A stretch of 64,000 nucleotides of DNA from Candidatus Latescibacterota bacterium (GCA_965208105.1 OZ242318.1:4576001-4640000); one strand, 5' to 3'; positions 1 through 64,000 are shown, numbered from the stretch's first letter. Translations and numbers: made by a program. Notes: generated by a model not told the origin, from the letters alone.

Positions 1-998
1 TTCAGGGCGATGTTTGAGCGGGCGAGTGCGCTGGTGACCACGGTGACCGCCCACACGCTGCGCCGCGAGATCTTCACCTCCCCGCCCTCTCGGAACCTGG
101 GGGTGGCGTGAATGCGGCGCAGGGTGAGCACGGCCATCCCCAGGGCCCACAGGCAGTGGCGGCGGATGCCCGTTTCACGCCTGGGAATGAGCAGGATGAA
201 GCGCAGGGCGTTGGCCAGATGGCGGCGGGCGATGGCCACCAGCTCGAGGAGTCCGGCGACGAAGCCGGGGTGGTCTTTTCCCCCGGGCAGGGATCCCAGC
301 TCGAAACCGGCATTGAGGAATACGTCGCGGGGCAGCCAGCAGGCGCCGCGCCGGCGATCGTCCCATACGTCTTTGAGGATGTTGGTCATCTGCAGCCCCT
401 GGCCGAAGGAGACCGCAAGGGCGAGCAGTTCCTGGCGCCGGCGGTCGATCTCGGCGGAGTAGTCGCAGAACAGCTCGGTGAGCATCTCGCCCACAACCCC
501 GGCGACGTGGTAGCAGTAACGGTCGAGCTGGGGCAGGTCGTCGAGACCGGCGGCGGTAGCACCCTGCTGGAACTCCGACATCCCTCGGGACATGATTTGG
601 ACGCAACGTTCGAGAGCTTTGCGTTGGGCGGGGCTGAAGCGGTTGGTGATGCGGATGACCCTGGCGGTGTTGGCGATCAGGTCATGCTCGTGGGGAGTCG
701 TGGAGGAGGAGAGCCGGGCGCACAGGTCGCGGGAGAAGGGTTCCGCATTTGCGCGGCCGGCAACGACTTCGACGAAGCGCGCGGAGAACGCCTGCTTCTC
801 CGCGGCGGACAGGGAAGGCTCGTCTTCAATGGTATCTGTGATGCGACAGAGGAGGTAGGCATTGCCCACCACCTCGCGCAGAGGGTCCGGAAGCTGGGGA
901 ATGGTCAAGGCGAACGTGCGGGAAACGCCCTGCAGGATATGCTCCTGGTAGGCGAGATCGCCGACCGTCGACCCGTTGAAGGAGGACGTGGTCATCAT
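1..998 (-). CDS. Squalene/phytoene synthase family protein (farnesyl-diphosphate farnesyltransferase-like); 3' end runs off the window
   Basis: Not in the ORF track because it is open at the edge. Manual translation from the ATG at 998 gives MMTTSSF...[16 protein letters not shown]...[14 protein letters not shown]...[12 protein letters not shown]...[14 protein letters not shown]...EVKISRR, i.e. the typical squalene synthase motifs. Confidence 0.9.
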
Positions 999-1030
999 GG
1001 CCTGTCGGAATCGATATCCAATGGTCAACT

Positions 1031-1059
1031 AGTGTACACGAAGGGGGGGAGCCTGTCAA
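1031..1059 (-). promoter_or_regulatory. Sigma70-type promoter upstream of the squalene synthase gene
   Basis: Minus strand reads TTGACA-N17-TACACT, about 33 bp upstream of the ATG. Confidence 0.65.
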
Positions 1060-1129
1060 GTTCCGGCGGATGTGAAAGAAGCGGATCACCGGGCGCGATT
1101 CCGGGCCCGGTGGAGGGGGATTGCAGCGC

Positions 1130-1537
1130 TCAATCGTGGTCCCGGTGCCAGCGCCGCTTCACCCGGTCGAAGCGGCGCGGTCCCATCACCTCCCTGAACC
1201 ACTTTTTGCGCTCCTCCATGCGCTCCCGCTGTTCAGGGGTCAGCAGGGTTCCGAGCTCGGCGTGGACCGAGTCCATCAGAGCCTGCATGGACTGCCGGTG
1301 GCGGCGGTCCAGTTCCCGCAGCCGGGGAGCGGCGCCTCGGAGGACGCGCCTGATTTCCCGGCGCTGGGCGGCGTCGCGGGGCTCGATGAATTTTTCCGTG
1401 AACGCGGCGAAATGGCCCGGGCGCGGGATGGCGCGGAACCGGTGCTGCAGGAACTGCCCGTAGGCCAGGGCTCCCAGGAGCATGCCGATGAGCAGTGTCG
1501 CGACGATAATGGCGGCGCTTTTGGCCTTGGCTTGCAT
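1130..1537 (-). CDS. Periplasmic Spy/CpxP-like (heavy-metal sensor-like) protein
   Basis: N-terminal TM/signal segment, Arg-rich helices and an LTPEQRE motif; third gene of the ECF sigma operon. Confidence 0.65.
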   Translation of the reverse strand: MQAKAKSAAIIVATLLIGMLLGALAYGQFLQHRFRAIPRPGHFAAFTEKFIEPRDAAQRREIRRVLRGAAPRLRELDRRHRQSMQALMDSVHAELGTLLTPEQRERMEERKKWFREVMGPRRFDRVKRRWHRDHD

Positions 1538-1544
1538 AGGTCTC

Positions 1545-1967
1545 TCACATGTCCAGGGCGTAGGTCGTCTCCAGGGTGGTTGGCGGCACGGCGAAAATCA
1601 CTTCCAGTGCGGTGGGTTCGGCCGCCAGGAGCTCCCTGTTGTTCCAGTTGTTCCAGGCTACGAGGGCTGTCAGCACAAGCGCCAGGGGCACCAGGGGCCG
1701 GAACAGCCTAAGAAGCCCGTCGGCGAGGATATCCGGTGCGGTGGCCCTTGACCTGGCCTCGATCCGGCGCATCACGCGGCTGGCGAAGAAGGGCCGGAAG
1801 GATGCGCTCCTGCTGTCCTCGAGCAGCCGCTGCACCTGCTGCATCTGCTCCCATTCCGCGCGCAATTCAGGTTTGCGGGCGAGAAGCTCGGCAAGGCGGA
1901 TTCTCTCTTCCGCGCTCCCTTCGTTCCCCAGAGCGCGCATCAACAACTCGCGGTCACTGTTGTCCAT
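1545..1967 (-). CDS. Putative membrane anti-sigma factor
   Basis: Overlaps the sigma stop codon; short cytoplasmic domain, PFFASRVMRRI motif and one TM helix. Confidence 0.7.
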   Translation of the reverse strand: MDNSDRELLMRALGNEGSAEERIRLAELLARKPELRAEWEQMQQVQRLLEDSRSASFRPFFASRVMRRIEARSRATAPDILADGLLRLFRPLVPLALVLTALVAWNNWNNRELLAAEPTALEVIFAVPPTTLETTYALDM

Positions 1968-2526
1968 AATCCTCCAGGGCGGACCCGAGAAGCCCCTTGA
2001 GCTTCTCCATTCCGCGGTAAAGCCGGGAGAGTACGGTTCCTTCCGGCAGGTTCAGCATGGCCGCGGTCTCCTTGGTGGAATAGCCGTCGATCATGCGCAG
2101 CACCACCACGGCGCGGTGCTCCGGTTTGAGTTCGGCGACCGCCGCCCGCACCCACTCCCCGCGCTCCCGTTTCTCCTCCTCGTCGCGTCCGTCGGCGGCC
2201 GGCGTCGCTCCGGCTTCCTCCTCGTCCAGGCTGCGGAAGCGTCCCCGTGCCCGCTTCCTGCGCTCGAGGGCGTTGAGGGACAGGTTGATGGCAATCCGGG
2301 TGAGATAGGTTCCCACCGCCGACTCGCCGCGGAACCGGTCGAGGGCGCCCCAGAACCGGATGAAGGTTTCCTGTCCCACATCCTCCGCGTCGGCGCCGTT
2401 TCCCAGCATGCCGATGGCGGTAGCCGCCACCAGGGGTTCGTACTTCTCGACCAGGACTCTGAAGGCAGCCTCGTTCCCCTTGCGCGCCTGATCGATGAGC
2501 TTCTGATCCGACCTGCTCTTCTCCAC
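1954..2526 (-). CDS. ECF-family RNA polymerase sigma factor
   Basis: Region 2 DAEDVGQETFIRFW...TYLTRIAIN and region 4 YSTKETAAMLNLPEGTVLSRLYRG. Confidence 0.95.
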   Translation of the reverse strand: MEKSRSDQKLIDQARKGNEAAFRVLVEKYEPLVAATAIGMLGNGADAEDVGQETFIRFWGALDRFRGESAVGTYLTRIAINLSLNALERRKRARGRFRSLDEEEAGATPAADGRDEEEKRERGEWVRAAVAELKPEHRAVVVLRMIDGYSTKETAAMLNLPEGTVLSRLYRGMEKLKGLLGSALEDYGQQ

Positions 2527-2596
2527 TATGATTTGACAGGGTATCGAGGCGTTTCATTCCCCTGGAAAAAAGATTGCACTTTCACTCTTCCCGTTC

Positions 2597-3628
2597 TCAG
2601 GGCACCGGAGACCAGCGCGGAAAGCGCACGCTGGGGGGAAGGTCCGGAACCTGGAAGAGGGCGCCGCTTTCGAGGTCCAGTATGAGAATGTGGGACTGGG
2701 TCAGAAAGGACGGGTCCACTTCCAGGGCTTCGAAAGCGATCATCCTGCCGTCGGGGGACCAGCTGGGATAGGCGGCGGCAGTAAACTGGCTCGACCCGAA
2801 GGTGTGCCGTCTCAGGTCACCGCCCACCGCGTTCATGGTGTAGATCTCGTACTGGTCGAAGTATACCCCTTCCGGGACCGTCTCCAGGTGCCGGGTGGAC
2901 TGGAAGGCGATTCTGTCTCCTGCAGGTGACCAGGACGGGGCTGAATTCCGGGAGTCGTCGCCCCCGACCAGGAGCACCCGGTTTGATCCGTCAGCGTCGA
3001 TCAGGTAGATGTCGGTCCCGTCGTGGCGGTCGCTCTGAAAGGCGATCCTGCTGCCGTCGGGGGACCAGGAGGGAAGCTGGTCCTCCCCCGGGGAACGGGT
3101 CAGGTTGGTCCTCGTGGTATCGTCCAGGGAGATGACGAAGATGTCCCATCCGTTGGCCGCCGAATCCACCCCCTGGTAAGCCATTCGGTCGCCCCCGGGG
3201 GACCAGGCGGGAGCGCGGATAGCCCCGGCGTAATCCAGCACCATGCGGCGCCCTTTGCCCTCCGAGTTCATCAGGTAGAGCCGGTAAACCGGGCTGGACC
3301 CCAGGCTGGTGACGTAGGCGATCCGTCCTCCGTCGGGGGACCAGGAGGGCCACAGGTAGTTGGCCGGATCGTTCGCGTCGTTGAGGGCCACCAGATTCTT
3401 GCCGTCTGGGCGCACGTGGTAGAGGTGGAAGCGGCCGCTTACCGCCCCTTCGACGAAGGCGATCCGGCCCAGCCCGGGGAGGCTGGAAAAGGCCCCCTGC
3501 AGATCTTCGCTGCAGCCGCCGTCACCGCAAAAGGCTGGCCCGGCGATTGGATTGGTGCCGCAGCCGCCCAGCAGAGCTGCGGCGCCAATGGTGCAGAGGA
3601 CTATGGCGGTACGGTTGAAGAGAGGCAC
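2597..3628 (-). CDS. TolB-like beta-propeller (PD40 repeat) lipoprotein
   Basis: Lipobox LGGC and repeated PSWSPDG..IAF motifs. Confidence 0.9.
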   Translation of the reverse strand: MPLFNRTAIVLCTIGAAALLGGCGTNPIAGPAFCGDGGCSEDLQGAFSSLPGLGRIAFVEGAVSGRFHLYHVRPDGKNLVALNDANDPANYLWPSWSPDGGRIAYVTSLGSSPVYRLYLMNSEGKGRRMVLDYAGAIRAPAWSPGGDRMAYQGVDSAANGWDIFVISLDDTTRTNLTRSPGEDQLPSWSPDGSRIAFQSDRHDGTDIYLIDADGSNRVLLVGGDDSRNSAPSWSPAGDRIAFQSTRHLETVPEGVYFDQYEIYTMNAVGGDLRRHTFGSSQFTAAAYPSWSPDGRMIAFEALEVDPSFLTQSHILILDLESGALFQVPDLPPSVRFPRWSPVP

Positions 3629-3717
3629 TGGTTCGTCGTCCTGCGTCGGAAGGAGTAGCGGTTACCGGCGCTGATTGTCGCGGTGGTGATTGCCCCGACT
3701 CCAAGGGACAATAATTC

Positions 3718-3747
3718 AAACTAGATGTAGCTCTGGCGCCGCGTCAA
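3718..3747 (-). promoter_or_regulatory. Possible sigma70 promoter for the TolB-like gene
   Basis: TTGACG-N18-TAGTTT on the minus strand. Confidence 0.35.
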
Positions 3748-3992
3748 GATGGGAGGTTCATCCTGAATGGTATTTTAAAGAAGAAAGCGGAAATTGAAGG
3801 ATTTAGTGGACCGTTTTGTCCTGCTTGCAGTTGAGGGGAAATCAGTAGGATATTTGTCAAATATTTTTTAGTTTACTGGTGTAAAATCGGAAACGAGATT
3901 CAAGGGCAATGACGCCGGCAAGAAAAATTTTATTCGAGACTTTGGGAATCGGCAATTGTCTGCCTGGGTATAAACGCGAAAGGAGAGGAGAG

Positions 3993-4523
3993 ATGAATCG
4001 GATTAAATTGGCAGTCTCAATTCCAGGAAGGACATTCCCGAAAAATGGTCGCACAGGATTTTCGATTCTCGCCGCCGCCTTGATTTTTCTGGGCTGCTCG
4101 CGCTCCGGCCACCATCCCGACCCCATAGCGCCCGAGATCCCGAGCTCCCCCTACGACATAGAAGCCGGCGCGATAATTTTTTCGAACAGTGCACCCGAAA
4201 ATCTTTCTCAGCGACCGGTCAACAGGAATAAAGATATTTGGATTCATTGGGTGATTTACAACGTTGGGATCGAACCGATTCCCTCGCAGTCGATTTTGTT
4301 GCAAGTGCTCATCGATGGAAAGGTGTCTTCCTACGGCTTTTCGAACCCAACTCCTGTACGACCGGGTAGTTATTTTTCGGCTGGCAGACGCGGGCCTTTT
4401 GCAAGGTACTTTGAAGAAGCGAGGCAGTACGAAATCAAATTGAAGGTTCGCCTACAGAGCCAACTCGGCGAGACCAATCTGGACAACAATGAAATCACCC
4501 GCTTTGTCGATGTGACGGAATGA
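3993..4523 (+). CDS. Array lipoprotein L1 (CARDB/Ig-like domain)
   Basis: RBS AGGAGAGGAG; lipobox FLGC followed by SRSGHHPDPIAP; NVG and GETNLDNNE motifs typical of CARDB-like beta-sandwiches. Confidence 0.8.
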   Translation: MNRIKLAVSIPGRTFPKNGRTGFSILAAALIFLGCSRSGHHPDPIAPEIPSSPYDIEAGAIIFSNSAPENLSQRPVNRNKDIWIHWVIYNVGIEPIPSQSILLQVLIDGKVSSYGFSNPTPVRPGSYFSAGRRGPFARYFEEARQYEIKLKVRLQSQLGETNLDNNEITRFVDVTE

Positions 4524-4589
4524 TGTGGGAGGAGAGGATTCAGCGGTGACAGTTGCTGCACCCACGCTACCAAAGGCTGTTTACTGACG

Positions 4590-5066
4590 ATGTTACATTG
4601 TTCAGTCTGTATTCTTGCAACCTTGCTTTTGGCTGGCTGCTCGCGCTCCGGCCACCATCCCGAACCGATAGCGCCAGAGATCCCGCGCTCCCCCTACGAC
4701 ATAGAAGCCGGCAACATAAGATTTTTGAACGATGAACACATAAAGCGTTCTCAACCACCGGTCAATAGGAATAAAGATATTCGGGTAGCTTGGGAAATTA
4801 ACAACGTAGGGATCGAACCGATTCCCTCCCAGGCGATTTTGTTGACAGTGTTAATCGATGGAAAGGTGTCTTCCTACGGCTTTTCGAACCCTGATCCTGT
4901 ACGTCCTGGTAAAGCCTTTGCCGGTGGCAAACGCGGGGCTTTTGCAAGGTACTTTGAAGAAGCGAGGCAGTACGAAATCAAATTGAAGGTTCGCCTGCCG
5001 AGCAAGCTCGGCGAGACAAATCTGGACAACAATGAATTCACCCGCTTTATCGAGGTGACGGAATAA
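4590..5066 (+). CDS. Array lipoprotein L2 (close paralog of L1)
   Basis: LAGC-SRSGHHPEPIAP...GETNLDNNE; long DNA stretches near-identical to L1. Confidence 0.8.
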   Translation: MLHCSVCILATLLLAGCSRSGHHPEPIAPEIPRSPYDIEAGNIRFLNDEHIKRSQPPVNRNKDIRVAWEINNVGIEPIPSQAILLTVLIDGKVSSYGFSNPDPVRPGKAFAGGKRGAFARYFEEARQYEIKLKVRLPSKLGETNLDNNEFTRFIEVTE

Positions 5067-5109
5067 CGGAGATCGGGCAGGGCCGGTTAATCGTTCTTTT
5101 CCCCACACC

Positions 5110-6492
5110 ATGCCTACTCAATTTCAAAGCCGCAGTCGTCTGTTCAAGTTTATCCTCCTGGCGGGGCTGCTGCACCTGATGCTTATCGTCGCGATTGGGG
5201 TGCGCACGATATATGAGGTCAAAGAGCCCACCATGTCGGGAAAGTTCGTCAAACGCCGGCCGCTGCAGCAGCCGGTATTGCGGCGCCCTCTGCTTCAACC
5301 TTCCCCCGTGCGCCGGCTGGAGCGCATTGTGGAGGCACCCCGCGCTTACTCCAGGGCCGTGGTCCAGCGAGCATTGAGCCCGGTTTCCCCCCGGTTGCTG
5401 TCGAGCCGCCATGTGCTGCCCTCGCTGCTGCCGAGACCCCTGCGACCGTCCGGTAGTTTTCGCGGCAGCGGCCGCCTGCGGTCCTCGGCGGCCGGGATCG
5501 AGATTCGGGCCGAAGACCACATGGACCTGGGTCTGGAACTGTTGGACGTGGACGCCTTCGATACGGGGCGTTATCGCGGCCTGGTGGTGCAGGACCCGAT
5601 GGACAAGCGCAAGCTGCAGGGTTTCGTGCGCTTCTCCGCGGTGGAGATACGTTCCGCCTCGGAGAATACGGCCGATCTCTTCTGGGGTCTGCCCGTTGCC
5701 GCGGCGCGCGCTATCGATCAAGGTGCCGCTTACTTTCCGGATTGGCGCCATTCGGCGAATGTTCGGGCGCTGCACAGCCTGGCGATGGAACTGGAGGCGG
5801 AGACCGAGTTGAGCGCCGTGGTGGACGAGAACGCCACCCTGGACGCACCTGAGGTCCTGTCCAGTCCGTTCATCATGCTGACCAGCATGGTGGAGTTCGA
5901 GCCGACGGAATCCGAAGTCGCCAAGCTGGGTCGTTATCTGACCTCGGGAGGTTTTGCCTACGTGGAGCAGGTGGGCTCGGATGTTCATGGACAGGTGACC
6001 GGGACCTATCCCGAGGTGATTTCCTTGCGTTCCCTGGTGCGCCGGGCACTCGCAACTCAGGGACTGCGAGAAGGTAGCGACTGGAGGTTCGAACCGCTGT
6101 CGCTGGACCATCCGCTTTTTCACAGCTATTTCGACATCCACACCCTGCCTGTCAACTACTGGCAGGCGACCTATGCCGATCGCGAAGGGGTTTCCGAGAA
6201 GCGTGGAGCCTCTCGATACCCTACCGATGAGTATATCCCGCACTATATAGAGGGGATTCACCTGGAAGGCCGGCTGGTGCTGGTGTATTCGCAGCAGAAC
6301 TACCGCGATTTCTGGTCGAAACGCCCGGAGCGGGCGCTGACCGAGTCGTCCCGATACCGGCTGACCGATTTCGTCCGAATGCCCCTCCATCGTCCGAGCA
6401 GCACGCCGGCCATTCGCCTGGGCATCAACGTGGTGGTCTACGCTCTGACCCAGGAAGGCTCCTTGGCTCGGCGCCTGGTCAAGGCGAAGTGA
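5110..6492 (+). CDS. DUF4159-domain protein D1 with N-terminal TM anchor and Pro/Arg-rich linker
   Basis: LGRYLTSGGF, LDHPLFHSYFD, IEGIHLEGRLVLVYS and AIRLGINVVVYALT are DUF4159 hallmarks; TM segment FILLAGLLHLMLIVAIG. Confidence 0.85.
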   Translation: MPTQFQSRSRLFKFILLAGLLHLMLIVAIGVRTIYEVKEPTMSGKFVKRRPLQQPVLRRPLLQPSPVRRLERIVEAPRAYSRAVVQRALSPVSPRLLSSRHVLPSLLPRPLRPSGSFRGSGRLRSSAAGIEIRAEDHMDLGLELLDVDAFDTGRYRGLVVQDPMDKRKLQGFVRFSAVEIRSASENTADLFWGLPVAAARAIDQGAAYFPDWRHSANVRALHSLAMELEAETELSAVVDENATLDAPEVLSSPFIMLTSMVEFEPTESEVAKLGRYLTSGGFAYVEQVGSDVHGQVTGTYPEVISLRSLVRRALATQGLREGSDWRFEPLSLDHPLFHSYFDIHTLPVNYWQATYADREGVSEKRGASRYPTDEYIPHYIEGIHLEGRLVLVYSQQNYRDFWSKRPERALTESSRYRLTDFVRMPLHRPSSTPAIRLGINVVVYALTQEGSLARRLVKAK

Positions 6493-6673
6493 GTTTATTG
6501 AGCACCCATCAATCTCGAACAAACGTTGCTTAGAAATGAAACATATTGGGGTAGCTTTTGAGGGAAAGTCATTGAGCAGAAACCGATCGCCCGATGTATA
6601 CGAAAATCCTTAACCCCTGGTTTCCTTCAGAGCCACCTTGGGAGTAATTTTGAAGATCAGGAAGGAGGCGGCA

Positions 6674-7189
6674 ATGACGAAGTTCTCGCGCGTGGGATTT
6701 TTCATTCTCCTCTTGGCTGGCTGCTCTCGTTCCGGCCACCATCCTGAACCGATCGCTCCCCAGAATACGCGCTCGCCCTATGATGTAGAGGCACACGCGA
6801 TCAGGGTATACAAGACTGGTGTCCAGGGGCAGAAATCAGGACTGAAGGACCCTCAGGTAACGCTAAATATCGCAGATTCGATCGCTGCCCGAGTCCGTAT
6901 TTATTTGCGAAACGTGGGGCAGGCCGTTTTGCCGGAAGGATCTATGCACTACAAGGTCACGATAAATGACACACGGTTTTCAACTGACGGAGGATACGGT
7001 AATTCGACTCCAAAGAAACAAGAAAAATTTTTGATTATAACAATGCCAGTCAAAACTATCCTGCGCACTTACAAGTTGAACAAACCCGGTCGCTACGAGG
7101 TCGTGTTACGGGTTTGGCTTGACGAAGAATTGGGTGAAACAAATCTCGACAACAATGAGTTGATTCACTTCTTCCATGTGGAAGAATAG
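6674..7189 (+). CDS. Array lipoprotein L3
   Basis: RBS AAGGAGG; LAGC-SRSGHHPEPIAP...GETNLDNNE. Confidence 0.8.
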   Translation: MTKFSRVGFFILLLAGCSRSGHHPEPIAPQNTRSPYDVEAHAIRVYKTGVQGQKSGLKDPQVTLNIADSIAARVRIYLRNVGQAVLPEGSMHYKVTINDTRFSTDGGYGNSTPKKQEKFLIITMPVKTILRTYKLNKPGRYEVVLRVWLDEELGETNLDNNELIHFFHVEE

Positions 7190-7292
7190 AGGAGTTCGGG
7201 TTGGACCGGCGGACCACTCCAAGTTTTTTTCAATTGTTTTGATGTTGGAGAGTATTCTTTATGAAGAAAGCGATCGGATTTGAAGGGCTGAG
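7190..7292 (+). repeat. L3-L4 intergenic spacer, duplicated at 8609-8712
   Basis: Near-identical to the L5-L6 spacer (aggag.tcgggtt.gaccgg.ggaccactccaa...ggagagtattctttatgaaga...gatcggatttgaagggctgag). Confidence 0.9.
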
Positions 7293-7823
7293 ATGACAAG
7301 GATCTTACCTGTAGTTTCGGTTACTCTTCTTTTGGTTGGCTGCTCCCGCTCCGGGCATCATCCCGACCCCATAGCGCCGGTTCAGGCCAAGTCGGAGTAT
7401 GATATATGGGCAAAATCGGTTCGGGTGTACAAGGATTCAGCTGACGCCCACACCTACCGACGGGCACTGCCCCCTCAGCGAACTCTTAGTTTGGCAGACT
7501 CGACCTCTGCAATTGTCTATTATAGTATTCAAAACGTGGGGTCGGCCACGTTGCCGATAGGATCCATCCGCCACAGTATCACGATCAATGGCAAGCCGTT
7601 CGTACCTGATGGACACGACAATTTTCAACCAAAACCACCGGGGGGAAGTGCTTCGGGAGGGTACCCAGTCAAAAATTCCAATTTCACTGGACGCAAGTGG
7701 GGACGCAAGTTTAACAAACCCGGCCGCTACGAGGTCCGGCTTCAGGCTTGGCTTGACGAACGCTTTGGTGAAACGAATCTCGACGACAATGTGTTGGTTC
7801 ACTACGTCGATGTGAAAGAATAG
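7293..7823 (+). CDS. Array lipoprotein L4 (most divergent body)
   Basis: LVGC-SRSGHHPDPIAP...NKPGRYEVR...GETNLDDN. Confidence 0.8.
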   Translation: MTRILPVVSVTLLLVGCSRSGHHPDPIAPVQAKSEYDIWAKSVRVYKDSADAHTYRRALPPQRTLSLADSTSAIVYYSIQNVGSATLPIGSIRHSITINGKPFVPDGHDNFQPKPPGGSASGGYPVKNSNFTGRKWGRKFNKPGRYEVRLQAWLDERFGETNLDDNVLVHYVDVKE

Positions 7824-7867
7824 AGGAGATCGGGTAGGACGGGTGAGTCGAGTCTAATCCCCAAACC

Positions 7868-7981
7868 ATGCGTACTCAATTTCACAGCCGCAGTCGTCTG
7901 TTCAAGTTCATCCTCCTGGCGGGGCTGCTGCACCTGCTGCTTGTCGTCGCGATTGGGGTGCGCACGATAGCGGAGGAATAA
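7868..7981 (+). pseudogene. Truncated DUF4159-protein copy encoding only the 37-aa TM anchor
   Basis: MRTQFHSRSRLFKFILLAGLLHLLLVVAIGVRTIAEE*; the first 102 nt are almost identical to the start of D2 (9272), then homology stops abruptly. Confidence 0.8.
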
Positions 7982-8092
7982 CGGCTGTAGGTATACTCGC
8001 CACCATCTGACAATGAGTCGGATAAGCTGGAAGGCCGCATAGAGATTAATACCCTCTCACTCCACTGAAACTGGGCACTTGGGTGGCTTTTA

Positions 8093-8608
8093 ATGACGAA
8101 AATGGCATATGTGGTTTTTGCGCTTTTGGTTTTAATCGGCTGTTCACGTTCCGGCCACCATCCCGACCCGATCGCTCCCCAGAATACGCGCTCGCCCTAT
8201 GATATAGAGGCACACGCGATCAGGGTATACCAGACTGGGGTCCAGAGGCAGAAATCAGGACTGAAGGACCCTCAGGTAACGCTTAATATCGCAGATTCGA
8301 TCTCTGCCCAGGTCGGTATTTGGATGCGGAACGTGGGGCAGGCCGTTTTGCCGGAAGGCTCTATGCACTTCAAGGTCACGATAAATGACACACGGTTCTC
8401 AACTGACGGAGGATACGGTAATCCGGATCCAAGAAAGCCGGGGAAGTTTGAAATCTGGTTCCTTCCAGTCAAAACTATCCTGCGCACTTACAAGTTGAAC
8501 AAACCCGGTCGCTACGAGGTCGTGTTTCGGGTTTGGCTTGACGAAAAATTTGGTGAAACGAATCTCGACAACAATGAGTTGATTCACTTCTTCCATGTGG
8601 AAGAGTAG
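8093..8608 (+). CDS. Array lipoprotein L5 (close paralog of L3 and L6)
   Basis: LIGC-SRSGHHPDPIAPQNTRSPYD...GETNLDNNE. Confidence 0.8.
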   Translation: MTKMAYVVFALLVLIGCSRSGHHPDPIAPQNTRSPYDIEAHAIRVYQTGVQRQKSGLKDPQVTLNIADSISAQVGIWMRNVGQAVLPEGSMHFKVTINDTRFSTDGGYGNPDPRKPGKFEIWFLPVKTILRTYKLNKPGRYEVVFRVWLDEKFGETNLDNNELIHFFHVEE

Positions 8609-8712
8609 AGGAGATCGGGTTTGACCGGTGGACCACTCCAAATTTTTTTCAAATTGTTATGATGCTGGAGAGTATTCTTTATGAAGATGGGGATCGGATT
8701 TGAAGGGCTGAG
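8609..8712 (+). repeat. L5-L6 intergenic spacer, duplicate of 7190-7292
   Basis: Direct sequence comparison. Confidence 0.9.
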
Positions 8713-9228
8713 ATGACAAGGATCTTACCTGTAGTTTCGGTTACTCTTCTTTTGGTTGGCTGCTCCCGCTCCGGCCACCATCCTGAACCGATAGCTCCCC
8801 AGAATACGCGCTCGCCCTATGATATAGAGGCCCACGCCGTTAGGGTATACAAGACTGGGGTCCAAGGGCAGAAATCAGGACTGAAGGACCCTCAGGTAAC
8901 GCTTAATGTTGCAGATTCGATCGCTGCCCGGGTCGGTATTTGGATGCGGAACGTGGGGCAGGTCATTTTGCCGGAAGGATCTATGCACTACAAGGTCACG
9001 ATCAATGACAAGCGGCTCTCAACTGACGGAGGATACGGTAATTCGGCTCCAAAGAATCCGGGAAAGTTTCAAATCTACTACATTCCAGTCAAAACTATCC
9101 TGCGCACTTACAAGTTGAATAAACCCGGTCGCTACGAGGTCGTGTTTCGGGTTTGGCTTGACGAAGAATTTGGTGAAACGAATCTCGACAACAATGAGTT
9201 GATTCACTACTTCGATGTGGAAGAATAG
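8713..9228 (+). CDS. Array lipoprotein L6 (L4 signal peptide on an L3/L5-type body)
   Basis: MTRILPVVSVTLLLVGC is identical to L4; the mature domain is near-identical to L3/L5. Confidence 0.8.
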   Translation: MTRILPVVSVTLLLVGCSRSGHHPEPIAPQNTRSPYDIEAHAVRVYKTGVQGQKSGLKDPQVTLNVADSIAARVGIWMRNVGQVILPEGSMHYKVTINDKRLSTDGGYGNSAPKNPGKFQIYYIPVKTILRTYKLNKPGRYEVVFRVWLDEEFGETNLDNNELIHYFDVEE

Positions 9229-9271
9229 CGGAGATGGGGTTGGACCGGTGAATCGGTCTTTTCCCCACGCC

Positions 9272-10654
9272 ATGCGTACTCAATTTCACAGCCGCAGTCG
9301 TCTGTTCAAGTTCATCCTCCTGGCGGGGCTGCTGCACCTGCTGCTTATCGTCGCGATTGGGGTGCGCACGATATATGATGTCAAAGAGCCCACCATGTCG
9401 GGAAAGTTTGTCAAACGCCGGCCGCTGCAGCAGCCGGTTTTGCGGCGCCCTCTGCTTCAACCTTCCCCCGAGCGCCGGCTGGAGCGCATTGTGGAGGCGC
9501 CCCGCGCTTACTCCAGGGCCGTGGTCCAGCGAGCATTGAGCCCGGTTTCCCCCCGGTTGCTGTCGAGCCGCCATGTGCTGCCCTCGCTTCCTCCCAGACC
9601 CCTGCGACCGTCCGGCAGTTTTCGCGGCAGCGGCCGCCTGCGGTCCACGGCGGCCGGGATCGAGATTCAGGCGGAGGACCACATGGACCTGGGTCTGGAA
9701 CTGCTGGACGTGGACGCCTTCGATACGGGGCGTTATCGCGCCCTGGTGGTGCAGGACCCCATGGACAAGCGCAAGCTGCAGGGTTTCGTGCGCTTCACCG
9801 CGGTGGAGATCCGTTCCGCCTCGGAGAATCTGGCGGATCTCTTTTGGGGCATGCCCATAGCCGCGGCACGCAGTATCGATCGAGGTAGCGTGTACTGGCC
9901 GGATTGGCGCCATTCGGCGAATGTTCGGGCGCTGCACAGCCTGGCGATGGAGTTGGAGGCGGAGACCGGGTTGAGCGCCGTGGTGGACGAGAACATCACA
10001 CTGGACGCTCCGGAGGTGCTGACCAGTCCATTCATTATGCTGACCAGCCTTGTGGAATTCGAGCCGACGGAAACCGAGGTCGCCAAGCTGGGGCGCTATC
10101 TGACCTCGGGTGGTTTTGCCTACGTGGAGCAGGTTGGCTCGGACTCCCATGGACGGCAGAGCGGGACCTTTCCGGAGATCATTTCCTTGCGTTCCCTGGT
10201 GCGCCGTGCCCTGGCCTCCCAAGGGCTGGGCGAAGGCGGCGACTGGAGCTTCGAACCGCTGTCGATGGACCATCCCCTCTTCCACTGTTACTATGACATC
10301 GACACCCTGCCCCTCAACTTTTGGCAAGCGACTTACGTCGACCGGGAGGGGCAAACCGAGCGGTATGGCCAAAGTCGATATCCCACGGACGAGTACATCC
10401 CTCGCTATATCGAGGGAATTCACCTGAACGGCAGGCTGGTGCTGGTGTATTCGCAGCAGAACTATCGCGATTTCTGGTCGAAACGTCCGGAGCGAACGCT
10501 GACCGAGGCGTCAGAACACTTTCTGGCCAATTGGAATCAGGTGCCCTTCCATCGACCGAGCAGCATTCCGGCGATCCGCCTCGGCATCAACGTGATGGTC
10601 TACGCTCTGACCCAGGAAGGCTCCTTGGCCAGGCACCTGGTCATGGGGAGGTGA
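9272..10654 (+). CDS. DUF4159-domain protein D2 (paralog of D1)
   Basis: Same architecture and length (460 aa) as D1; start assigned by homology. Confidence 0.85.
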   Translation: MRTQFHSRSRLFKFILLAGLLHLLLIVAIGVRTIYDVKEPTMSGKFVKRRPLQQPVLRRPLLQPSPERRLERIVEAPRAYSRAVVQRALSPVSPRLLSSRHVLPSLPPRPLRPSGSFRGSGRLRSTAAGIEIQAEDHMDLGLELLDVDAFDTGRYRALVVQDPMDKRKLQGFVRFTAVEIRSASENLADLFWGMPIAAARSIDRGSVYWPDWRHSANVRALHSLAMELEAETGLSAVVDENITLDAPEVLTSPFIMLTSLVEFEPTETEVAKLGRYLTSGGFAYVEQVGSDSHGRQSGTFPEIISLRSLVRRALASQGLGEGGDWSFEPLSMDHPLFHCYYDIDTLPLNFWQATYVDREGQTERYGQSRYPTDEYIPRYIEGIHLNGRLVLVYSQQNYRDFWSKRPERTLTEASEHFLANWNQVPFHRPSSIPAIRLGINVMVYALTQEGSLARHLVMGR

Positions 10655-10701
10655 GCTATCAGCCCGGGTGGCAGGCTATTTCTCAATGGGTGTGCTTTGA
10701 G

Positions 10702-12423
10702 ATGAGAAGTAGATTTTCGGGTTCGTATATCTCGAGCAGATCAAGCTATGGAATTTTTCTCGTTGCGGCCTCGGTTTCCTTTTTGTTGGCCCAACCCTCA
10801 CTCGCGCAAGAATGGCTGAGTGAGGGAGAGGAAGGGTTTCTCCCTGGCAAGCTCGACGGACTGGAGATAACCAACGATGGGGATCTTCGCCTGACATCCT
10901 TCGAGGGGGTCAACTTCGCCCTGGGGATCGACACCTATTCCAATGGTACGGCCCTGGGGGCCGCGCTCACCGACGGAAACCTCGCCACCGAGTGGGATTT
11001 CGACGAGGATCCAAAGGTAGTCGGCAAGACCATCGACATCGATCTGGGCGGCAACCGGCTCGTCAACCAGGTGCGCATCTTGCCCGGCTCCGGGGCCGGT
11101 GCCGATAACCCGGAGTATTTCGTCAAAGGATACCGGGTCGAGATGGCCCCTGAAGAGGCGCCTGATGCGTTCGGTGTGGTGGCGGACAACCATGTCAATC
11201 GAGTCCCCCTGGTAGATACGAGCGCCGACGGTACCTGGCTGCGCTACGAAGACGGTGCTCCGGTTGCCACACTGGGAAGATACCTCCGGGTCACCATCAC
11301 ACGGCAGGATCTGCCCAATTGGGTGATCATCGGCGAGGTGGAAGTGTTCGGCACCGGGTTTCATGCCCGCGGCCAGTACTTGTCGGCCCTTCACGACTTC
11401 GGTGAACGGGTCAACGTTGGCGCCGGGTTTTTCCAAGCCGAGACCCCGCCTGGAACCCGGATGCACTTGCAGTTTCGAGCCGGTGTTGACCAGGACTACC
11501 TGCCGAGGTGGGATGATTTTCCCTTTTACGGCGTGGATGAGGGCAAGCGGGGTGTCTTTTTCCCTGTCCGCGATCCCTCCCGGTACATCCAGTACCGAGC
11601 CCTGCTGGAGACGGAGAATCCGTTCATCTCACCTGAGCTTAGCGAGGTGCGGGTGCAGTTCGACCCCCGGCTCGTTGCCCGGTCAGCCACCGGCAGAATC
11701 GATCCGCGTGAAGTGCCTGTGGGAGAGCCGGTGAGTCTCACCTACACTGCCGAGATTTATCTGGGCTCGGAGAACTACCCTCTGGACCTTTTGATCCTGG
11801 ACCGGCCTGGGAAGCTGGAAGAGATCTCCATGAGGTTGGCTGTGGTTCCTCCTGAGAAATACAGGACGCTGACGCCGCATGGTTCGCTGCAGGAAGACAA
11901 TCTGATCATCCAGCTCGACCCCGATCTCATCCGTTCAAGCGTCAGACAATTGGAAATTGTTTTCACCACCGTCTTCTTCATGGGCACCGAGGAAGTGAAT
12001 TTGTTCCTCGGGTCTTCGCTAGAAGGTTCCGACCCTGAAAACCTGCAGAAGGTCGCACCGCGGATAAAGGACGGCACGTTAGTGACCGTACTGGGTGCAG
12101 TCGACGAGCTTGTGCCTTCCGCCAGCGTGGCGATCCGGCCGCGGGTGTTCAGGCCGGACCGCGGCGGCGCTACGCGCATCGAGTTCGATCTGACCAAGGT
12201 ACTCGTGCCGGTGCCCGTGACGGTTACCATTCACGAGTTGTCCGGCCGCCGGGTTAGCACCGTGGTCGATCGCGAGATGTTGGCAGCTGGTGAGATCTCC
12301 ATCTCCTGGGACGGCTTCGACGACCACCGCGGGGTTCTCGCACCAGGGATCTACATGTGCAGGATCCGGGTCCACGCCCAGGAATCCGCGACCCTCGTTC
12401 GTTTCCTGGGCATCGCCTATTGA
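10702..12423 (+). CDS. Secreted protein with a discoidin/F5-8-like domain and a C-terminal FlgD Ig-like domain
   Basis: Signal peptide ending SLA-Q; ALTDGNLATEW...IDIDLGG...GRYLRVTI...IGEVEVFG (discoidin-like); C-terminal IHELSGRRV...ISWDGFDDHRGVLAPGIYMCRI (FlgD-Ig). Start uncertain. Confidence 0.75.
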   Translation: MRSRFSGSYISSRSSYGIFLVAASVSFLLAQPSLAQEWLSEGEEGFLPGKLDGLEITNDGDLRLTSFEGVNFALGIDTYSNGTALGAALTDGNLATEWDFDEDPKVVGKTIDIDLGGNRLVNQVRILPGSGAGADNPEYFVKGYRVEMAPEEAPDAFGVVADNHVNRVPLVDTSADGTWLRYEDGAPVATLGRYLRVTITRQDLPNWVIIGEVEVFGTGFHARGQYLSALHDFGERVNVGAGFFQAETPPGTRMHLQFRAGVDQDYLPRWDDFPFYGVDEGKRGVFFPVRDPSRYIQYRALLETENPFISPELSEVRVQFDPRLVARSATGRIDPREVPVGEPVSLTYTAEIYLGSENYPLDLLILDRPGKLEEISMRLAVVPPEKYRTLTPHGSLQEDNLIIQLDPDLIRSSVRQLEIVFTTVFFMGTEEVNLFLGSSLEGSDPENLQKVAPRIKDGTLVTVLGAVDELVPSASVAIRPRVFRPDRGGATRIEFDLTKVLVPVPVTVTIHELSGRRVSTVVDREMLAAGEISISWDGFDDHRGVLAPGIYMCRIRVHAQESATLVRFLGIAY

Positions 12424-12436
12424 CGCGAGGCGCAAT

Positions 12437-15067
12437 GTGAAACGGGTTGTTCTACCCTTGTTGCTCTTCGGCTTGTCCGCCGGTGCTTTCGCCTCGGAGA
12501 AAGACTATGGTGTTTTACTCCAGCGACCCGCGATGAAAGCCTACCGCAACTACGCCGAATACTCCTACCGGAATTACCGCTCCGCTCTCCGCGTAAACCC
12601 GCGCTACAGCTTTCTGGGCGATTTTCTTGCCGAAGGATTTCGCGCTTTCAGACTCGACGACCAGCGTCCCGGCAGGAGTCTCCTCTCCAAGGACGGGGTC
12701 TACCGGGGCATGTTCGGAAACCTGCTCATTGCGCGCAACTCCTACGGGCGCCTCAACCTGGCCCTGACCGTCGGCGACGATGTGCGCACCCACCTGACCC
12801 CCCTGACCATGCAGCGGGCCAGTTTCAATGGTCTGCGCTGGGAGATCGAGTTCGCCAACAACCGGGTAACCCTGCTCAGCACTCGCGGCTACGACAACTC
12901 GGAGTTTCCGGCTTTCCCCAGCTTTTCTACTCCCATCGATGACAATTTCACCGACTTCCGGGGAGATCTGGAGCAGGAGTTCATTATCGAGGAAGACGAT
13001 CCGGTCTACACTTTCGGGGGCCACTGGGAAACCCAGGCGGGGGACGTGCTGACCCTGGGGATGACCTTTCTCAACCAGCAGCAGATCAACACCGGGGCGC
13101 TGCGCCAGGACAGCTTTGTGGCCGGCAGCGTGCCCTATCCCGAGATGTTGTCGCCTGAGAAACTGATGCTGCGCATCACCGACGACTCCCCCGGCAGTAG
13201 GGACCATGGCGCCACCATATTTACCGCCTTTCTGGAAATGGAGGGGAGCGTGGGTGGAGAGAACACCACGATCAGCAGCGATCCTCGCAGCCCCCATTTC
13301 GACGAATCGCTGCAGCCAAAGACGGAAGGGGTGGTGAAGGAGAATGGAAGGTGGGACATTCGCGGCGACGAGGAACTTATAATTACTTTCGAGCTGCCGG
13401 AAGGCAGCACCTCCAGGCGCGCCCGCTTCATCGTGTCCGCGGCCAACGACTATCGCATCGCCGCGGCGCAGGAGCACATATTCTATCTGGACTTAAGCTC
13501 GCGCACGACTCCCTTCATGACCCTGCGCCGCGCCTCAGGCGAGGTGAGCGACGGCTCCAACTTCCGGGAGCTGGTGATCGACTACGGTCTCAACAGCGGC
13601 CAGATCCTCTACGGTATGGACTTCGCCGCCGACCTGGCGGGCCTCAAGCTGCGCGGCGAGGTGTCGAAAAACACCCTCTACCGCAAGTACCCGATCATAT
13701 CCGGCCGCAGCCTGCGCCGCGATACCGGGGCCTGGTACCTGCAGGCGGTAAGGACCTTTCCGCGCCTGCGCCGGCTTTCCCTGGGCGCCGAGTTCTTCCA
13801 CGTCGGCCCGCGCTACGGCGGCGGCTACGACAGCCGCCGCGGCGGTGTGGTGCTCTACACGGATTTTGGCGGGGAGGGCATCGATCCTGTAACGGCCGAG
13901 TTTCCCCTGGTGGACGACAACGACGACAACGACCGCTACTCCGACGACAACAAAAACGATTTTCCCGGGTCCTTCGACCTGGAGTCGGGGGTCTACCCGG
14001 GGCTCGACGAAGACAACGACAACATCCCCGACGACGACCGCAACGCCAACGGCATTCCCGATTTCGAGGAGCCCTTTCTGCTCTACCATTCCGACCCCCA
14101 GGAGTTCGTCTATGGCCTGGATTTGAACAACAACGGGGTCATCGACGTGCGCGAGAACGACAACAAGCCCGACTATCCCTACGACCGCGACCGCCGCGGC
14201 CGCCACTACACCGTGGCCGCGCAGCCTTTGCCGCAGCTGGAGGTGGGGGCGGGTCACTACCGCATCCGCGCGTTGGCCGACCCCGGGCGCACCGTCTCCA
14301 CCTACCTGCGCGCCGCCTACTCTTACGCCCACCCCGAGAAGCTGGAGATCGAGCTCAACCACGACTCCAAGCGGGTCAGGGACACTATTCCCGATTCGGT
14401 CTACGTCTTCGATCCGGCCCGCATCGTGACGCCCCTGGAACCGCCGGACCCCGATCCCCTGCTGCAACAGAACAGTTGGGTGCACACCTCCTTTGCCGGG
14501 GTGCGCTGGAGCCGCTGGGCGCCGCTCTACCTGGAGGCCAATTTCAAACAGGTCCTCAACCGCCTGTTCGACCTGGGCCACACGCGGGTGTCGGAGCGCG
14601 ACCGCCGGGTGACCCGGACCATGGTCAACAAGGTGGACTACCGGATGGAGTGGGGCCGCTTCACGGTGATGCCCATGTACAAGCGCCTGTGGCGCCGGGT
14701 GGATCTGGACTCCCGGGAGGGTGCGGCGGTGTGGGAGGTGCAGTCGGCGCCGATGCTGCGGGTGGACTACCGGGTGAGCGGAGACATGAAGGTGCAGATG
14801 GGCCAGCAGGGGCTGCGGCTTCCCTTTGCGGGCATGGACCGTGTGCTGGCGTTTCACCTGGACGACCAGGTGCGGCGCTATCGCAGCTACACCTCCACCG
14901 ACTTCATGTTCATGCTCACGTTGAAGGGCAGCTACCTGGGCAACGTGCTGACGACCAACTCGGGGATTCAACTGCACAGCCGCCGGTTCGACCAGATCGG
15001 GGCGGGGTCGGATCTCAAGTTCACCCGCTTCTTCGTGGAAGTGGTGGCCGGATTCGAGCATTTCTGA
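12437..15067 (+). CDS. Large exported protein, putative outer-membrane beta-barrel with Dx[DN]xDG/TSP3-like Ca-binding loops (paralog A)
   Basis: Signal peptide AFA-S; DDNDDNDRYSD, DEDNDNIPDDDRNANGIPDF and DLNNNGVID motifs; amphipathic strands; C-terminal FTRFFVEVVAGFEHF ending in Phe. Confidence 0.65.
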   Translation: MKRVVLPLLLFGLSAGAFASEKDYGVLLQRPAMKAYRNYAEYSYRNYRSALRVNPRYSFLGDFLAEGFRAFRLDDQRPGRSLLSKDGVYRGMFGNLLIARNSYGRLNLALTVGDDVRTHLTPLTMQRASFNGLRWEIEFANNRVTLLSTRGYDNSEFPAFPSFSTPIDDNFTDFRGDLEQEFIIEEDDPVYTFGGHWETQAGDVLTLGMTFLNQQQINTGALRQDSFVAGSVPYPEMLSPEKLMLRITDDSPGSRDHGATIFTAFLEMEGSVGGENTTISSDPRSPHFDESLQPKTEGVVKENGRWDIRGDEELIITFELPEGSTSRRARFIVSAANDYRIAAAQEHIFYLDLSSRTTPFMTLRRASGEVSDGSNFRELVIDYGLNSGQILYGMDFAADLAGLKLRGEVSKNTLYRKYPIISGRSLRRDTGAWYLQAVRTFPRLRRLSLGAEFFHVGPRYGGGYDSRRGGVVLYTDFGGEGIDPVTAEFPLVDDNDDNDRYSDDNKNDFPGSFDLESGVYPGLDEDNDNIPDDDRNANGIPDFEEPFLLYHSDPQEFVYGLDLNNNGVIDVRENDNKPDYPYDRDRRGRHYTVAAQPLPQLEVGAGHYRIRALADPGRTVSTYLRAAYSYAHPEKLEIELNHDSKRVRDTIPDSVYVFDPARIVTPLEPPDPDPLLQQNSWVHTSFAGVRWSRWAPLYLEANFKQVLNRLFDLGHTRVSERDRRVTRTMVNKVDYRMEWGRFTVMPMYKRLWRRVDLDSREGAAVWEVQSAPMLRVDYRVSGDMKVQMGQQGLRLPFAGMDRVLAFHLDDQVRRYRSYTSTDFMFMLTLKGSYLGNVLTTNSGIQLHSRRFDQIGAGSDLKFTRFFVEVVAGFEHF

Positions 15068-15082
15068 GCGGAGCGTTCTTCC

Positions 15083-18000
15083 ATGACTCTCATAGCCATG
15101 TTTTCGGTTTTCCTGGTAACCGTCGGGGTCAGCCTCCTGGAGGACTCGCCGCGGGAGCTGGGCAACCGCTTCAAGCGCGCCCAAAAATTAATGGTGATGG
15201 GGGACTTCGACACTTCCATCGCCGCCTACGAGCAGCTCATGGAGACCCCCGGCTCGGCCCTGCTGCGAGCGGACCGGGTGGAGGTAGAGGTGGGTGAGGA
15301 GGTGCTGCCCCTCAAGGTGGCCGCCGCCTACCAGGTGGCCAGCAGCTACCGCCGCCGGGCAGAGGAGCAGTTGCAGGTCTACCGGGACAGCGCCGTTGTG
15401 CCCCGGTTCGAGGACCTGCACACCGCGGCCCGTTTCTACCGGATCCTGGCGGACGAGGAGAGCACCCCTGAAACTCTGCGCCAGCGGGCCGCTTTTCAGG
15501 TGGGCAGTTGCTATTTCAAGAACCAGGATTACGTCGAGGCCATAGCCGCATTCGACTGGTTCGTCCAGGCGTTTCCTTCCAGCGAGTACCGTCTCCAGGC
15601 GAGCTACCACACCGCCTGGGCCCTCTTCCACACCGAGCAATGGGAACGGGCGGGGGCGGAGTTTCGCGCCGTGGCCTCCCAGGTCCCAGGCACCGACCGG
15701 GGTCTCAGGTCCCTGTTCCAGTCGGGAGAAGCCGAGGAAAGAATGGGTCGTTTCGAGCGCTCGGTGCGGGCTTTTGAGGAGATCGCCGCCTTTTACGACG
15801 AGGGCGAGTACGGAGCGGGCCTCCGCCGCGACGAGCTCATGCGCGCCCTGCGCGAAAAGCTCCCGGTCACTCGCCGCGAGCTCATCGGCAAGGGGCACAT
15901 GCGCACCGGGGACGCCTATCGCCATCTCGACTCCCTCGCCGCCGCTGCGCACTGGTACCGGCTGACCGCGCGCCGATTTCCCACCGACGCGCAACTGCTC
16001 AAGGACGCCTATCTGCGCCTGGCCGAGATGGATGCCGACGCCGGGCGCGTGGACGAGGCCCTGGCGGCCTACCGCACCGCCCTGGAGGAGGTGATGGATC
16101 CATTCTTCCGCGCCCTGGTCCAGGCCGAGATGATGGCTCTGGCCTTCGCATCGGAGCGCTATCTCGAAGCCGCGCAGATGTATGGATTCTACATAGATGC
16201 CTTCGGCTCCTATGCCGAAGAGGTAGGCGTTCCCGTCGACCGGGCACGACTGCTCAAGGCGGAGTCCCTGCGCCTCGCCGCCCAGGATACGGCAGACCCG
16301 GCCTCCTCCGACTCCCTCCACGCACGCTCTCTTGAAGTCTATCACGGCCTGTTGCAGAGCACCCGGGTGGACAGCCTGGCGGCAGAGGCGTTGCTGGGTG
16401 CCGGAATCTGCCTGCAAAGTCTCGACCGTCCCGGCGCCGCGCGAGAGCACTACGAGAGGCTCACCGGCGAATACGGCGCAACCCGGGTGGCCATGTGGGG
16501 AAGGCTGCACCTGGCGCGCCTCTATGCCGAGGAAGGAGCCAGGGCCAAGGCGCTGCGCCACTACGAGGACCTGGCGGCCGGCGGCGACGGGGAGCTGCGC
16601 GACCTCGCTCGCATGGAGCTGGCCGTGCTTCTGGAGGGGGAGGGGCAGAGCGACCGGGCCTTGGAGCTGCTTTCCCGGATAGGGCCCGAGTCCGCGGAGT
16701 TCGGCCGCGCTCAGATGGTATTGGCCCGCCTGCTCACTGTCCGCGAGCGTTGGGCCGAGGCGCGCCGGGTGGTCCACCACGCCCTCGACCGGGCCGTGGA
16801 CCCGTCGGTCCGGGCCCAGTTGAGCTACTCCCGTGCCGAAATCGCCTTCGAGGCAGCCCAGTACGACTCGGTAATCCGCATCCTGGCCGCATTGGATACC
16901 ACCCGGCTGCAGCAGCCTTTTGACCACGACCGCCTCTACCTGCGCGGCGTCGCGCGCTACCAGACCGGAGCATACGCCCGGGCATTGGACGACCTTCGCG
17001 CCTACCTTGCCGGTGATGCGGCGCTGCGGGCGCAGACCATTCAGACCATCGCCCTGTGCCTGGGGCAACTGCTGGAGGCGGAGCAGGCCGCGGAGCAACT
17101 GGTCCGGTGGGGCGCCGAGGCGACGGACCCCGGTGAGGGCGGCGAATGGACCATGGGCCTGGCGCGGTTTCTCCACCGCCGGAAAGACTACGACCGCGCC
17201 CTCGAGGTGCTGCAGGGGCTGGATAGCGAAAACGACCTCCAGGCCCACCGCGCCCGCCTCGTGGAGGGCGAAATTCTGCTGGCGCAGCAACGCTGGGACG
17301 CCGCTCGCACGGTCCTGGCGCAGATCCAACCCGACCCCCTCTCGCCCGGCGACCGCTCGCACCGCCTCTACCTGATGGGGATCGCCGCCATGAACGGGGA
17401 GGACTACGAGGGGGCGGTTTTCAGCTTTCAGGCCTTGCTGGCGCTCCGCACTCAGGGCGATCTTTCCCGCCAGGCCGCCCTCTACCTTGGCCAGAGTTAC
17501 TACACCCTGGGAAAGTACCCCCGCGCCGCTGCGGTCTTCGAGGATCTTGCGGAGCGCTTTCCTGCTCACCCGGACGGCCACGAAGCGGCCTACCTGGCCG
17601 GGGACAACTATTACCTGCTCGGGGACTACGAGCGGGCATCCCGGGCCTACCAGAGAGTACTTCTGGGCCCGCGCCTTCCCGAGGCTATGCTCGCCCTGGC
17701 CTGGTGCCATCTGCACAGAGAGGACGCCGCGGCCATGGAGCAGGCCCTGAAACTCCTGCAGGAGCGCTTCCCCCAAAGTCCTCTGGCCCCTCGGGCGGCC
17801 ATGATGTTCGCCGATTACCACTACAACCGCGCAGACTACAAGCGCGCCAGCCAGGCCTACGAGAGCCTGAGGCGGCGCTATCCCCAAAGCCCGGAAGCCG
17901 GGCGCTCGTCGCGGCTGCTGGTGGATCTGGCCGACCTGGAAGCCGATCGCCTCTACCAGGAGGCCATGGCCGCCTTCGACGGCGGCGACTACGAGGGCGC

Positions 18001-18223
18001 CCGTCGGCAGCTGGAGGCGGTGGCGCAGCGTTTTCCCGGCACCCTGTCGGAGATGGCGGCGCGCTGCAACATCGGGGTGTGCTACGAGAAGACGGGACAG
18101 TGGCGCCGGGCCGCCGCCGTCTACGACAGCCTGCTGCAGAGGGGGGAGGCCGATCCGCAGTACGGCGCCATGCTGCGCTTTGCGCGGGAGCACCGCGACT
18201 GGATTCGCGACTACCGACTCTAA
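15083..18223 (+). CDS. Large tetratricopeptide-repeat protein (CpoB/BamD-like repeats), 1046 aa
   Basis: N-terminal hydrophobic segment; many TPR units such as AALYLGQSYYTLGKYPRAAAVFEDLAERFP. Confidence 0.9.
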   Translation: MTLIAMFSVFLVTVGVSLLEDSPRELGNRFKRAQKLMVMGDFDTSIAAYEQLMETPGSALLRADRVEVEVGEEVLPLKVAAAYQVASSYRRRAEEQLQVYRDSAVVPRFEDLHTAARFYRILADEESTPETLRQRAAFQVGSCYFKNQDYVEAIAAFDWFVQAFPSSEYRLQASYHTAWALFHTEQWERAGAEFRAVASQVPGTDRGLRSLFQSGEAEERMGRFERSVRAFEEIAAFYDEGEYGAGLRRDELMRALREKLPVTRRELIGKGHMRTGDAYRHLDSLAAAAHWYRLTARRFPTDAQLLKDAYLRLAEMDADAGRVDEALAAYRTALEEVMDPFFRALVQAEMMALAFASERYLEAAQMYGFYIDAFGSYAEEVGVPVDRARLLKAESLRLAAQDTADPASSDSLHARSLEVYHGLLQSTRVDSLAAEALLGAGICLQSLDRPGAAREHYERLTGEYGATRVAMWGRLHLARLYAEEGARAKALRHYEDLAAGGDGELRDLARMELAVLLEGEGQSDRALELLSRIGPESAEFGRAQMVLARLLTVRERWAEARRVVHHALDRAVDPSVRAQLSYSRAEIAFEAAQYDSVIRILAALDTTRLQQPFDHDRLYLRGVARYQTGAYARALDDLRAYLAGDAALRAQTIQTIALCLGQLLEAEQAAEQLVRWGAEATDPGEGGEWTMGLARFLHRRKDYDRALEVLQGLDSENDLQAHRARLVEGEILLAQQRWDAARTVLAQIQPDPLSPGDRSHRLYLMGIAAMNGEDYEGAVFSFQALLALRTQGDLSRQAALYLGQSYYTLGKYPRAAAVFEDLAERFPAHPDGHEAAYLAGDNYYLLGDYERASRAYQRVLLGPRLPEAMLALAWCHLHREDAAAMEQALKLLQERFPQSPLAPRAAMMFADYHYNRADYKRASQAYESLRRRYPQSPEAGRSSRLLVDLADLEADRLYQEAMAAFDGGDYEGARRQLEAVAQRFPGTLSEMAARCNIGVCYEKTGQWRRAAAVYDSLLQRGEADPQYGAMLRFAREHRDWIRDYRL

Positions 18224-18250
18224 CCCGCCGATCAGGCGAGGAGATACTTC

Positions 18251-18907
18251 ATGGGCATAGATTCCTTCCTTCTCGATCAGTTTGACAAGGGCGGTCCGCT
18301 GATGTGGCCCCTGGCGCTGTGCTCGCTGACGGCGCTCACCGTCGGTCTGGAGCGCCTGTGGGTGCTGCTGCGGGTCCCGGGGGACGAGGGCGCCCGCGCC
18401 GAAATGGAGGCGGTTCTGGCGCGGAAGGAGGAACTGGACGGGGCCGACCTTTTGGCCCACCTGCTTCAGCGCAAGGGGGTGCTGGCGGCGGTCTACGCCG
18501 CGGTGCAGCGCAAGTATCTGGCGCTTTTGGAGGAGGGCCAGGGAGCGGCGGAGCAGCGCGCCGAGCTGGGTCGGGAGGCCAACGCGGCCTGCCGCGAGTA
18601 TCTGGGCCAGTTTCTTCCGGTTCTGAGCACGATTGGCAGCATCGCTCCGCTGTTGGGTCTTCTGGGCACGATCACGGGGATGATCAAGGCCTTTGCGGCC
18701 ATCGCCACGGCGGGGGTGGGGGATCCGAGCCAGGTGGCCGACGGCATCTCGGAGGCGCTGATCACCACGGCGACGGGTCTGATCATCGCGATCCCGGTGA
18801 TCGTGCTGCACCGCTACCTGGCGCTGCGCGCCGGCCGCGTCATGCGGCGCCTGGAGCTCTACACCCAGGCGCTGGGCCGCGCCCTGGTGGAGGAGGAACG
18901 CCGGTGA
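18251..18907 (+). CDS. exbB: MotA/TolQ/ExbB proton channel protein
   Basis: GGPLMWPL...LSTIGSIAPLLGLLGTITGMI...GISEALITTATGLIIAIP. Confidence 0.93.
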   Translation: MGIDSFLLDQFDKGGPLMWPLALCSLTALTVGLERLWVLLRVPGDEGARAEMEAVLARKEELDGADLLAHLLQRKGVLAAVYAAVQRKYLALLEEGQGAAEQRAELGREANAACREYLGQFLPVLSTIGSIAPLLGLLGTITGMIKAFAAIATAGVGDPSQVADGISEALITTATGLIIAIPVIVLHRYLALRAGRVMRRLELYTQALGRALVEEERR

Positions 18908-19335
18908 ACATCTACGACGAAGCCGGGGCCCCCGGCTTCGACCAATCCGACCATCCGGACCTGACGCCCTTGATCGACTGCGTCATGCTGCTGTTGGTGT
19001 TCTTCATGATCACCACGGCCTTCTACGCTTTGCGCGGGCTCGAGGTGGTGATGCCGCCGGTGTCGGCCACCGCGGCCGCGCCGGAGGTCGACCGCGACGT
19101 CAACGTCTACATCGGCCCCTCGGGGGCCATCCAGGTACGCGGCTCCACGGTGGAGCCGGCCCAGTTGGCCGAGGTCTTCAAGGAGGCGGCCGGCGAGGGC
19201 GGCCGGGCCCTGGTGCTGGAGGCGGCGCCCCAGGTCGAGCACGAGCGCGTCGTCCTGGTGATGGACCTGGCGCGCCAAGCGGGGATCCGCGAGGTGATCT
19301 TCGCCCGCATGGAGGAGGAGGGCCATGGACCCTGA
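18904..19335 (+). CDS. exbD: ExbD/TolR family protein 1
   Basis: DLTPLIDCVMLLLVFFMITT; GTG start overlapping the exbB stop. Confidence 0.92.
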   Translation: MNIYDEAGAPGFDQSDHPDLTPLIDCVMLLLVFFMITTAFYALRGLEVVMPPVSATAAAPEVDRDVNVYIGPSGAIQVRGSTVEPAQLAEVFKEAAGEGGRALVLEAAPQVEHERVVLVMDLARQAGIREVIFARMEEEGHGP

Positions 19336-19750
19336 AGGCGAACTTTTCTGGGACGAGATCAAGCCGGACCTCACTCCTCTGATCGACGGGGTGTTTCTGC
19401 TTTTGATTTTCTTCATGGTGACCACCATCTTCGCCCGGCCCATCAGCCTCGAGGTGGAGCTGCCGGCGGCGGCCGATCCGGCCGACGTGAAGGCGCAGCA
19501 CGTCAAGCTCTACGTCACCGACAAGGGGCAGTTGGACCTGGAAGGAGAAAAGATCGACGCGGCAGGGCTGGAAGAGGCGCTGCGGCCCTACGTGGGCGAG
19601 GGCCGGGAAATCAGGCTGACCATTCTGGCCGACCGCCGCACCCCCCACGGCCATACCCTGGAGGCCATGGAGGCGGCGCAGCGCGCCGGGATCCACCGGG
19701 TCTACCTGGCCACCAGGACTCGCAACCCGGGAGAAGGGAGCGCACCGTGA
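19325..19750 (+). CDS. exbD: ExbD/TolR family protein 2
   Basis: DLTPLIDGVFLLLIFFMVTT...ILADRRTPHG. Confidence 0.92.
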   Translation: MDPEGELFWDEIKPDLTPLIDGVFLLLIFFMVTTIFARPISLEVELPAAADPADVKAQHVKLYVTDKGQLDLEGEKIDAAGLEEALRPYVGEGREIRLTILADRRTPHGHTLEAMEAAQRAGIHRVYLATRTRNPGEGSAP

Positions 19751-20481
19751 CCAGGTGGATCCCTGCCGTGATGGCGGCGTGGCTGGTGGCCGCCGGCTGC
19801 GGTCTCCTGCCGGTGCCCAGGTCCCACCTGGTGCGCTTCGCCTTCGTGCCCGGGGAGAGGGCGGCCTACTCCCTCGATGCGGCCGACAGCGCCGCGGTCT
19901 ATCGCACCGAGGGCCTGGTCGTCAAGGTGAGCTACCGCTCGAAGCAGGCCCTCAACCTGGAGTATCCCGACGCCCGCGAGGGCCGGGTCAATCTCAACCC
20001 CTTCACCTACGGCACCCGCATGGACAACGATCTGGGCTACGCCCCGGACCGTTTCACCGTCTTCGAGGTGGACCTCAACAACATCGGCCGGCCGCGGGTC
20101 CAGTTTGCCGCGCGGGACGCCGAGCTGGTCACCGACCGCGGCGACCGGCTGCGTCCCTGGGGCACGCAGAAGGGGGAGGCGGTGCACACCTTCGAGGAGT
20201 ATTACCGCGCCCGGCGCGGCCCGGGGGGCAACGACCAGCAGTGGTACCGGCAGCGTCTGGCCATCGTGGAGAAATCGCTCTACCGCGGTGACGGGCCGTT
20301 GTTCAAGGGGCAGCGGCAGCGCGGCAAGCTGGTGTTCGGCCTTTTGCACCCGGAGGTGGCCTCGGTGCGCCTGCACCTGCGCGAGGTGGTCCTGGCCTTC
20401 GACGAGCACGGGCTGCCCACCGAGCGCATCGATCTGGAGTTTCCCTTCGAGATCAGCGTCGAGGTCGAGGAGCTGGAGTGA
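19747..20481 (+). CDS. Hypothetical lipoprotein
   Basis: Lipobox AAGC; overlaps the exbD2 stop and abuts the next gene; beta-rich. Confidence 0.7.
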   Translation: MTRWIPAVMAAWLVAAGCGLLPVPRSHLVRFAFVPGERAAYSLDAADSAAVYRTEGLVVKVSYRSKQALNLEYPDAREGRVNLNPFTYGTRMDNDLGYAPDRFTVFEVDLNNIGRPRVQFAARDAELVTDRGDRLRPWGTQKGEAVHTFEEYYRARRGPGGNDQQWYRQRLAIVEKSLYRGDGPLFKGQRQRGKLVFGLLHPEVASVRLHLREVVLAFDEHGLPTERIDLEFPFEISVEVEELE

Positions 20482-20492
20482 GTCGGGAAGCA

Positions 20493-23145
20493 ATGGCAAC
20501 TGAAGCAATCATCGGAAAAACGTTGCGCCGAAGCGGTCTTGCCCTGGGGGTGGCCCTGTTGGCGCCGGCCGCCCTGCAGGGAGGCGAGGATCCCCATGCG
20601 CCCCAATTTCTCCAGCGTCCCGCGGCCCATGCCTACGCCAACTACGCGGAGACCCCGTTCAAGCCCTACCGAGCCCGCCTCCGTTACGATCCACGCTACA
20701 ATTTCTTCGGTGAGTACCTGGGGGAAGGATATCGTCCTTTCCTGATGGACGAACGGCGACCGGGCAGAAGTATCGTCACCAAGAACGAGATCTATCGCGC
20801 TACCTTTCAAAATCTCTTGGTTGCCCGCAGCTCCTACAACACTATCAGCGCCGCACTCACCGTGGGCGACGAGATCCGTCAGACCCTTTCTCCCTTGACC
20901 ATGCAGCGCACCGCCTTCAACGGGGTGCGCTGGGAGATTCACTCGCCCGCCCACCGTCTCACCCTGCTGGCCTCGCGCGGCTTCGAGAACAAGGATTTCC
21001 CCGGGTTTTACACCTTCTCAACCCCGGTCAGCGTCGATCCGCTGAGGTACAACTACGACCTGCGCCAGACCAGCGACCTCACCGTAATCGAGAACAACCC
21101 GGTCTATACCTTCGGGGGACACTGGGAAACGGAGATTGCCGGCGCTCTCTCTTTCGGGGCCACCTTCGTCAACCAGCAGCAACTCAACAGCGAGGCGGAC
21201 CGCAAGGACGGCTATCTCCGCGGTGGCGTGCCCTTCCCGGAGATTCAACCGCCCGAGTCCATCGTCCTGCGCTTCGCCGACGATTCCCCCGAGGACGGTG
21301 TCGGCGGGGCGGCCCTGTTCCGCGTTGTGATGGACCTGGAAGGCACCTCTGCGGGGGTGGATACCCTGTTGAGCAGCGATCCCCGCAGTCCCCACTACCG
21401 GCCGGAGCTGGAGCCGGTGGTGGCTGGCGGGAGAAGGGTGCGGGACCACCGGGAGGCCAACGGGATGGACGTGATAACCGTCATCTTCCCCCTGCCGCCG
21501 GATGTGACGCCGCGCCGCGCCCTGTTTCGTTTGGTGGTGGCCAACGACTACCGCATCGAGATCCCCGTCACCGGCACCGGCGGAGGACGGGTCTCCAGCC
21601 TTACCCTGCGCCGCGCCCCCGGCAACGTGCGCGACTTCTCCAACCAGACCGAAATCGCGGTGGACCACGGGCTCAATTCGGGGCCAGACCCTCTACGGGG
21701 TCGATTTCAGCGCCGATCTGGTGGGGCTCAAGGTGCGCGGCGAGATCGCCGCCAATACTCTCTACCGCAAATTTCCCGTGCTCGGCGGCCATAACGACGA
21801 CACCCACAGCCGCGCCTGGTACCTGAATCTGATGCGCACTCTGCCCCGTTTCCACCGGCTCCAGGTGGGGGCGGAGTTCTTCCGCATCGGGCCCCGGTAC
21901 GGGGGCGGCTACGACAGCCGCCGAGGCGGGGTGGTGCTCTACCGCGGCAAGGGAAACAGGGTGGCGGAATTTCCCCTGGTGGACGACAACGACGACCGCG
22001 ACCGCTACGCCGATGACAATGTCAATGATTTCTTCGGGGGCCCGGCCAAGGAGGCGGGGGTCTTTCCCGGCCTCGACGAGGACAACGACAATATTCCCGA
22101 CAACGACCGCAACGCCAACGGGGTCCCTGATTTTGAGGAGCCCTTCCTGCTCTACGATTCCGATCCACAGGAGTTCGTCTACGGTCTCGACATGAACAAC
22201 AACGGCGTCATCGACGCCCGCGAGAACGACGACAAGCCGGAATATCCCTACGACCGCGACCGCGAAGGGAAGCACTTAACCGCCGCGGTTCGTCCACTGC
22301 CCGGACTGGAGTTGGGCGCCGGCTACTACCGCCTCCGCGCCATCGCCGCCGGCGGAAGGGCCCTTTCCGCCTACCTGCGCGCCGCCTACCGCCATGACCT
22401 GCCCGGGCATTTCACCCTGGACCTCAACCACGACTCCAAGCGGGTCAAGGATACCATCCCGGATCCCGTGTACCTCTTTCATCCCGGCCGCGTTCCCGAC
22501 CCTCTGGAGCCGCTGGGCGCGCCCGACCCGGATCCACTACTGCAGAAAAACAGCCGGGTCCACACCTCCTTCTTCGGCCTGCGCTACACCCGTTTCGCCC
22601 CGCTCAACCTCGAGACCACGGTGAAGCGCGTTTACAACCGCATGTTCGCTGCGGGGGGCACGGCAGGGTCGGCACCGGACACCCGGGTGGACTACACCAT
22701 GGTGAACAAGGTGGACTACCGCTGGCAGTGGAGGCGCTTCGTCCTGCGTCCCATGTACAAACGGCTGTGGCAGCGCTTGACCCTGGACTCGCACAGGAGG
22801 CCGCTGGTGTGGGAGGTCCGGGCGGCTCCGATCCTGCGTCTGGACTACGTGGTGAGCGACGAAATCATGGTGCAGGTGGGGCAGCAGGGATTTCGGCTGC
22901 CCTTTCTCGGCATCCGCCGCGGTCTTGCCTTCCGCTCCATCGACCGGGTGGAGTCCTTCCGCAGCCATTCCTCTACCGACTTCCTGGCGATGTTGACGAT
23001 CAAATCCACCTATGTGGGCAGCAGCATTGTCGCCAACACCGGTTTTCATCGCCACAAGGCCGAGTTCGACGATCCCCGGGTGGAGGAGAAGCGCAAGTTT
23101 ACCCGGCTCTTCGTCGAGGTGGTCACCGGATTCGAGCGATTTTGA
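20493..23145 (+). pseudogene. Putative outer-membrane barrel paralog B, split by a +1 frameshift near 21680-21683
   Basis: ORFs 20478-21794 and 21721-23145 align to the N- and C-terminal halves of paralog A. Removing one G from TCGGGGCCAG restores GLNSGQTLYGVDFSADLVGLKVRGE, matching A's GLNSGQILYGMDFAADLAGLKLRGE. Confidence 0.8.
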
Positions 23146-23224
23146 GTTTGCGGGAAGGGCTTTGTTCCCCGGCTTAAGCGCCGAAGGCGGCCTCGAGGAT
23201 GCGGTCCAGGTCTCACCTCACTGC

Positions 23225-23254
23225 TTGACATTGTCCATGGCCCCGTGATATCTC
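23225..23254 (+). promoter_or_regulatory. Sigma70-like promoter for the ABC exporter operon (possibly leaderless)
   Basis: TTGACA-N18-TATCTC with an extended -10 TG; the ATG follows the -10 after a 6-bp gap. Confidence 0.45.
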
Positions 23255-23260
23255 TGGGGA

Positions 23261-25006
23261 ATGATCGACTCCCTCAAAGACTACTGCGCCCTCCTGGTCA
23301 GATATCTCCGGCCCTACCGGGGGAAACTGCTGTTGCTCGCCGTGCTGCTGGTCGGCGGCACCGGTCTGCAGGCTGCGGTTCCTCTGGCCATACGCTACTT
23401 CATAGACACGGCCACGGCCCAGGGTGCCCTCAGCCAGCTGTACCTGGCCGCATTGCTGTTCCTGGCCGGCGGCTTTGTGTCGCAGCTCCTGCCCGCATTG
23501 TCCACCTACGTCGGGGAGGACATATCCTGGCGCGCCACGAACCGGCTCAGGTCCGATCTTACCTCTCACGTGCTGCGCCTGGACATGTCCTTTCACAACG
23601 CGCGCACCACCGGTGAACTGATTGAACGCATCGACGGCGACGTGACCAAGCTGGCCAACTTCTTCTCGGCCTTCGCCGTCCGCCTGTTGGGCAGCTTCCT
23701 GTGGGCCCTCGGCATCGTGATCGCCCTCGGGTGGGTGGACTGGAGACTGGGTCTGGCCCTGGCCGCCTTTATCGTCGTCTACCTGGTTGCCAGCTCCAGG
23801 GTGTACGGTCGGGCGGTGTCCCGCTGGCACGCCGAAAGCGAAAACAGGGCGGAGCTCTACGGCTATCTCGGAGACCGGGTCCCCGGGATAAAGGACATTC
23901 GCACCTGTGGGGCCATAGAGTACGTCATGCGGGGCTTCCACTCCGGTTTGAGAGATGCATTCAAAGCACTTGTGCGCGCCTGCAGGGCAGAGGCCGTGGG
24001 AATGTACGTGGCCCACATGACCTGGTTTCTGGCCTACGCCGCCGCTCTGGCTCTGGGGATCTTTTTGTTCCAGAGAGCGGAAATTACCATCGGGACCGTA
24101 TACCTGATTCTCCACTACCTGGAATCGATACGGTCTCCCATCACCCAGGTCGTCAGCGAGATAGAAGACCTGCAGCGGGCCAGGGCCAGCATCGCCCGGG
24201 TCAGGGAGCTCCTCGCCGTCCACTCCGGTCTGGCGGATGGCAAAAGAGCCTTACTTCCCGACGCCGGTCTCTCGGTGCAACTTGACCGCGTCTCATTTTC
24301 CTACCACGCGAATAATCGAGTGCTGGGCGATATCTCCCTCGACATCTCCGCGGGAAGGGCGGTGGGCGTGCTGGGACGCACGGGAAGCGGCAAGACCACC
24401 TTGTCGCGGCTGCTGTTCCGCCTCTATGATCCGGACCGGGGCGCCATTCGCCTGAACGGCGTGGACATCCGCGACCTTCCCCTGGGACATCTGCGCCGGC
24501 GCCTGGGAATGGTGACTCAGGACGTACAACTGTTCCAGGCCACGGTGAGGGACAATCTCACCCTGTTCGATCCCCTCGTCGGCGATGACCGCATCCTCGA
24601 GAACCTGGAGCAGCTCGGTCTGGGCAGGTGGTACGGTGCGCTGCCTCGGGGGCTCGATACGGAACTGGCGGCCGGCGGCGGCGGATTTTCGGCGGGCGAG
24701 GCTCAGCTCTTCGCCTTCGCCCGGGTGTTCCTGAAAGATCCGCGGCTGGTGATTTTGGACGAGGCGACCTCGCGCCTGGATCCAGACACCGAGCGCCTCA
24801 TAGAGAGGGCGGTGGAAGGGCTTGTTGCGGGGCGCACGGCTCTCATCATCGCCCACCGCCTGGCCACGGTGCAGAGGCTCGACGACATCGTGATTCTGGA
24901 AAGGGGACGCATCGAGGAGTGCGGGGAGCGCAAATCCCTTATGGCCGATCCGCACTCGCGATTCTCCCGGTTGCTGCAGACGGGATTGGAGGAGGCGCTG
25001 GCATGA
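23261..25006 (+). CDS. ABC exporter, fused permease/ATPase subunit 1
   Basis: TM domain; Walker A GRTGSGKT; signature FSAGEAQL; Walker B ILDEATS; IAHRL. Confidence 0.95.
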
Positions 25007-26760
25007 GTACGAACGGCTACCTCTGGCGCCTGCTGCGCTACAAGCCCGCTCTGTTCGCCCTTTCCCTGGCGCTGTCCATGGCCGTCTGGTCGTTCGCGTT
25101 GTTGCTCGGACTGATTCTGCGGGAGATTTTCAATGCCCTGAGCGGACAAGCCCCGGCGGCGTTCGACGCGTGGACCCTGGTGGCGTTCTTCGTCGTCGTC
25201 AACGTGGTATTCGAAGCCCTGGCGGTGTGGTTCCAGGTGGTCCATCCCCGGCTGGGAGCGTATCTGCAGTCCATATTGTCGAGGAACATGCTCGAGATCA
25301 TCCTGAAGAATCCCCCATCCCGCAGGGACGTCAGCACCGGCGATATGGTCAATCGTTTCAGGGATGACACCCGCGGCGTCGTCTCGCCCATAATGATGGT
25401 TCAATCGGTTGTGGGACGGATGTCCTCCCTGGTAATCGCCCTCTATATCATGGCCAGCATCCAGCCCCTGCTCACCGTAGTGGCCATCGCTCCGACCTTT
25501 GCCAACATCCTGGTGATCAGGGCTCTTTCGGCGAGGATCAGAACGCGCTGGCAGGAGAGCCGCGAGATGACCAGCCGATTCACCGGTCTTCTCGGCGAGC
25601 TGCTCGGCGGTGTCCAGGCCCTCAAGGTGGCGGCCACCGAAGAACAGGCGGTGAATCATCTCGATCGGAAAAGCGAGTCGAGGCGGCGGGCGGCGTTGAG
25701 CGCAACCGCCCTGGACGCGGCCATGACCGCGGTCAACGGGGCCACCATTACGCTGACCACCGGAGCCCTGATGGTCGCCTCGGCGCAGCTCATGCGGGAG
25801 GGCAGCTTCACGGTGGGGGACTTCGCCCTGTTCATGACCTACGTGGGGCAGCGGTCGGTGTTCTCGAGTTCGGACGCCATCGGATGGGCCATCGTCCAGT
25901 ACAAGAGGACGAAGGTGGCTTTGGAGCGGCTGTTCGACCTCCTTCCCCCTGCTTCCAGGCAGTCCCTGGTGGACCATCGCCCCCTGTACTTCGACGGCGA
26001 GATTCCAGCCGCTGCCCCACCGGAGCGGCATCCGGGCTCGAAGCTGGCTCACCTTGCCGTTCGGAATTTGAGCTATCGCTATCCCGAGTCGGGCAGAGGC
26101 ATAGTGGATATCAGTCTGGAACTCGACAGAGGCTCGTTCACCGTGGTCACCGGGAGAATCGGAGCGGGCAAGACGACGCTGCTGGAGGTGTTGCTGGGGC
26201 TGTTGCCGCGGGATGGAGGCGAGATCCTCTGGAACGGGGAAAGGGTGGAGGACCCGGGGGAATTTCTGGTGCCGCCCCTTTGCGCCTACACCCCGCAGGT
26301 GCCTCGTCTGTTCAGCGATACCCTGCGCAACAACATTCTGCTTGGTCTGCCGGAGGACAAGGTCGACTTGCCCGGTGCGGTCCGGCTGAGTGTCATGGAG
26401 CAGGACGTCGCCCAGTTGGACCACGGCCTGGACACGGTGATCGGTCCCAGGGGAGTGAAGCTGTCCGGTGGTCAGGGTCAGCGCACCGCGGCAGCCCGCA
26501 TGTTCGTGCGCGCACCCGATCTCATGGTCTTTGACGATCTTTCCAGTGCACTCGACGTCCAGACGGAGAAAAAGCTGTGGGACCGCCTGTTCCAGACGGA
26601 GGGGATCACCTGCCTGGTGGTCTCCCATCGGCGCACCGCATTGCGCCGTGCCGACCATGTCGTCGTTCTCAAGGACGGAAGGGTAGAAGAGGTGGGGAAG
26701 CTGAACGAGCTGTTGGAATCCAGCGCCGAGATGCAGCGGCTGTGGAGAGGAGAGCTATGA
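25003..26760 (+). CDS. ABC exporter, fused permease/ATPase subunit 2
   Basis: GRIGAGKT; LSGGQ; degenerate Walker [11 protein letters not shown]; ATGA overlap with subunit 1. Confidence 0.95.
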
Positions 26761-28823
26761 GAACAAGCTGCGTGCGCATGGTGGTCGTCTTCCTCTGCCT
26801 GTTCGTCCCGGTCTGCTCCCGGGGCGGAGATTTATCTGAACTCCCGGTGGAGAGGCGCGTGGTGAACGCTTTGCGCACCGAAGAGAAGATCCTGGTCGAC
26901 GGAAATTTGTCAGAGAAGGACTGGGAGCGCGCCGACAAGGCCAGGGACTTTTTTCGAGTGCAGCCGGACCGGGGTGTCCTGGCGGAATTGAGCACGGAAG
27001 CGATGGTGCTGTACGACGATGCCACCCTGTATGTAGGTTTCCGCTGCTTCGAACCGGACATGACCCGGCTGCGCGAGACCCTGACCCGCAGGGACGCGGA
27101 AATCTGGAAGGACGACGGGGTGGAAGTCATTCTGGATACATACGACGACGACCGCAACGGCTACGTGTTCGCCGTCAACACCCTGGGAACGCAGATGGAC
27201 GAGCACATCGGCAACGAGTCCGTCTTCTCCCTGACCTGGGATGCCCGCTGGGAAGCCCGGGTGATGAAAAGAGAGGACTTCTGGTCCGCCGAATTCGCCA
27301 TACCGTTCTCCGAGCTGCGCTTCTCCACGGACAGCTCCACCTGGGGGATTAATTTCTGGCGCAACCATCCCATAGACGGGGAATCGTATTCCTGGTCCGA
27401 TACGGGGAGAAATTTCGGCCGGATTTCAGAGTTCGGCGAGCTGCGGGGCCTGTCATTCGGCGCCGCGTCGAAGGGGAGGAAACTGGGCATTCTCCCCTAC
27501 GCCACCTACCGGGCCCTGGAGGGTTTGCCCGACGACCGTGGCTACGGAGTGGATTTTCTCATCCAACCCTCGACCAACTTGACCTCGAACATCACCGTCA
27601 ATCCCGATTTTTCCCAACTGGAAAGCGATCCGACGCAGATCAATGTCTCCGACGACCGAGAGCTGTCCCTTCCCGAGCGCCGGCCTTTCTTCCGCGAAGG
27701 CGCCGATCTCTTCCAGCTTCCTCTCAACCTGTTCTACAGCCGCCGGGTGCAGGAGATCGATTTCGGCCTGAAAACCACGGGAAAGGTGGGAACCTACAAC
27801 CTGGTGCTCCTCAACACCTACGGGCGCATGGTGGACCGCTACGAAGACGACCGCAAAAGGCAGGCGAACCTGTTCAACCTGCGCCTCAACCGCGACATCG
27901 GGGACCGCGCCGTGGTCGGCGTCATGGGCATTCAAAAGCACCAGGCCGACCGCGACTTCAGCCTGCTCTCACTCAACAGCCGGGTCGCTTTGCAAAGGGA
28001 CTGGTCCGCCCAGTTGCAGTCGGTGGTGAATCACGTGGAGGGAAGGCCGAACTGGGCTTACCACGCGTCGACCAGATGGACCAACGAGCGCGGTTGGTTT
28101 GGGAATCTGGCGGTGGAGGAGATAGAGAACGGATTCCGCCCCAACGAAACCGGGTTGACGGACGAAGCCTATCGCAAATTGAACGGTCAGATCGGCTACC
28201 GCCACAAGTATCCAGAAGGCAGCAGACTGAGATGGTATCAACTGAGGTATGGCATCTTCTACCAGACCGACGAGGAAAGGAAGCTGCGAGAAGGGTTTTC
28301 GTCTTTCTGGGGAGGATTCGATGTCGGCCGCTTCGACTTCATCGCTTCGAGCTATCTTGGTAAACAAGGCGACGGCGGCATCCAGTACGACTTGAAGGTG
28401 CTCAACCTCCAAGCCGGATACAATTCAACCTGGAACAGGCTCGTGCTGTTCAGCAGATTCGCCAAGCGCCTTGACAGCGGCATCCGCCAAGTCCTCGTTT
28501 TCGGCGATGCCAATCTGCTCGAAAAGGTGACCATCGATTTCTTCGGAGAAAGGACGCACTGGCGCGGACACCGGAAAACCCGGCTCGTGCGGCTCAAGGC
28601 GAACTACCAGTTCCACAAAAAAATGGGCAGTCGGCTGTATGTCGAGCGCGTGGACGAGCAACTGCTGAAGGAGGTGAGCTACAATTTCAACTGGGTCCTC
28701 GACTACGAATTCACCCCGGAGAGTCATTTCTACCTCGTCTTCGTGCACGACCGGGAAAGCCGCCGGGCGATGTTCGTCAAGCTGGCCTACCTTTTCGACT
28801 CGAACCTCCTTGTCCGGCGCTGA
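26757..28823 (+). CDS. CBM9-like/DUF5916 outer-membrane protein, copy 1
   Basis: [51 protein letters not shown] and LFYSRR motifs. Confidence 0.85.
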
Positions 28824-28868
28824 TCCGGGATTGAGGTTGTGGGGTACAAACGTATGTTCAATTCAGCT

Positions 28869-29034
28869 TAGTGTCCCGTCGCAGAGATAGGTTGACGAAA
28901 TTGGGCCGCCGAGGCGCCCGGCTCACCAGGCGCCTGAGCGAGTCGTACTAGTGGTGTACGGCGAGTGAAGGCAACGCCGTGAGCCGGGATGGATCGGCGG
29001 AATAATGGCAACATATCTCTGCGACGGGACACTA
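28869..29034. mobile_element. 166-bp MITE, copy 1
   Basis: Terminal inverted repeats TAGTGTCCCGTCGCAGAGATA...TATCTCTGCGACGGGACACTA; no ORF; second copy at 34528-34693. Confidence 0.85.
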
Positions 29035-29174
29035 GGACCACTTGGCGACATTTGCCCGAATTGGTTGCCGGTGATAGCTAGTTATGAGAAAAGCAAGACC
29101 AAAATATTAGAATCGAGGGCTTCCTAGGCGACACTATACGAATCAGCAAAATGCCGTGAAGGCTGGATTCATTT

Positions 29175-29720
29175 ATGATTGATAGATTGGAGATTGATAT
29201 GCCAGAAGATGAAAATGTACTGATAGAGCAGCTGGTTGCTACACACCCGTCCTGGGAGACCTTTATAGCGTTCGCTGACGAACGAGGAGAAGGAAGCGGA
29301 CTTGACGCCAAGACCTGCGAATACCATTCGGGGCCATTCACCCTTGTGGCCTATGTTGGCGATAAGATGGTCGGTTATCTGAGGTTCTGGACGCAACAGA
29401 TTGGGATCGATGAGGACAAGCCCGGGCTCGAGCGCAACGGCCGGCCGGTGCACGAAGCCAAGGTTGTTGCTTTCTTCGTCAGACCTGGGTATCGCCGTCG
29501 CGGTATAGGAAGACGCCTGAAGCAATCGGCAATCTCTTGGGCAGGTGACCTTGAATGCTACCAGGTACGAGAGCGCAGCTGTTACAGCAACATCGAAAAT
29601 CACGCTCTCAACATATCCATGGGATTTGGGATGCAGCCGGCTGTCAACGAGGATGAAGGTGATTGCAGTGCCTACTTCATGCTGCCGGTGAACGCACTCA
29701 TGTCGGAGGCGGCATCCTGA
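29175..29720 (+). CDS. GNAT family N-acetyltransferase
   Basis: Motif A FFVRPGYRRRGIGRRL; ALNISMGF. Confidence 0.85.
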   Translation: MIDRLEIDMPEDENVLIEQLVATHPSWETFIAFADERGEGSGLDAKTCEYHSGPFTLVAYVGDKMVGYLRFWTQQIGIDEDKPGLERNGRPVHEAKVVAFFVRPGYRRRGIGRRLKQSAISWAGDLECYQVRERSCYSNIENHALNISMGFGMQPAVNEDEGDCSAYFMLPVNALMSEAAS

Positions 29721-29843
29721 ATTCGGATGGCGGAGCCGACCGACCTCGTTGGTCACACCGTCATATAACAACCGCTTCCGCTGCTTTGCCCGCGGTAAGG
29801 CTTATTTGACAATAACAATCGAGAATCTCGAGTACAGGAGGAC

Positions 29844-30212
29844 ATGATGCCGAAACCACCAAAGACCGAGGTGAATCAGGTGATACAGGGTGCACCCGTC
29901 ATCCAGGTTCCCGATCCCCAATCGACGGCGGAGTACTACCGCGACGTATTTGGATTCGAGTTCGACTTCAGTCATGATTCAGGCTTTTATACCGTTGTGT
30001 GGCGCGACAATGCCGCCATTCATTTCGTCAGAGGCGAAGAACCCGCAACAGGAGTCCGTATTTTCCTCTGGGTGAAGGACGCTGACGAGGTATTTGCCGA
30101 GTTCAGCAAGGCTGGGGCAAACATCACCGTTGATATCGGGGACCGCGATTATGGAGTACGAGACTTCGGCGTCGTGGATTGCAATGGACTGGATATTTCT
30201 GTCGGGCATTGA
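29844..30212 (+). CDS. VOC/glyoxalase/bleomycin-resistance family protein
   Basis: EYYRDVFGF...DYGVRDFGVVDCNG. Confidence 0.85.
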   Translation: MMPKPPKTEVNQVIQGAPVIQVPDPQSTAEYYRDVFGFEFDFSHDSGFYTVVWRDNAAIHFVRGEEPATGVRIFLWVKDADEVFAEFSKAGANITVDIGDRDYGVRDFGVVDCNGLDISVGH

Positions 30213-30244
30213 AGAGAGGACTGTTCGGTTCCCGTGCTGAGGTG

Positions 30245-30352
30245 CGACGAAGCCCGGTATCAAGTATCAGCACGAATTGCGCTGCGACCCTGGGGCGGCC
30301 TGGCCCATCGGGCAATTCCTTCGCGGGTTCGCATACCGGAAGACCTTGCATG
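30245..30352 (+). repeat. Degenerate attC-like intergenic element
   Basis: CCGGTAT...ATACCGG outer stem; internal TGGCCCATCGGGCAA core shared with other spacers. Confidence 0.4.
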
Positions 30353-30381
30353 ATATATCTCTATGCCCATTCCGATCTGTG

Positions 30382-31653
30382 ATGGCTGCAGTGTCGTTCT
30401 CATTTCATTTCGATTTCGAGCAGGTACTCCTGCAGGCCAGGGGCCTTCAACGCGGCTTGCAGGCGGGAGATCCCGACGCCCTTCAACGTCTCGAATCCCA
30501 CCATCCAGAGCGGCCGAACGGAGCGCGCTGGCGGTTGGCTGATGCCCAGCTCGTCGTGGCCCGCGAGCACGGCTTTGAATCCTGGGCGCAGTTAAGGCAC
30601 TACTCCGAGCCACAGCCCCAGTACCGGTCCGAGGACCTTGCGGATGGGCAGAATAGTTACATTACCGGACGTCCCTGGGAGGAGCAGGAAAGCAGGCTGC
30701 GCCGGCTGGCTGAGGAGGCTTTCTCCCGGTGCGGCTTCTCCCCGAGTCCCATGTCGATTGCAGGCCAGATGGGAAATTTCGGCTACAATGACTTCGCGCT
30801 CAGCGTGGCCACGGAGGGTGAGACCCCGTCGCACCTGGTCACCGTCCGCTACGCCCATGAACCATTTCCCCTCGTCGAGGTACACCGGCAGGTGGCATCA
30901 CTTTGTGCCTGGCTCCTGGCCTTGGCCAGGGACACGCAGGTCGAGGTCCAGGTTCCCGTACCCGACGAATCCGGAGAAGTTTGCCAACTCCTCGATCATC
31001 GGCCGGAGGGGCCGGCGGCTGTTTGTACGGTCCAGCGCTGGGTACCCGGAGAGGTCGTGGTCGGAGAGGATGAGCCTGTCGAGCTGTCGGAGGATACCCT
31101 GCGAGCCTTGGGCGAGCTTCTCGGGCACGTACACAACCACGGGAGCGCATGGTCGTGGCCGGCAGGCTTCAACCGGATCCGCATAGACTGGATGGGGGAG
31201 GTAGAAGAGGTGAGCCGTGACTACTGGAACGCTCGGGGCGACGAGAAGCTGAGCAGGGAGGAACTGTCGATATTGCGCAGGGCTGTGGCAGTCCTGACCG
31301 AATTTCGCAAGGCATCCGGAGAGTCCTGGGGGTTGACCCATGGTGATTTCCGGGCGGGGAACTGCGTTGAGCACGAAGGCCGCTACGCGCCGATAGACTT
31401 CGATACCTGTGCTTTGAGCTACCAACTCGACGACGTGGGGTGGTTCCTCGTGGATGTGGATGATCCCGCCATGCGCGGAGCCTTTCTGTCCGGCTACGCC
31501 CGAGTTGCACCGAGGCCATCATTGCGCTCGGTGGAAGGCGCCTTGATCGCGGCCCGGACACGGCGGTGCGCCTGGGGTGGCCCCCTGCCCGAAGGCCTGA
31601 TCAGGCAATGTGAGAAATATCTGTCGAATGAATCGTTCCTGTTCGCCTGGTAG
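30382..31653 (+). CDS. Phosphotransferase (APH/homoserine kinase type II-like) with an N-terminal AREHGFxSW domain
   Basis: LTHGDFRAGN and PIDFD kinase motifs; N-terminal ADAQLVVAREHGFESWAQL. Start uncertain. Confidence 0.8.
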   Translation: MAAVSFSFHFDFEQVLLQARGLQRGLQAGDPDALQRLESHHPERPNGARWRLADAQLVVAREHGFESWAQLRHYSEPQPQYRSEDLADGQNSYITGRPWEEQESRLRRLAEEAFSRCGFSPSPMSIAGQMGNFGYNDFALSVATEGETPSHLVTVRYAHEPFPLVEVHRQVASLCAWLLALARDTQVEVQVPVPDESGEVCQLLDHRPEGPAAVCTVQRWVPGEVVVGEDEPVELSEDTLRALGELLGHVHNHGSAWSWPAGFNRIRIDWMGEVEEVSRDYWNARGDEKLSREELSILRRAVAVLTEFRKASGESWGLTHGDFRAGNCVEHEGRYAPIDFDTCALSYQLDDVGWFLVDVDDPAMRGAFLSGYARVAPRPSLRSVEGALIAARTRRCAWGGPLPEGLIRQCEKYLSNESFLFAW

Positions 31654-31793
31654 GGTAACTTCATTTATCACCAGTAAGGCGGCGCAATTTTACCCTGATG
31701 AAGGCCGATAGCCATGTTCCGACTGGGGATGTTTCCGATCGCGGCCTCGACGCCCCGGCCTCCAGGCACGCCGTGAAGGTGAAAAGGAAGAAT

Positions 31794-33857
31794 ATGAGAT
31801 CAAGCTTTGTCTACCTGCTGGTTGCCTTTGCCGGCCTGTGCCTCCCGGTTTGCGCCCGGGGTCACCACCCTGAACCCTCCCCAATGGAAAAGCGGGTGGT
31901 GAAGGCGTTGCGCGCCGAAGAAAAGATTCTGATCGACGGCCATCTATCGGAGAAGGACTGGGACCACGCCGAAAAAGCCAGGGACTTTTTTCGAGCGCAG
32001 CCGAATCGTGGTGTGCGGGCGGTATTGAAGACGGAGGCGATGGTGCTCTACGACGACGCCACTCTCTACGTAGGCTTCCGCTGCTTCGAGCCGGACATGA
32101 CCCTTCTGCGCGAGACCCTGACCCGCCGGGACTCGCGCATCTGGCACGACGACGCGGTGGAAGTGGTGCTCGACACCTACGACGACGATCGCAACGGCTA
32201 CGTGTTCGGGGTCAATACCCTGGGAACCCAGATGGATGAACACATCGGCAACGAGTCGGTCTTTACCATGACCTGGGATGCCCGATGGGACGTCCGCGTG
32301 GCGAAGGGAGAGGACTTCTGGACCGCTGAATTCGCCATTCCGTTCTCCGAGCTGCGCTTCTCCACGGGCAACTCGACCTGGGGGATCAATTTCTGGCGCG
32401 CCCATCCCATAGACGGAGAATCCTATTCCTGGTCCGATACGGGTGGGAAATTCGGCAGAATCTCGGAGTTCGGCGAGCTGCGAGGTCTTTCACTCGGCGC
32501 CGCGGCGAAACAGAGGAAGCTGGGCATTCTCCCCTATGCCACCTATCGCGCCCTGGAGGAGTTGCCGGACGACCGCGGCTACGGAGTGGATTTCCTGATC
32601 CAGCCCTCCACCAACTTCACTACCAACCTCACCCTCAACCCGGATTTCTCCCAGCTGGAGAGCGATCCCACCCTGATCGATTTGACCAGTGACCGCGAGC
32701 TGTCTCTGCCGGAACGCCGGCCCTTCTTTCGCGATGGGGCGGATCTTTTCCGGCTTCCCCTGAACCTGTTCTACAGCCGGCGGGTTCAGGAAATTGACCT
32801 GGGATTGAAGACGAGCGGCAAAATAGGGGACTACAACTTTGCCGTGCTCGACACCTACGGCAAATTGATCGACCGCTACGACGGCGACCGCAAGAAACAG
32901 GCCAACCTTTTGAATGTCCGGGTCAATCGCGACCTGGGGGAGCGGGCGGTCGTAGGTTTCATGGGGGTTCAAAAGCACCAGGCGGACCGGGACTTGAGCC
33001 TGGTCTCAATGAACGGGCGGATCGCTCTGCGGAGGGACTGGTCCACTCAAATGCAGTATGTGATGAACCACGTGGGAGACGGCCTGCACTGGGCTTATCA
33101 CGCTTCCTCCAACTGGTCCAACGAGCAGGGTCTGTTCGCCAACCTCTCGCTGTCAGAGATTCAGGACGGGTTCCGCCCCAACGAGACGGGGCTGGAAGAC
33201 GAGGCCTACCGCAAATGGGTCGGGAGGCTCGGATACAGACATGAGTACCCGGAGGACCGCAGGCTGCAGTCCTATTTGATCAGGGCAACGTTTTACCACC
33301 AGACCGATGAGGACCAAAAGGTCCGGGAAAGGTACTCTTCGCTCTGGGGTAGCGTGAACGCGGATAGATTTGAATTCGTCGCCGTAGGCCGCCTGGGAGA
33401 ACAACGCGACGACGCCTTGTTCGATTGGAGAGAACTCAACCTGCAGGCGAGGTACAGCTCGACCTGGAGTGAGTTCATACTTTTCCAGAAGATCGGCAGG
33501 CGGCTGGACCGCAACGTTCGGCAGACCGACCTGAGGGCAGATGCCACCCTTTTCGACAAGGCTACCCTCTCGTTTTTCGGCGGCAGAGCTTATTGGCAGG
33601 GGAATCGCGAGACATGGTTCCTGCGCTTCAGCGCCAATTATCAGTTCACCCGCAAGGCCTCGAGCCGCATCTACTACGAGCGCATCGACGAGCGTCTCGC
33701 GCAGCGGGTGGATCACAATTTCAACTGTGTGCTGGACTACGAGTTCACGCCGGAGAGTCACTTCTACCTGGTTTTCCAGCGCACCCAGGACAGCCGCCGG
33801 GCGATCTTCGCCAAGCTGGCCTATCTCTTCGACACGAACCTCCTCGGCCGGCGCTGA
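31794..33857 (+). CDS. CBM9-like/DUF5916 outer-membrane protein, copy 2
   Basis: Collinear paralog of 26757-28823 with the same motifs. Confidence 0.85.
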   Translation: MRSSFVYLLVAFAGLCLPVCARGHHPEPSPMEKRVVKALRAEEKILIDGHLSEKDWDHAEKARDFFRAQPNRGVRAVLKTEAMVLYDDATLYVGFRCFEPDMTLLRETLTRRDSRIWHDDAVEVVLDTYDDDRNGYVFGVNTLGTQMDEHIGNESVFTMTWDARWDVRVAKGEDFWTAEFAIPFSELRFSTGNSTWGINFWRAHPIDGESYSWSDTGGKFGRISEFGELRGLSLGAAAKQRKLGILPYATYRALEELPDDRGYGVDFLIQPSTNFTTNLTLNPDFSQLESDPTLIDLTSDRELSLPERRPFFRDGADLFRLPLNLFYSRRVQEIDLGLKTSGKIGDYNFAVLDTYGKLIDRYDGDRKKQANLLNVRVNRDLGERAVVGFMGVQKHQADRDLSLVSMNGRIALRRDWSTQMQYVMNHVGDGLHWAYHASSNWSNEQGLFANLSLSEIQDGFRPNETGLEDEAYRKWVGRLGYRHEYPEDRRLQSYLIRATFYHQTDEDQKVRERYSSLWGSVNADRFEFVAVGRLGEQRDDALFDWRELNLQARYSSTWSEFILFQKIGRRLDRNVRQTDLRADATLFDKATLSFFGGRAYWQGNRETWFLRFSANYQFTRKASSRIYYERIDERLAQRVDHNFNCVLDYEFTPESHFYLVFQRTQDSRRAIFAKLAYLFDTNLLGRR

Positions 33858-33882
33858 TGGCAAAACATATAGGGATAATCAC

Positions 33883-34530
33883 ATGAGTCATTTCTACCTG
33901 TTCGGCGTGCTCGCGATTCTCCTGGCCGCGACCCCTCCCCCCGAAGCGGCGGCAGGTCCGGAGGACGACTATGGACGCAGCCGCCCCGGAGGCCTCAGAA
34001 TTCCCTGGGAGTCGCTTCTCCACGGTGACCGATTGGACGGATGGAGCACTACCGCAGCTTCAGGCGAGTGGTCCCGCGACGGTGATACAGTGGTTGGGAA
34101 CCTCGATGGCCAACGCAAATCCCACGTGTTCCAGGGCGATTCCACCTGGAAGAACTACGAGTATTCGCTTATGGTCACGCTTGACGAAGGTTCGAGCATG
34201 CAGTTCCCGTTCCGCGTCTCAGACGACAGGAGAGGTTTCTACTTTGTTGAATTCGATTTCGACTGGCAGACGATAAACGTGACGTTGCGCGAGCCTGACG
34301 TTCGTGGCGTCACCAAACTCAGCGTCGTCAACTATCCGCTCGAGAAAGGTCGCGAGTACCACCTTGTCATCTCGGCACGGCACCGCTCACTGACCACCTA
34401 CGTCCATGGCAAGCTCATCAACCAGGTTGCGGATGCAAGCTACGACTCGGGCGGGGTGGGAATCGGGATGTGGTGGGACACCCGGGCCAAATACCGCGAT
34501 CCCAAGATACGCCACTATAAATGGCCCTAG
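33883..34530 (+). CDS. DUF1080 (3-keto-disaccharide hydrolase-like) secreted protein
   Basis: Signal peptide; WESLLHGDRLDGW...WKNYE...GGVGIG...YRDPKIR. The stop TAG coincides with the MITE end. Confidence 0.7.
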   Translation: MSHFYLFGVLAILLAATPPPEAAAGPEDDYGRSRPGGLRIPWESLLHGDRLDGWSTTAASGEWSRDGDTVVGNLDGQRKSHVFQGDSTWKNYEYSLMVTLDEGSSMQFPFRVSDDRRGFYFVEFDFDWQTINVTLREPDVRGVTKLSVVNYPLEKGREYHLVISARHRSLTTYVHGKLINQVADASYDSGGVGIGMWWDTRAKYRDPKIRHYKWP

Positions 34531-34693
34531 TGTCCCGTCGCAGAAATATGTCGACATTATTCCGCCGATCCATCCCGGCTCACGGCGTTGCCTTCACTCG
34601 CCGTACACCACTGGTACGGCTCGCTCAGGCGCCTTGTGCGCTGGGCGCCTCGGCGGCCCAATTTCGTCAACCTATCTTTGCGATGGAACACTA
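34528..34693. mobile_element. 166-bp MITE, copy 2 (inverted relative to copy 1)
   Basis: CTAGTGTCCCGTCGCAGAAATATG...TATCTTTGCGATGGAACACTAG; the interior is the reverse complement of copy 1 with scattered substitutions. Confidence 0.85.
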
Positions 34694-34870
34694 GCTGGGA
34701 ACAAAGAATCGAGAACTTAAAGAGGTTTCTTGGAACGAGGTGGTAGCGAGTACTGACGCTTGACACGCCCGTACCAGCTTCGTCGCGCTTGCGCCTTCGC
34801 CCAACCGTTCGCGGTGCGGGGTTACTGAAACGTCGATTGAAATGCAATTCAGGCAGTTCTCGAAGGCAGG

Positions 34871-35665
34871 TTGACGTTGATAGTCGAGGAGCTACCGGGT
34901 CCGGTCCGAGCCCATCTGAAGGGTTTCGCCTCGAGTGGCGACAACCTCAGGACTGAATCGTGCGCCGACGTGTTCTCATTTGCTCACCCGAGCAAGCCGG
35001 GTTTGTTCCTCAAAATCAGAGATGCGCTCGCCGCGCCCCAGGAATCTGATCTTCGCGCCGAAGAAGAGGCCATGTCCTGGTTGCAAGGCAGGCTGAGTGT
35101 GCCCAGGGTGGTATGCTTCCACGAGGAAAACAATACGCAGTACCTGCTGATGACCCGAATAGCCGGGGTCGATGGTACCCACGAAGACGCCAGGACAAAT
35201 ATCCCGAGGCTGCTGCGCATGTTCGCTCATGGACTTCGCGATATCCACGCAATTCCAGTCGATTCGTGCCCGTTGGATTGGCGTTTTGAACGCTATTTTG
35301 CGTGGGTGACAGATCTGATTGATTCAGGAGTGCTGGATGGCCGGATACCCGAAGGGGGCAGCAGAAATGTCCTGAAGTCTGAACTGGCAAGAATACGAGC
35401 CCACCTGCCGCCAGAAGACCTGGTGTTTACCCACGGGGATTATTGCCTTCCCAATGTCATGATCCTCAAGGGCCACCTCAGTGGCTACATTGATTGGGGA
35501 TATGCAGGAATTGGAGACCGATATCTCGACTTTGTCGCCGCCTACTACACTATTCGCAGAAATCTGGGCGCTGAGTGGGTCCCCTTGTTTTTCCGGGAGT
35601 ATGGACAGGAGTTGGATCAGGCCAAGCTGGGCGTGTACCAAAGGATCCATGACTTCGTGGACTAG
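34871..35665 (+). CDS. APH(3')-family aminoglycoside phosphotransferase-like protein
   Basis: 264 aa; SCADVF, LFLK, EAMSWL, LHAIP-like IHAIPVDSCP, DLVFTHGDYCLPNV, GYIDWG.AGIGDRYLD. Confidence 0.85.
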   Translation: MTLIVEELPGPVRAHLKGFASSGDNLRTESCADVFSFAHPSKPGLFLKIRDALAAPQESDLRAEEEAMSWLQGRLSVPRVVCFHEENNTQYLLMTRIAGVDGTHEDARTNIPRLLRMFAHGLRDIHAIPVDSCPLDWRFERYFAWVTDLIDSGVLDGRIPEGGSRNVLKSELARIRAHLPPEDLVFTHGDYCLPNVMILKGHLSGYIDWGYAGIGDRYLDFVAAYYTIRRNLGAEWVPLFFREYGQELDQAKLGVYQRIHDFVD

Positions 35666-35726
35666 GAGAGGTGTCATGCGTTGGCCGGCGTACGCACCGG
35701 CTAGTGATCGGGCCGAGTCCCAATTC

Positions 35727-35828
35727 CTTTAACACTTCGGTACCTCGGCGCCTCATAGGCGCCTTGGCCCATACGGGCAACCTCTTTCGCTACGCACCGG
35801 GGGTTCGGTAACAGAGAAAACGTTATTG
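35727..35828 (+). repeat. Degenerate attC-like element
   Basis: CTTTAAC...GGCGCCTCATAGGCGCC hairpin...TGGCCCATACGGGCAA...GAAAACGTTATTG. Confidence 0.5.
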
Positions 35829-35833
35829 GAAAC

Positions 35834-36403
35834 GTGCGCGACAGGGAACGGGGAAGTGAGGCAGATAGCGTGGAATCCAAGCCTACCCTGAGTAATCGCC
35901 TCTACTACGAGGATTTAGACCAAGGTACGGTCGAGTTCGTACGGACCCTATACTCGGACTGGGACGTCTCAAGACATTTGTCGCGGGTTCCATTCCCTTT
36001 CAATCGCAACGACGCCGAAGAACTGGTCGCCGAGATGGCATCGGCTCGTGTTGCTGGCGATGCCTTTGCTTTCGTGATCAAGGAACGGTCGACTGACGCG
36101 GAAGTGGGTCTCATCGTGCTCAGAAGGTTGGAGGACTTGACGCTTCTGGGGTATTCTATCATTCCATCTCGGTGGAACATGGGATATGCCACGGAGGCGG
36201 CCAAAGCGATGACCGAATTCGCTTTCAGCGCGTTAGGGGCAAGCACAATTCAAGCGAGTACCACTGCAGAGAATATTGCTTCCGTGAGGGTTTTGGATAA
36301 ACTTGGATTCAAGGTGCATGAAAGGGATGTTCCCGAGAGCACTGTTCACAGTGGCGTTAGACCAGTTCAACGGTTCAGAATTTACAAAGAACCCTGGAAT
36401 TAG
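35834..36403 (+). CDS. RimJ/RimL-type GNAT acetyltransferase
   Basis: LGYSIIPSRWNMGYATEA...ENIASVRVLDKLGF. Confidence 0.9.
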   Translation: MRDRERGSEADSVESKPTLSNRLYYEDLDQGTVEFVRTLYSDWDVSRHLSRVPFPFNRNDAEELVAEMASARVAGDAFAFVIKERSTDAEVGLIVLRRLEDLTLLGYSIIPSRWNMGYATEAAKAMTEFAFSALGASTIQASTTAENIASVRVLDKLGFKVHERDVPESTVHSGVRPVQRFRIYKEPWN

Positions 36404-36425
36404 TCGGATTTTCAAGCGCACGATC

Positions 36426-36519
36426 CGGTAACAAGGTTGTGCTTGGCTGCGGCGCTGCTCGCGCCTCGACCTTCAGCAACCCAGTGCCCGGGATTTGCAA
36501 GTGGCGGAAAACGTTAAAT
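36426..36519 (+). repeat. Degenerate attC-like element
   Basis: CGGTAAC...GGCGCTGCTCGCGCC...TCGACCTTCAGCAA...GAAAACGTTAAAT (GTTRRRY match). Confidence 0.5.
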
Positions 36520-36579
36520 GAACGTGAGGTCAGGGCCAACCAGGAATTTTCAGAAATCCTGATCAAAGGGATCCCTTTG

Positions 36580-37860
36580 ATGCAAACGATCAGCGACAGC
36601 TTTTTGGGAAAGCAGATTCTTTGGCACGCGACCACTCGGGAAAACGCGGACGCGATCCGCAGAGAAGGATTCCGTCCAGCTCGGAAGTCCGGTCATAACC
36701 TGATCCGTCAGGCGACTTGGTTCTATCACGTCACGACATTTACTGAGGGCGGCGATACCGGACCTGACGTCGGCTTCGTTGTATCGGTCGATCTGATCTT
36801 GTATGAGCGCGGCCGGGATTACGCGCATGAAATGGAGAACACTGTAGTGTTCAAAGTCCCGCTACCACCCGATTGCCTCGTGGCGACACTGAACTGGCCC
36901 CAGATTACGGGCGCGCCGGCAGTGGTGGAGGCCCTTGGCAGCCAGTGGCAGGGCGACGTGATTTCCGACCTTGAAGAGTGTTGCTGCAACCCAGAAATCA
37001 CATGGTCCCAAAAGAAAAGCATCTCAGAGATGCTGTGGAGTTTGGCTCCGAACCGCTACTTTGATTCGGGCGTACTATGCCATCTGCTCGCTGCAGAGGT
37101 GCCGGGATTGAGCATCGACGAGGCCCAACGACATGCTTCGCTACTTCTCGAGCATTGTCCGAGATTTCTGAGTTCACTACTCCGACTTTATCACAAGACG
37201 TTTCTGAGTCCCCGTCTGGCTCGCGCAACAATGATTGCGGCTGGGAGGCATCTGCCGCCCGCGGGTGTGCTTGCCCTCGCTGAGGGCTTACCATCCTCAA
37301 AGGATTCTTGCCCAGAGGCAACGGAGGTCGCGAACTTCGCGCGAGCGATTCTCCCCAAACTTCCCACGGATGAACTCGTTCGCGGAGCTATCGAAATGGC
37401 GTCCATGCGTCATTTCCCAGGTAAAGATGCCGATTTTCAATATATCGGCGATTGGGTGGCCGAACGGGCAAACGAGGCAGAGGAAGCGGCATTTCACTAC
37501 ATCAAGTTTGCGGGTGATTCCTTTCCCGCGCGACATGCGGCGCACATAGCAAGAGATCTGGCCGTGCGGATCCTTCGAGAGATCGGCAAGGATTATTTCG
37601 AAAGCCTGATCGCCCTGGGCGATACGGACGATCTTGAGATATTATCTGGCGTAATCCGGGCCTTTGCTGATTTCCGCGACCAAAGGGCAGTACCTTTCCT
37701 TGCTTCCCGTCTCAGGGATGCCCGAAAGGGTCCGCGCTCCCAGGCAGTGCGTGCGTTGGGTAGTATCGGCACTCCCGAAGCCCTGGCTGCAGTGCGGTCC
37801 ATTGCCAACGATAAAAGGAAGGTTGTGCGGAAGGCGGTGCAACAGGCGCTGGAGGTGTGA
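36580..37860 (+). CDS. HEAT-repeat protein with an N-terminal ADP-ribosyltransferase/KptA-like domain
   Basis: C-terminal RAVPFLASRLRD...RSQAVRALGSIGTPEAL...VVRKAVQQAL (HEAT); N-terminal LWHATT...AIRREGF. Confidence 0.65.
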   Translation: MQTISDSFLGKQILWHATTRENADAIRREGFRPARKSGHNLIRQATWFYHVTTFTEGGDTGPDVGFVVSVDLILYERGRDYAHEMENTVVFKVPLPPDCLVATLNWPQITGAPAVVEALGSQWQGDVISDLEECCCNPEITWSQKKSISEMLWSLAPNRYFDSGVLCHLLAAEVPGLSIDEAQRHASLLLEHCPRFLSSLLRLYHKTFLSPRLARATMIAAGRHLPPAGVLALAEGLPSSKDSCPEATEVANFARAILPKLPTDELVRGAIEMASMRHFPGKDADFQYIGDWVAERANEAEEAAFHYIKFAGDSFPARHAAHIARDLAVRILREIGKDYFESLIALGDTDDLEILSGVIRAFADFRDQRAVPFLASRLRDARKGPRSQAVRALGSIGTPEALAAVRSIANDKRKVVRKAVQQALEV

Positions 37861-37905
37861 GAACATCGGGGAGAGTTTAGGTGCCCCTGAGAATTATCCC
37901 TCCTC

Positions 37906-38002
37906 GTTTAGCCGCTCGGTTTCGCGCCGTGACCCTGTCGCTTCTTGGCCTTCGGCAATCCCTCGAAAAGCTCAGGGCGCGCAAACCGGCAGATCGTTAA
38001 GT
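37906..38002 (+). repeat. attC-like element (best preserved)
   Basis: GTTTAGC..CGGTTTCGCGCCGTGA pairs with TCAGGGCGCGCAAACCG with one bulged base; TTGGCCTTCGGCAA core; ends GTTAAGT (GTTRRRY). Confidence 0.55.
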
Positions 38003-38039
38003 ACAATCGCTCGAGCGCTCAGGTTGTCCCGCTCGAATC

Positions 38040-38819
38040 ATGGTTTCAATGGCATACGACGGCATGCAACTAAATTCAGCGGATTTCGCTGAGCTCGCGA
38101 ATACTCTGGGTGACACCCCCGAGACTGCGGTGTCGGTATACCTTTTGAGAAAACGACTGTGCAAGGCCTTTGTCGCAGGAAGTCCCACCTCATTCAGCGC
38201 GGCTATCGTCCAAGGCCGCTTCGATTCAGAAGAACCCATGGGATTTGGTGCCGATCCACGATCACTTTGGGAATTGCTCCGGTTGGTGCAGGGTTGGGGT
38301 TGTATCAGTGTGCCTTCACAATGCGCCAGACCGCTTGGTGATCTGCTGGAGAATTCCTACGGAGTAAAAGTACGCTACTACGGCGACGTCTATCATTCGT
38401 TGGCGAGGCCGGTCAGATTGTTCACCGATGAACTTGTCCGCGAATTGACCATGCAGGACCTGCCCTTGATTGCCTCCGCACCCGCCGAGATTCAGGGTGG
38501 TGGCTACGAGGATGCGGGAGCGATGCTCTCTGAGGGAATTGTTGCGGGAGCTGTTGATGGGGGACGGTTGGTGTCAATAGCCCACACGAGCGGGGTCACT
38601 GATCTTCATGGCGAAATCGGGGTCGGCACTCTTGAACCCTGGCGCAAAAGAGGCCTGTGCAGTGCCGCCGCCTCGATAGTATCGAATCGGCTCCAGGAAG
38701 GGGGACGGGTCCCGGTTTGGAGCACAGGAGAGGACAACCTGGCCTCTTTGCGAGTTGCAGCGAAACTCGGCTTTCGAGAGGTCTCCCGCAGGACCTACGT
38801 GATTCAGGTCAGGGGTTGA
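38040..38819 (+). CDS. GNAT family acetyltransferase
   Basis: EIGVGTLEPWRKRGLCSAAA...WSTGEDNLASLRVAAKLGF. Confidence 0.9.
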   Translation: MVSMAYDGMQLNSADFAELANTLGDTPETAVSVYLLRKRLCKAFVAGSPTSFSAAIVQGRFDSEEPMGFGADPRSLWELLRLVQGWGCISVPSQCARPLGDLLENSYGVKVRYYGDVYHSLARPVRLFTDELVRELTMQDLPLIASAPAEIQGGGYEDAGAMLSEGIVAGAVDGGRLVSIAHTSGVTDLHGEIGVGTLEPWRKRGLCSAAASIVSNRLQEGGRVPVWSTGEDNLASLRVAAKLGFREVSRRTYVIQVRG

Positions 38820-38868
38820 ACGATGGTGCGCGGAAGCTACTGCACTTGTTGCGGGAAGCGGCAGATAG

Positions 38869-40065
38869 TTGACATTGATTGCGCCGTTTTCCCCTATGCC
38901 GGACGGAAGGAGGAAATTTATCGTGCCTGCCCTGGCGACCACCGTGATCGTCCCAATCCTCATCTTCGTCCTTGCTGAGAAAACGCACGGCGAGGAGATG
39001 GATTCGAAGACTTTGCCAGAAGAGGTCCAATCCATGAACGTGATGGTAGATGTCAAACCGGCCGACCGCGGCAAGACACTTCCTTCCTGCCTCGTTCCCC
39101 TGATGCAGACCCTTGGCCGGCCGCAGTGGTCCGTAGACCGGCTGAAGGGGATCATGGGCCACGCCTTCCACTTCGAGATGAAGGAGGGAGGCGGACCCCT
39201 CATGCACGACAACCTCGACTGGGGGCCTGCGCTGGACTTCCTTCCCCAGCTGGCGGTGTTCCGTACCTTCGAAGCAACCAAGCGCGATACGGGCGCCGAT
39301 CTGCCTGCGCTCAAGCGGGAGTCGAGAGACGCGGTGCGGACGAGTCTGCAGCGAGGCATCCCCGTTCTGGCATGGCAGCCGATGAGTCTCGAACAGAAGG
39401 CGAGCGACCACCCAGCGCACAGCGCCTACTGCTGGGGTTTGATCGTGGGATACAATGTAGAGGATGAGACCTACTCGGTCCGTCATCCATTCGTAGCGGA
39501 CACCTACACCGTTCGATATGACGCCATCGGACATACCGACCCGGCCGAGTGGTTCAATATCACCGTCTTCGACCAGCCGGCCTCAGTCAACGAGAAGAAG
39601 TTGCATTTGGATGCTCTCAGGAACGCGGTCGCCTTTGCCCACGAAACCCGGTTTGCGGCCGATGTCGAAAGGGATGCGAAGCGCCGGGAGAGTCCACACG
39701 GCTTCTCGGCATACGAACTCTGGCAAGAAGCATTTCAGTCGGAGGACGTTCCGCTGGAACCTTCGCGCTACCACGCGCATGTCCTGAGGGAGAGGCGCAT
39801 TTCCGCCGCAGCCTACCTCCGGGGTCTCGTCCCCCATTTTCCCCAGGCGGCCGAACCGCTCGATGCAGCGGCTGCCCATTACGACCGTGAGCTGCAGTCA
39901 CTGAATAAGCTGTACGATCTCTGCGCCGCAGCGAAAGACCGGGGAGCATTCAGACCGGGGGACCGTGAAGAGGCACAAAGGTTGATCGCTGCGGCGTTGA
40001 AGGCGGACCGGGAGGCAATCGCCGGCATCGAGGCGACGCTCGCTCTTATCGACGGGAGGCTCTAA
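38869..40065 (+). CDS. Hypothetical protein (possible BtrH-N/C39-like fold plus helical C-terminus)
   Basis: Long ORF with gene-like codon usage; RGIPVLAW...WGLIVGYN. Start uncertain. Confidence 0.55.
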   Translation: MTLIAPFSPMPDGRRKFIVPALATTVIVPILIFVLAEKTHGEEMDSKTLPEEVQSMNVMVDVKPADRGKTLPSCLVPLMQTLGRPQWSVDRLKGIMGHAFHFEMKEGGGPLMHDNLDWGPALDFLPQLAVFRTFEATKRDTGADLPALKRESRDAVRTSLQRGIPVLAWQPMSLEQKASDHPAHSAYCWGLIVGYNVEDETYSVRHPFVADTYTVRYDAIGHTDPAEWFNITVFDQPASVNEKKLHLDALRNAVAFAHETRFAADVERDAKRRESPHGFSAYELWQEAFQSEDVPLEPSRYHAHVLRERRISAAAYLRGLVPHFPQAAEPLDAAAAHYDRELQSLNKLYDLCAAAKDRGAFRPGDREEAQRLIAAALKADREAIAGIEATLALIDGRL

Positions 40066-40103
40066 AGGACCTCAACCGCCAGCAGGAAAGGATTCGTGCT
40101 AAA

Positions 40104-40601
40104 ATGCGATTTTGGATCGACACCGAGTACCACGACACCGGAAAGCATGTGGAGCTCATCAGCCTTGGCGCCCTGGCGGAGGACGGCCGCGAGTTCTATG
40201 CCATCTCGACCGAGTTCACCCCCGGCGAACTGCTCCCCTGGACAAAGGAGAACGTGCTCCCGCATTTGTCCCCGCGGGATTCCGGGGACTGGAAGAGCCT
40301 GCAGGAAATCGGGTCGGATTTTCTAGCCTTTGTCGGCGATTCCCCGGCCGAGTTCTGGTCCTACATCGCTACCTACGACTGGTACCTGGTCACCAGGTTG
40401 CTGCCCTATGGCCTGAACGGCCTGCCGGAAAACTGGCCATTCGAGTGCTGGGATCTGCATCAGTGGTCTTGGCGGCTCGGCAATCCCGAGTTGCCCGAAC
40501 CGGAAAATGAGGCCCATCACGCCCTGAGCGACGCCCATTGGCACCGTCAGGTGTACGAGTTCCTGGCGGCCTACGAGAATTCAAACCGGGGAATGAAGTA
40601 A
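40104..40601 (+). CDS. 3'-5' exoribonuclease, Rv2179c-like DEDDh family
   Basis: MRFWIDTEY...ELISLGALAEDGREFYA...WTKENVLPHL...HHALSDAHW. Confidence 0.85.
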   Translation: MRFWIDTEYHDTGKHVELISLGALAEDGREFYAISTEFTPGELLPWTKENVLPHLSPRDSGDWKSLQEIGSDFLAFVGDSPAEFWSYIATYDWYLVTRLLPYGLNGLPENWPFECWDLHQWSWRLGNPELPEPENEAHHALSDAHWHRQVYEFLAAYENSNRGMK

Positions 40602-40727
40602 GAAAACTCCTGCCAGCGCGTTCGTGTCCGGGTTCAGTCTTCGGACCTGAGCGCAACTTCCGCGCGGTTGGGCGCGAAAATCAAATGATCGGGGAGGTCG
40701 GGGCCAACGTGGATTCAGCAGTGGTCC

Positions 40728-41294
40728 CTAAACGATTTCGGCAGTATCTCGCAGGCGGTTCCACATTTGCTCGACACCCAAAGCGACCGCCCATTTATTC
40801 AGGTAGTTCAGATCCAAACCGGCGTGTTGAACTTCAAAGATGCGCAAGGCATCCGTGAACTGTTTCTCGCTTCCTCCCGACTTCACTGCCCATTGCAATT
40901 TAGCAAGAATGGTATCTTCGGGACTGGATATTTTCAAGTTCACTCCCAACACGTTTTCTGCGTACTTGCGCGTAAAACGCGACTGATCGAAGGCTTGTTC
41001 GGTCAAAACCCAAAAGTCTACTTTATCCCCTTCTACTAGATCTATCAGGTTGAACATCGACCTGTCGGAAATGGCTTCTCGCATGGATTCTGCATCCAGG
41101 TAGTAGGCGGGTGGCGGAAAGGCACCAACCAGGTTCTCGATGTCAGTTTCTTGCATGGCAACAACCACATCGATGTCATGGGTCGATCGCGGTTCCCCCT
41201 GAAGACTCGAAGCCACGGAACCGGTAATCATGTGGTCGATGTCGTAGCGGGCAAGCGTTTCCACGACCTTTTTCAGTAGTTCCTGTTGTGACAT
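40728..41294 (-). CDS. Nucleotidyltransferase-domain protein
   Basis: HMITGSVASSLQGEPRSTHDIDVV...SPEDTILAKLQW...KQFTDA...LDLNYLNKWA. Confidence 0.8.
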   Translation of the reverse strand: MSQQELLKKVVETLARYDIDHMITGSVASSLQGEPRSTHDIDVVVAMQETDIENLVGAFPPPAYYLDAESMREAISDRSMFNLIDLVEGDKVDFWVLTEQAFDQSRFTRKYAENVLGVNLKISSPEDTILAKLQWAVKSGGSEKQFTDALRIFEVQHAGLDLNYLNKWAVALGVEQMWNRLRDTAEIV

Positions 41295-41488
41295 CTATCC
41301 AGGCGATCTCTGAGCATCCGCGAGAACTGGGGCGCCGAGAGGTGAGCGTATTTCTTTTTCAACCCATGGACAAAAAGTTGGTTTGCAAAAGAAGAAAGCT
41401 CAAAGGCTTTCAGCAGCCTTTTCTCAGGGGTCATTTTGCGCAGGGTCTTGATGTACAATCGATGGTTCGGACGTTTTTTCGGATTCAT
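41273..41488 (-). CDS. Small basic protein overlapping the nucleotidyltransferase (putative antitoxin-like partner)
   Basis: 71 aa, LRKMTPEKRLLKAFELS motif; overlaps the downstream start. Confidence 0.6.
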   Translation of the reverse strand: MNPKKRPNHRLYIKTLRKMTPEKRLLKAFELSSFANQLFVHGLKKKYAHLSAPQFSRMLRDRLDRCHNRNY

Positions 41489-41504
41489 TGTTTGCGGCCC
41501 TGCG

Positions 41505-42299
41505 TCAGTCGTTCCACGATTCGCAGCCCTGGAATGGCATGTGTTCTCCGGGCTTGAAAGCGGGGCGCCGGGCATAGATGTTGGCGATTGCGGGGTCGGG
41601 CTCGCCGCGGAATAGAATGCACTCGTGGTGATCCCTCTTGACCCAGGTGGTGGTGGGGATGTAGCGCAGGGTCAGTCCCACGCGCCATCTGGCCGAAGTG
41701 TTGGGGTTCGATCCGTGGATGATCCTGGGATTGTGGATCGAGACGTCTCCTGGACCGAGCTCCAGGTCCACCGCGTTGGTGTCGTCGACCTGGTCCGGAC
41801 GCATCCCAAAGTGTAGCACGTACTTTTTCGGGTCGAGGTCGACGAGTTCGCTGCGTTCCATCAGGGGATTGTTCTGGGTTCCCGGGAGAACCCGTATGCA
41901 GCCGTTGGCCACCGTCGATTCGGTTCCGGCGACCCAGAGCGACGTCACCTCCATGGGCTCGATAGGCCAGTAGGCCCCGTCCGGGTGCCACTGTACCGCC
42001 TGGCCCTCGAAGGGCTTTTTGGCGATGTAGTGGGCACCGAAGAGGGCGACGCCGGGGCTGATGAACCGGGCGGCGATGTCGAGGAGGCGATGGTCACCTG
42101 CGAGGCGGTGCATGAACGGGTCGTGCACCAGCATCGCGTGATGGAAACGTTCCGGGCGCACGTCCGGATGTCTCTTGCAGAGCCAGTGGACGTGGTCGAC
42201 GCTTTCCTGAGCCAGGTCCGGGTCTATGGCGTTGCGGACGATTACGTAGCCCTTCTCGTCGTACTCTTCTCTGATATCGGCTATGATGGTTGAGTCCAT
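41505..42299 (-). CDS. Phytanoyl-CoA dioxygenase (PhyH) family Fe/2OG oxygenase
   Basis: EYDEKGYVIV; WHPDGAYW; NGCIRVLPGT; IIHGSNPNTS..WR. Confidence 0.92.
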   Translation of the reverse strand: MDSTIIADIREEYDEKGYVIVRNAIDPDLAQESVDHVHWLCKRHPDVRPERFHHAMLVHDPFMHRLAGDHRLLDIAARFISPGVALFGAHYIAKKPFEGQAVQWHPDGAYWPIEPMEVTSLWVAGTESTVANGCIRVLPGTQNNPLMERSELVDLDPKKYVLHFGMRPDQVDDTNAVDLELGPGDVSIHNPRIIHGSNPNTSARWRVGLTLRYIPTTTWVKRDHHECILFRGEPDPAIANIYARRPAFKPGEHMPFQGCESWND

Positions 42300-42377
42300 G
42301 AGCTCCCTCAGGCAGAATTTGGGGGGTGTGCCGCCCGGTCGTTCGATTTTGAAATTAAGACAGCAAGGAGCGCCCGA

Positions 42378-44171
42378 TCAAGGTTCGCCGAGCTCCTGAT
42401 GCAGGCGCAGGCAGATGGCCGCTGTCCAGCCGTACTCGAAGGCGCCGAGGCCCTCCCCGGTTTGTGAATCGAACAGCTCGCGCAGGTTGCCGTCAGCTAC
42501 CATCATGCGGTAGAGGCGCTCGCGGGCGCTCGTCGCCGCCTCGGTGAAGTCCAGTTTGTCGAGCACCATGAGCATGAGATAGGCGACGTTGATCCAGGTG
42601 GGGCCCCGCCACCATTGCCCGGATTGGTAGGAAGGCTCGTCGTAGGCCACCACCGGGAAGGGCACCTCGGCGAAGAAGCAGGCGGGGTTCAGCAGGTAGT
42701 CGGCGACAGCCCGCTTTGCCGCCCCCGGGGGCAGCGGTACACCCGCCAGCAGGGGAAGGAAGCACGCCGGGGTCTTGATGCGCACAGGATGGCCGTGCTC
42801 TACGCCGAGGTCCCAGAACAGCCCCGTCTCCCGGTCGTAGAGAACTTCCACCATGCGGGCGGCATATGCTTCTGCCTGTGCCCCGAGCTCTTCGGCACCG
42901 GCCTCGTCGCCTCCGATGCGGGCGAATTGGGCGCAGGCGCGCATCTGCAGGAGCAGGTAGCTGTTGAGATCGCAGGCGACGATGGGGCCCTGGTCAAAGC
43001 GGGGCGAATCGTCCCAACCGACCTCCATTCCGTTGAGGGCGGCCACAAGGCCGAAGCGGGTCATGCGCTGGGAGAGCCACCACCGGGTGTTGCGGCGCAG
43101 ACCGGGGAGAAGCCGGGCGGCAAGGCGCTCGTCTCCCGTTTTCTCCACCATTCTCGCTGCGGCCCAGCCCACCAGGGGCGGCTGCGACTGTCCTGGGTGG
43201 ACCCAGGTGGAGCAGATGAAAGCGGGCATCTTGCCGTCCACCCGCAGGTTTTCGACGAAGAGCATGAGGCTGTCGGCGGCCAGCCGCGGATTGAATAGCT
43301 CCGTTCCGAGGTTCTGAAAACAGCTGTCCCAGAGATAGGGGGAGGGATAGGTCCCCCTGCTGGGAAAGGCGCCGATGCGGTCCTGCAGAAGGCCGGGGCA
43401 CGCCGCACTGTTGCTCAGCAGGGTGTAGACGGCGCGCGCCAGCACCGCGGCCTCGGCAGGGTCGCCTGCGGCCAGGTCGAGTCCGCCCATGGCATCGGCC
43501 CACCAGGCCATGGTGCGCTGCATCGCCGCCGCGGCCGAGGAGCTCGCCCCCTTCAGCCTGGTGATAACGGAGTGGTGGTCGACCTCCAGCACGCGGGCCG
43601 TGAAGACCAGCACCAGCCGGCCCCGGGAATCGGCGTCGATGCGCAGTGGCTCCACCAGCCCGTCCCCGCCGGCCGCCGCGCCCCGGACGATGCGCAGGCC
43701 GAGGACGAAGGGGAAGGTGAAGTCCGGGTCGCGCCGGTCCACTGTGGGCAGATAGCCATCGAAGATCAGCGTTCTTCGGTCCACCTCCCTGCGGCGCTTC
43801 TCGGTGAGGCCCGGGTGGCCTCCCGGATTGAACTCCAGCCCCGGCAGGCCCTCGCAATCCACCACCCAGGTGTTGTGGCTGCAAAAGGCGATCCGCGCCC
43901 GGGCGCGACCCAGGTGCTGGGTTATGCCCGCGGCGCTGCGCAGGTGCGGCTTCTCCGGGTCGGGCAGGCGCAGGAAGGGCTTCAGGAAGGTGGTCTTCCT
44001 GCGGTTGTAGTAGAGGAACAGGGCGGCGATGCCTCCGCCTTTGTCCACTTCCAGGCCGACGTCGGAGTAGAAAAGGCTGAACCCGCGGTCGGCCCCTGAA
44101 AGGTCCAGGTCATCTCCGAGGAGACCCGCCAGTTTGTTCGCCGCCCGCAGGCGAATCGCACTATCCTCCAT
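42378..44171 (-). CDS. Glycoside hydrolase, GH63/MGH1/trehalase-like (alpha/alpha)6 barrel
   Basis: YLWDSCF, SQPPLVGW, EVGWDDSPRFD, WWRGPTWINV and LRELFDSQTGEG motifs. Confidence 0.85.
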   Translation of the reverse strand: MEDSAIRLRAANKLAGLLGDDLDLSGADRGFSLFYSDVGLEVDKGGGIAALFLYYNRRKTTFLKPFLRLPDPEKPHLRSAAGITQHLGRARARIAFCSHNTWVVDCEGLPGLEFNPGGHPGLTEKRRREVDRRTLIFDGYLPTVDRRDPDFTFPFVLGLRIVRGAAAGGDGLVEPLRIDADSRGRLVLVFTARVLEVDHHSVITRLKGASSSAAAAMQRTMAWWADAMGGLDLAAGDPAEAAVLARAVYTLLSNSAACPGLLQDRIGAFPSRGTYPSPYLWDSCFQNLGTELFNPRLAADSLMLFVENLRVDGKMPAFICSTWVHPGQSQPPLVGWAAARMVEKTGDERLAARLLPGLRRNTRWWLSQRMTRFGLVAALNGMEVGWDDSPRFDQGPIVACDLNSYLLLQMRACAQFARIGGDEAGAEELGAQAEAYAARMVEVLYDRETGLFWDLGVEHGHPVRIKTPACFLPLLAGVPLPPGAAKRAVADYLLNPACFFAEVPFPVVAYDEPSYQSGQWWRGPTWINVAYLMLMVLDKLDFTEAATSARERLYRMMVADGNLRELFDSQTGEGLGAFEYGWTAAICLRLHQELGEP

Positions 44172-44196
44172 CTCACTCCTCCCCCTAACCGGATTT

Positions 44197-47136
44197 TCAG
44201 ATGGGACGCCCGAACTCGGTAAAGCCCACCAGGGCGCGGGCGAAGAACGACCAGCGATCGTATGCGCGCAGGCCCTCGAACTCCGCGTCGTAGACCTTCT
44301 GGTCCCGCGTGATCCCCACCAAGGAGACCAGATCGTAGCCGAAGTACTTCGAGCGGTTGATCAGGGTCGCGAAGGCGGTGCGCTGAGCGAAGCTGTCGCG
44401 CCTGGAGCGATGCTCCCTGCGGCGGTAGGGAATGCCGCCAAATCCCTGCACACCGGAGCGCAGGCTCGTGCGCGGCAACAGGGCGTACTCCAGGCGCAGG
44501 ATGGGGATGGAGCGCAGCTCGCTGCGCAGCTCCGAGCCGCGGTCGGCGTCGCGCAGCCAAAGCCGCATGAGCTTGTACTGGGGGGTGAGGCTCAGGCGGC
44601 CCCAGCTCCGGGTGTACTGGATGCGATTGACCCAGGTCAACAAATCGAGCCTCCGGCCGCGCTGGAAGCGGCCGTTGTAGAGGCGCCCGCCCCGTTGCCA
44701 GTTGGCCTGGAAGCGCAGCTTCTGCACCACCTCCAGCGCGGGCAAGGGGTAGACGCGGCCTTCCAGGAAAGTCTCGTTGACGTAGCTGTCCTGGAAGAAT
44801 AGCAGGTCCGGGGTGAAGTGGCTGGTGAAAATCGGCGGCTTGTTGACCAGGATGAACTCGATATTGTTGCCGGCGCCCAGACCACCGAAGCCGAAAATCC
44901 GGGTGCGGTCGGAGTTCTCGTTCATCACCAGGTACTCGTCGGGGATGTCGTCTTGGACCTGGCGCAGGTTGTTCTCGAAGAAGAGCCTTTGGCGGCCGTC
45001 CACCGACTTCCTCTCGAAGCTGAGGATGGCATAGCTGGTGCAGTTTCGGCCCCCGCCGGCAATCTGATCTACCTGGTAGCGCCCCAGGGCCAGCGCCAGG
45101 TTGCGGCGCAGGTCGATCTGGGCGAAGAGATGGTAGCCCTCCTGGTCGTGGTCGTAGGGATAGTCGGGGTGGCCGTCGTCCTCGCGATGGTCGGGCTCGC
45201 CATTGTGGTTGCGGTCGAGGCCGTAGACATAGGAGTTGGGTTCGACGTCGAACATCAGAAAGGGTTCCTCGAAGTCCGGGACGAGGTCGCCGTCGCGGTT
45301 GATCTCCGGAAAGCCGTCCCTGTCGGCGTCCTGGGACAGGAAGACGCCGTCCAGGTCGAATGCCTCGCCGTCGATGGCGAACCCCTCGATGTTGCCGACC
45401 CTGCGGTCGGGGAAGCGGTCGCCGTCGTCGTTGTCCTGCACCAGGTCCCAGTATACCGTCTCGTTGATCATGCCGAGCACATTGCCGCGGGGAGGCTGCC
45501 CGGCCAGGTAGGTGCGGTAGCTGGTGGTGAAGCGGGGGTCGGTGGAGAACAGCTCGGCCCCCACCCTTCCGCCAGAGAGCCAGTGGGTTGCGTTGAGGTA
45601 GTAGGCCCTGCCCCGGCTCGAGAACCGGGGACCGGCGCCGAAGTCGGGCTCGCCCCCCGCGTGTGCAGGATAGCGCGAATACAGGGTGGAGAAGGCGTAC
45701 TCCCCTTTCACCTCCAACCCCGGAATGGAAAATGCAAGGTCCGCGCTGAAGGTGGAAATCCCCGTGTTCTCTCCCACCTGGAAGCGCAGCTTCCTGAGGT
45801 TGGCGCCGTCGCGGACGTTGCCGGCGGAGCGGGCCGCGGTGCGGTAGAAGGTTGTGTTGTAGCGGGAGTAGTAGTTCTTCGCCCGGGCGCTGACCTCGGT
45901 CAAGGTGGCCACGTCCACCCTGAAGTCGTTCCCCAGCAGGGCCTCGACCTCCACCGACTCCACCCGGGGTTCCCCCGAGGTGTCGAAGAGAAAAACCAGT
46001 TGCTCCTCGCCGTCGGCGCGCAGGACAGCGTCCGCCGGCTCCAGGTGAAAATTGGCCACCAGGCCGCCGACCTGTGCAGCGCCGCTCACGTCCACGCCGG
46101 CTTCGTGATCGAGGCGGTAGAAGTAGTCGGCAAAGAGAGGTGTTTGGTCGCGGCCGCGGTAGAACAGGCGATGGCCGCGGAACTGGCGGTAATCCACGGC
46201 CCGGAACCGTCCCGTCGCCGCGGACAGGGACCCCACCTGGGGTGAGGCGCCGGCCTGGTGCCGGATCACGCGGGGCCGGAGGTCGGGCCGCTGCTCGCCG
46301 TTGACCACGAGCACCACCTGCTGAACCAGGGCGCCGCCGATGTTGTCGGCCGGCGAGTCGTCGGAAAAGCGCACGATCACCCAGTCTATCAGGGGTTGCT
46401 CGGGCCGCAGTACGCCCCGGAGGCTGTTGCCCGGCATGGTGCTGCGGTAGACGTGAGAGTTGGCGAGGTTGACGCCCAGGGTGGCGCTGCCCAGTTCGGC
46501 CTGGGCACGACCGCCCGCGAGAAGGGTGGAGTCGTCGGCGTAGTGGGTCATGCCGTCCATCCAGAGGCAACAGTTGGACGCAATCCGGATGACGTGGGGA
46601 CGCTCTATGCGCGACGCCAGCCCGGTGAGCTTGAGGCGCGGCAGGGCAAGGTCGAAGCGGAAGCCGTTGAAATCGGTCATCGACAGGACCAGCGGCGAAA
46701 GGCGGGCGATCATGTTGTCCGCCACGATCAGGCTGTAGCCCCAGTTGCCGTAGCCGTCGCGGCCCAGCACCGTGGCGTCGTAGACCTTGTTCCAGGTCAG
46801 GTTGTACATCTCGTTTGGTTTGAAGATGGAGCTGCCATACTCCTGTCCGGGGGCACGGTTCTCGTTCCAGGAGTACAGATCGTAGCCGGTGATCAACTCG
46901 GTGCCCAGAGGGCCGTAGAAGGTCCGTGGCTCGTCGGTGTATGGAACGGTGTGGTTGGGGTAGTTGCGGTAGTCCTTCATGGCGTAGTTGCGGTAGGGAG
47001 GCCGGTCCCAGCGCAGAAACGGCCGCGCCGAGGTCAATTGCGGAGATCCCAGGGCGGCGCCCGCATCGACCTGGGCGGCGGCACCGGCGATCAGCAACAG
47101 CGCCAGCAGACTGCTAATTGTGGTCGATATCCTCAT
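44197..47136 (-). CDS. Large exported protein, putative outer-membrane barrel paralog C
   Basis: Signal peptide; YRNYA, FSDDSP, NDFRVD, LVQDNDDGDRFPD, DRDGFPEINRDGDLVPDFEEPFL and YVYGLDRNHNG are all shared with paralogs A and B. Confidence 0.7.
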   Translation of the reverse strand: MRISTTISSLLALLLIAGAAAQVDAGAALGSPQLTSARPFLRWDRPPYRNYAMKDYRNYPNHTVPYTDEPRTFYGPLGTELITGYDLYSWNENRAPGQEYGSSIFKPNEMYNLTWNKVYDATVLGRDGYGNWGYSLIVADNMIARLSPLVLSMTDFNGFRFDLALPRLKLTGLASRIERPHVIRIASNCCLWMDGMTHYADDSTLLAGGRAQAELGSATLGVNLANSHVYRSTMPGNSLRGVLRPEQPLIDWVIVRFSDDSPADNIGGALVQQVVLVVNGEQRPDLRPRVIRHQAGASPQVGSLSAATGRFRAVDYRQFRGHRLFYRGRDQTPLFADYFYRLDHEAGVDVSGAAQVGGLVANFHLEPADAVLRADGEEQLVFLFDTSGEPRVESVEVEALLGNDFRVDVATLTEVSARAKNYYSRYNTTFYRTAARSAGNVRDGANLRKLRFQVGENTGISTFSADLAFSIPGLEVKGEYAFSTLYSRYPAHAGGEPDFGAGPRFSSRGRAYYLNATHWLSGGRVGAELFSTDPRFTTSYRTYLAGQPPRGNVLGMINETVYWDLVQDNDDGDRFPDRRVGNIEGFAIDGEAFDLDGVFLSQDADRDGFPEINRDGDLVPDFEEPFLMFDVEPNSYVYGLDRNHNGEPDHREDDGHPDYPYDHDQEGYHLFAQIDLRRNLALALGRYQVDQIAGGGRNCTSYAILSFERKSVDGRQRLFFENNLRQVQDDIPDEYLVMNENSDRTRIFGFGGLGAGNNIEFILVNKPPIFTSHFTPDLLFFQDSYVNETFLEGRVYPLPALEVVQKLRFQANWQRGGRLYNGRFQRGRRLDLLTWVNRIQYTRSWGRLSLTPQYKLMRLWLRDADRGSELRSELRSIPILRLEYALLPRTSLRSGVQGFGGIPYRRREHRSRRDSFAQRTAFATLINRSKYFGYDLVSLVGITRDQKVYDAEFEGLRAYDRWSFFARALVGFTEFGRPI

Positions 47137-47439
47137 ATTTGCCGAGGTCCCGCGAATGGCAGTGCCCGGCCACGTGGAGCTGAATCATGGCGCAGATCAC
47201 AGGGCCCACCTCGCTTCTTTGAATAAAACGAATGATCTTCAACTCTCTCCGGGTTTCCCCCAAGGTGAGGACTTCTCTTGGGTTGCTGTCTAGAAGGTGA
47301 AGAACCGAGACCGCTGCTGCAAGTGGAAAGTTCAGTTGCCCGCGGCCTGGCAGGTAGCCTTTAATTTGAGAGTAAACAGGGTCTTAATTATATTTCTGGA
47401 AGGAGTTGGGCGCCTCGCGACTGGAAATGGGAAAGGTAG

Positions 47440-48870
47440 ATGGCCGCAGTGGAAGATTTGGCCTGGACCGACGCCCTCGGTCAGGCCGAGCTGGTGCGCA
47501 AAAAGGAGATCAGCGCCGCCGAACTGGTGGAGGCGGCCATCTCCCGCATAGAGCATCTGAATCCTCGTCTCAATGCGGTGATCACACCCATGTACGAACA
47601 CGCCCGGGAAAGGGCGCGGAGTCCAGGCTCCGGCCCCTTCGCGGGGGTGCCGTTCCTGCTCAAGGACCTGCTGGCCGAGTACGCCGGCTTCCGCTTTACC
47701 CAGGGCACCGCCTTCCTGCGGGACTACGTGTCGAAGCATGACACCGAGCTGGTGAAGCGCCTCAAGCGCTGCGGCCTGATTGTGGTGGGCAAGACCAACG
47801 CGCCGGAGCTCGGAGTGGGTCCGACCACCGAGCCCCGGCTGTTCGGACCCACCCGCAATCCCTGGGACCTGGAGCGGACTCCGGGCGGGTCCAGCGGCGG
47901 TTCGGCGGCGGCCGTCGCTGCCGGTCTGGTCCCCATGGCTCATGGCAACGACGCAGGGGGATCCATTCGCGTGCCGGCTTCGTGCTGCGGGGTGTTCGGA
48001 CTCAAACCGACGCGGGCGCGCAATCCCCTCGGACCCGACTGCGGCGACATCTTCAGCGGCCTAGTTGCCGAGCATGCCCTGACTCGCTCGGTGCGCGACA
48101 GCGCCGCGCTGCTGGACGCGACCTCCGGGGCCGACCCGGGGGATCCCTACTGGGCCCCGCCTCCCCGGCGGCCCTTCCTGCAGGAAGTGGGCGCCGATCC
48201 GGGCGCGCTGCGCCTCGCCTTCACCGCCAGGGATCCTTTGGCCGGGGAGGTGGACGCGGACGCCGAGGCCGCCGTAGCTTCCAGTGCGGAACTCTGCGCC
48301 GCGTTGGGTCACGAGGTTGTGGAAGCGAGTCCGGATGTGGACTTCGAGCTTTTGTGGAAGAGCTTCACCACGGTGTTGGCGGCGGGATTCTGCTGGATCG
48401 TCGACGACCTCGGCAGCAAGACCGGCCGCCCTCCGGCGCCCGAGTTCTTCGAGCCCTTCGTATGGGCTTTCGTCTCCAGGGGACGCCGGATCAGCGCCTC
48501 CGAATACCTCGCCCACGTGCAAGTCCTGCAGCAAATGACCAGGCGCGTCGCCCGGTTCTTCAAGGACCACGACGTCTGGCTCACCCCTACCACCGGTTCG
48601 GCGCCTGTGCCCCTGGGCAGCTTTGCCTACTCGGGCGGTGATCCATTCGAGGTGCGACGGCGCATGGCCGCCTTCACTCCCTTCACCTACGTCGCCAATG
48701 CCACCGGCCAGCCGGCCATGTCCGTACCTCTCCACTGGAATGGGGAGGGCATGCCCCTGGGCAGCCAGTTCGTCGCCCGCTTCGGCGACGAGGCCACCCT
48801 TCTGCGGCTGGCTGCACAGCTCGAAGAGGCTCGGCCCTGGTCGAGGCGCCGCCCCCCGGTGGCCGCGTGA
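47440..48870 (+). CDS. Amidase signature family protein
   Basis: GVPFLLKD; GKTNAPE; [12 protein letters not shown]; [10 protein letters not shown]. Confidence 0.95.
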
Positions 48871-50849
48871 GCGCAGCTGCCGTGGCGCAGTTTGAAGAGC
48901 CTCTGCCCCGGGAAGAGGAACTCGATGCGCCGCTGCGCGTCACCCTGCGCGCCTTGATTCTTGGCGCTGTCACCGTTGCCGCCAGTTTTGCCTATATCGT
49001 GTTCGTCGGTCAGGGATACGGAGTGGGGAGCTATGTCCACTCGCAGTTTCCCATGGCCGCCTTCATGCCCTTCGTGATCTGGCTTTTCCTCAATATTGCC
49101 ATCCATCGAATCTCGCCGTTTCGCGCCCTGAGCCGCGCCGAGCTCCTCACGGTCTTCTCCATGCTCTGGGTGGTGGGCACCATTCCGCAACTGGGATGGA
49201 TGACCTACTGGACCTCCATAATGGCCGCGCCGAGCTACTTCGCCGCGCCCGAGAACGGCTGGGCCGAGACCTTTTTCGATTATTTGCCCTGGCACGTCTT
49301 CGCCGTGGCTACGTCGCGGGTGATCGAGCCGTTCTGGTTCGGACTTCCACCGGGAATGGAACTGCCCTGGGACGGCTGGCTGGGGGCGATCGGCCACTGG
49401 CTCGGGGTGTCCATGGCCATGGTGGTGTTCGGATATTGCCTGTTCGTCCTGTTCCAGCGCCAGTGGGTGGAAGGCGAGAAGCTGGCCTTCCCCATTGCCC
49501 GCATGGCCATGGACATGACCCGGGGTTTCGACGACCGGGGACGGATGCCCCTCATTTTCCGCAGCGGCAGATTCTGGATCGGCTTTGCCCTCGTATTCGT
49601 TCCCATTATCTACAACATCGCCACCCACTTCACTCCGGGCCTTATAGCCCTGGACCTCTACTGGAAATTCTACTACATCGAAATCGCCGAAGGCTTCAGT
49701 CTGATCGTCAGGGTGCTGCCCCTGGTCCTGGCCCTGACCTATCTGTGCCCGGTGGACATCCTCGGAAGCCTGGTGGTATTTCATTTTCTGGGCGCCGTAA
49801 AATTGTGGCTGCTGCAGCGGGTGGGGTTCTCTTTGGGAGAGGAGGGGCAGCGCCTCGGGCCTGCAGAGATTCTGCACATGGAGAGCTACGGCGCCCTGGT
49901 TTTCGTGGCCATGTGGTCCGTGTGGCTGGCGCGCAAGCACCTTGCCCAGGTGGGGCGCGTGGTGCGCAGCGGCAGAGGAGACAGGGGCCAGGTGGGTCTC
50001 TACCGCCTGGCACTGCTCGGACTGCTGCTCTCCGGCGGCTACGTGGTGGGCTGGGGCATGAGCCTCGGGATGAGTCTTCCCCTGTCCGTTGCCGCCTTCT
50101 CCCTGATCGCCCTGACCTATTTCGCCACCGCCAAGCTCGTTGCTGCCACCGGATTCGCCTATCTGCTGCCCAACAAGGCGCACGTCAAGGGCAAGTCCTT
50201 CATCCTGGACCTCGCAGGCACCATCCATCTCTCTCCGCGGGGACTGATCGCCTACAAGGTGTTCACCAGCAACGCTTTCTTCGGCACTTTCCGCATCCCG
50301 GCGTGGCCGGCCATTCCCCACGTTCTGCGTATTTTTTCGCTGCGGCAGCAGCCTGGGTGGGTGGCCGCGGTGGTGCTAACAGCCTTCCCGGTGGGCTTTC
50401 TGGTGGCGGCGGCCGGGACCATTCAACTGGCCTACAGCGACGGCGGGTCGGTGTTCCTGGGGGGCAAGGCCAACTGGGTCTTCGAAGAAATGGTGCGGCT
50501 GATGAACAACCGCACGGAACCGGATTGGGCGAAGTGGGGAATCTGGGGGCTGGGGTGGCTGGAAGCGGCTGCCGTCGCCCTGCTGCGCAGCCACTACTAC
50601 TGGTTCCCGTTTCACCCGGTGGGACTGGCCTTTCAGACCACTTTCGGGACCAGGCTCTACTGGTTCAGCTTGATGCTGGTGTGGGTGGCCAAGCTCGTCC
50701 TGTTGCGCTACGGCGGGGTGCGCGCCTTTCAGCGCGGCAAGCCCTTCTTCTACGGCCTCGGAATCGGCTACGTGGCCGGGGTGACCCTTTCCGTCGTGGT
50801 GGACATCATCTGGTTCCCAACCCAGGGCCACCACATGCACGGATGGTAG
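48867..50849 (+). CDS. Polytopic membrane protein (OPT-like, DUF6785/DUF6784-type)
   Basis: Many TM helices; TLRALILG, RQWVEGEKLAFPIA, WFPFHPVG and LLRYGG...KPFFYGL motifs. Confidence 0.7.
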   Translation: MSAAAVAQFEEPLPREEELDAPLRVTLRALILGAVTVAASFAYIVFVGQGYGVGSYVHSQFPMAAFMPFVIWLFLNIAIHRISPFRALSRAELLTVFSMLWVVGTIPQLGWMTYWTSIMAAPSYFAAPENGWAETFFDYLPWHVFAVATSRVIEPFWFGLPPGMELPWDGWLGAIGHWLGVSMAMVVFGYCLFVLFQRQWVEGEKLAFPIARMAMDMTRGFDDRGRMPLIFRSGRFWIGFALVFVPIIYNIATHFTPGLIALDLYWKFYYIEIAEGFSLIVRVLPLVLALTYLCPVDILGSLVVFHFLGAVKLWLLQRVGFSLGEEGQRLGPAEILHMESYGALVFVAMWSVWLARKHLAQVGRVVRSGRGDRGQVGLYRLALLGLLLSGGYVVGWGMSLGMSLPLSVAAFSLIALTYFATAKLVAATGFAYLLPNKAHVKGKSFILDLAGTIHLSPRGLIAYKVFTSNAFFGTFRIPAWPAIPHVLRIFSLRQQPGWVAAVVLTAFPVGFLVAAAGTIQLAYSDGGSVFLGGKANWVFEEMVRLMNNRTEPDWAKWGIWGLGWLEAAAVALLRSHYYWFPFHPVGLAFQTTFGTRLYWFSLMLVWVAKLVLLRYGGVRAFQRGKPFFYGLGIGYVAGVTLSVVVDIIWFPTQGHHMHGW

Positions 50850-50919
50850 ATTGCGCCCGGACCAGTGAACCGGGGACCTAAGGCCCCGGGGTCCCCAGCC
50901 GGAGCCTGGAGCGCGGGGA

Positions 50920-51927
50920 CTACCGGGACAGGGGCAGGGGCACCCTGACGTTGCCGCGGCGCTGCGACTCCAGGAAACCGATGATGATTTCCACCACGGT
51001 GCGTCCCACCCGGCCCGGCGAGGCCAGCTCGCCTCCATTTTCCATCCGGGTCACCAGCTCTCGGACCCCGAGGGCGATACCCTGGGCGCCGTCGTCGTCA
51101 GCCGAAATCGGTTCGGTTTCCTCGCCTGTGGTGATGGTTGCCCGGGTGCCCGAGGGAAAGCCGTCGGCGTCGATGTATCCACTGGTGCCGACGATCCTGC
51201 AGGACATCTTGGGCAGGGGGGTGTTCTTCGGGCCGCCGATGTACAGGCCGCGGACCCCGTTGGCGAAGTGGATGTAGCCGTGGGCACCCGGCTCGGTCAC
51301 TGGCTCGTGGCCTCCGTCGCCTCGGTACTCGGAGTAGCCTTCATAGCCATCCTCCAGTTCGGCGAAGACCCAGCTGGGTTCGGACTCGGCGAAGAAGCAT
51401 ATGAGGTCGATGATGTGGGTGCCGTTGCGGAAGAGCATGGCGCGGCTCCCGTACAGGGTGGCGATGACGTTCTGCACCGGTCCGATGGTTCCTTGTGAGA
51501 CCAGGTCCTTGATGTGCCGCCAGAGAGGCTGAAACCTGCGGGTGTGGTCCACCGAGAGCAGGGTGCCGTTGCTTTCGCAGGCGGCGACCATGCGGTCCGC
51601 GTCGGCCAGGTTCGTTGCCAGGGGTTTCTCGCAGAAGATCCCCTTGGCACCGGACTCGGCCGAGTCCACCACCAGGTCGGCGTGGGCGTGGTCGGATGTG
51701 GCAACGGTGACGATGTCCAGGTCTTCCGAGGCCAGCATCTTCCGGTGGTCGGTGTAGACGGCGATCCCCGGCCAGGTTCCTTCCCAGTGGCCGCGGAATT
51801 CCTCCAGCCTTTCCTCCGACAGATCGCAGGCGGCGACCAGTTCGGCGTTGTCCAGGCCGACCAGGCCGGAGGCGTGAGCTATGCCTATTCCTCTGCAGCC
51901 GATGACGCCGGCGCGGTATTTTGCCAT
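50920..51927 (-). CDS. Gfo/Idh/MocA family oxidoreductase
   Basis: GVIGCRGIG; IFCEKPLA; NGTHIID. Confidence 0.93.
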   Translation of the reverse strand: MAKYRAGVIGCRGIGIAHASGLVGLDNAELVAACDLSEERLEEFRGHWEGTWPGIAVYTDHRKMLASEDLDIVTVATSDHAHADLVVDSAESGAKGIFCEKPLATNLADADRMVAACESNGTLLSVDHTRRFQPLWRHIKDLVSQGTIGPVQNVIATLYGSRAMLFRNGTHIIDLICFFAESEPSWVFAELEDGYEGYSEYRGDGGHEPVTEPGAHGYIHFANGVRGLYIGGPKNTPLPKMSCRIVGTSGYIDADGFPSGTRATITTGEETEPISADDDGAQGIALGVRELVTRMENGGELASPGRVGRTVVEIIIGFLESQRRGNVRVPLPLSR

Positions 51928-52165
51928 TGACTTCCTCCTGTTCCCGGGATTGTGCGGTTGAACTCCGATGGCAGCCTAAGCTATCCACAGGCCACCATCC
52001 GGTCAATCCCGGGCCGCCGCTCGGGCCGCCGGCAGCCGTCGCTTGAAGAATCGAGGACCTTTTGCCGATTGTGAATCGGGTTCATAAACTTTGGAACGAA
52101 ACCGGAACACCTGCCTGGCTGGTCCGGGCGTTTCTGGCAAAATACCAGGGAGAAAGGGAGGCATC

Positions 52166-53047
52166 ATGATCGTCGATACCCACACCCATTTCTACGACCC
52201 TGCCCGGCCCCAGGGCGTGCCGTGGCCATCTCCGGGCGAGAAACATCTCTACCGCACCGTGCTGCCACGGCACTACAAGGCCCTGGCCGAGCCCGAAGGG
52301 GTGAGCGCCACGGTGGTGGTGGAGGCCAGTCCGTGGGTCGAAGACAACCAGTGGATCCTCGACCTGGCCGCGGCAGACCCCTTCATCGTGGGCCTGGTAG
52401 GCCACCTGGATCCCGGAAGCGAGGACTTCGCCCGGCAGTTGGAGCGCTTTGGCGAAAATCCCCTGTTTCGCGGAATCCGCCTGGGCGCGTTCTCCGCCGG
52501 AAGTCTACTCGACCCGGAAGGGCGCCGCGACCACTTTGGCGGCCTGGAAGGTGGCCGTATCCTCGCCGATTTGGCGAGGTTGGCCCAAAAGGACATGGCC
52601 CTGGACGTCCTGGCGGGTCACGAGCACCTCGAAGGCGTGGGGGAGGTAGCCAGGCGCCTGCCTGAATTGCGGATCGTCGTCAACCACGTCGCCCAGGCGC
52701 GCATCGACGGCAAGTCGCCCGATCCGAGATGGCTCGAGAGCATACAAAGGGCAGCGGAGCACCCCCGGGTCTACTGCAAGGTGTCGGGACTGATGGAGTT
52801 GAGCCTGGTCCGGCCCGCTCCTGCGGCGGTGGAATTCTACCTGCCGGTCCTGGACGCTCTGTGGGCGGCTTTCGGCGAGGACCGGCTGATCTACGGGAGC
52901 AACTGGCCCGTTTCCGAGCCCAGCGGCACCTACTCCCAGGTCCAGGGGATCGTATCATCCTACTTCAACGCCAAAGGCGGGGAGGCGGCGGACAAGTACT
53001 TCTGCAAGAACTCCCGGGCGGCCTACAATTGGGTGGAGCGCGGCTGA
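52166..53047 (+). CDS. Amidohydrolase_2 family protein (L-fucono-lactonase-like)
   Basis: IVDTHTHF; VVNHV; YCKVSGL; FGEDRLIYGSNWPV. Confidence 0.9.
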   Translation: MIVDTHTHFYDPARPQGVPWPSPGEKHLYRTVLPRHYKALAEPEGVSATVVVEASPWVEDNQWILDLAAADPFIVGLVGHLDPGSEDFARQLERFGENPLFRGIRLGAFSAGSLLDPEGRRDHFGGLEGGRILADLARLAQKDMALDVLAGHEHLEGVGEVARRLPELRIVVNHVAQARIDGKSPDPRWLESIQRAAEHPRVYCKVSGLMELSLVRPAPAAVEFYLPVLDALWAAFGEDRLIYGSNWPVSEPSGTYSQVQGIVSSYFNAKGGEAADKYFCKNSRAAYNWVERG

Positions 53048-53084
53048 ATTCAGCAGCGACAGGGGATTAATCGCCCAGGGGAGC

Positions 53085-53113
53085 TTGATCCATACATGGC
53101 TATGTATTATACC
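53085..53113 (+). promoter_or_regulatory. Putative amtB-glnK promoter with a palindromic operator in the spacer
   Basis: TTGATC-N17-TATACC; ATACAT-ggct-ATGTAT inverted repeat at 53092-53107. Confidence 0.5.
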
Positions 53114-53184
53114 TTTATTAACCTGAAGCGAAGGGTGACGCGAAAATTGAAACGCACGAACAGACGTCTTGAAAGGAAGGGAAC

Positions 53185-54546
53185 ATGAAAACCCTGTCTG
53201 GTCCGTCCACGTCCGCCAGCAGACGGGTGCCGGGTCTGCGCCTGGCTCTCCTGGGCATGCTGGTCCTGGCGCTACCGGGAGCCGCCGGCGCCGACCAGCT
53301 CGACTCCGGGGATACCGCCTGGATGCTCACCTCGACCGCCCTGGTGCTCTTCATGACCATACCCGGCCTGGCACTGTTCTACGGCGGCCTGGTGCGTGCC
53401 AAGAATGTTCTGTCCGTATTGATGCAATGCTTCGCCACCGCGGGACTGGTGACTCTCGTATGGGTCCTGTGGGGCTACAGCCTGGCCTTCGATACCGCGG
53501 GCATGCAGGGGGGAGTGACCAATCTCAATTCCTTCGTGGGAGGACTGGGAAAGGCCCTTCTCCTCGGAGTCGGACTGGACAGTCTGGCGGGCACCGTTCC
53601 CGAGACCGTGTTCATCACCTTCCAGATGACCTTCGCCATCATTACCCCTGCCCTGATCGCCGGCGCCTTTGCCGAGCGCATGAAGTTTTCGGCCGTGCTC
53701 CTGTTCACCGTCATCTGGTCCACCGTGGTCTACGCCCCCATCTGCCACATGGCCTGGAGCGGTGACGGTTCCTTCTTCGGCGATCTTGGCGTGCTCGATT
53801 TTGCAGGCGGCACCGTGGTGCACATCAACGCCGGCGTTGCCGCCCTGGTGGCCGCCCTCGTAGTAGGCAGGCGCCAGGGTTACCCCAACCATCCAATACC
53901 TCCTCACAGCATGACGCTGACCGTGGTTGGCGCTTCCATGCTCTGGGTCGGCTGGTTCGGCTTCAACGCCGGCAGTGCCCTGGCCGCCGACGGCGCCGCG
54001 GGCATGGCCATGCTGGTCACCCAGGTGGCCACGGGAACGGCAGCGCTTAGCTGGATGTTCGCCGAGTGGAAGGGGCACGGAAAGCCGAGCGTTCTGGGCA
54101 TCGTGACCGGGGCGGTAGGTGGACTGGTGGCCATCACTCCGGCGTCGGGAAGCGTGGGTCCGCTGGGAGCCATAGCCATTGGCGTTGCCGCTGGCCTGCT
54201 GTGCTTTTGGGGTTCCACTACTCTCAAACGCAGGTTGGGGTACGACGATTCGCTCGATGCATTCGGGGTTCACGGCATCGGCGGGATCGTGGGCGCTCTG
54301 CTCACCGGATTATTCGTTGCCGAGGGCCTGGGCGGTCAGGGGCTGGCCGAGGGCATGACCATCGCCAAGCAGCTGGGGGTCCAGCTCATCGGCATCGTAT
54401 TCACGGTTGTCTACTGCGGCGTGCTGTCGGCAATCATCCTGAAGATCGTCGACGCCATCGTCGGCTTGCGGGTCAGCGAGGACGAGGAGAACCAGGGTCT
54501 GGATCTGGCGCTCCACGACGAGCAGGGATACAACATGGAGTTCTGA
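53185..54546 (+). CDS. amtB: Ammonium transporter
   Basis: DSGDTAWML; FQMTFAIIT; DFAGGTVVH; WVGWFGFNAGS; DDSLDAFGVHG. Confidence 0.97.
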   Translation: MKTLSGPSTSASRRVPGLRLALLGMLVLALPGAAGADQLDSGDTAWMLTSTALVLFMTIPGLALFYGGLVRAKNVLSVLMQCFATAGLVTLVWVLWGYSLAFDTAGMQGGVTNLNSFVGGLGKALLLGVGLDSLAGTVPETVFITFQMTFAIITPALIAGAFAERMKFSAVLLFTVIWSTVVYAPICHMAWSGDGSFFGDLGVLDFAGGTVVHINAGVAALVAALVVGRRQGYPNHPIPPHSMTLTVVGASMLWVGWFGFNAGSALAADGAAGMAMLVTQVATGTAALSWMFAEWKGHGKPSVLGIVTGAVGGLVAITPASGSVGPLGAIAIGVAAGLLCFWGSTTLKRRLGYDDSLDAFGVHGIGGIVGALLTGLFVAEGLGGQGLAEGMTIAKQLGVQLIGIVFTVVYCGVLSAIILKIVDAIVGLRVSEDEENQGLDLALHDEQGYNMEF

Positions 54547-54590
54547 TCCCGAGTTGACCGGATCATTAGACCAATTCAGGGAGGGACACG

Positions 54591-54929
54591 ATGAAATTGA
54601 TGAAATGCGTCATCCGGCCCAACGCGCTCGAGAAGGTGAAGGAGGCCTTGACCGGCCTGGGCGTCAGGGGAATGACGGTAACCGAGGTAAAGGGATTCGG
54701 ACGGCAGAAGGGCCACAAGGAGCTCTACCGGGGCGCGGAATACACCATGGATTTTACCCCCAAGCTCGAGGTTGAAGTGGCCGTTGCGGACGAAGCCGCC
54801 GAACAGGCGGTGGACGCCGTCCGGCAAGCCGCCCAGAGCGGAAAAATCGGCGACGGCAAGATATTTTTGATGACGGTCAACGAGGTTGTGCGCATCCGCA
54901 CGGGGGAGACGGGAGAAGCGGCGCTCTGA
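54591..54929 (+). CDS. glnK: Nitrogen regulatory protein P-II
   Basis: GFGRQKGHKELYRGAEY; GKIGDGKIF; adjacent to amtB. Confidence 0.95.
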   Translation: MKLMKCVIRPNALEKVKEALTGLGVRGMTVTEVKGFGRQKGHKELYRGAEYTMDFTPKLEVEVAVADEAAEQAVDAVRQAAQSGKIGDGKIFLMTVNEVVRIRTGETGEAAL

Positions 54930-54995
54930 GAAGGGTGGGACCGGCATCCGGGTCGACATGCCCTGGACCCTGGCTCGCCTGGCTCGGCGCAGGGC

Positions 54996-55043
54996 ACAAA
55001 GACAACGGCGACATCCCTCGTGGGTGCTGTCGTTGTTCTTTGT
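54996..55043. terminator. Imperfect stem-loop downstream of glnK
   Basis: ACAAAGACAACGGCG...CTGTCGTTGTTCTTTGT inverted repeat. Confidence 0.4.
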
Positions 55044-55111
55044 AGGGCGGCACCTTGGATGGCGCGCCTCCAACAATGGGATGACCGAATTCATTAAAGC
55101 ATGGAGAGGCC

Positions 55112-55894
55112 ATGGATAGCAAAACCGAGGTAAGGCTCGATGAGGAGCAACTGCAGGCCTATCAACGCGACGGCTACGTCGTAGTCGAGGACCTGGTTTC
55201 TTCTGATGAGGTGGAAGCGCTCAGGCGCCGCCTGCGCCAGTACACCCACGAGGGCCGGCCCCCTGGAAAGATCCAGATTCAGGTGGAACCAAGAGTGGAG
55301 AGCGGAGAGCTCCGGGTCGAGCATCCGGGAGACGGGATTCGCAAGGTCTCCGATCTGGTCGAGAACGACGACCTCTTCCGCAAGCTTGGCCTTAACGGGA
55401 ACATCGTCGGCATCATCGAACAGATTCTGGGGCCGGACCTCAAGATGTTCCGCAATGCCCTGCTGATGAAGCCCCCTGGGGTCGGTTCTCCGAAGGGGAT
55501 GCACCAGGATTCGCCCTACTGGCCCATCGAGCCCATGGAGTTGTGTTCCTGCTGGTTCGCCCTTGACGACGCGACGGCCGAAAACGGCTGCATCGGCGTG
55601 CTTCCGGGCTGGCACAAGAAGGGTCCCCAGCCCCACGTGCGCATCACGAACGATTTCGTAATCAGGGAAGACTGCTACAACTTCGAGGAGATGGTGCTGG
55701 CCCCGGTGCGCGCAGGAGGCGGGGTCTTCTTCCACTCTCTCGCCCCGCACTACACCGCACCCAACCGTTCCGGCAACTGGCGCCGCGCCATTGCCCTGTC
55801 CTATATGTCCGCCAGGTCCCGCGATACCAGTGAAGGCGCAGGTCCCCGCTACTTCCACGTCAGCGGCAGGACCTATCCGAATTGCGTGCGCTGA
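55112..55894 (+). CDS. Phytanoyl-CoA dioxygenase (PhyH) family protein
   Basis: YQRDGYVVV; MHQDSPYW; ENGCIGVLPGWH; HYTAPNRS..WRRA. Confidence 0.92.
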   Translation: MDSKTEVRLDEEQLQAYQRDGYVVVEDLVSSDEVEALRRRLRQYTHEGRPPGKIQIQVEPRVESGELRVEHPGDGIRKVSDLVENDDLFRKLGLNGNIVGIIEQILGPDLKMFRNALLMKPPGVGSPKGMHQDSPYWPIEPMELCSCWFALDDATAENGCIGVLPGWHKKGPQPHVRITNDFVIREDCYNFEEMVLAPVRAGGGVFFHSLAPHYTAPNRSGNWRRAIALSYMSARSRDTSEGAGPRYFHVSGRTYPNCVR

Positions 55895-55939
55895 GTCGGG
55901 AATTGCTCGCCCCGCGCAGATGATGGAACACGGGACGAG

Positions 55940-56252
55940 TTGGCTGATACAACCGAGATTATCGAGCCACTGACGGAAGACCGCGTAGACTGGATTGGAG
56001 AGCAATTCGGCCGTCTGGCATGGCCAAAACCGGACGGATACTTCAGGGAGTGCTTTGCAGCGCAGGAACGCGGCGATCAAGTCGTCTTCCTGGCTCGATG
56101 CGGCGAGCAATTTCATGGTTACCTCAAGGTTGTCTGGACGCCGGATTACCCACCTTTTCGCGATCAAGATATTCCTGAGATCCAGGACCTCAATGTTGTT
56201 CCTGCTTCCCGGCGAAAGGGGGTTGCAGCGCGTCTGATGGATTCTGCTTTGT
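55940..56252 (+). pseudogene. Truncated GNAT acetyltransferase
   Basis: GNAT-like through IPEIQDLNVVPASRRKGVAARLMDSAL, then the ORF reads out of frame over the next gene; the C-terminal third is missing. Confidence 0.6.
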
Positions 56253-56286
56253 CTTGTCAAAGTAGATTTGCAACTGAGGAGTCAAA

Positions 56287-57393
56287 ATGGAGCGAACAGA
56301 GCCATTACCGGAGGGCGATTCGTTGGAGGAGCTTGCGCAGAGAGTCGACCGACTGCGGTCCGATTTTGCCGAAGGGAAAAGTTCAGCAAGGAAGCGCGCT
56401 GCAGCGGTGGATGGTCCCACGGCTCCGGATAGGAATGCGCAGGATCTCGACTTTGACCATGCCCGATTGGTTATTGCCCGGGAACACAACGCCCATAGCT
56501 GGGAAGAGGCAGAAAAGTGGTTCGACCTGGCGGATCAGGTCAAAGAGGCAATGGACGCCATAACCTCTGGGGACTCCGACCGCTTCGCCGAGCTGCTCGC
56601 GGAGTATCCAGGCCTGACGGAGGAAGTATCCCACAAGGGCCGGCCATTAATTGCGGAGGCAGCCTTTTCGGGTTCAGAGGTCGAGGAAGAAAGGTTTCCT
56701 GGCAGGCTCAGCATCATAAAGATGCTTGTCGATGCGGGTTCCGACGTGAACGAGGGTCCGGACGGAGCCCTGATGTGTGCTGCGACCTGGAATGACGTGC
56801 CCGCTACGGCACTCCTCATAGAAAGCGGCGCTTTGCTCGACGGGGTGCGGGATGACAAATGGATCCTGGCGAACGCGCTGATGTTTCGCAAGGGAGACAC
56901 CGCGGCGCTCCTGGTGGAAAATGGAGCGTCGACCGATCTTGCCATGGCTGCCGGGGTTGGCCGCATGGACCTGGTGGAGGCGAAGTTCGATGTCCACGGA
57001 GCCTTGCGAGCAGGTGAAACGTTGTTCAGCGGTTGGTGGGATGGCAATCCGCCTTCCGGTCTCGATCTTTCCGAGACCCGGTTCGTGCTCGATTTCGCCT
57101 TCGCAGTTGCTTGTGCTGGCCATCACTTTGGAATAGCGGATTTCTTGTTGGATCGGGGAGCTGAGGTGGATGGCGGTGCACGGGGGTTTCTGGATGATGA
57201 CTTTTCCACGGTGCTGCACATGGCGGCATTCTTCGGGGATGAAGAACTGGTGGATTTTCTTCTGGCTCGTGGGGCCGATCCGGACCTTACCGACGAAATT
57301 CACCAGGCAACCGCTTGTGGTCACGCAGAGGCGGGTGGCCACGAGGCTTTAGCCGCCAGGTTGAGAGACGCCTCGGCTCATACCAACCGATGA
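56287..57393 (+). CDS. Ankyrin-repeat protein with an N-terminal AREH motif
   Basis: MLVDAGSDVN; FLLDRGAEVD; TVLHMAAFFGDEELVDFLLARGADP; N-terminal ARLVIAREHNAHSW. Confidence 0.85.
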   Translation: MERTEPLPEGDSLEELAQRVDRLRSDFAEGKSSARKRAAAVDGPTAPDRNAQDLDFDHARLVIAREHNAHSWEEAEKWFDLADQVKEAMDAITSGDSDRFAELLAEYPGLTEEVSHKGRPLIAEAAFSGSEVEEERFPGRLSIIKMLVDAGSDVNEGPDGALMCAATWNDVPATALLIESGALLDGVRDDKWILANALMFRKGDTAALLVENGASTDLAMAAGVGRMDLVEAKFDVHGALRAGETLFSGWWDGNPPSGLDLSETRFVLDFAFAVACAGHHFGIADFLLDRGAEVDGGARGFLDDDFSTVLHMAAFFGDEELVDFLLARGADPDLTDEIHQATACGHAEAGGHEALAARLRDASAHTNR

Positions 57394-57539
57394 CGGCCCT
57401 TCTGAATGGCCTCATCGGGTGACGGCGCACCGTTTGCGCAACACCACGTGGAGCCGCCCGGTCCGCAGTAGGCCGCCTGCCGGGTTGGCAGACCGTCAGG
57501 ACTTTATTCGACACCGCACGAACCAGGGAGAGGGGCCTG

Positions 57540-58196
57540 TTGGTAGATCCCAGGTCGGTGATTTTCGATTTCGACTTCACATTGGCCGACTCCTCAAGCG
57601 GGGTCTGTGAATGCGTCAACTTTGCATTTTCTCAGATGCACCTGGACTCGGTCCCGATGGCCAGGGTGTCAAAGACCATCGGACTGTCTTTGACCAGGAC
57701 CTTCGAAACGCTTGCTCCAAGGACAAGCTGGCATCGAGCCGATGAGTTTCTAACCTTGTTCAAAGAACGAGCGGATGAAATAATGGTTGGTAGGACCTCG
57801 ATTTTTCCCTCAGTACCAGCGGTACTGGAGGAGTTGGTGAGACGTGGTCTGGTTCTGGGGATTGTTTCGACGAAGTTCCGCTATCGAATACAGGAGATTA
57901 TGCAGCGTGAAGGACTGTCGGGCCACTTTGGGGTGATAGTAGGTGGTGAGGATGTCTCCGCCTACAAACCCGATCCCAGCGGTCTTCTTATCGCACTCGA
58001 TGCCTTGAGGCACTCCAGCCGCGACAGCCTTTATGTAGGCGACCATTCCATAGACGCCGAAACAGCCAGGTCGGCAAACGTGCCATTCATCGCCGTTCTA
58101 TCCGGCACCACGCCGCGAGAGCAATTCGAGCCGTGGGAGGTACTTTGTATTCTCGAGGACTTGGGTGAGTTGACAGGAGTACTGCCAGCCCGTTAA
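57540..58196 (+). CDS. HAD-superfamily hydrolase (phosphoglycolate phosphatase-like)
   Basis: IFDFDFTLADS; KPDP; YVGDHSID. Confidence 0.92.
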   Translation: MVDPRSVIFDFDFTLADSSSGVCECVNFAFSQMHLDSVPMARVSKTIGLSLTRTFETLAPRTSWHRADEFLTLFKERADEIMVGRTSIFPSVPAVLEELVRRGLVLGIVSTKFRYRIQEIMQREGLSGHFGVIVGGEDVSAYKPDPSGLLIALDALRHSSRDSLYVGDHSIDAETARSANVPFIAVLSGTTPREQFEPWEVLCILEDLGELTGVLPAR

Positions 58197-58277
58197 GACC
58201 GTCAACGGGTGTGATTCTCCCTCCACCATTCGACCTTGGGGTTATCAAGGGGCAGGCAACCCCAAGTGAGATCATAA

Positions 58278-59810
58278 ATGGGAAACGGGAACAAGATCAT
58301 CCCTGTCGAGCAGGCGGCAGCGCTGGTTTCCGACCGGGACACTCTCGTCGCGGTCGGCGGAGGCGGTGGTCTCGTGGAACCAGATGCCCTGCTTGCGGGG
58401 ATCGAAAGGCGCTTTCTCGAGACCGGAACTCCTCGTGGTTTGCGCGTGGTCCACTCTCTGGGGATTGGAGATGGAAACCGGCGAGGACTGAACCGCCTGG
58501 CCTACGAGGGATTGGTTTCTCGCGTGATCGGCGGACACTGGGTCTGGTCGCCGCGCATGCAGGCTCTCGCCAGGGAGGAAAAGATCGAGGCCTATGTCCT
58601 GCCGGGCGGGGTTACGGCGCAGCTCATGCGCGAGATCGCCGCAGGCCGGCGGGGCCTGATCACACACGTCGGCCTTGGAACCTTCGTGGACCCGCGCCAG
58701 CAGGGCGGCCGGATGAATGCGTGTGCCAGGGATGAGCTGGTGGAGCTCATCGAGATCGATGGCCGGACCCTTCTGCGCTACAAACCCTTCCCGGTGGACA
58801 TCGCGGTGCTGCGAGGGAGTTTCGCGGACCCAGACGGAAACATCAGCATCGACCAGGAGCCCGCTACAATGGAATCCCTGGCCATGGCCATGGCCGCCCG
58901 CAACAGTGGAGGCAAGGTGCTCGTGCAGGTGCGCGAGGCTGTCGAGTGCGGCATCTTGCCGGCCAAGTCGGTCCACATTCCCGGTGCCCTCGTTGACGCG
59001 GTGGTTCTGGTGCCGGACCAGCCGCAGAGCCACCAGTTCCTCTATGACCCGACCGTTTCCGGCGAGCGCCACGAGGTCCTGCTTTCTGAGCCGCCTGGGG
59101 AATTGGGCATCCGGGAGGCCGTGGCTCGACGCGCGGCGGCCGAGCTCTCGGATGGGGACGTGGTGAACTACGGGTTTGGCATGCCGGATGCGATCCCGAA
59201 GCTGCTTGCGCGCCGGGGAGAGCAGCACCGCTACTATCAGACGATCGAACACGGGACCTACGGCGGGACCTTGATGGACGGCGCGCTGTTCGGGTTTGCC
59301 CGCAATGCGACGTGCATGATCGACTCCCCCTCTCAATTCGATTTCTACGGCGGCGGAGGCCTGGACATCGCGTTTCTGGGGTTCGGCGAGATCGATGCGG
59401 AAGGAAATGTGAACGTATCGTTTTTGGGTGGTGTCCCGGTAGGTCCTGGCGGCTTCATCGACATCGCTCAGAATGCGCGAAAAGTGGTCTTCTGCGGGTC
59501 ATTCGAGGCCAAAGGCGCGATTTTCGATATCGGTGAGGGGAAGCTGAGCGTACGGAGATACGGCGATGTTTGCAAGATGGTGAACCAGGTTGGGCAAAGG
59601 ACATTCAGCGGCAAGCAGGCCCTCGCCTCGGGGCAGCAGGTCAAATACGTGACCGAGAGGGCGGTTTTCGACCTGTCCGGGGAAGGACTGTGCCTGCGGG
59701 AGATCGCACCGGGAGTGGATTTACAGGCGGACGTGCTGGATCGGATGGGGTTTGCCCCGGTGGTGCCCCACAACCTGTCCCTGATGCCGGAAGACTGTTT
59801 CCAGGCCTGA
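58278..59810 (+). CDS. Acyl-CoA:acetate/3-ketoacid CoA-transferase (fused YdiF/Pct type)
   Basis: THVGLGTFVDPRQQGG; VNYGFGMP; IEHG; GPGGFIDIAQNARKVVF; YVTERAVF. Confidence 0.92.
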   Translation: MGNGNKIIPVEQAAALVSDRDTLVAVGGGGGLVEPDALLAGIERRFLETGTPRGLRVVHSLGIGDGNRRGLNRLAYEGLVSRVIGGHWVWSPRMQALAREEKIEAYVLPGGVTAQLMREIAAGRRGLITHVGLGTFVDPRQQGGRMNACARDELVELIEIDGRTLLRYKPFPVDIAVLRGSFADPDGNISIDQEPATMESLAMAMAARNSGGKVLVQVREAVECGILPAKSVHIPGALVDAVVLVPDQPQSHQFLYDPTVSGERHEVLLSEPPGELGIREAVARRAAAELSDGDVVNYGFGMPDAIPKLLARRGEQHRYYQTIEHGTYGGTLMDGALFGFARNATCMIDSPSQFDFYGGGGLDIAFLGFGEIDAEGNVNVSFLGGVPVGPGGFIDIAQNARKVVFCGSFEAKGAIFDIGEGKLSVRRYGDVCKMVNQVGQRTFSGKQALASGQQVKYVTERAVFDLSGEGLCLREIAPGVDLQADVLDRMGFAPVVPHNLSLMPEDCFQA

Positions 59811-59869
59811 AGGCTGCCAGCCTCCCGGCGACGGGGATGTTTTCTTCCAAAACCAACCAAGGAGCCGCA

Positions 59870-61030
59870 TTGAATTTCTCACTGAGTGACAGGGCACGCG
59901 AGAAGGTTGCGGCCGTGCGTAGCTTCGTGCGATCAGAATTACAGCCCCTGGAGGAGGAGGTCGAAGCCGGTGGACGCCTGGACCCCGCGAAGGCAGGGGA
60001 GATCTTCGAAAAATCCCGCGACCTGGGTTTCTATGCCCTGAACATTCCGGAGAAGTTCGGCGGCGGTGGCTTGACCGGGGTGGAGATGAGCTGCGTCGAG
60101 ATGGAGATGGGACAGACCTCCGACATCCTCATCCGGCGCGCCTTCGGCAATGTATATGAGGTGCTCCTGGCCTGCGACGACAGGCAGCGCGATCGATGGC
60201 TGCTGCCGACTGTCCGTGGGGAGCGGACCTGCTCCATTGCGATGACCGAGCCCGGGGCAGGCTCGGACGCTGCCGGGATAGAAACCAATGCCACCCCTGA
60301 CGGAAACGGTTGGATCCTGAACGGCTGCAAGCGCCCGATCGGAGACGGGTCGTTTTCGGACTTTTTCGTCGTCTCGGCGCGCTCAGAGCCCGTCGAAGGA
60401 TCGAGGGGCATCTCCCTGTTCCTGGTCGATAAGTCCACTCCTGGTGTAAGGGTGGGTCGAGACCTGCCGATGATGGGCAATCGCGGCACCTCCCACGTGG
60501 AGCTTTTCTTCAATGACGTCAGACTTGGCCCCGAGAATCTGCTGGGAGAGCGTGGCCGCGGCATGGGTCTGCTGCTTTCGACCATCGGCCGCATCCGCCT
60601 CTTTCACATCGGAGCACGTGCAGTGGGCATGGCGCGGCGTGTGTTGGCCATGATGATCGATCATGCCAACTCGAGGATCCAGTTTGGCAAGCCGATCGGC
60701 GAGTTCCAGATGGTCCAGCAGATGCTGGCCGACAGTGCGATCGAGTTGAACGGCGCCCGCTTGATGGTGCTCGACGCAGCCTGGGAAACCGACCAGGGAA
60801 TGGACCCTCGTGAGAAGGTGTCGATTGTGAAGGTCCATGCCGCGGAGACCCTGGGCAGGATTGCCGACCGGGCCGTCCAGATTTTCGGGGGCAGCGGTTA
60901 CTGCAGGGACCTGCCCATAGAAAGGATCTACCGGGACGCCAGAGTCATGCGCATCTTTGACGGCACTTCGGAAATTCATCGCGGCATGATCGCCAGGGGA
61001 CTGATGAAGAATGGAGTGGACGTCATCTGA
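59870..61030 (+). CDS. Acyl-CoA dehydrogenase
   Basis: AMTEPGAGSD; RIQFGKPIGEFQ; AVQIFGGSGY; YRDARVMRIFDGTSEI; TTG start after an AAGGAG RBS. Confidence 0.95.
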   Translation: MNFSLSDRAREKVAAVRSFVRSELQPLEEEVEAGGRLDPAKAGEIFEKSRDLGFYALNIPEKFGGGGLTGVEMSCVEMEMGQTSDILIRRAFGNVYEVLLACDDRQRDRWLLPTVRGERTCSIAMTEPGAGSDAAGIETNATPDGNGWILNGCKRPIGDGSFSDFFVVSARSEPVEGSRGISLFLVDKSTPGVRVGRDLPMMGNRGTSHVELFFNDVRLGPENLLGERGRGMGLLLSTIGRIRLFHIGARAVGMARRVLAMMIDHANSRIQFGKPIGEFQMVQQMLADSAIELNGARLMVLDAAWETDQGMDPREKVSIVKVHAAETLGRIADRAVQIFGGSGYCRDLPIERIYRDARVMRIFDGTSEIHRGMIARGLMKNGVDVI

Positions 61031-61202
61031 GGTCCGATTCTGGACAGCCAAGGGGTGGAGGCCGTCAGAGTAGTTGTACTGGGAGGTCGTTCCTATCCTC
61101 CGTGCAGACGATCATGAAAGGACAATTTCGCGGGGCCGGCGCAGCTGAACCGGGCAACTGCACGGGGCAATTCCAAATGATGGACTCCATCGGTGAAGAG
61201 GC

Positions 61203-61907
61203 ATGCTTTCCCCCAGGGAGCTGATTGAAATCCAGGTTGAGACCCTGTTCACGTCGGATGGAAAAAGGGGTCTTCGAGGGATCAACGATCCCGACGGTGA
61301 AGCCAGTCCAGCCCCGCGGTTTTTCTTCGGCAGCACCAGGGAAGGTTCCATATGCCGGTTCCGCCATGACCTTCCGGAAAATGTGGTTGCGCGGCTGAGG
61401 AAAGCCGCCGAGGCCGAGCCGATGCTGTTGGATTCGCGGAAATTGCCGCGCTGTCACCGTCAGTTCATCGACATCCTGCAAAGCCAGGCTCCAATCGAAG
61501 GGGTATGGGCAGGGCCCGCCTACCACTTTCCCGACAGGATTGAACCGCCCAAAGATGTTGTTCGATTATCGCCTGAGAACGCAGGATTTCTGAAGGGTGA
61601 TTTTGCAGAAATGGTGCCGGAGTTGAGAAATGAACGTCCTCGTTATGGGGCCATCGAGGACTCGCAGGCGGTGTCGATTTGCCAGAGCGTCCGCTTATCG
61701 CCGCGGGCACATGAGGCAGGGGTGGATACCCTGGAGGCCTACCGCCGACGCGGGTATGCGGCCTCGGCCGTTGCCGCGTGGGCACTTGCCGTTCGAGCTC
61801 TGAACCTCGTTCCCCTCTACAGCACTTCGTGGGACAACGAGGCTTCTCAGGGCCTCGCCCGCCGCCTGGGCCTGGTGCAGTATGGCGTGGACTATCACGT
61901 GACATGA
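61203..61907 (+). CDS. GNAT family acetyltransferase
   Basis: EAGVDTLEAYRRRGYA...YSTSWDNEASQGLARRLG. Confidence 0.88.
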   Translation: MLSPRELIEIQVETLFTSDGKRGLRGINDPDGEASPAPRFFFGSTREGSICRFRHDLPENVVARLRKAAEAEPMLLDSRKLPRCHRQFIDILQSQAPIEGVWAGPAYHFPDRIEPPKDVVRLSPENAGFLKGDFAEMVPELRNERPRYGAIEDSQAVSICQSVRLSPRAHEAGVDTLEAYRRRGYAASAVAAWALAVRALNLVPLYSTSWDNEASQGLARRLGLVQYGVDYHVT

Positions 61908-62046
61908 TGTGGGCATCGCGGATTTTCACCTGACCTGACATGCCCGCTTGCGGGGATGCGGGACATACGGCCCTTCGGGCTACGGTTTCGACCCTAGTGC
62001 ACGGCGAAATCGCCATGCGACATCTGATTTTGGAGGCATCGGGCAA

Positions 62047-62598
62047 GTGATTGATCTCGACAAATCGAAGTTCCCATCCTTGTTCCAAAAGCGAGTATGG
62101 CCATGGGGACCGATAATTGCTGAATTTGAAACAAACCCCGATCCTCCAACAGAGTTGATCAGCAACGTCAACATGGTGCCCTATGTGGAAGATGGGAACT
62201 GGGTAATCATTCGGCATGGAGGTGGATGGTGCATCACCGGAGGGACACTCGAGCCGGGTGAAAGCTACATGGAAGCGATCGAGCGGGAACTCATGGAAGA
62301 GGCAGGTGCTCGTTTGATTTCGTTCCAGTATCTTGGTGCGTGGCATTGTCACTCTCAGGCTGACAGACCGTACAAACCGCATTTGCCGTGGCCCGAGTTT
62401 TTTCGCGTCGTCGGTTTCGGGCAGGTCGAAATCGTCGCCGACCCGGGCAATCCGGAGGATGGGGAGCAAGTCTCCGAAGTGGCCTGTCTTCCACTGGAAG
62501 AGGCATGCACCCGGCTAAGCGGGAATCCCGACGATGGTCCCGATCTGGCCGAGCTCTATCGCCTGGCTGCTTTGGCCAAGTCCGGAAAAAACAGGTAA
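62047..62598 (+). CDS. NUDIX hydrolase
   Basis: Nudix box GGTLEPGESYMEAIERELMEEAG. Start uncertain. Confidence 0.88.
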   Translation: MIDLDKSKFPSLFQKRVWPWGPIIAEFETNPDPPTELISNVNMVPYVEDGNWVIIRHGGGWCITGGTLEPGESYMEAIERELMEEAGARLISFQYLGAWHCHSQADRPYKPHLPWPEFFRVVGFGQVEIVADPGNPEDGEQVSEVACLPLEEACTRLSGNPDDGPDLAELYRLAALAKSGKNR

Positions 62599-62637
62599 AT
62601 TTTCCTTCATTTCCAACATCGAGAAACAGGCAAGGCC

Positions 62638-62716
62638 ACTTAACGACCTGATTTGTTCCGCGCGCCTTGGCCTCGGGTAACAGCTAGGGACTTCGTAGGC
62701 CGAAAACATAGCTAGA
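62638..62716 (+). repeat. Degenerate attC-like element
   Basis: ACTTAAC (RYYYAAC)...GCGCCTTGGCCTCGGGTAAC...GCCGAAAACATAG. Confidence 0.4.
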
Positions 62717-62736
62717 CATGGGATTGAGGGACTATT

Positions 62737-63525
62737 GTGGGATTAGAAGACAGATCCTTGGCGTCAATATGTCCTCCTCTTCGTCGTTTCATCGTTCCCG
62801 GGTCGGTTGTGCTTGACGTTGGTTGCGGGCCGGGTGCGATCGCCCTAGAGGTTGCAAGTGTGGTCGAAAGAGGCCGGGTGATCGGAATCGATTCCGATCC
62901 AAACAAAATACAGCGTGCAACATCGATCGCGTCTCAAGGGCGTGTCGAGAACGTTGAATTCCGGTTGGGAGATGCTACTTCACTCTCGTTCAAGGACGAT
63001 TTCTTCGACCTTGTGTACTCAACCCATGTGCTGGAGCATCTGAATGACCGGGTCGCGGCGCTTCGGGAGATGAAGCGCGTTGCCAAGCCTTCTGGTTTGG
63101 TCATCTGCTCCGCCCTGGACTCCAGTGCGGCTATGTTCTTTCCCCCATGCCCCTCCATGGAGGCAATCTACCGAGGGTGGGCTCGCCTGCCGGAAATGTC
63201 TGATTCAACTGTGGCCGATCCTGGGCTAGGGAGACGGATGTTCTCGCTGGGTATTGAAGCTGGATTCAGCTCCCTTGAAACCGAGATATTTGGAATTCCG
63301 GAATTCATGGCTACGGCGACCCACTCTGAGGAGATCGACAAGGTTTACGTCCAAGCGAAGCATCACGCTCGAAAGGATCACGAAAGATTCAGTCTGCTTG
63401 TGAATGCGGGAATTCTGTCCAAGGATCTTTCCGATCGTGCCCGAACCGAGCTGGAGGAATGGAAATCGCATCCCGGGGCTTTTTTCTCTCGGGGCGCTGG
63501 GGTTCTCATCGTGGGAAGGGCGTGA
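62737..63525 (+). CDS. Class I SAM-dependent methyltransferase
   Basis: VLDVGCGPG; GDATSLSFKDDFFDLV; ALREMKRVAKPSG. Confidence 0.92.
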   Translation: MGLEDRSLASICPPLRRFIVPGSVVLDVGCGPGAIALEVASVVERGRVIGIDSDPNKIQRATSIASQGRVENVEFRLGDATSLSFKDDFFDLVYSTHVLEHLNDRVAALREMKRVAKPSGLVICSALDSSAAMFFPPCPSMEAIYRGWARLPEMSDSTVADPGLGRRMFSLGIEAGFSSLETEIFGIPEFMATATHSEEIDKVYVQAKHHARKDHERFSLLVNAGILSKDLSDRARTELEEWKSHPGAFFSRGAGVLIVGRA

Positions 63526-63589
63526 AGTTTGGAGCAGCCGGATTCGAAAGAGTGTTCTCGTTGCGTTAACTATCTCCCCAACACAAAAA

Positions 63590-64000
63590 ATGATGATGCA
63601 GGTATCTATTGAAGATGATCCCCGTCCTGAGGATTTCGACTTCGTTCGCGACCGCCTCCAGGAGCATAATGCCGCCATTGTCGGGCCGGACAACTATGCA
63701 CCTCTTGCCATCTTCGCCCGAGACGGTTCAGGCTCGATTCGCGGCGGACTGCTGGGGGAAACCTTCTGGCAATGGCTCCACATCAGCACCGTATGGATCA
63801 GCCAAAGCGATCGAGGGCAGGGTCTTGGCACACGGCTCCTCGCACTGGCGGAAGAAGAGGGCATCAAGCGTGGCTGCATTGCAGTCTTTGTTGACTCCCT
63901 GAGTTTCCAGGAGCCAGACTTCTATTTGAACAGAGGATATGAAGTTTGGGGTGAGCTGAGGGACTTGCCGGTAGGGCACCGGCGGATTTTTCTTCAGAAG
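63590..64000 (+). CDS. GNAT acetyltransferase, runs off the window end
   Basis: Not in the ORF track. Manual translation: MMMQVSIEDDPRPEDFDFVRDRLQEHN...GGLLGETFWQWLHISTVWISQSDRGQGLGTRLLALAEEEG..RGC...DSLSFQ..FYLNRGYEV. Confidence 0.88.
   Translation, partial: MMMQVSIEDDPRPEDFDFVRDRLQEHNAAIVGPDNYAPLAIFARDGSGSIRGGLLGETFWQWLHISTVWISQSDRGQGLGTRLLALAEEEGIKRGCIAVFVDSLSFQEPDFYLNRGYEVWGELRDLPVGHRRIFLQK

Follow-up and report, generated by a model that had tools for sequence, protein, structure and literature searches.

What kind of locus keeps six putative lipoprotein genes side by side, alike at their ends and different in their bodies, with genes for a DUF4159 protein set among them? The array occupies positions 3993-10654 of the window, by which we mean the whole 64,000-nt stretch of Candidatus Latescibacterota DNA analyzed here. 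A preliminary description had read it as a triplicated unit of two lipoprotein genes and one DUF4159 gene, and as an expanding and contracting, cassette-like locus that supplies a repertoire of surface binders. We report here that the region is a lineage-restricted two-gene module, consisting of a lipoprotein gene (L) and a DUF4159 gene (D), in several copies. The explanation we lean towards, with modest confidence, is that of a conserved lipoprotein/DUF4159 envelope module in which duplication and gene conversion are the source of diversity among the lipoprotein heads.

Organization of the array

Within 3993-10654 there are six intact L genes (L1-L6), two DUF4159 genes (D1 and D2) and one D relic of 37 codons. 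Every gene lies on the + strand, and the ORFs bear out the order that had been proposed, L1-L2-D1 / L3-L4-relic / L5-L6-D2. The features are as follows.

L1, 3993-4523, + strand: putative lipoprotein with type A body (ORF call)
L2, 4590-5066, + strand: putative lipoprotein with type A body (ORF call); D1 begins 43 nt downstream
D1, 5110-6492, + strand: full DUF4159 gene (Pfam PF13709)
L3, 6674-7189, + strand: putative lipoprotein with type B body (ORF, alignment, tree)
L3-L4 spacer, 7190-7292, + strand: a hairpin, T7 and an AT-rich stretch in succession; counterpart of 8609-8712
L4, 7293-7823, + strand: putative lipoprotein with type C body; 5' flank, signal peptide and 3' end of the L6/L5 kind
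D relic, 7868-7981, + strand: 37 codons that encode the N-terminus and membrane helix and end in a stop
Relic-L5 junction, 7982-8092, no strand: unique sequence
L5, 8093-8608, + strand: putative lipoprotein with type B body (ORF, alignment)
L5-L6 spacer, 8609-8712, + strand: hairpin followed by T7; counterpart of 7190-7292
L6, 8713-9228, + strand: putative lipoprotein with type B body behind an L4-type 5' end; recombinant
D2, 9272-10654, + strand: second full DUF4159 gene (Pfam, 63.0 bits)
Downstream co-oriented genes, 10687-19750, + strand: in order, F5/8-type-C + FlgD_ig protein, 885-aa protein, 1046-aa TPR protein, ExbB and two ExbD (Pfam, NCBIfam); putatively of the same system

The ATG of L1 (3993) has an AGGAG-rich ribosome-binding site just upstream, and its start Met is common to the relatives P0010, P0012 and P0013; the ATG of L3 (6674) follows a strong GGAGG ribosome-binding site. 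The D relic is real, but it starts at 7868 and not at 7869. It is identical to the 5' end of D2 at 101/102 nt and to that of D1 at 97/102 nt, and homology stops past nt 102. Searched by blastn-short, the junction that follows (7982-8092) had no other match in the window except a 12-nt chance match. The L3-L4 and L5-L6 spacers are 88-100% identical. A terminator after L3 or L5 is a visual impression only, given by a hairpin (-11.6 kcal/mol in the L3-L4 spacer) and the T7 behind it, because these hairpins are no more stable than those of shuffled sequences (z -0.41 and -0.28); a terminator scan flagged none after either gene. The L genes are more AT-rich than the DUF4159 genes and the flanks, as had been noticed: their GC content is 0.48-0.52 versus 0.62 for D1/D2 and 0.61 for the window, and their GC3 0.55-0.60 versus 0.75-0.77 for D1/D2.

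A family of putative lipoproteins with a constant tether

The L proteins, of 158-176 aa, combine a predicted type II signal peptide, a near-invariant mature N-terminus (Cys-SRSGHHP[DE]PIAP, running on to S-x-Y-D-x-x-A) and one divergent CARDB-type Ig-like beta-sandwich, which ends in the CARDB signature E-T-N-x-D-N-N. Judged by eye for a lipobox of the form [LVI]-[ASTVI]-[GAS]-C after a hydrophobic signal peptide, all six are predicted lipoproteins, with F-L-G-C, L-A-G-C, L-V-G-C or L-I-G-C ending in the invariant Cys. The signal peptide of L1, which has F-L-G-C, is exceptionally long, with 34 residues ahead of the Cys, and in some distant family members position -1 before the Cys is H, Y or C.

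In the six-way alignment the columns of the lipobox Cys, SRSGHHP, PIAP and GETNLD..N are invariant, and a six-frame scan of the whole 64-kb window found CSRSGHH six times and GETNLD six times, all inside the six L ORFs. Both shared sequences of the preliminary description, CSRSGHHP[DE]PIAP and GETNLD, are therefore kept in 6/6 genes, although profile alignment identifies GETNLD[ND]N as a generic CARDB C-terminal signature that is not specific to this array. L2 shares 73% of its residues with L1, and L3-L6 share 35-38%. The post-lipobox tether is the family-specific part of the L proteins and their most conserved segment: among 47 full-length members, the mean top-residue frequency is 0.72 in the tether, 0.61 at the C-terminus, 0.44 in the signal peptide and 0.38 in the body. 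Tether codons differ at synonymous sites (pS 0.20-0.33, pN 0-0.02), and conservation therefore acts at the protein level.

No L protein of the window passes any Pfam or NCBIfam cut-off. For CARDB, the Pfam cut-off of 22.7 bits was reached by none of them; L1 and L2 gave sub-threshold scores of 13.9 bits (E 0.064) and 14.2 bits (E 0.052), and L3-L6 had no match even at E up to 10. By hhalign, a 26-row L profile aligned over 93 columns with 10 Pfam-verified CARDB domains, taken from proteins already matching the L profile, at a probability of 98.3% and E 2.1e-14, with GETNLDNN on the CARDB C-terminal motif. Pfam CARDB was present in 12 of the 25 L-profile matches scanned. An AlphaFold2 model of L5 is a beta-sandwich (pLDDT 75.7), and its best Foldseek matches in the PDB are the CARDB domain 2kl6 (E 2.5e-5, target-normalised TM-score 0.69) and then 3idu; the query-normalised TM-scores against these, 0.42-0.46, are low because the model includes signal peptide and tether. 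Searching PDB sequences with the L profile gave two chance-level matches only (E 0.75 and 1.5). Profile and model together point to the L heads as a divergent CARDB-type Ig-like domain. With CARDB (PF07705; PF1109 of Pyrococcus furiosus, 2kl6/3idu) they share the Ig-like beta-sandwich, the second-strand framework N-V-G and the C-terminal signature E-x-N-x-x-N-N. They differ as single-domain putative lipoproteins with a conserved lipid-proximal tether, whereas the CARDB proteins found here are mostly large multi-domain secreted proteins.

DUF4159 proteins with a membrane helix and a long linker

D1 and D2 match the DUF4159 family (PF13709; PDB 4i66, Hoch_4089) by Pfam cut-off, profile and fold. 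D1 scores 65.2 bits and D2 63.0 bits, where the cut-off is 25.9; by sequence profile D matches 4i66 at E 3.7e-13, and the same structure is the best Foldseek match of D1 (E 3.9e-12, target-normalised TM-score 0.71). D1 and D2 are 86% identical in protein sequence (dS 0.29, dN/dS 0.31) and have one N-terminal membrane helix, a Pro/Arg-rich linker of ~110 residues and the DUF4159 domain. In D1 the disordered linker covers ~residues 36-144, and the AlphaFold2 model has a helix at 4-35, pLDDT <50 at 64-144 and a folded domain at ~145-450. The D clade has an N-terminal helix of its own that is conserved, as is a juxtamembrane K-F-V-K-R-R-P motif; His22 and Ala18 of the helix are at least 90% conserved over 46 sequences. 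The compartment in which the DUF4159 domain may lie was read from flanking charges only.

From its structure, Pfam assigns DUF4159 to the class I glutamine amidotransferase-like clan (PMC4702930). We observed no invariant Cys or His column in the DUF4159 domain of 46 aligned sequences, and a GATase-type triad is thus unlikely. A full-text literature search for 'DUF4159' returned the Pfam paper only.

Duplication and recombination within the array

Self-BLAST displays repeats that are 81.5-90.6% identical: L1/L2 (85.6% over 444 nt), L5/L6 (90.6% over 501 nt), L3-L4-relic versus L5-L6-D2 (81.5% over 1264 nt) and the D blocks (86.9% over 1484 nt). These repeats are not due to chance. A triplicated unit is too simple a description of them: L3-L4-relic and L5-L6-D2 are one segmental duplicate, but the first unit shares just its D block with the third. 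L1 and L2 differ from the other four L genes beyond synonymous saturation, whereas dS between D1 and D2 is only 0.29. L1 and L2 are separated by a dS of 0.26 with dN/dS 0.73, and dN/dS between paralogues is <1 throughout (0.29-0.96).

The three body types of the preliminary description form clades in a 33-row tree. Type A comprises L1/L2 and relatives (7 rows, SH-aLRT 100), type B L3/L5/L6 and 2 relatives (support 99), and type C L4 and P0005 (support 100), the latter being 97% identical to L4.

L6 is a recombinant that joins an L4-type 5' end to an L5-type body. Up to CDS nt 63 it equals L4 at 24/24 informative sites, and beyond this point it follows L5; the breakpoint, inside the tether codons, has a maximum chi-square of 91.4, reached by 0/500 permutations. 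The 5' ends and flanks of L4 and L6 (7221-7378 vs 8641-8798) match at 91%, and identity of their bodies is 0.37-0.72 in 60-nt windows. Such exchange extends to the wider family. Among 16 members, signal peptide and body are discordant in 16/120 pairs: L3 shares 16/16 signal peptide residues with P0017 and 27% of the body, and 44% of the signal peptide with P0002 and 98% of the body. Segmental gene conversion has thus occurred between L copies, in line with a pS that ranges from 0.07 to 0.76 along L3/L5/L6, and the L6 mosaic and the discordant pairs make the term cassette-like appropriate. The recombination signal among L3, L5 and L6 themselves is weak or absent (22/500 and 397/500 permutations reach the observed score). 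In a variable patch (codons 106-126) pS climbs together with pN, which indicates segment exchange and not proven positive selection.

The history of the array, in part shown and in part strongly suggested by these comparisons, begins with deep paralogy of the L body types A, B and C. Local duplications gave L1/L2 and D1/D2 (dS ~0.26-0.29), and a segmental duplication of L-L-D(5') placed L3-L4-relic beside L5-L6-D2. Patchwise recombination or gene conversion, with the conserved tether codons as junction, put different bodies behind the same 5' end.

Distribution and coupling of L and D in relatives

A profile search with the L family, which had been suggested as a check, found it to be rare: 42 proteins among 5.8 billion. 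One match to the profile, P0016 (2178 aa; 30 stretches, E 6.7e-53), was dropped as an unrelated protein made of a perfect 71-residue tandem repeat. The lineage of the family is probably Latescibacterota; one D homologue is recorded as a protein of a Latescibacterota MAG, and the nearest Atlas clusters are mostly Latescibacterota. Among genome contigs, a profile search with a 17-row L alignment gave 92 pattern matches and a search with D1 gave 18, none confirmed in either case.

Co-location of L and D was assessed by equating contigs of matching size in nt, an indirect proxy prone to false negatives. This proxy puts L and D together on 9 contigs, and on the five short ones (2,503-25,222 nt) the two genes are therefore close neighbours. 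For 25/34 L-bearing contigs no D counterpart was found. The window's own genome is one such case, its D genes being entered under representatives on other contigs. By the same proxy, there are 1-4 D copies per contig. On a 15,263-nt contig of a relative, 3 of 4 D copies form a clade of their own (support 98), and D1 and D2 are likewise each other's closest relatives when compared with other genomes (support 99). These two clades, the 37-codon relic and the varying D copy number support an expanding and contracting locus.

By the same proxy and the D tree, the L tether subtypes track the D clades: the CSRSGHHP tether goes with clade i, CSR[AS]GENPLP with clade iii and CSPEGENSAP with clade iv. 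A complex prediction for D1 140-460 and mature L2 18-158, run with alignments and no controls, gave 0.09 (mark 0.32) and speaks neither for nor against binding.

Function of the module and alternative explanations

In the conserved envelope module that we favor, the constant tether would be the recognised part, serving as a sorting signal or as a docking site for a partner. D would be its likeliest partner because tether subtypes track D clades, and the variable beta-sandwich would be a diversifying binding head. Surface exposure and binding by L may be proposed from the Ig-like CARDB fold. The module probably acts in the cell envelope, in concert with the genes that follow it, namely the discoidin-domain, large outer-membrane, TPR and ExbB/ExbD genes. 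No L copy is truncated, every one has a start codon, a signal peptide and a lipobox of its own, and all six look expressible; they would therefore be a standing set of paralogues, and not one expressed copy with several silent cassettes.

The array might instead be a by-product of birth and death of tandem paralogues through unequal crossing-over, the copies being redundant, some of them on their way to loss, and without repertoire function. The truncated D copy, dN/dS <1 in all pairs, the lack of any switching machinery seen and the unique, unrelated junction sequences agree with this. Yet the six L genes are intact despite a divergence of type A from type B beyond synonymous saturation, relatives keep the deep body types, and several divergent lineages also have L and D in multiple copies, and we consider this explanation unlikely. 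It is scarcely credible that strain variants of a mixed sample were joined in series during assembly, even though near-identical single-L variants do occur on short metagenome contigs (P0002, P0005 and P0012, at 93-97%). The copies differ by 9-19% in DNA and their junctions are unique, so that an assembler would neither collapse nor chain them; in addition, the window proteins are recorded on a 4,846,116-nt contig, and other large contigs also carry multi-copy D.

A system of programmed antigenic or phase variation of the vls, vsp or pilS kind, in which silent donor cassettes feed a single expression site, would account for conserved 5' and 3' ends around variable bodies and for the recombination junction demonstrated in the conserved 5' part. 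This is very unlikely given six complete copies, each equipped with start codon, signal peptide and lipobox, none of which has the character of a silent copy. The 11 inverted-repeat pairs (15-26 nt, 73-93% complementary) include none that brackets a gene start, no invertible element was seen, and Pfam recognised no recombinase gene among the window ORFs scanned. Orphan immunity clusters of interbacterial defence accumulate and shuffle immunity genes, and by analogy the L proteins might be immunity proteins, periplasmic or lipoproteins, that counter the envelope-acting toxins of competitors. Beta-sandwich proteins that are small, variable, secreted and encoded in tandem would suit such an array, as would a GC content below that of the neighbours and mosaicism between strains. 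The 55 window ORFs scanned, however, include no toxin, Rhs, T6SS or integrase by Pfam, which novel toxin families could escape, and 10 proteins scanned gave no PADLOC match. One invariant tether tracking D clades suits a housekeeping partner better than diverse foreign toxins, and an immunity array seems distinctly improbable.

In Borrelia (vsp/vlp/vls) and Mycoplasma (vlp/vsp), gene conversion diversifies families of lipoprotein paralogues arranged in tandem. The L array resembles them in its small putative lipoproteins, conserved ends, variable bodies and segmental exchange. It differs in having no expression-site/silent-cassette architecture, in that signal peptides vary and the mature tether is constant, in the coupling of L genes to a conserved membrane protein gene, and in coming from an environmental lineage and not a host-associated pathogen. 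Another likeness is to the VARTIG hypervariable Ig-domain gene modules of Thermococcales, variable loci centred on CARDB-like Ig-domain proteins, which the authors read as conflict or recognition systems (PMC8416519). As described there, these modules are archaeal, and each has one large multi-Ig protein with variable genes downstream of it; unlike the L array, they are not described with a lipoprotein tether, a DUF4159 partner or tandem small paralogues (PMC8416519).

The present analysis defines a previously unnamed family of putative lipoproteins and gives DUF4159, a widespread domain without an assigned role, its first conserved genetic partner in this lineage. A full-text literature search gave nothing relevant on CARDB lipoproteins and only unrelated papers for Latescibacteria lipoproteins. 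The locus is also a clean natural example of modular recombination, with a lipid-proximal tether as junction and Ig-like heads exchanged behind it. Should the tether be a docking or sorting signal, it would open a new way to study how lipoproteins are targeted in a phylum that is known chiefly through metagenomes; otherwise the locus would be an ordinary but well-documented paralogue array.

A more speculative and rather improbable extension concerns the action of D. The energy transducers TonB and TolA have an N-terminal membrane helix, a long proline-rich spacer, a C-terminal globular domain and an S-H-L-S helix pattern. D may resemble them, with one N-terminal membrane helix that carries an almost invariant His, a long proline-rich linker and a C-terminal globular domain; ExbB and two ExbD are co-oriented 8-9 kb downstream. 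It differs in ending in DUF4159, the only Pfam domain found in D1 and D2, and not in a TonB_C or TolA domain, and the Ser positions of the S-H-L-S pattern are not matched. No TonB_C gene was recognised in the window. D could then be a TonB-like, ExbB/ExbD-energised trans-envelope arm that docks on the invariant tethers of outer-membrane CARDB lipoproteins, with DUF4159 replacing the TonB C-domain. The L heads would be interchangeable adaptors that set what the machine grips or imports, and L tethers and D clades would co-diversify because they are in contact. If true, Latescibacterota and their relatives would possess an energised outer-membrane system of a new class. The 885-aa downstream protein, which matches no Pfam family and is placed by Atlas among unnamed Gemmatimonadota/Latescibacterota clusters, is likely an outer-membrane barrel.

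Gene content of the array

Six lipoprotein genes (L1-L6), two full DUF4159 genes (D1 and D2) and a D remnant make up the array, as established from the ORF list and the sequence:

3993-4523, +, L1
4590-5066, +, L2
5110-6492, +, D1
6674-7189, +, L3
7293-7823, +, L4
7868-7981, +, D relic of 37 codons
8093-8608, +, L5
8713-9228, +, L6
9272-10654, +, D2

The order, shared motifs and lower GC of the L genes given in the preliminary description are borne out by ORFs, motif scan, alignment and composition, and the relic, too, is present, with its start moved to 7868 as the sole coordinate correction. In a six-frame scan of the whole window, the post-lipobox and C-terminal motifs each occurred six times, always inside the L1-L6 ORFs. 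Invariant columns in the six-way alignment are the lipobox Cys, SRSGHHP, PIAP and GETNLD..N; identity to L1 is 73% for L2 and 35-38% for L3-L6. D1 and D2 score 65.2 and 63.0 bits against DUF4159 (Pfam cut-off 25.9) and are 86% identical as proteins. The L genes have a GC of 0.48-0.52 and a GC3 of 0.55-0.60, compared with 0.62 and 0.75-0.77 in D1/D2 and a window GC of 0.61. Because the genome is patchy in composition, low GC alone does not set the L genes apart.

GC3 values of 0.44-0.65, against 0.72-0.93 in neighbors, also occur in nonarray genes at 25884-26534, 33971-38819, 56287-58196 and 61203-63525, where Pfam matches include two APH-type phosphotransferases, GNAT acetyltransferases, HEAT, ankyrin, HAD, NUDIX and methyltransferase. 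From the relic (7868-7981, +), an intact peptide of 37 residues is still encoded, which has the conserved membrane helix with both Ala18 and His22. Its 44-nt upstream spacer is of the D2 type, so the relic could give rise to a small membrane peptide. After the stop codon, GGAG-N-TCGGG..GGACC is conserved in five of the six L genes. The sequences following L3 and L5 (7190-7236 and 8609-8655, +) contain a hairpin and then T7; these hairpins fold no better than shuffles, and a terminator scan flagged neither.

The lipoproteins form a new CARDB-like family

None of L1-L6 has a Pfam match above cut-off. With the threshold relaxed to E 10, L1 (13.9 bits) and L2 (14.2 bits; cut-off 22.7) show sub-threshold CARDB matches covering nearly the whole model, and L3-L6 show none. 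From a 17-row alignment, AlphaFold2 predicts a beta-sandwich for L5 (pLDDT 75.7). The top PDB matches of this model, 2kl6 (E 2.5e-5, TM-score normalized to target 0.69) and 3idu, both represent the CARDB domain solved for PF1109. At an E threshold of 1e-3, a family profile matched 43 proteins among 1.84 billion representatives. Of 25 of these scanned with Pfam, 12 proved to be true CARDB proteins, 10 were short lipoproteins that belong to the family and lack a Pfam match, and three were unrelated; one of the latter, the perfect tandem-repeat protein P0016, was rejected as a relative. By hhalign, a 26-row family profile aligned to 10 Pfam-verified CARDB domains, themselves taken from proteins already matching the L profile, with a probability of 98.3% (E 2.1e-14). 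GETNLDNN is thereby placed on the CARDB C-terminal E-x-N-E-x-N-N motif. The C-terminal motif, common to all six lipoproteins as described, is therefore a generic CARDB hallmark and not a feature specific to the array. The lipoproteins represent a new family of narrow distribution, with a single CARDB-like domain and an invariant tether.

By sequence, the family-specific feature is the mature N terminus. Among 47 full-length members (fragments and N-truncated rows excluded), the mean frequency of the top residue is 0.72 for the Cys and tether, 0.61 for the C terminus, 0.44 for the signal peptide and 0.38 for the body. Distant members carry the tether variant C-S-R-[AK]-G-E-N-P-L-P-x-E-P. In L3/L5/L6, the tether codons vary at synonymous sites (pS 0.20-0.33) and hardly at nonsynonymous sites (pN 0-0.02), and constraint therefore acts on the peptide. 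We infer that the tether is a recognized element, with the beta-sandwich as a putative diversifying binding head and a function of the L/D module in the envelope. In body type B (L3, L5 and L6), the variable strand positions 73-78 and 120-124 are rich in aromatic residues.

Duplication, truncation and recombination shaped the array

Self-BLAST and sliding comparison resolve three separate relationships within the array. L3-L4-relic (6719-7969) and L5-L6-D2 (8138-9373) are 81.5% identical over 1264 nt. Sliding identity is 0.92-0.97 across most of L3/L5, lies at 0.88-1.0 in the spacer between the two L genes and at the start of L4/L6, drops to 0.37-0.72 between the L4 and L6 bodies, and returns to 0.85-1.0 at the 3' ends of L4/L6 and where D begins. 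The relic is identical to D2 at 101 of 102 nt, after which the sequence is unique. The first and third units have in common only the block 5010-6493/9172-10655 (86.9%), which starts at the L2 CARDB motif and includes D1, and L1/L2 are a local pair (85.6%). Nei-Gojobori dS is 0.29 for D1-D2, 0.26 for L1-L2, 0.24-0.33 among L3, L5 and L6 (body type B) and 0.40-0.62 for L4 (type C) against type B; between L1/L2 (type A) and the rest it is at least 1.8 where it can be computed. The "triplicated unit" of the preliminary description thus holds for the duplicate block L3-L4-relic/L5-L6-D2, but not for the first unit as an equal copy: old paralogy of lipoprotein types is mixed with younger D and single-block duplications.

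With L4 and L5 taken as parents, L6 is a mosaic. It agrees with L4 at all 24 informative sites up to CDS nt 63, within the tether codons, and then follows L5 (max chi-square 91.4, reached in 0 of 500 permutations). The recombination signal among L3/L5/L6 is weak, the observed score being reached in 22 and 397 of 500 permutations; pS along these genes ranges from 0.07 (codons 127-171) to 0.61-0.76 (signal peptide). Proteins of relatives are modular in the same way: of the 120 pairs that 16 members form, eight combine a signal peptide at least 80% identical with a body below 60%, and eight show the reverse. Examples are L3 and P0017 (signal peptide 16/16, body 27%), L3 and P0002 (44% and 98%), and P0003 and P0006 (88% and 36%). 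The L6 breakpoint and these discordant pairs support the exchange of bodies behind position-specific 5' ends, the sense in which the locus is indeed "cassette-like". A programmed switch is unsupported: all L copies are complete, the inverted repeats amount to 11 weak pairs of only 15-26 nt, and Pfam recognized no recombinase among the window ORFs scanned. Duplication, truncation and recombination at the tether junction have shaped the array.

The D protein and its neighborhood

In the D1 model, built on a 46-row alignment (pLDDT 74.2), residues 4-35 form a helix and those from about 145 to 450 a folded domain; the stretch 36-144 has no confident structure. The only strong match of the domain is 4i66 (Hoch_4089; fold E 3.9e-12, sequence profile E 3.7e-13), and the 46-row alignment contains no invariant Cys or His column in it. 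In the membrane helix, Ala18 and His22 are nearly invariant and are followed by a conserved L-S-G-K-F-V-K-R-R-P motif; flanking charges suggest an N-in, C-out topology. A Pro/Arg-rich linker joins the helix to the DUF4159 domain.

Downstream of the array lie:

downstream, co-oriented, F5/8-type-C and FlgD_ig protein
12410-15067, +, 885-aa putative outer-membrane protein with no Pfam family and a terminal Phe
downstream, co-oriented, 1046-aa TPR protein
18251-19750, +, ExbB and two ExbD
downstream, co-oriented, lipoprotein after ExbB/ExbD
20478-21794 and 21721-23145, +, second copy of the 885-aa gene as two overlapping ORFs

A frameshift or a sequencing error accounts for the split of the second copy. 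Although ExbB and two ExbD are present, no TonB_C or TolA gene was recognized in the window. Given its helix, linker and domain, the layout of D beside ExbB/ExbD is therefore TonB/TolA-like; that D serves this ExbB/ExbD set as a TonB/TolA-like protein is our boldest reading, not a finding.

Both copies of the 885-aa-type protein have Asp-rich repeats of the D-x-D-x-D type and a C-terminal Phe. Two paralogous large proteins with CBM9-like and DUF5916 domains are encoded at 26577-28823 and 31698-33857 (+). Upstream and divergent (1130-3628, -) are genes for a TolB-like PD40 beta-propeller lipoprotein, an ECF sigma factor, an anti-sigma factor and a small unnamed protein.

Co-location of L and D in relatives

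A full-text literature search found nothing related on Latescibacteria lipoproteins, and DUF4159 in the Pfam paper alone. The Thermococcales VARTIG module (PMC8416519) is the closest conceptual analogue found in print. The L family is rare, with 14 proteins retrieved by L5 as query and 42 by the 26-row profile (among 5.8 billion clusters). The D subfamily is likewise restricted: of 8000 candidates scored, 51 proteins reached an E of 1e-10 or better. One D homologue is annotated as coming from a Candidatus Latescibacterota MAG, and the nearest clusters in the Atlas protein collection are mostly Latescibacterota.

As a proxy for co-location, we took L and D matches recorded on contigs of identical size, using all 45 L-family matches and 28 of the 51 D matches (P0055-P0082). 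Nine contig sizes had both, 25 had L without a D match and eight had D without an L match. The proxy misses true cases: the window's own genome scores "L only" because the cluster representatives of its D genes lie on other contigs.

Contig sizes with both L and D matches
Contig (nt), D found, L found
2,503; 1; 1
9,594; at least 1; 1
13,980; 2; 1
15,263; 4; 2
25,222; 1; 3
342,083; 1; 1 fragment
5,317,192; 3; 5
5,734,604; 2; 1
5,870,491; 3; 1

Matching contig sizes thus reveal recurrent co-location of the L family with a DUF4159 membrane protein, an association that spans about 55% identity in D and 30% in L. The L tether subtype tracks the D clade of a 36-row tree, CSRSGHHP pairing with clade i, CSR[AS]GENPLP with clade iii and CSPEGENSAP with clade iv. 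In the same tree, D1 and D2 are sisters (support 99) and three of the four D copies on the contig of 15,263 nt group in a clade of their own (support 98); D duplications are lineage-specific. The module is therefore old and has been amplified repeatedly. On the preliminary description's own test, constancy across relatives, the array is not fixed and identical, as L and D numbers vary per contig and D duplications are lineage-specific.

Outside the window, on the contig size of its own proteins (4,846,116 nt), are two distant L-family members, P0127 and P0128, which are 26% identical to L2 and have a C-[AS]-R-[KQ]-G-[EK]-N-P-L-P-type tether and a noncanonical lipobox position -1. Their presence probably indicates that this genome has a second L/D locus.
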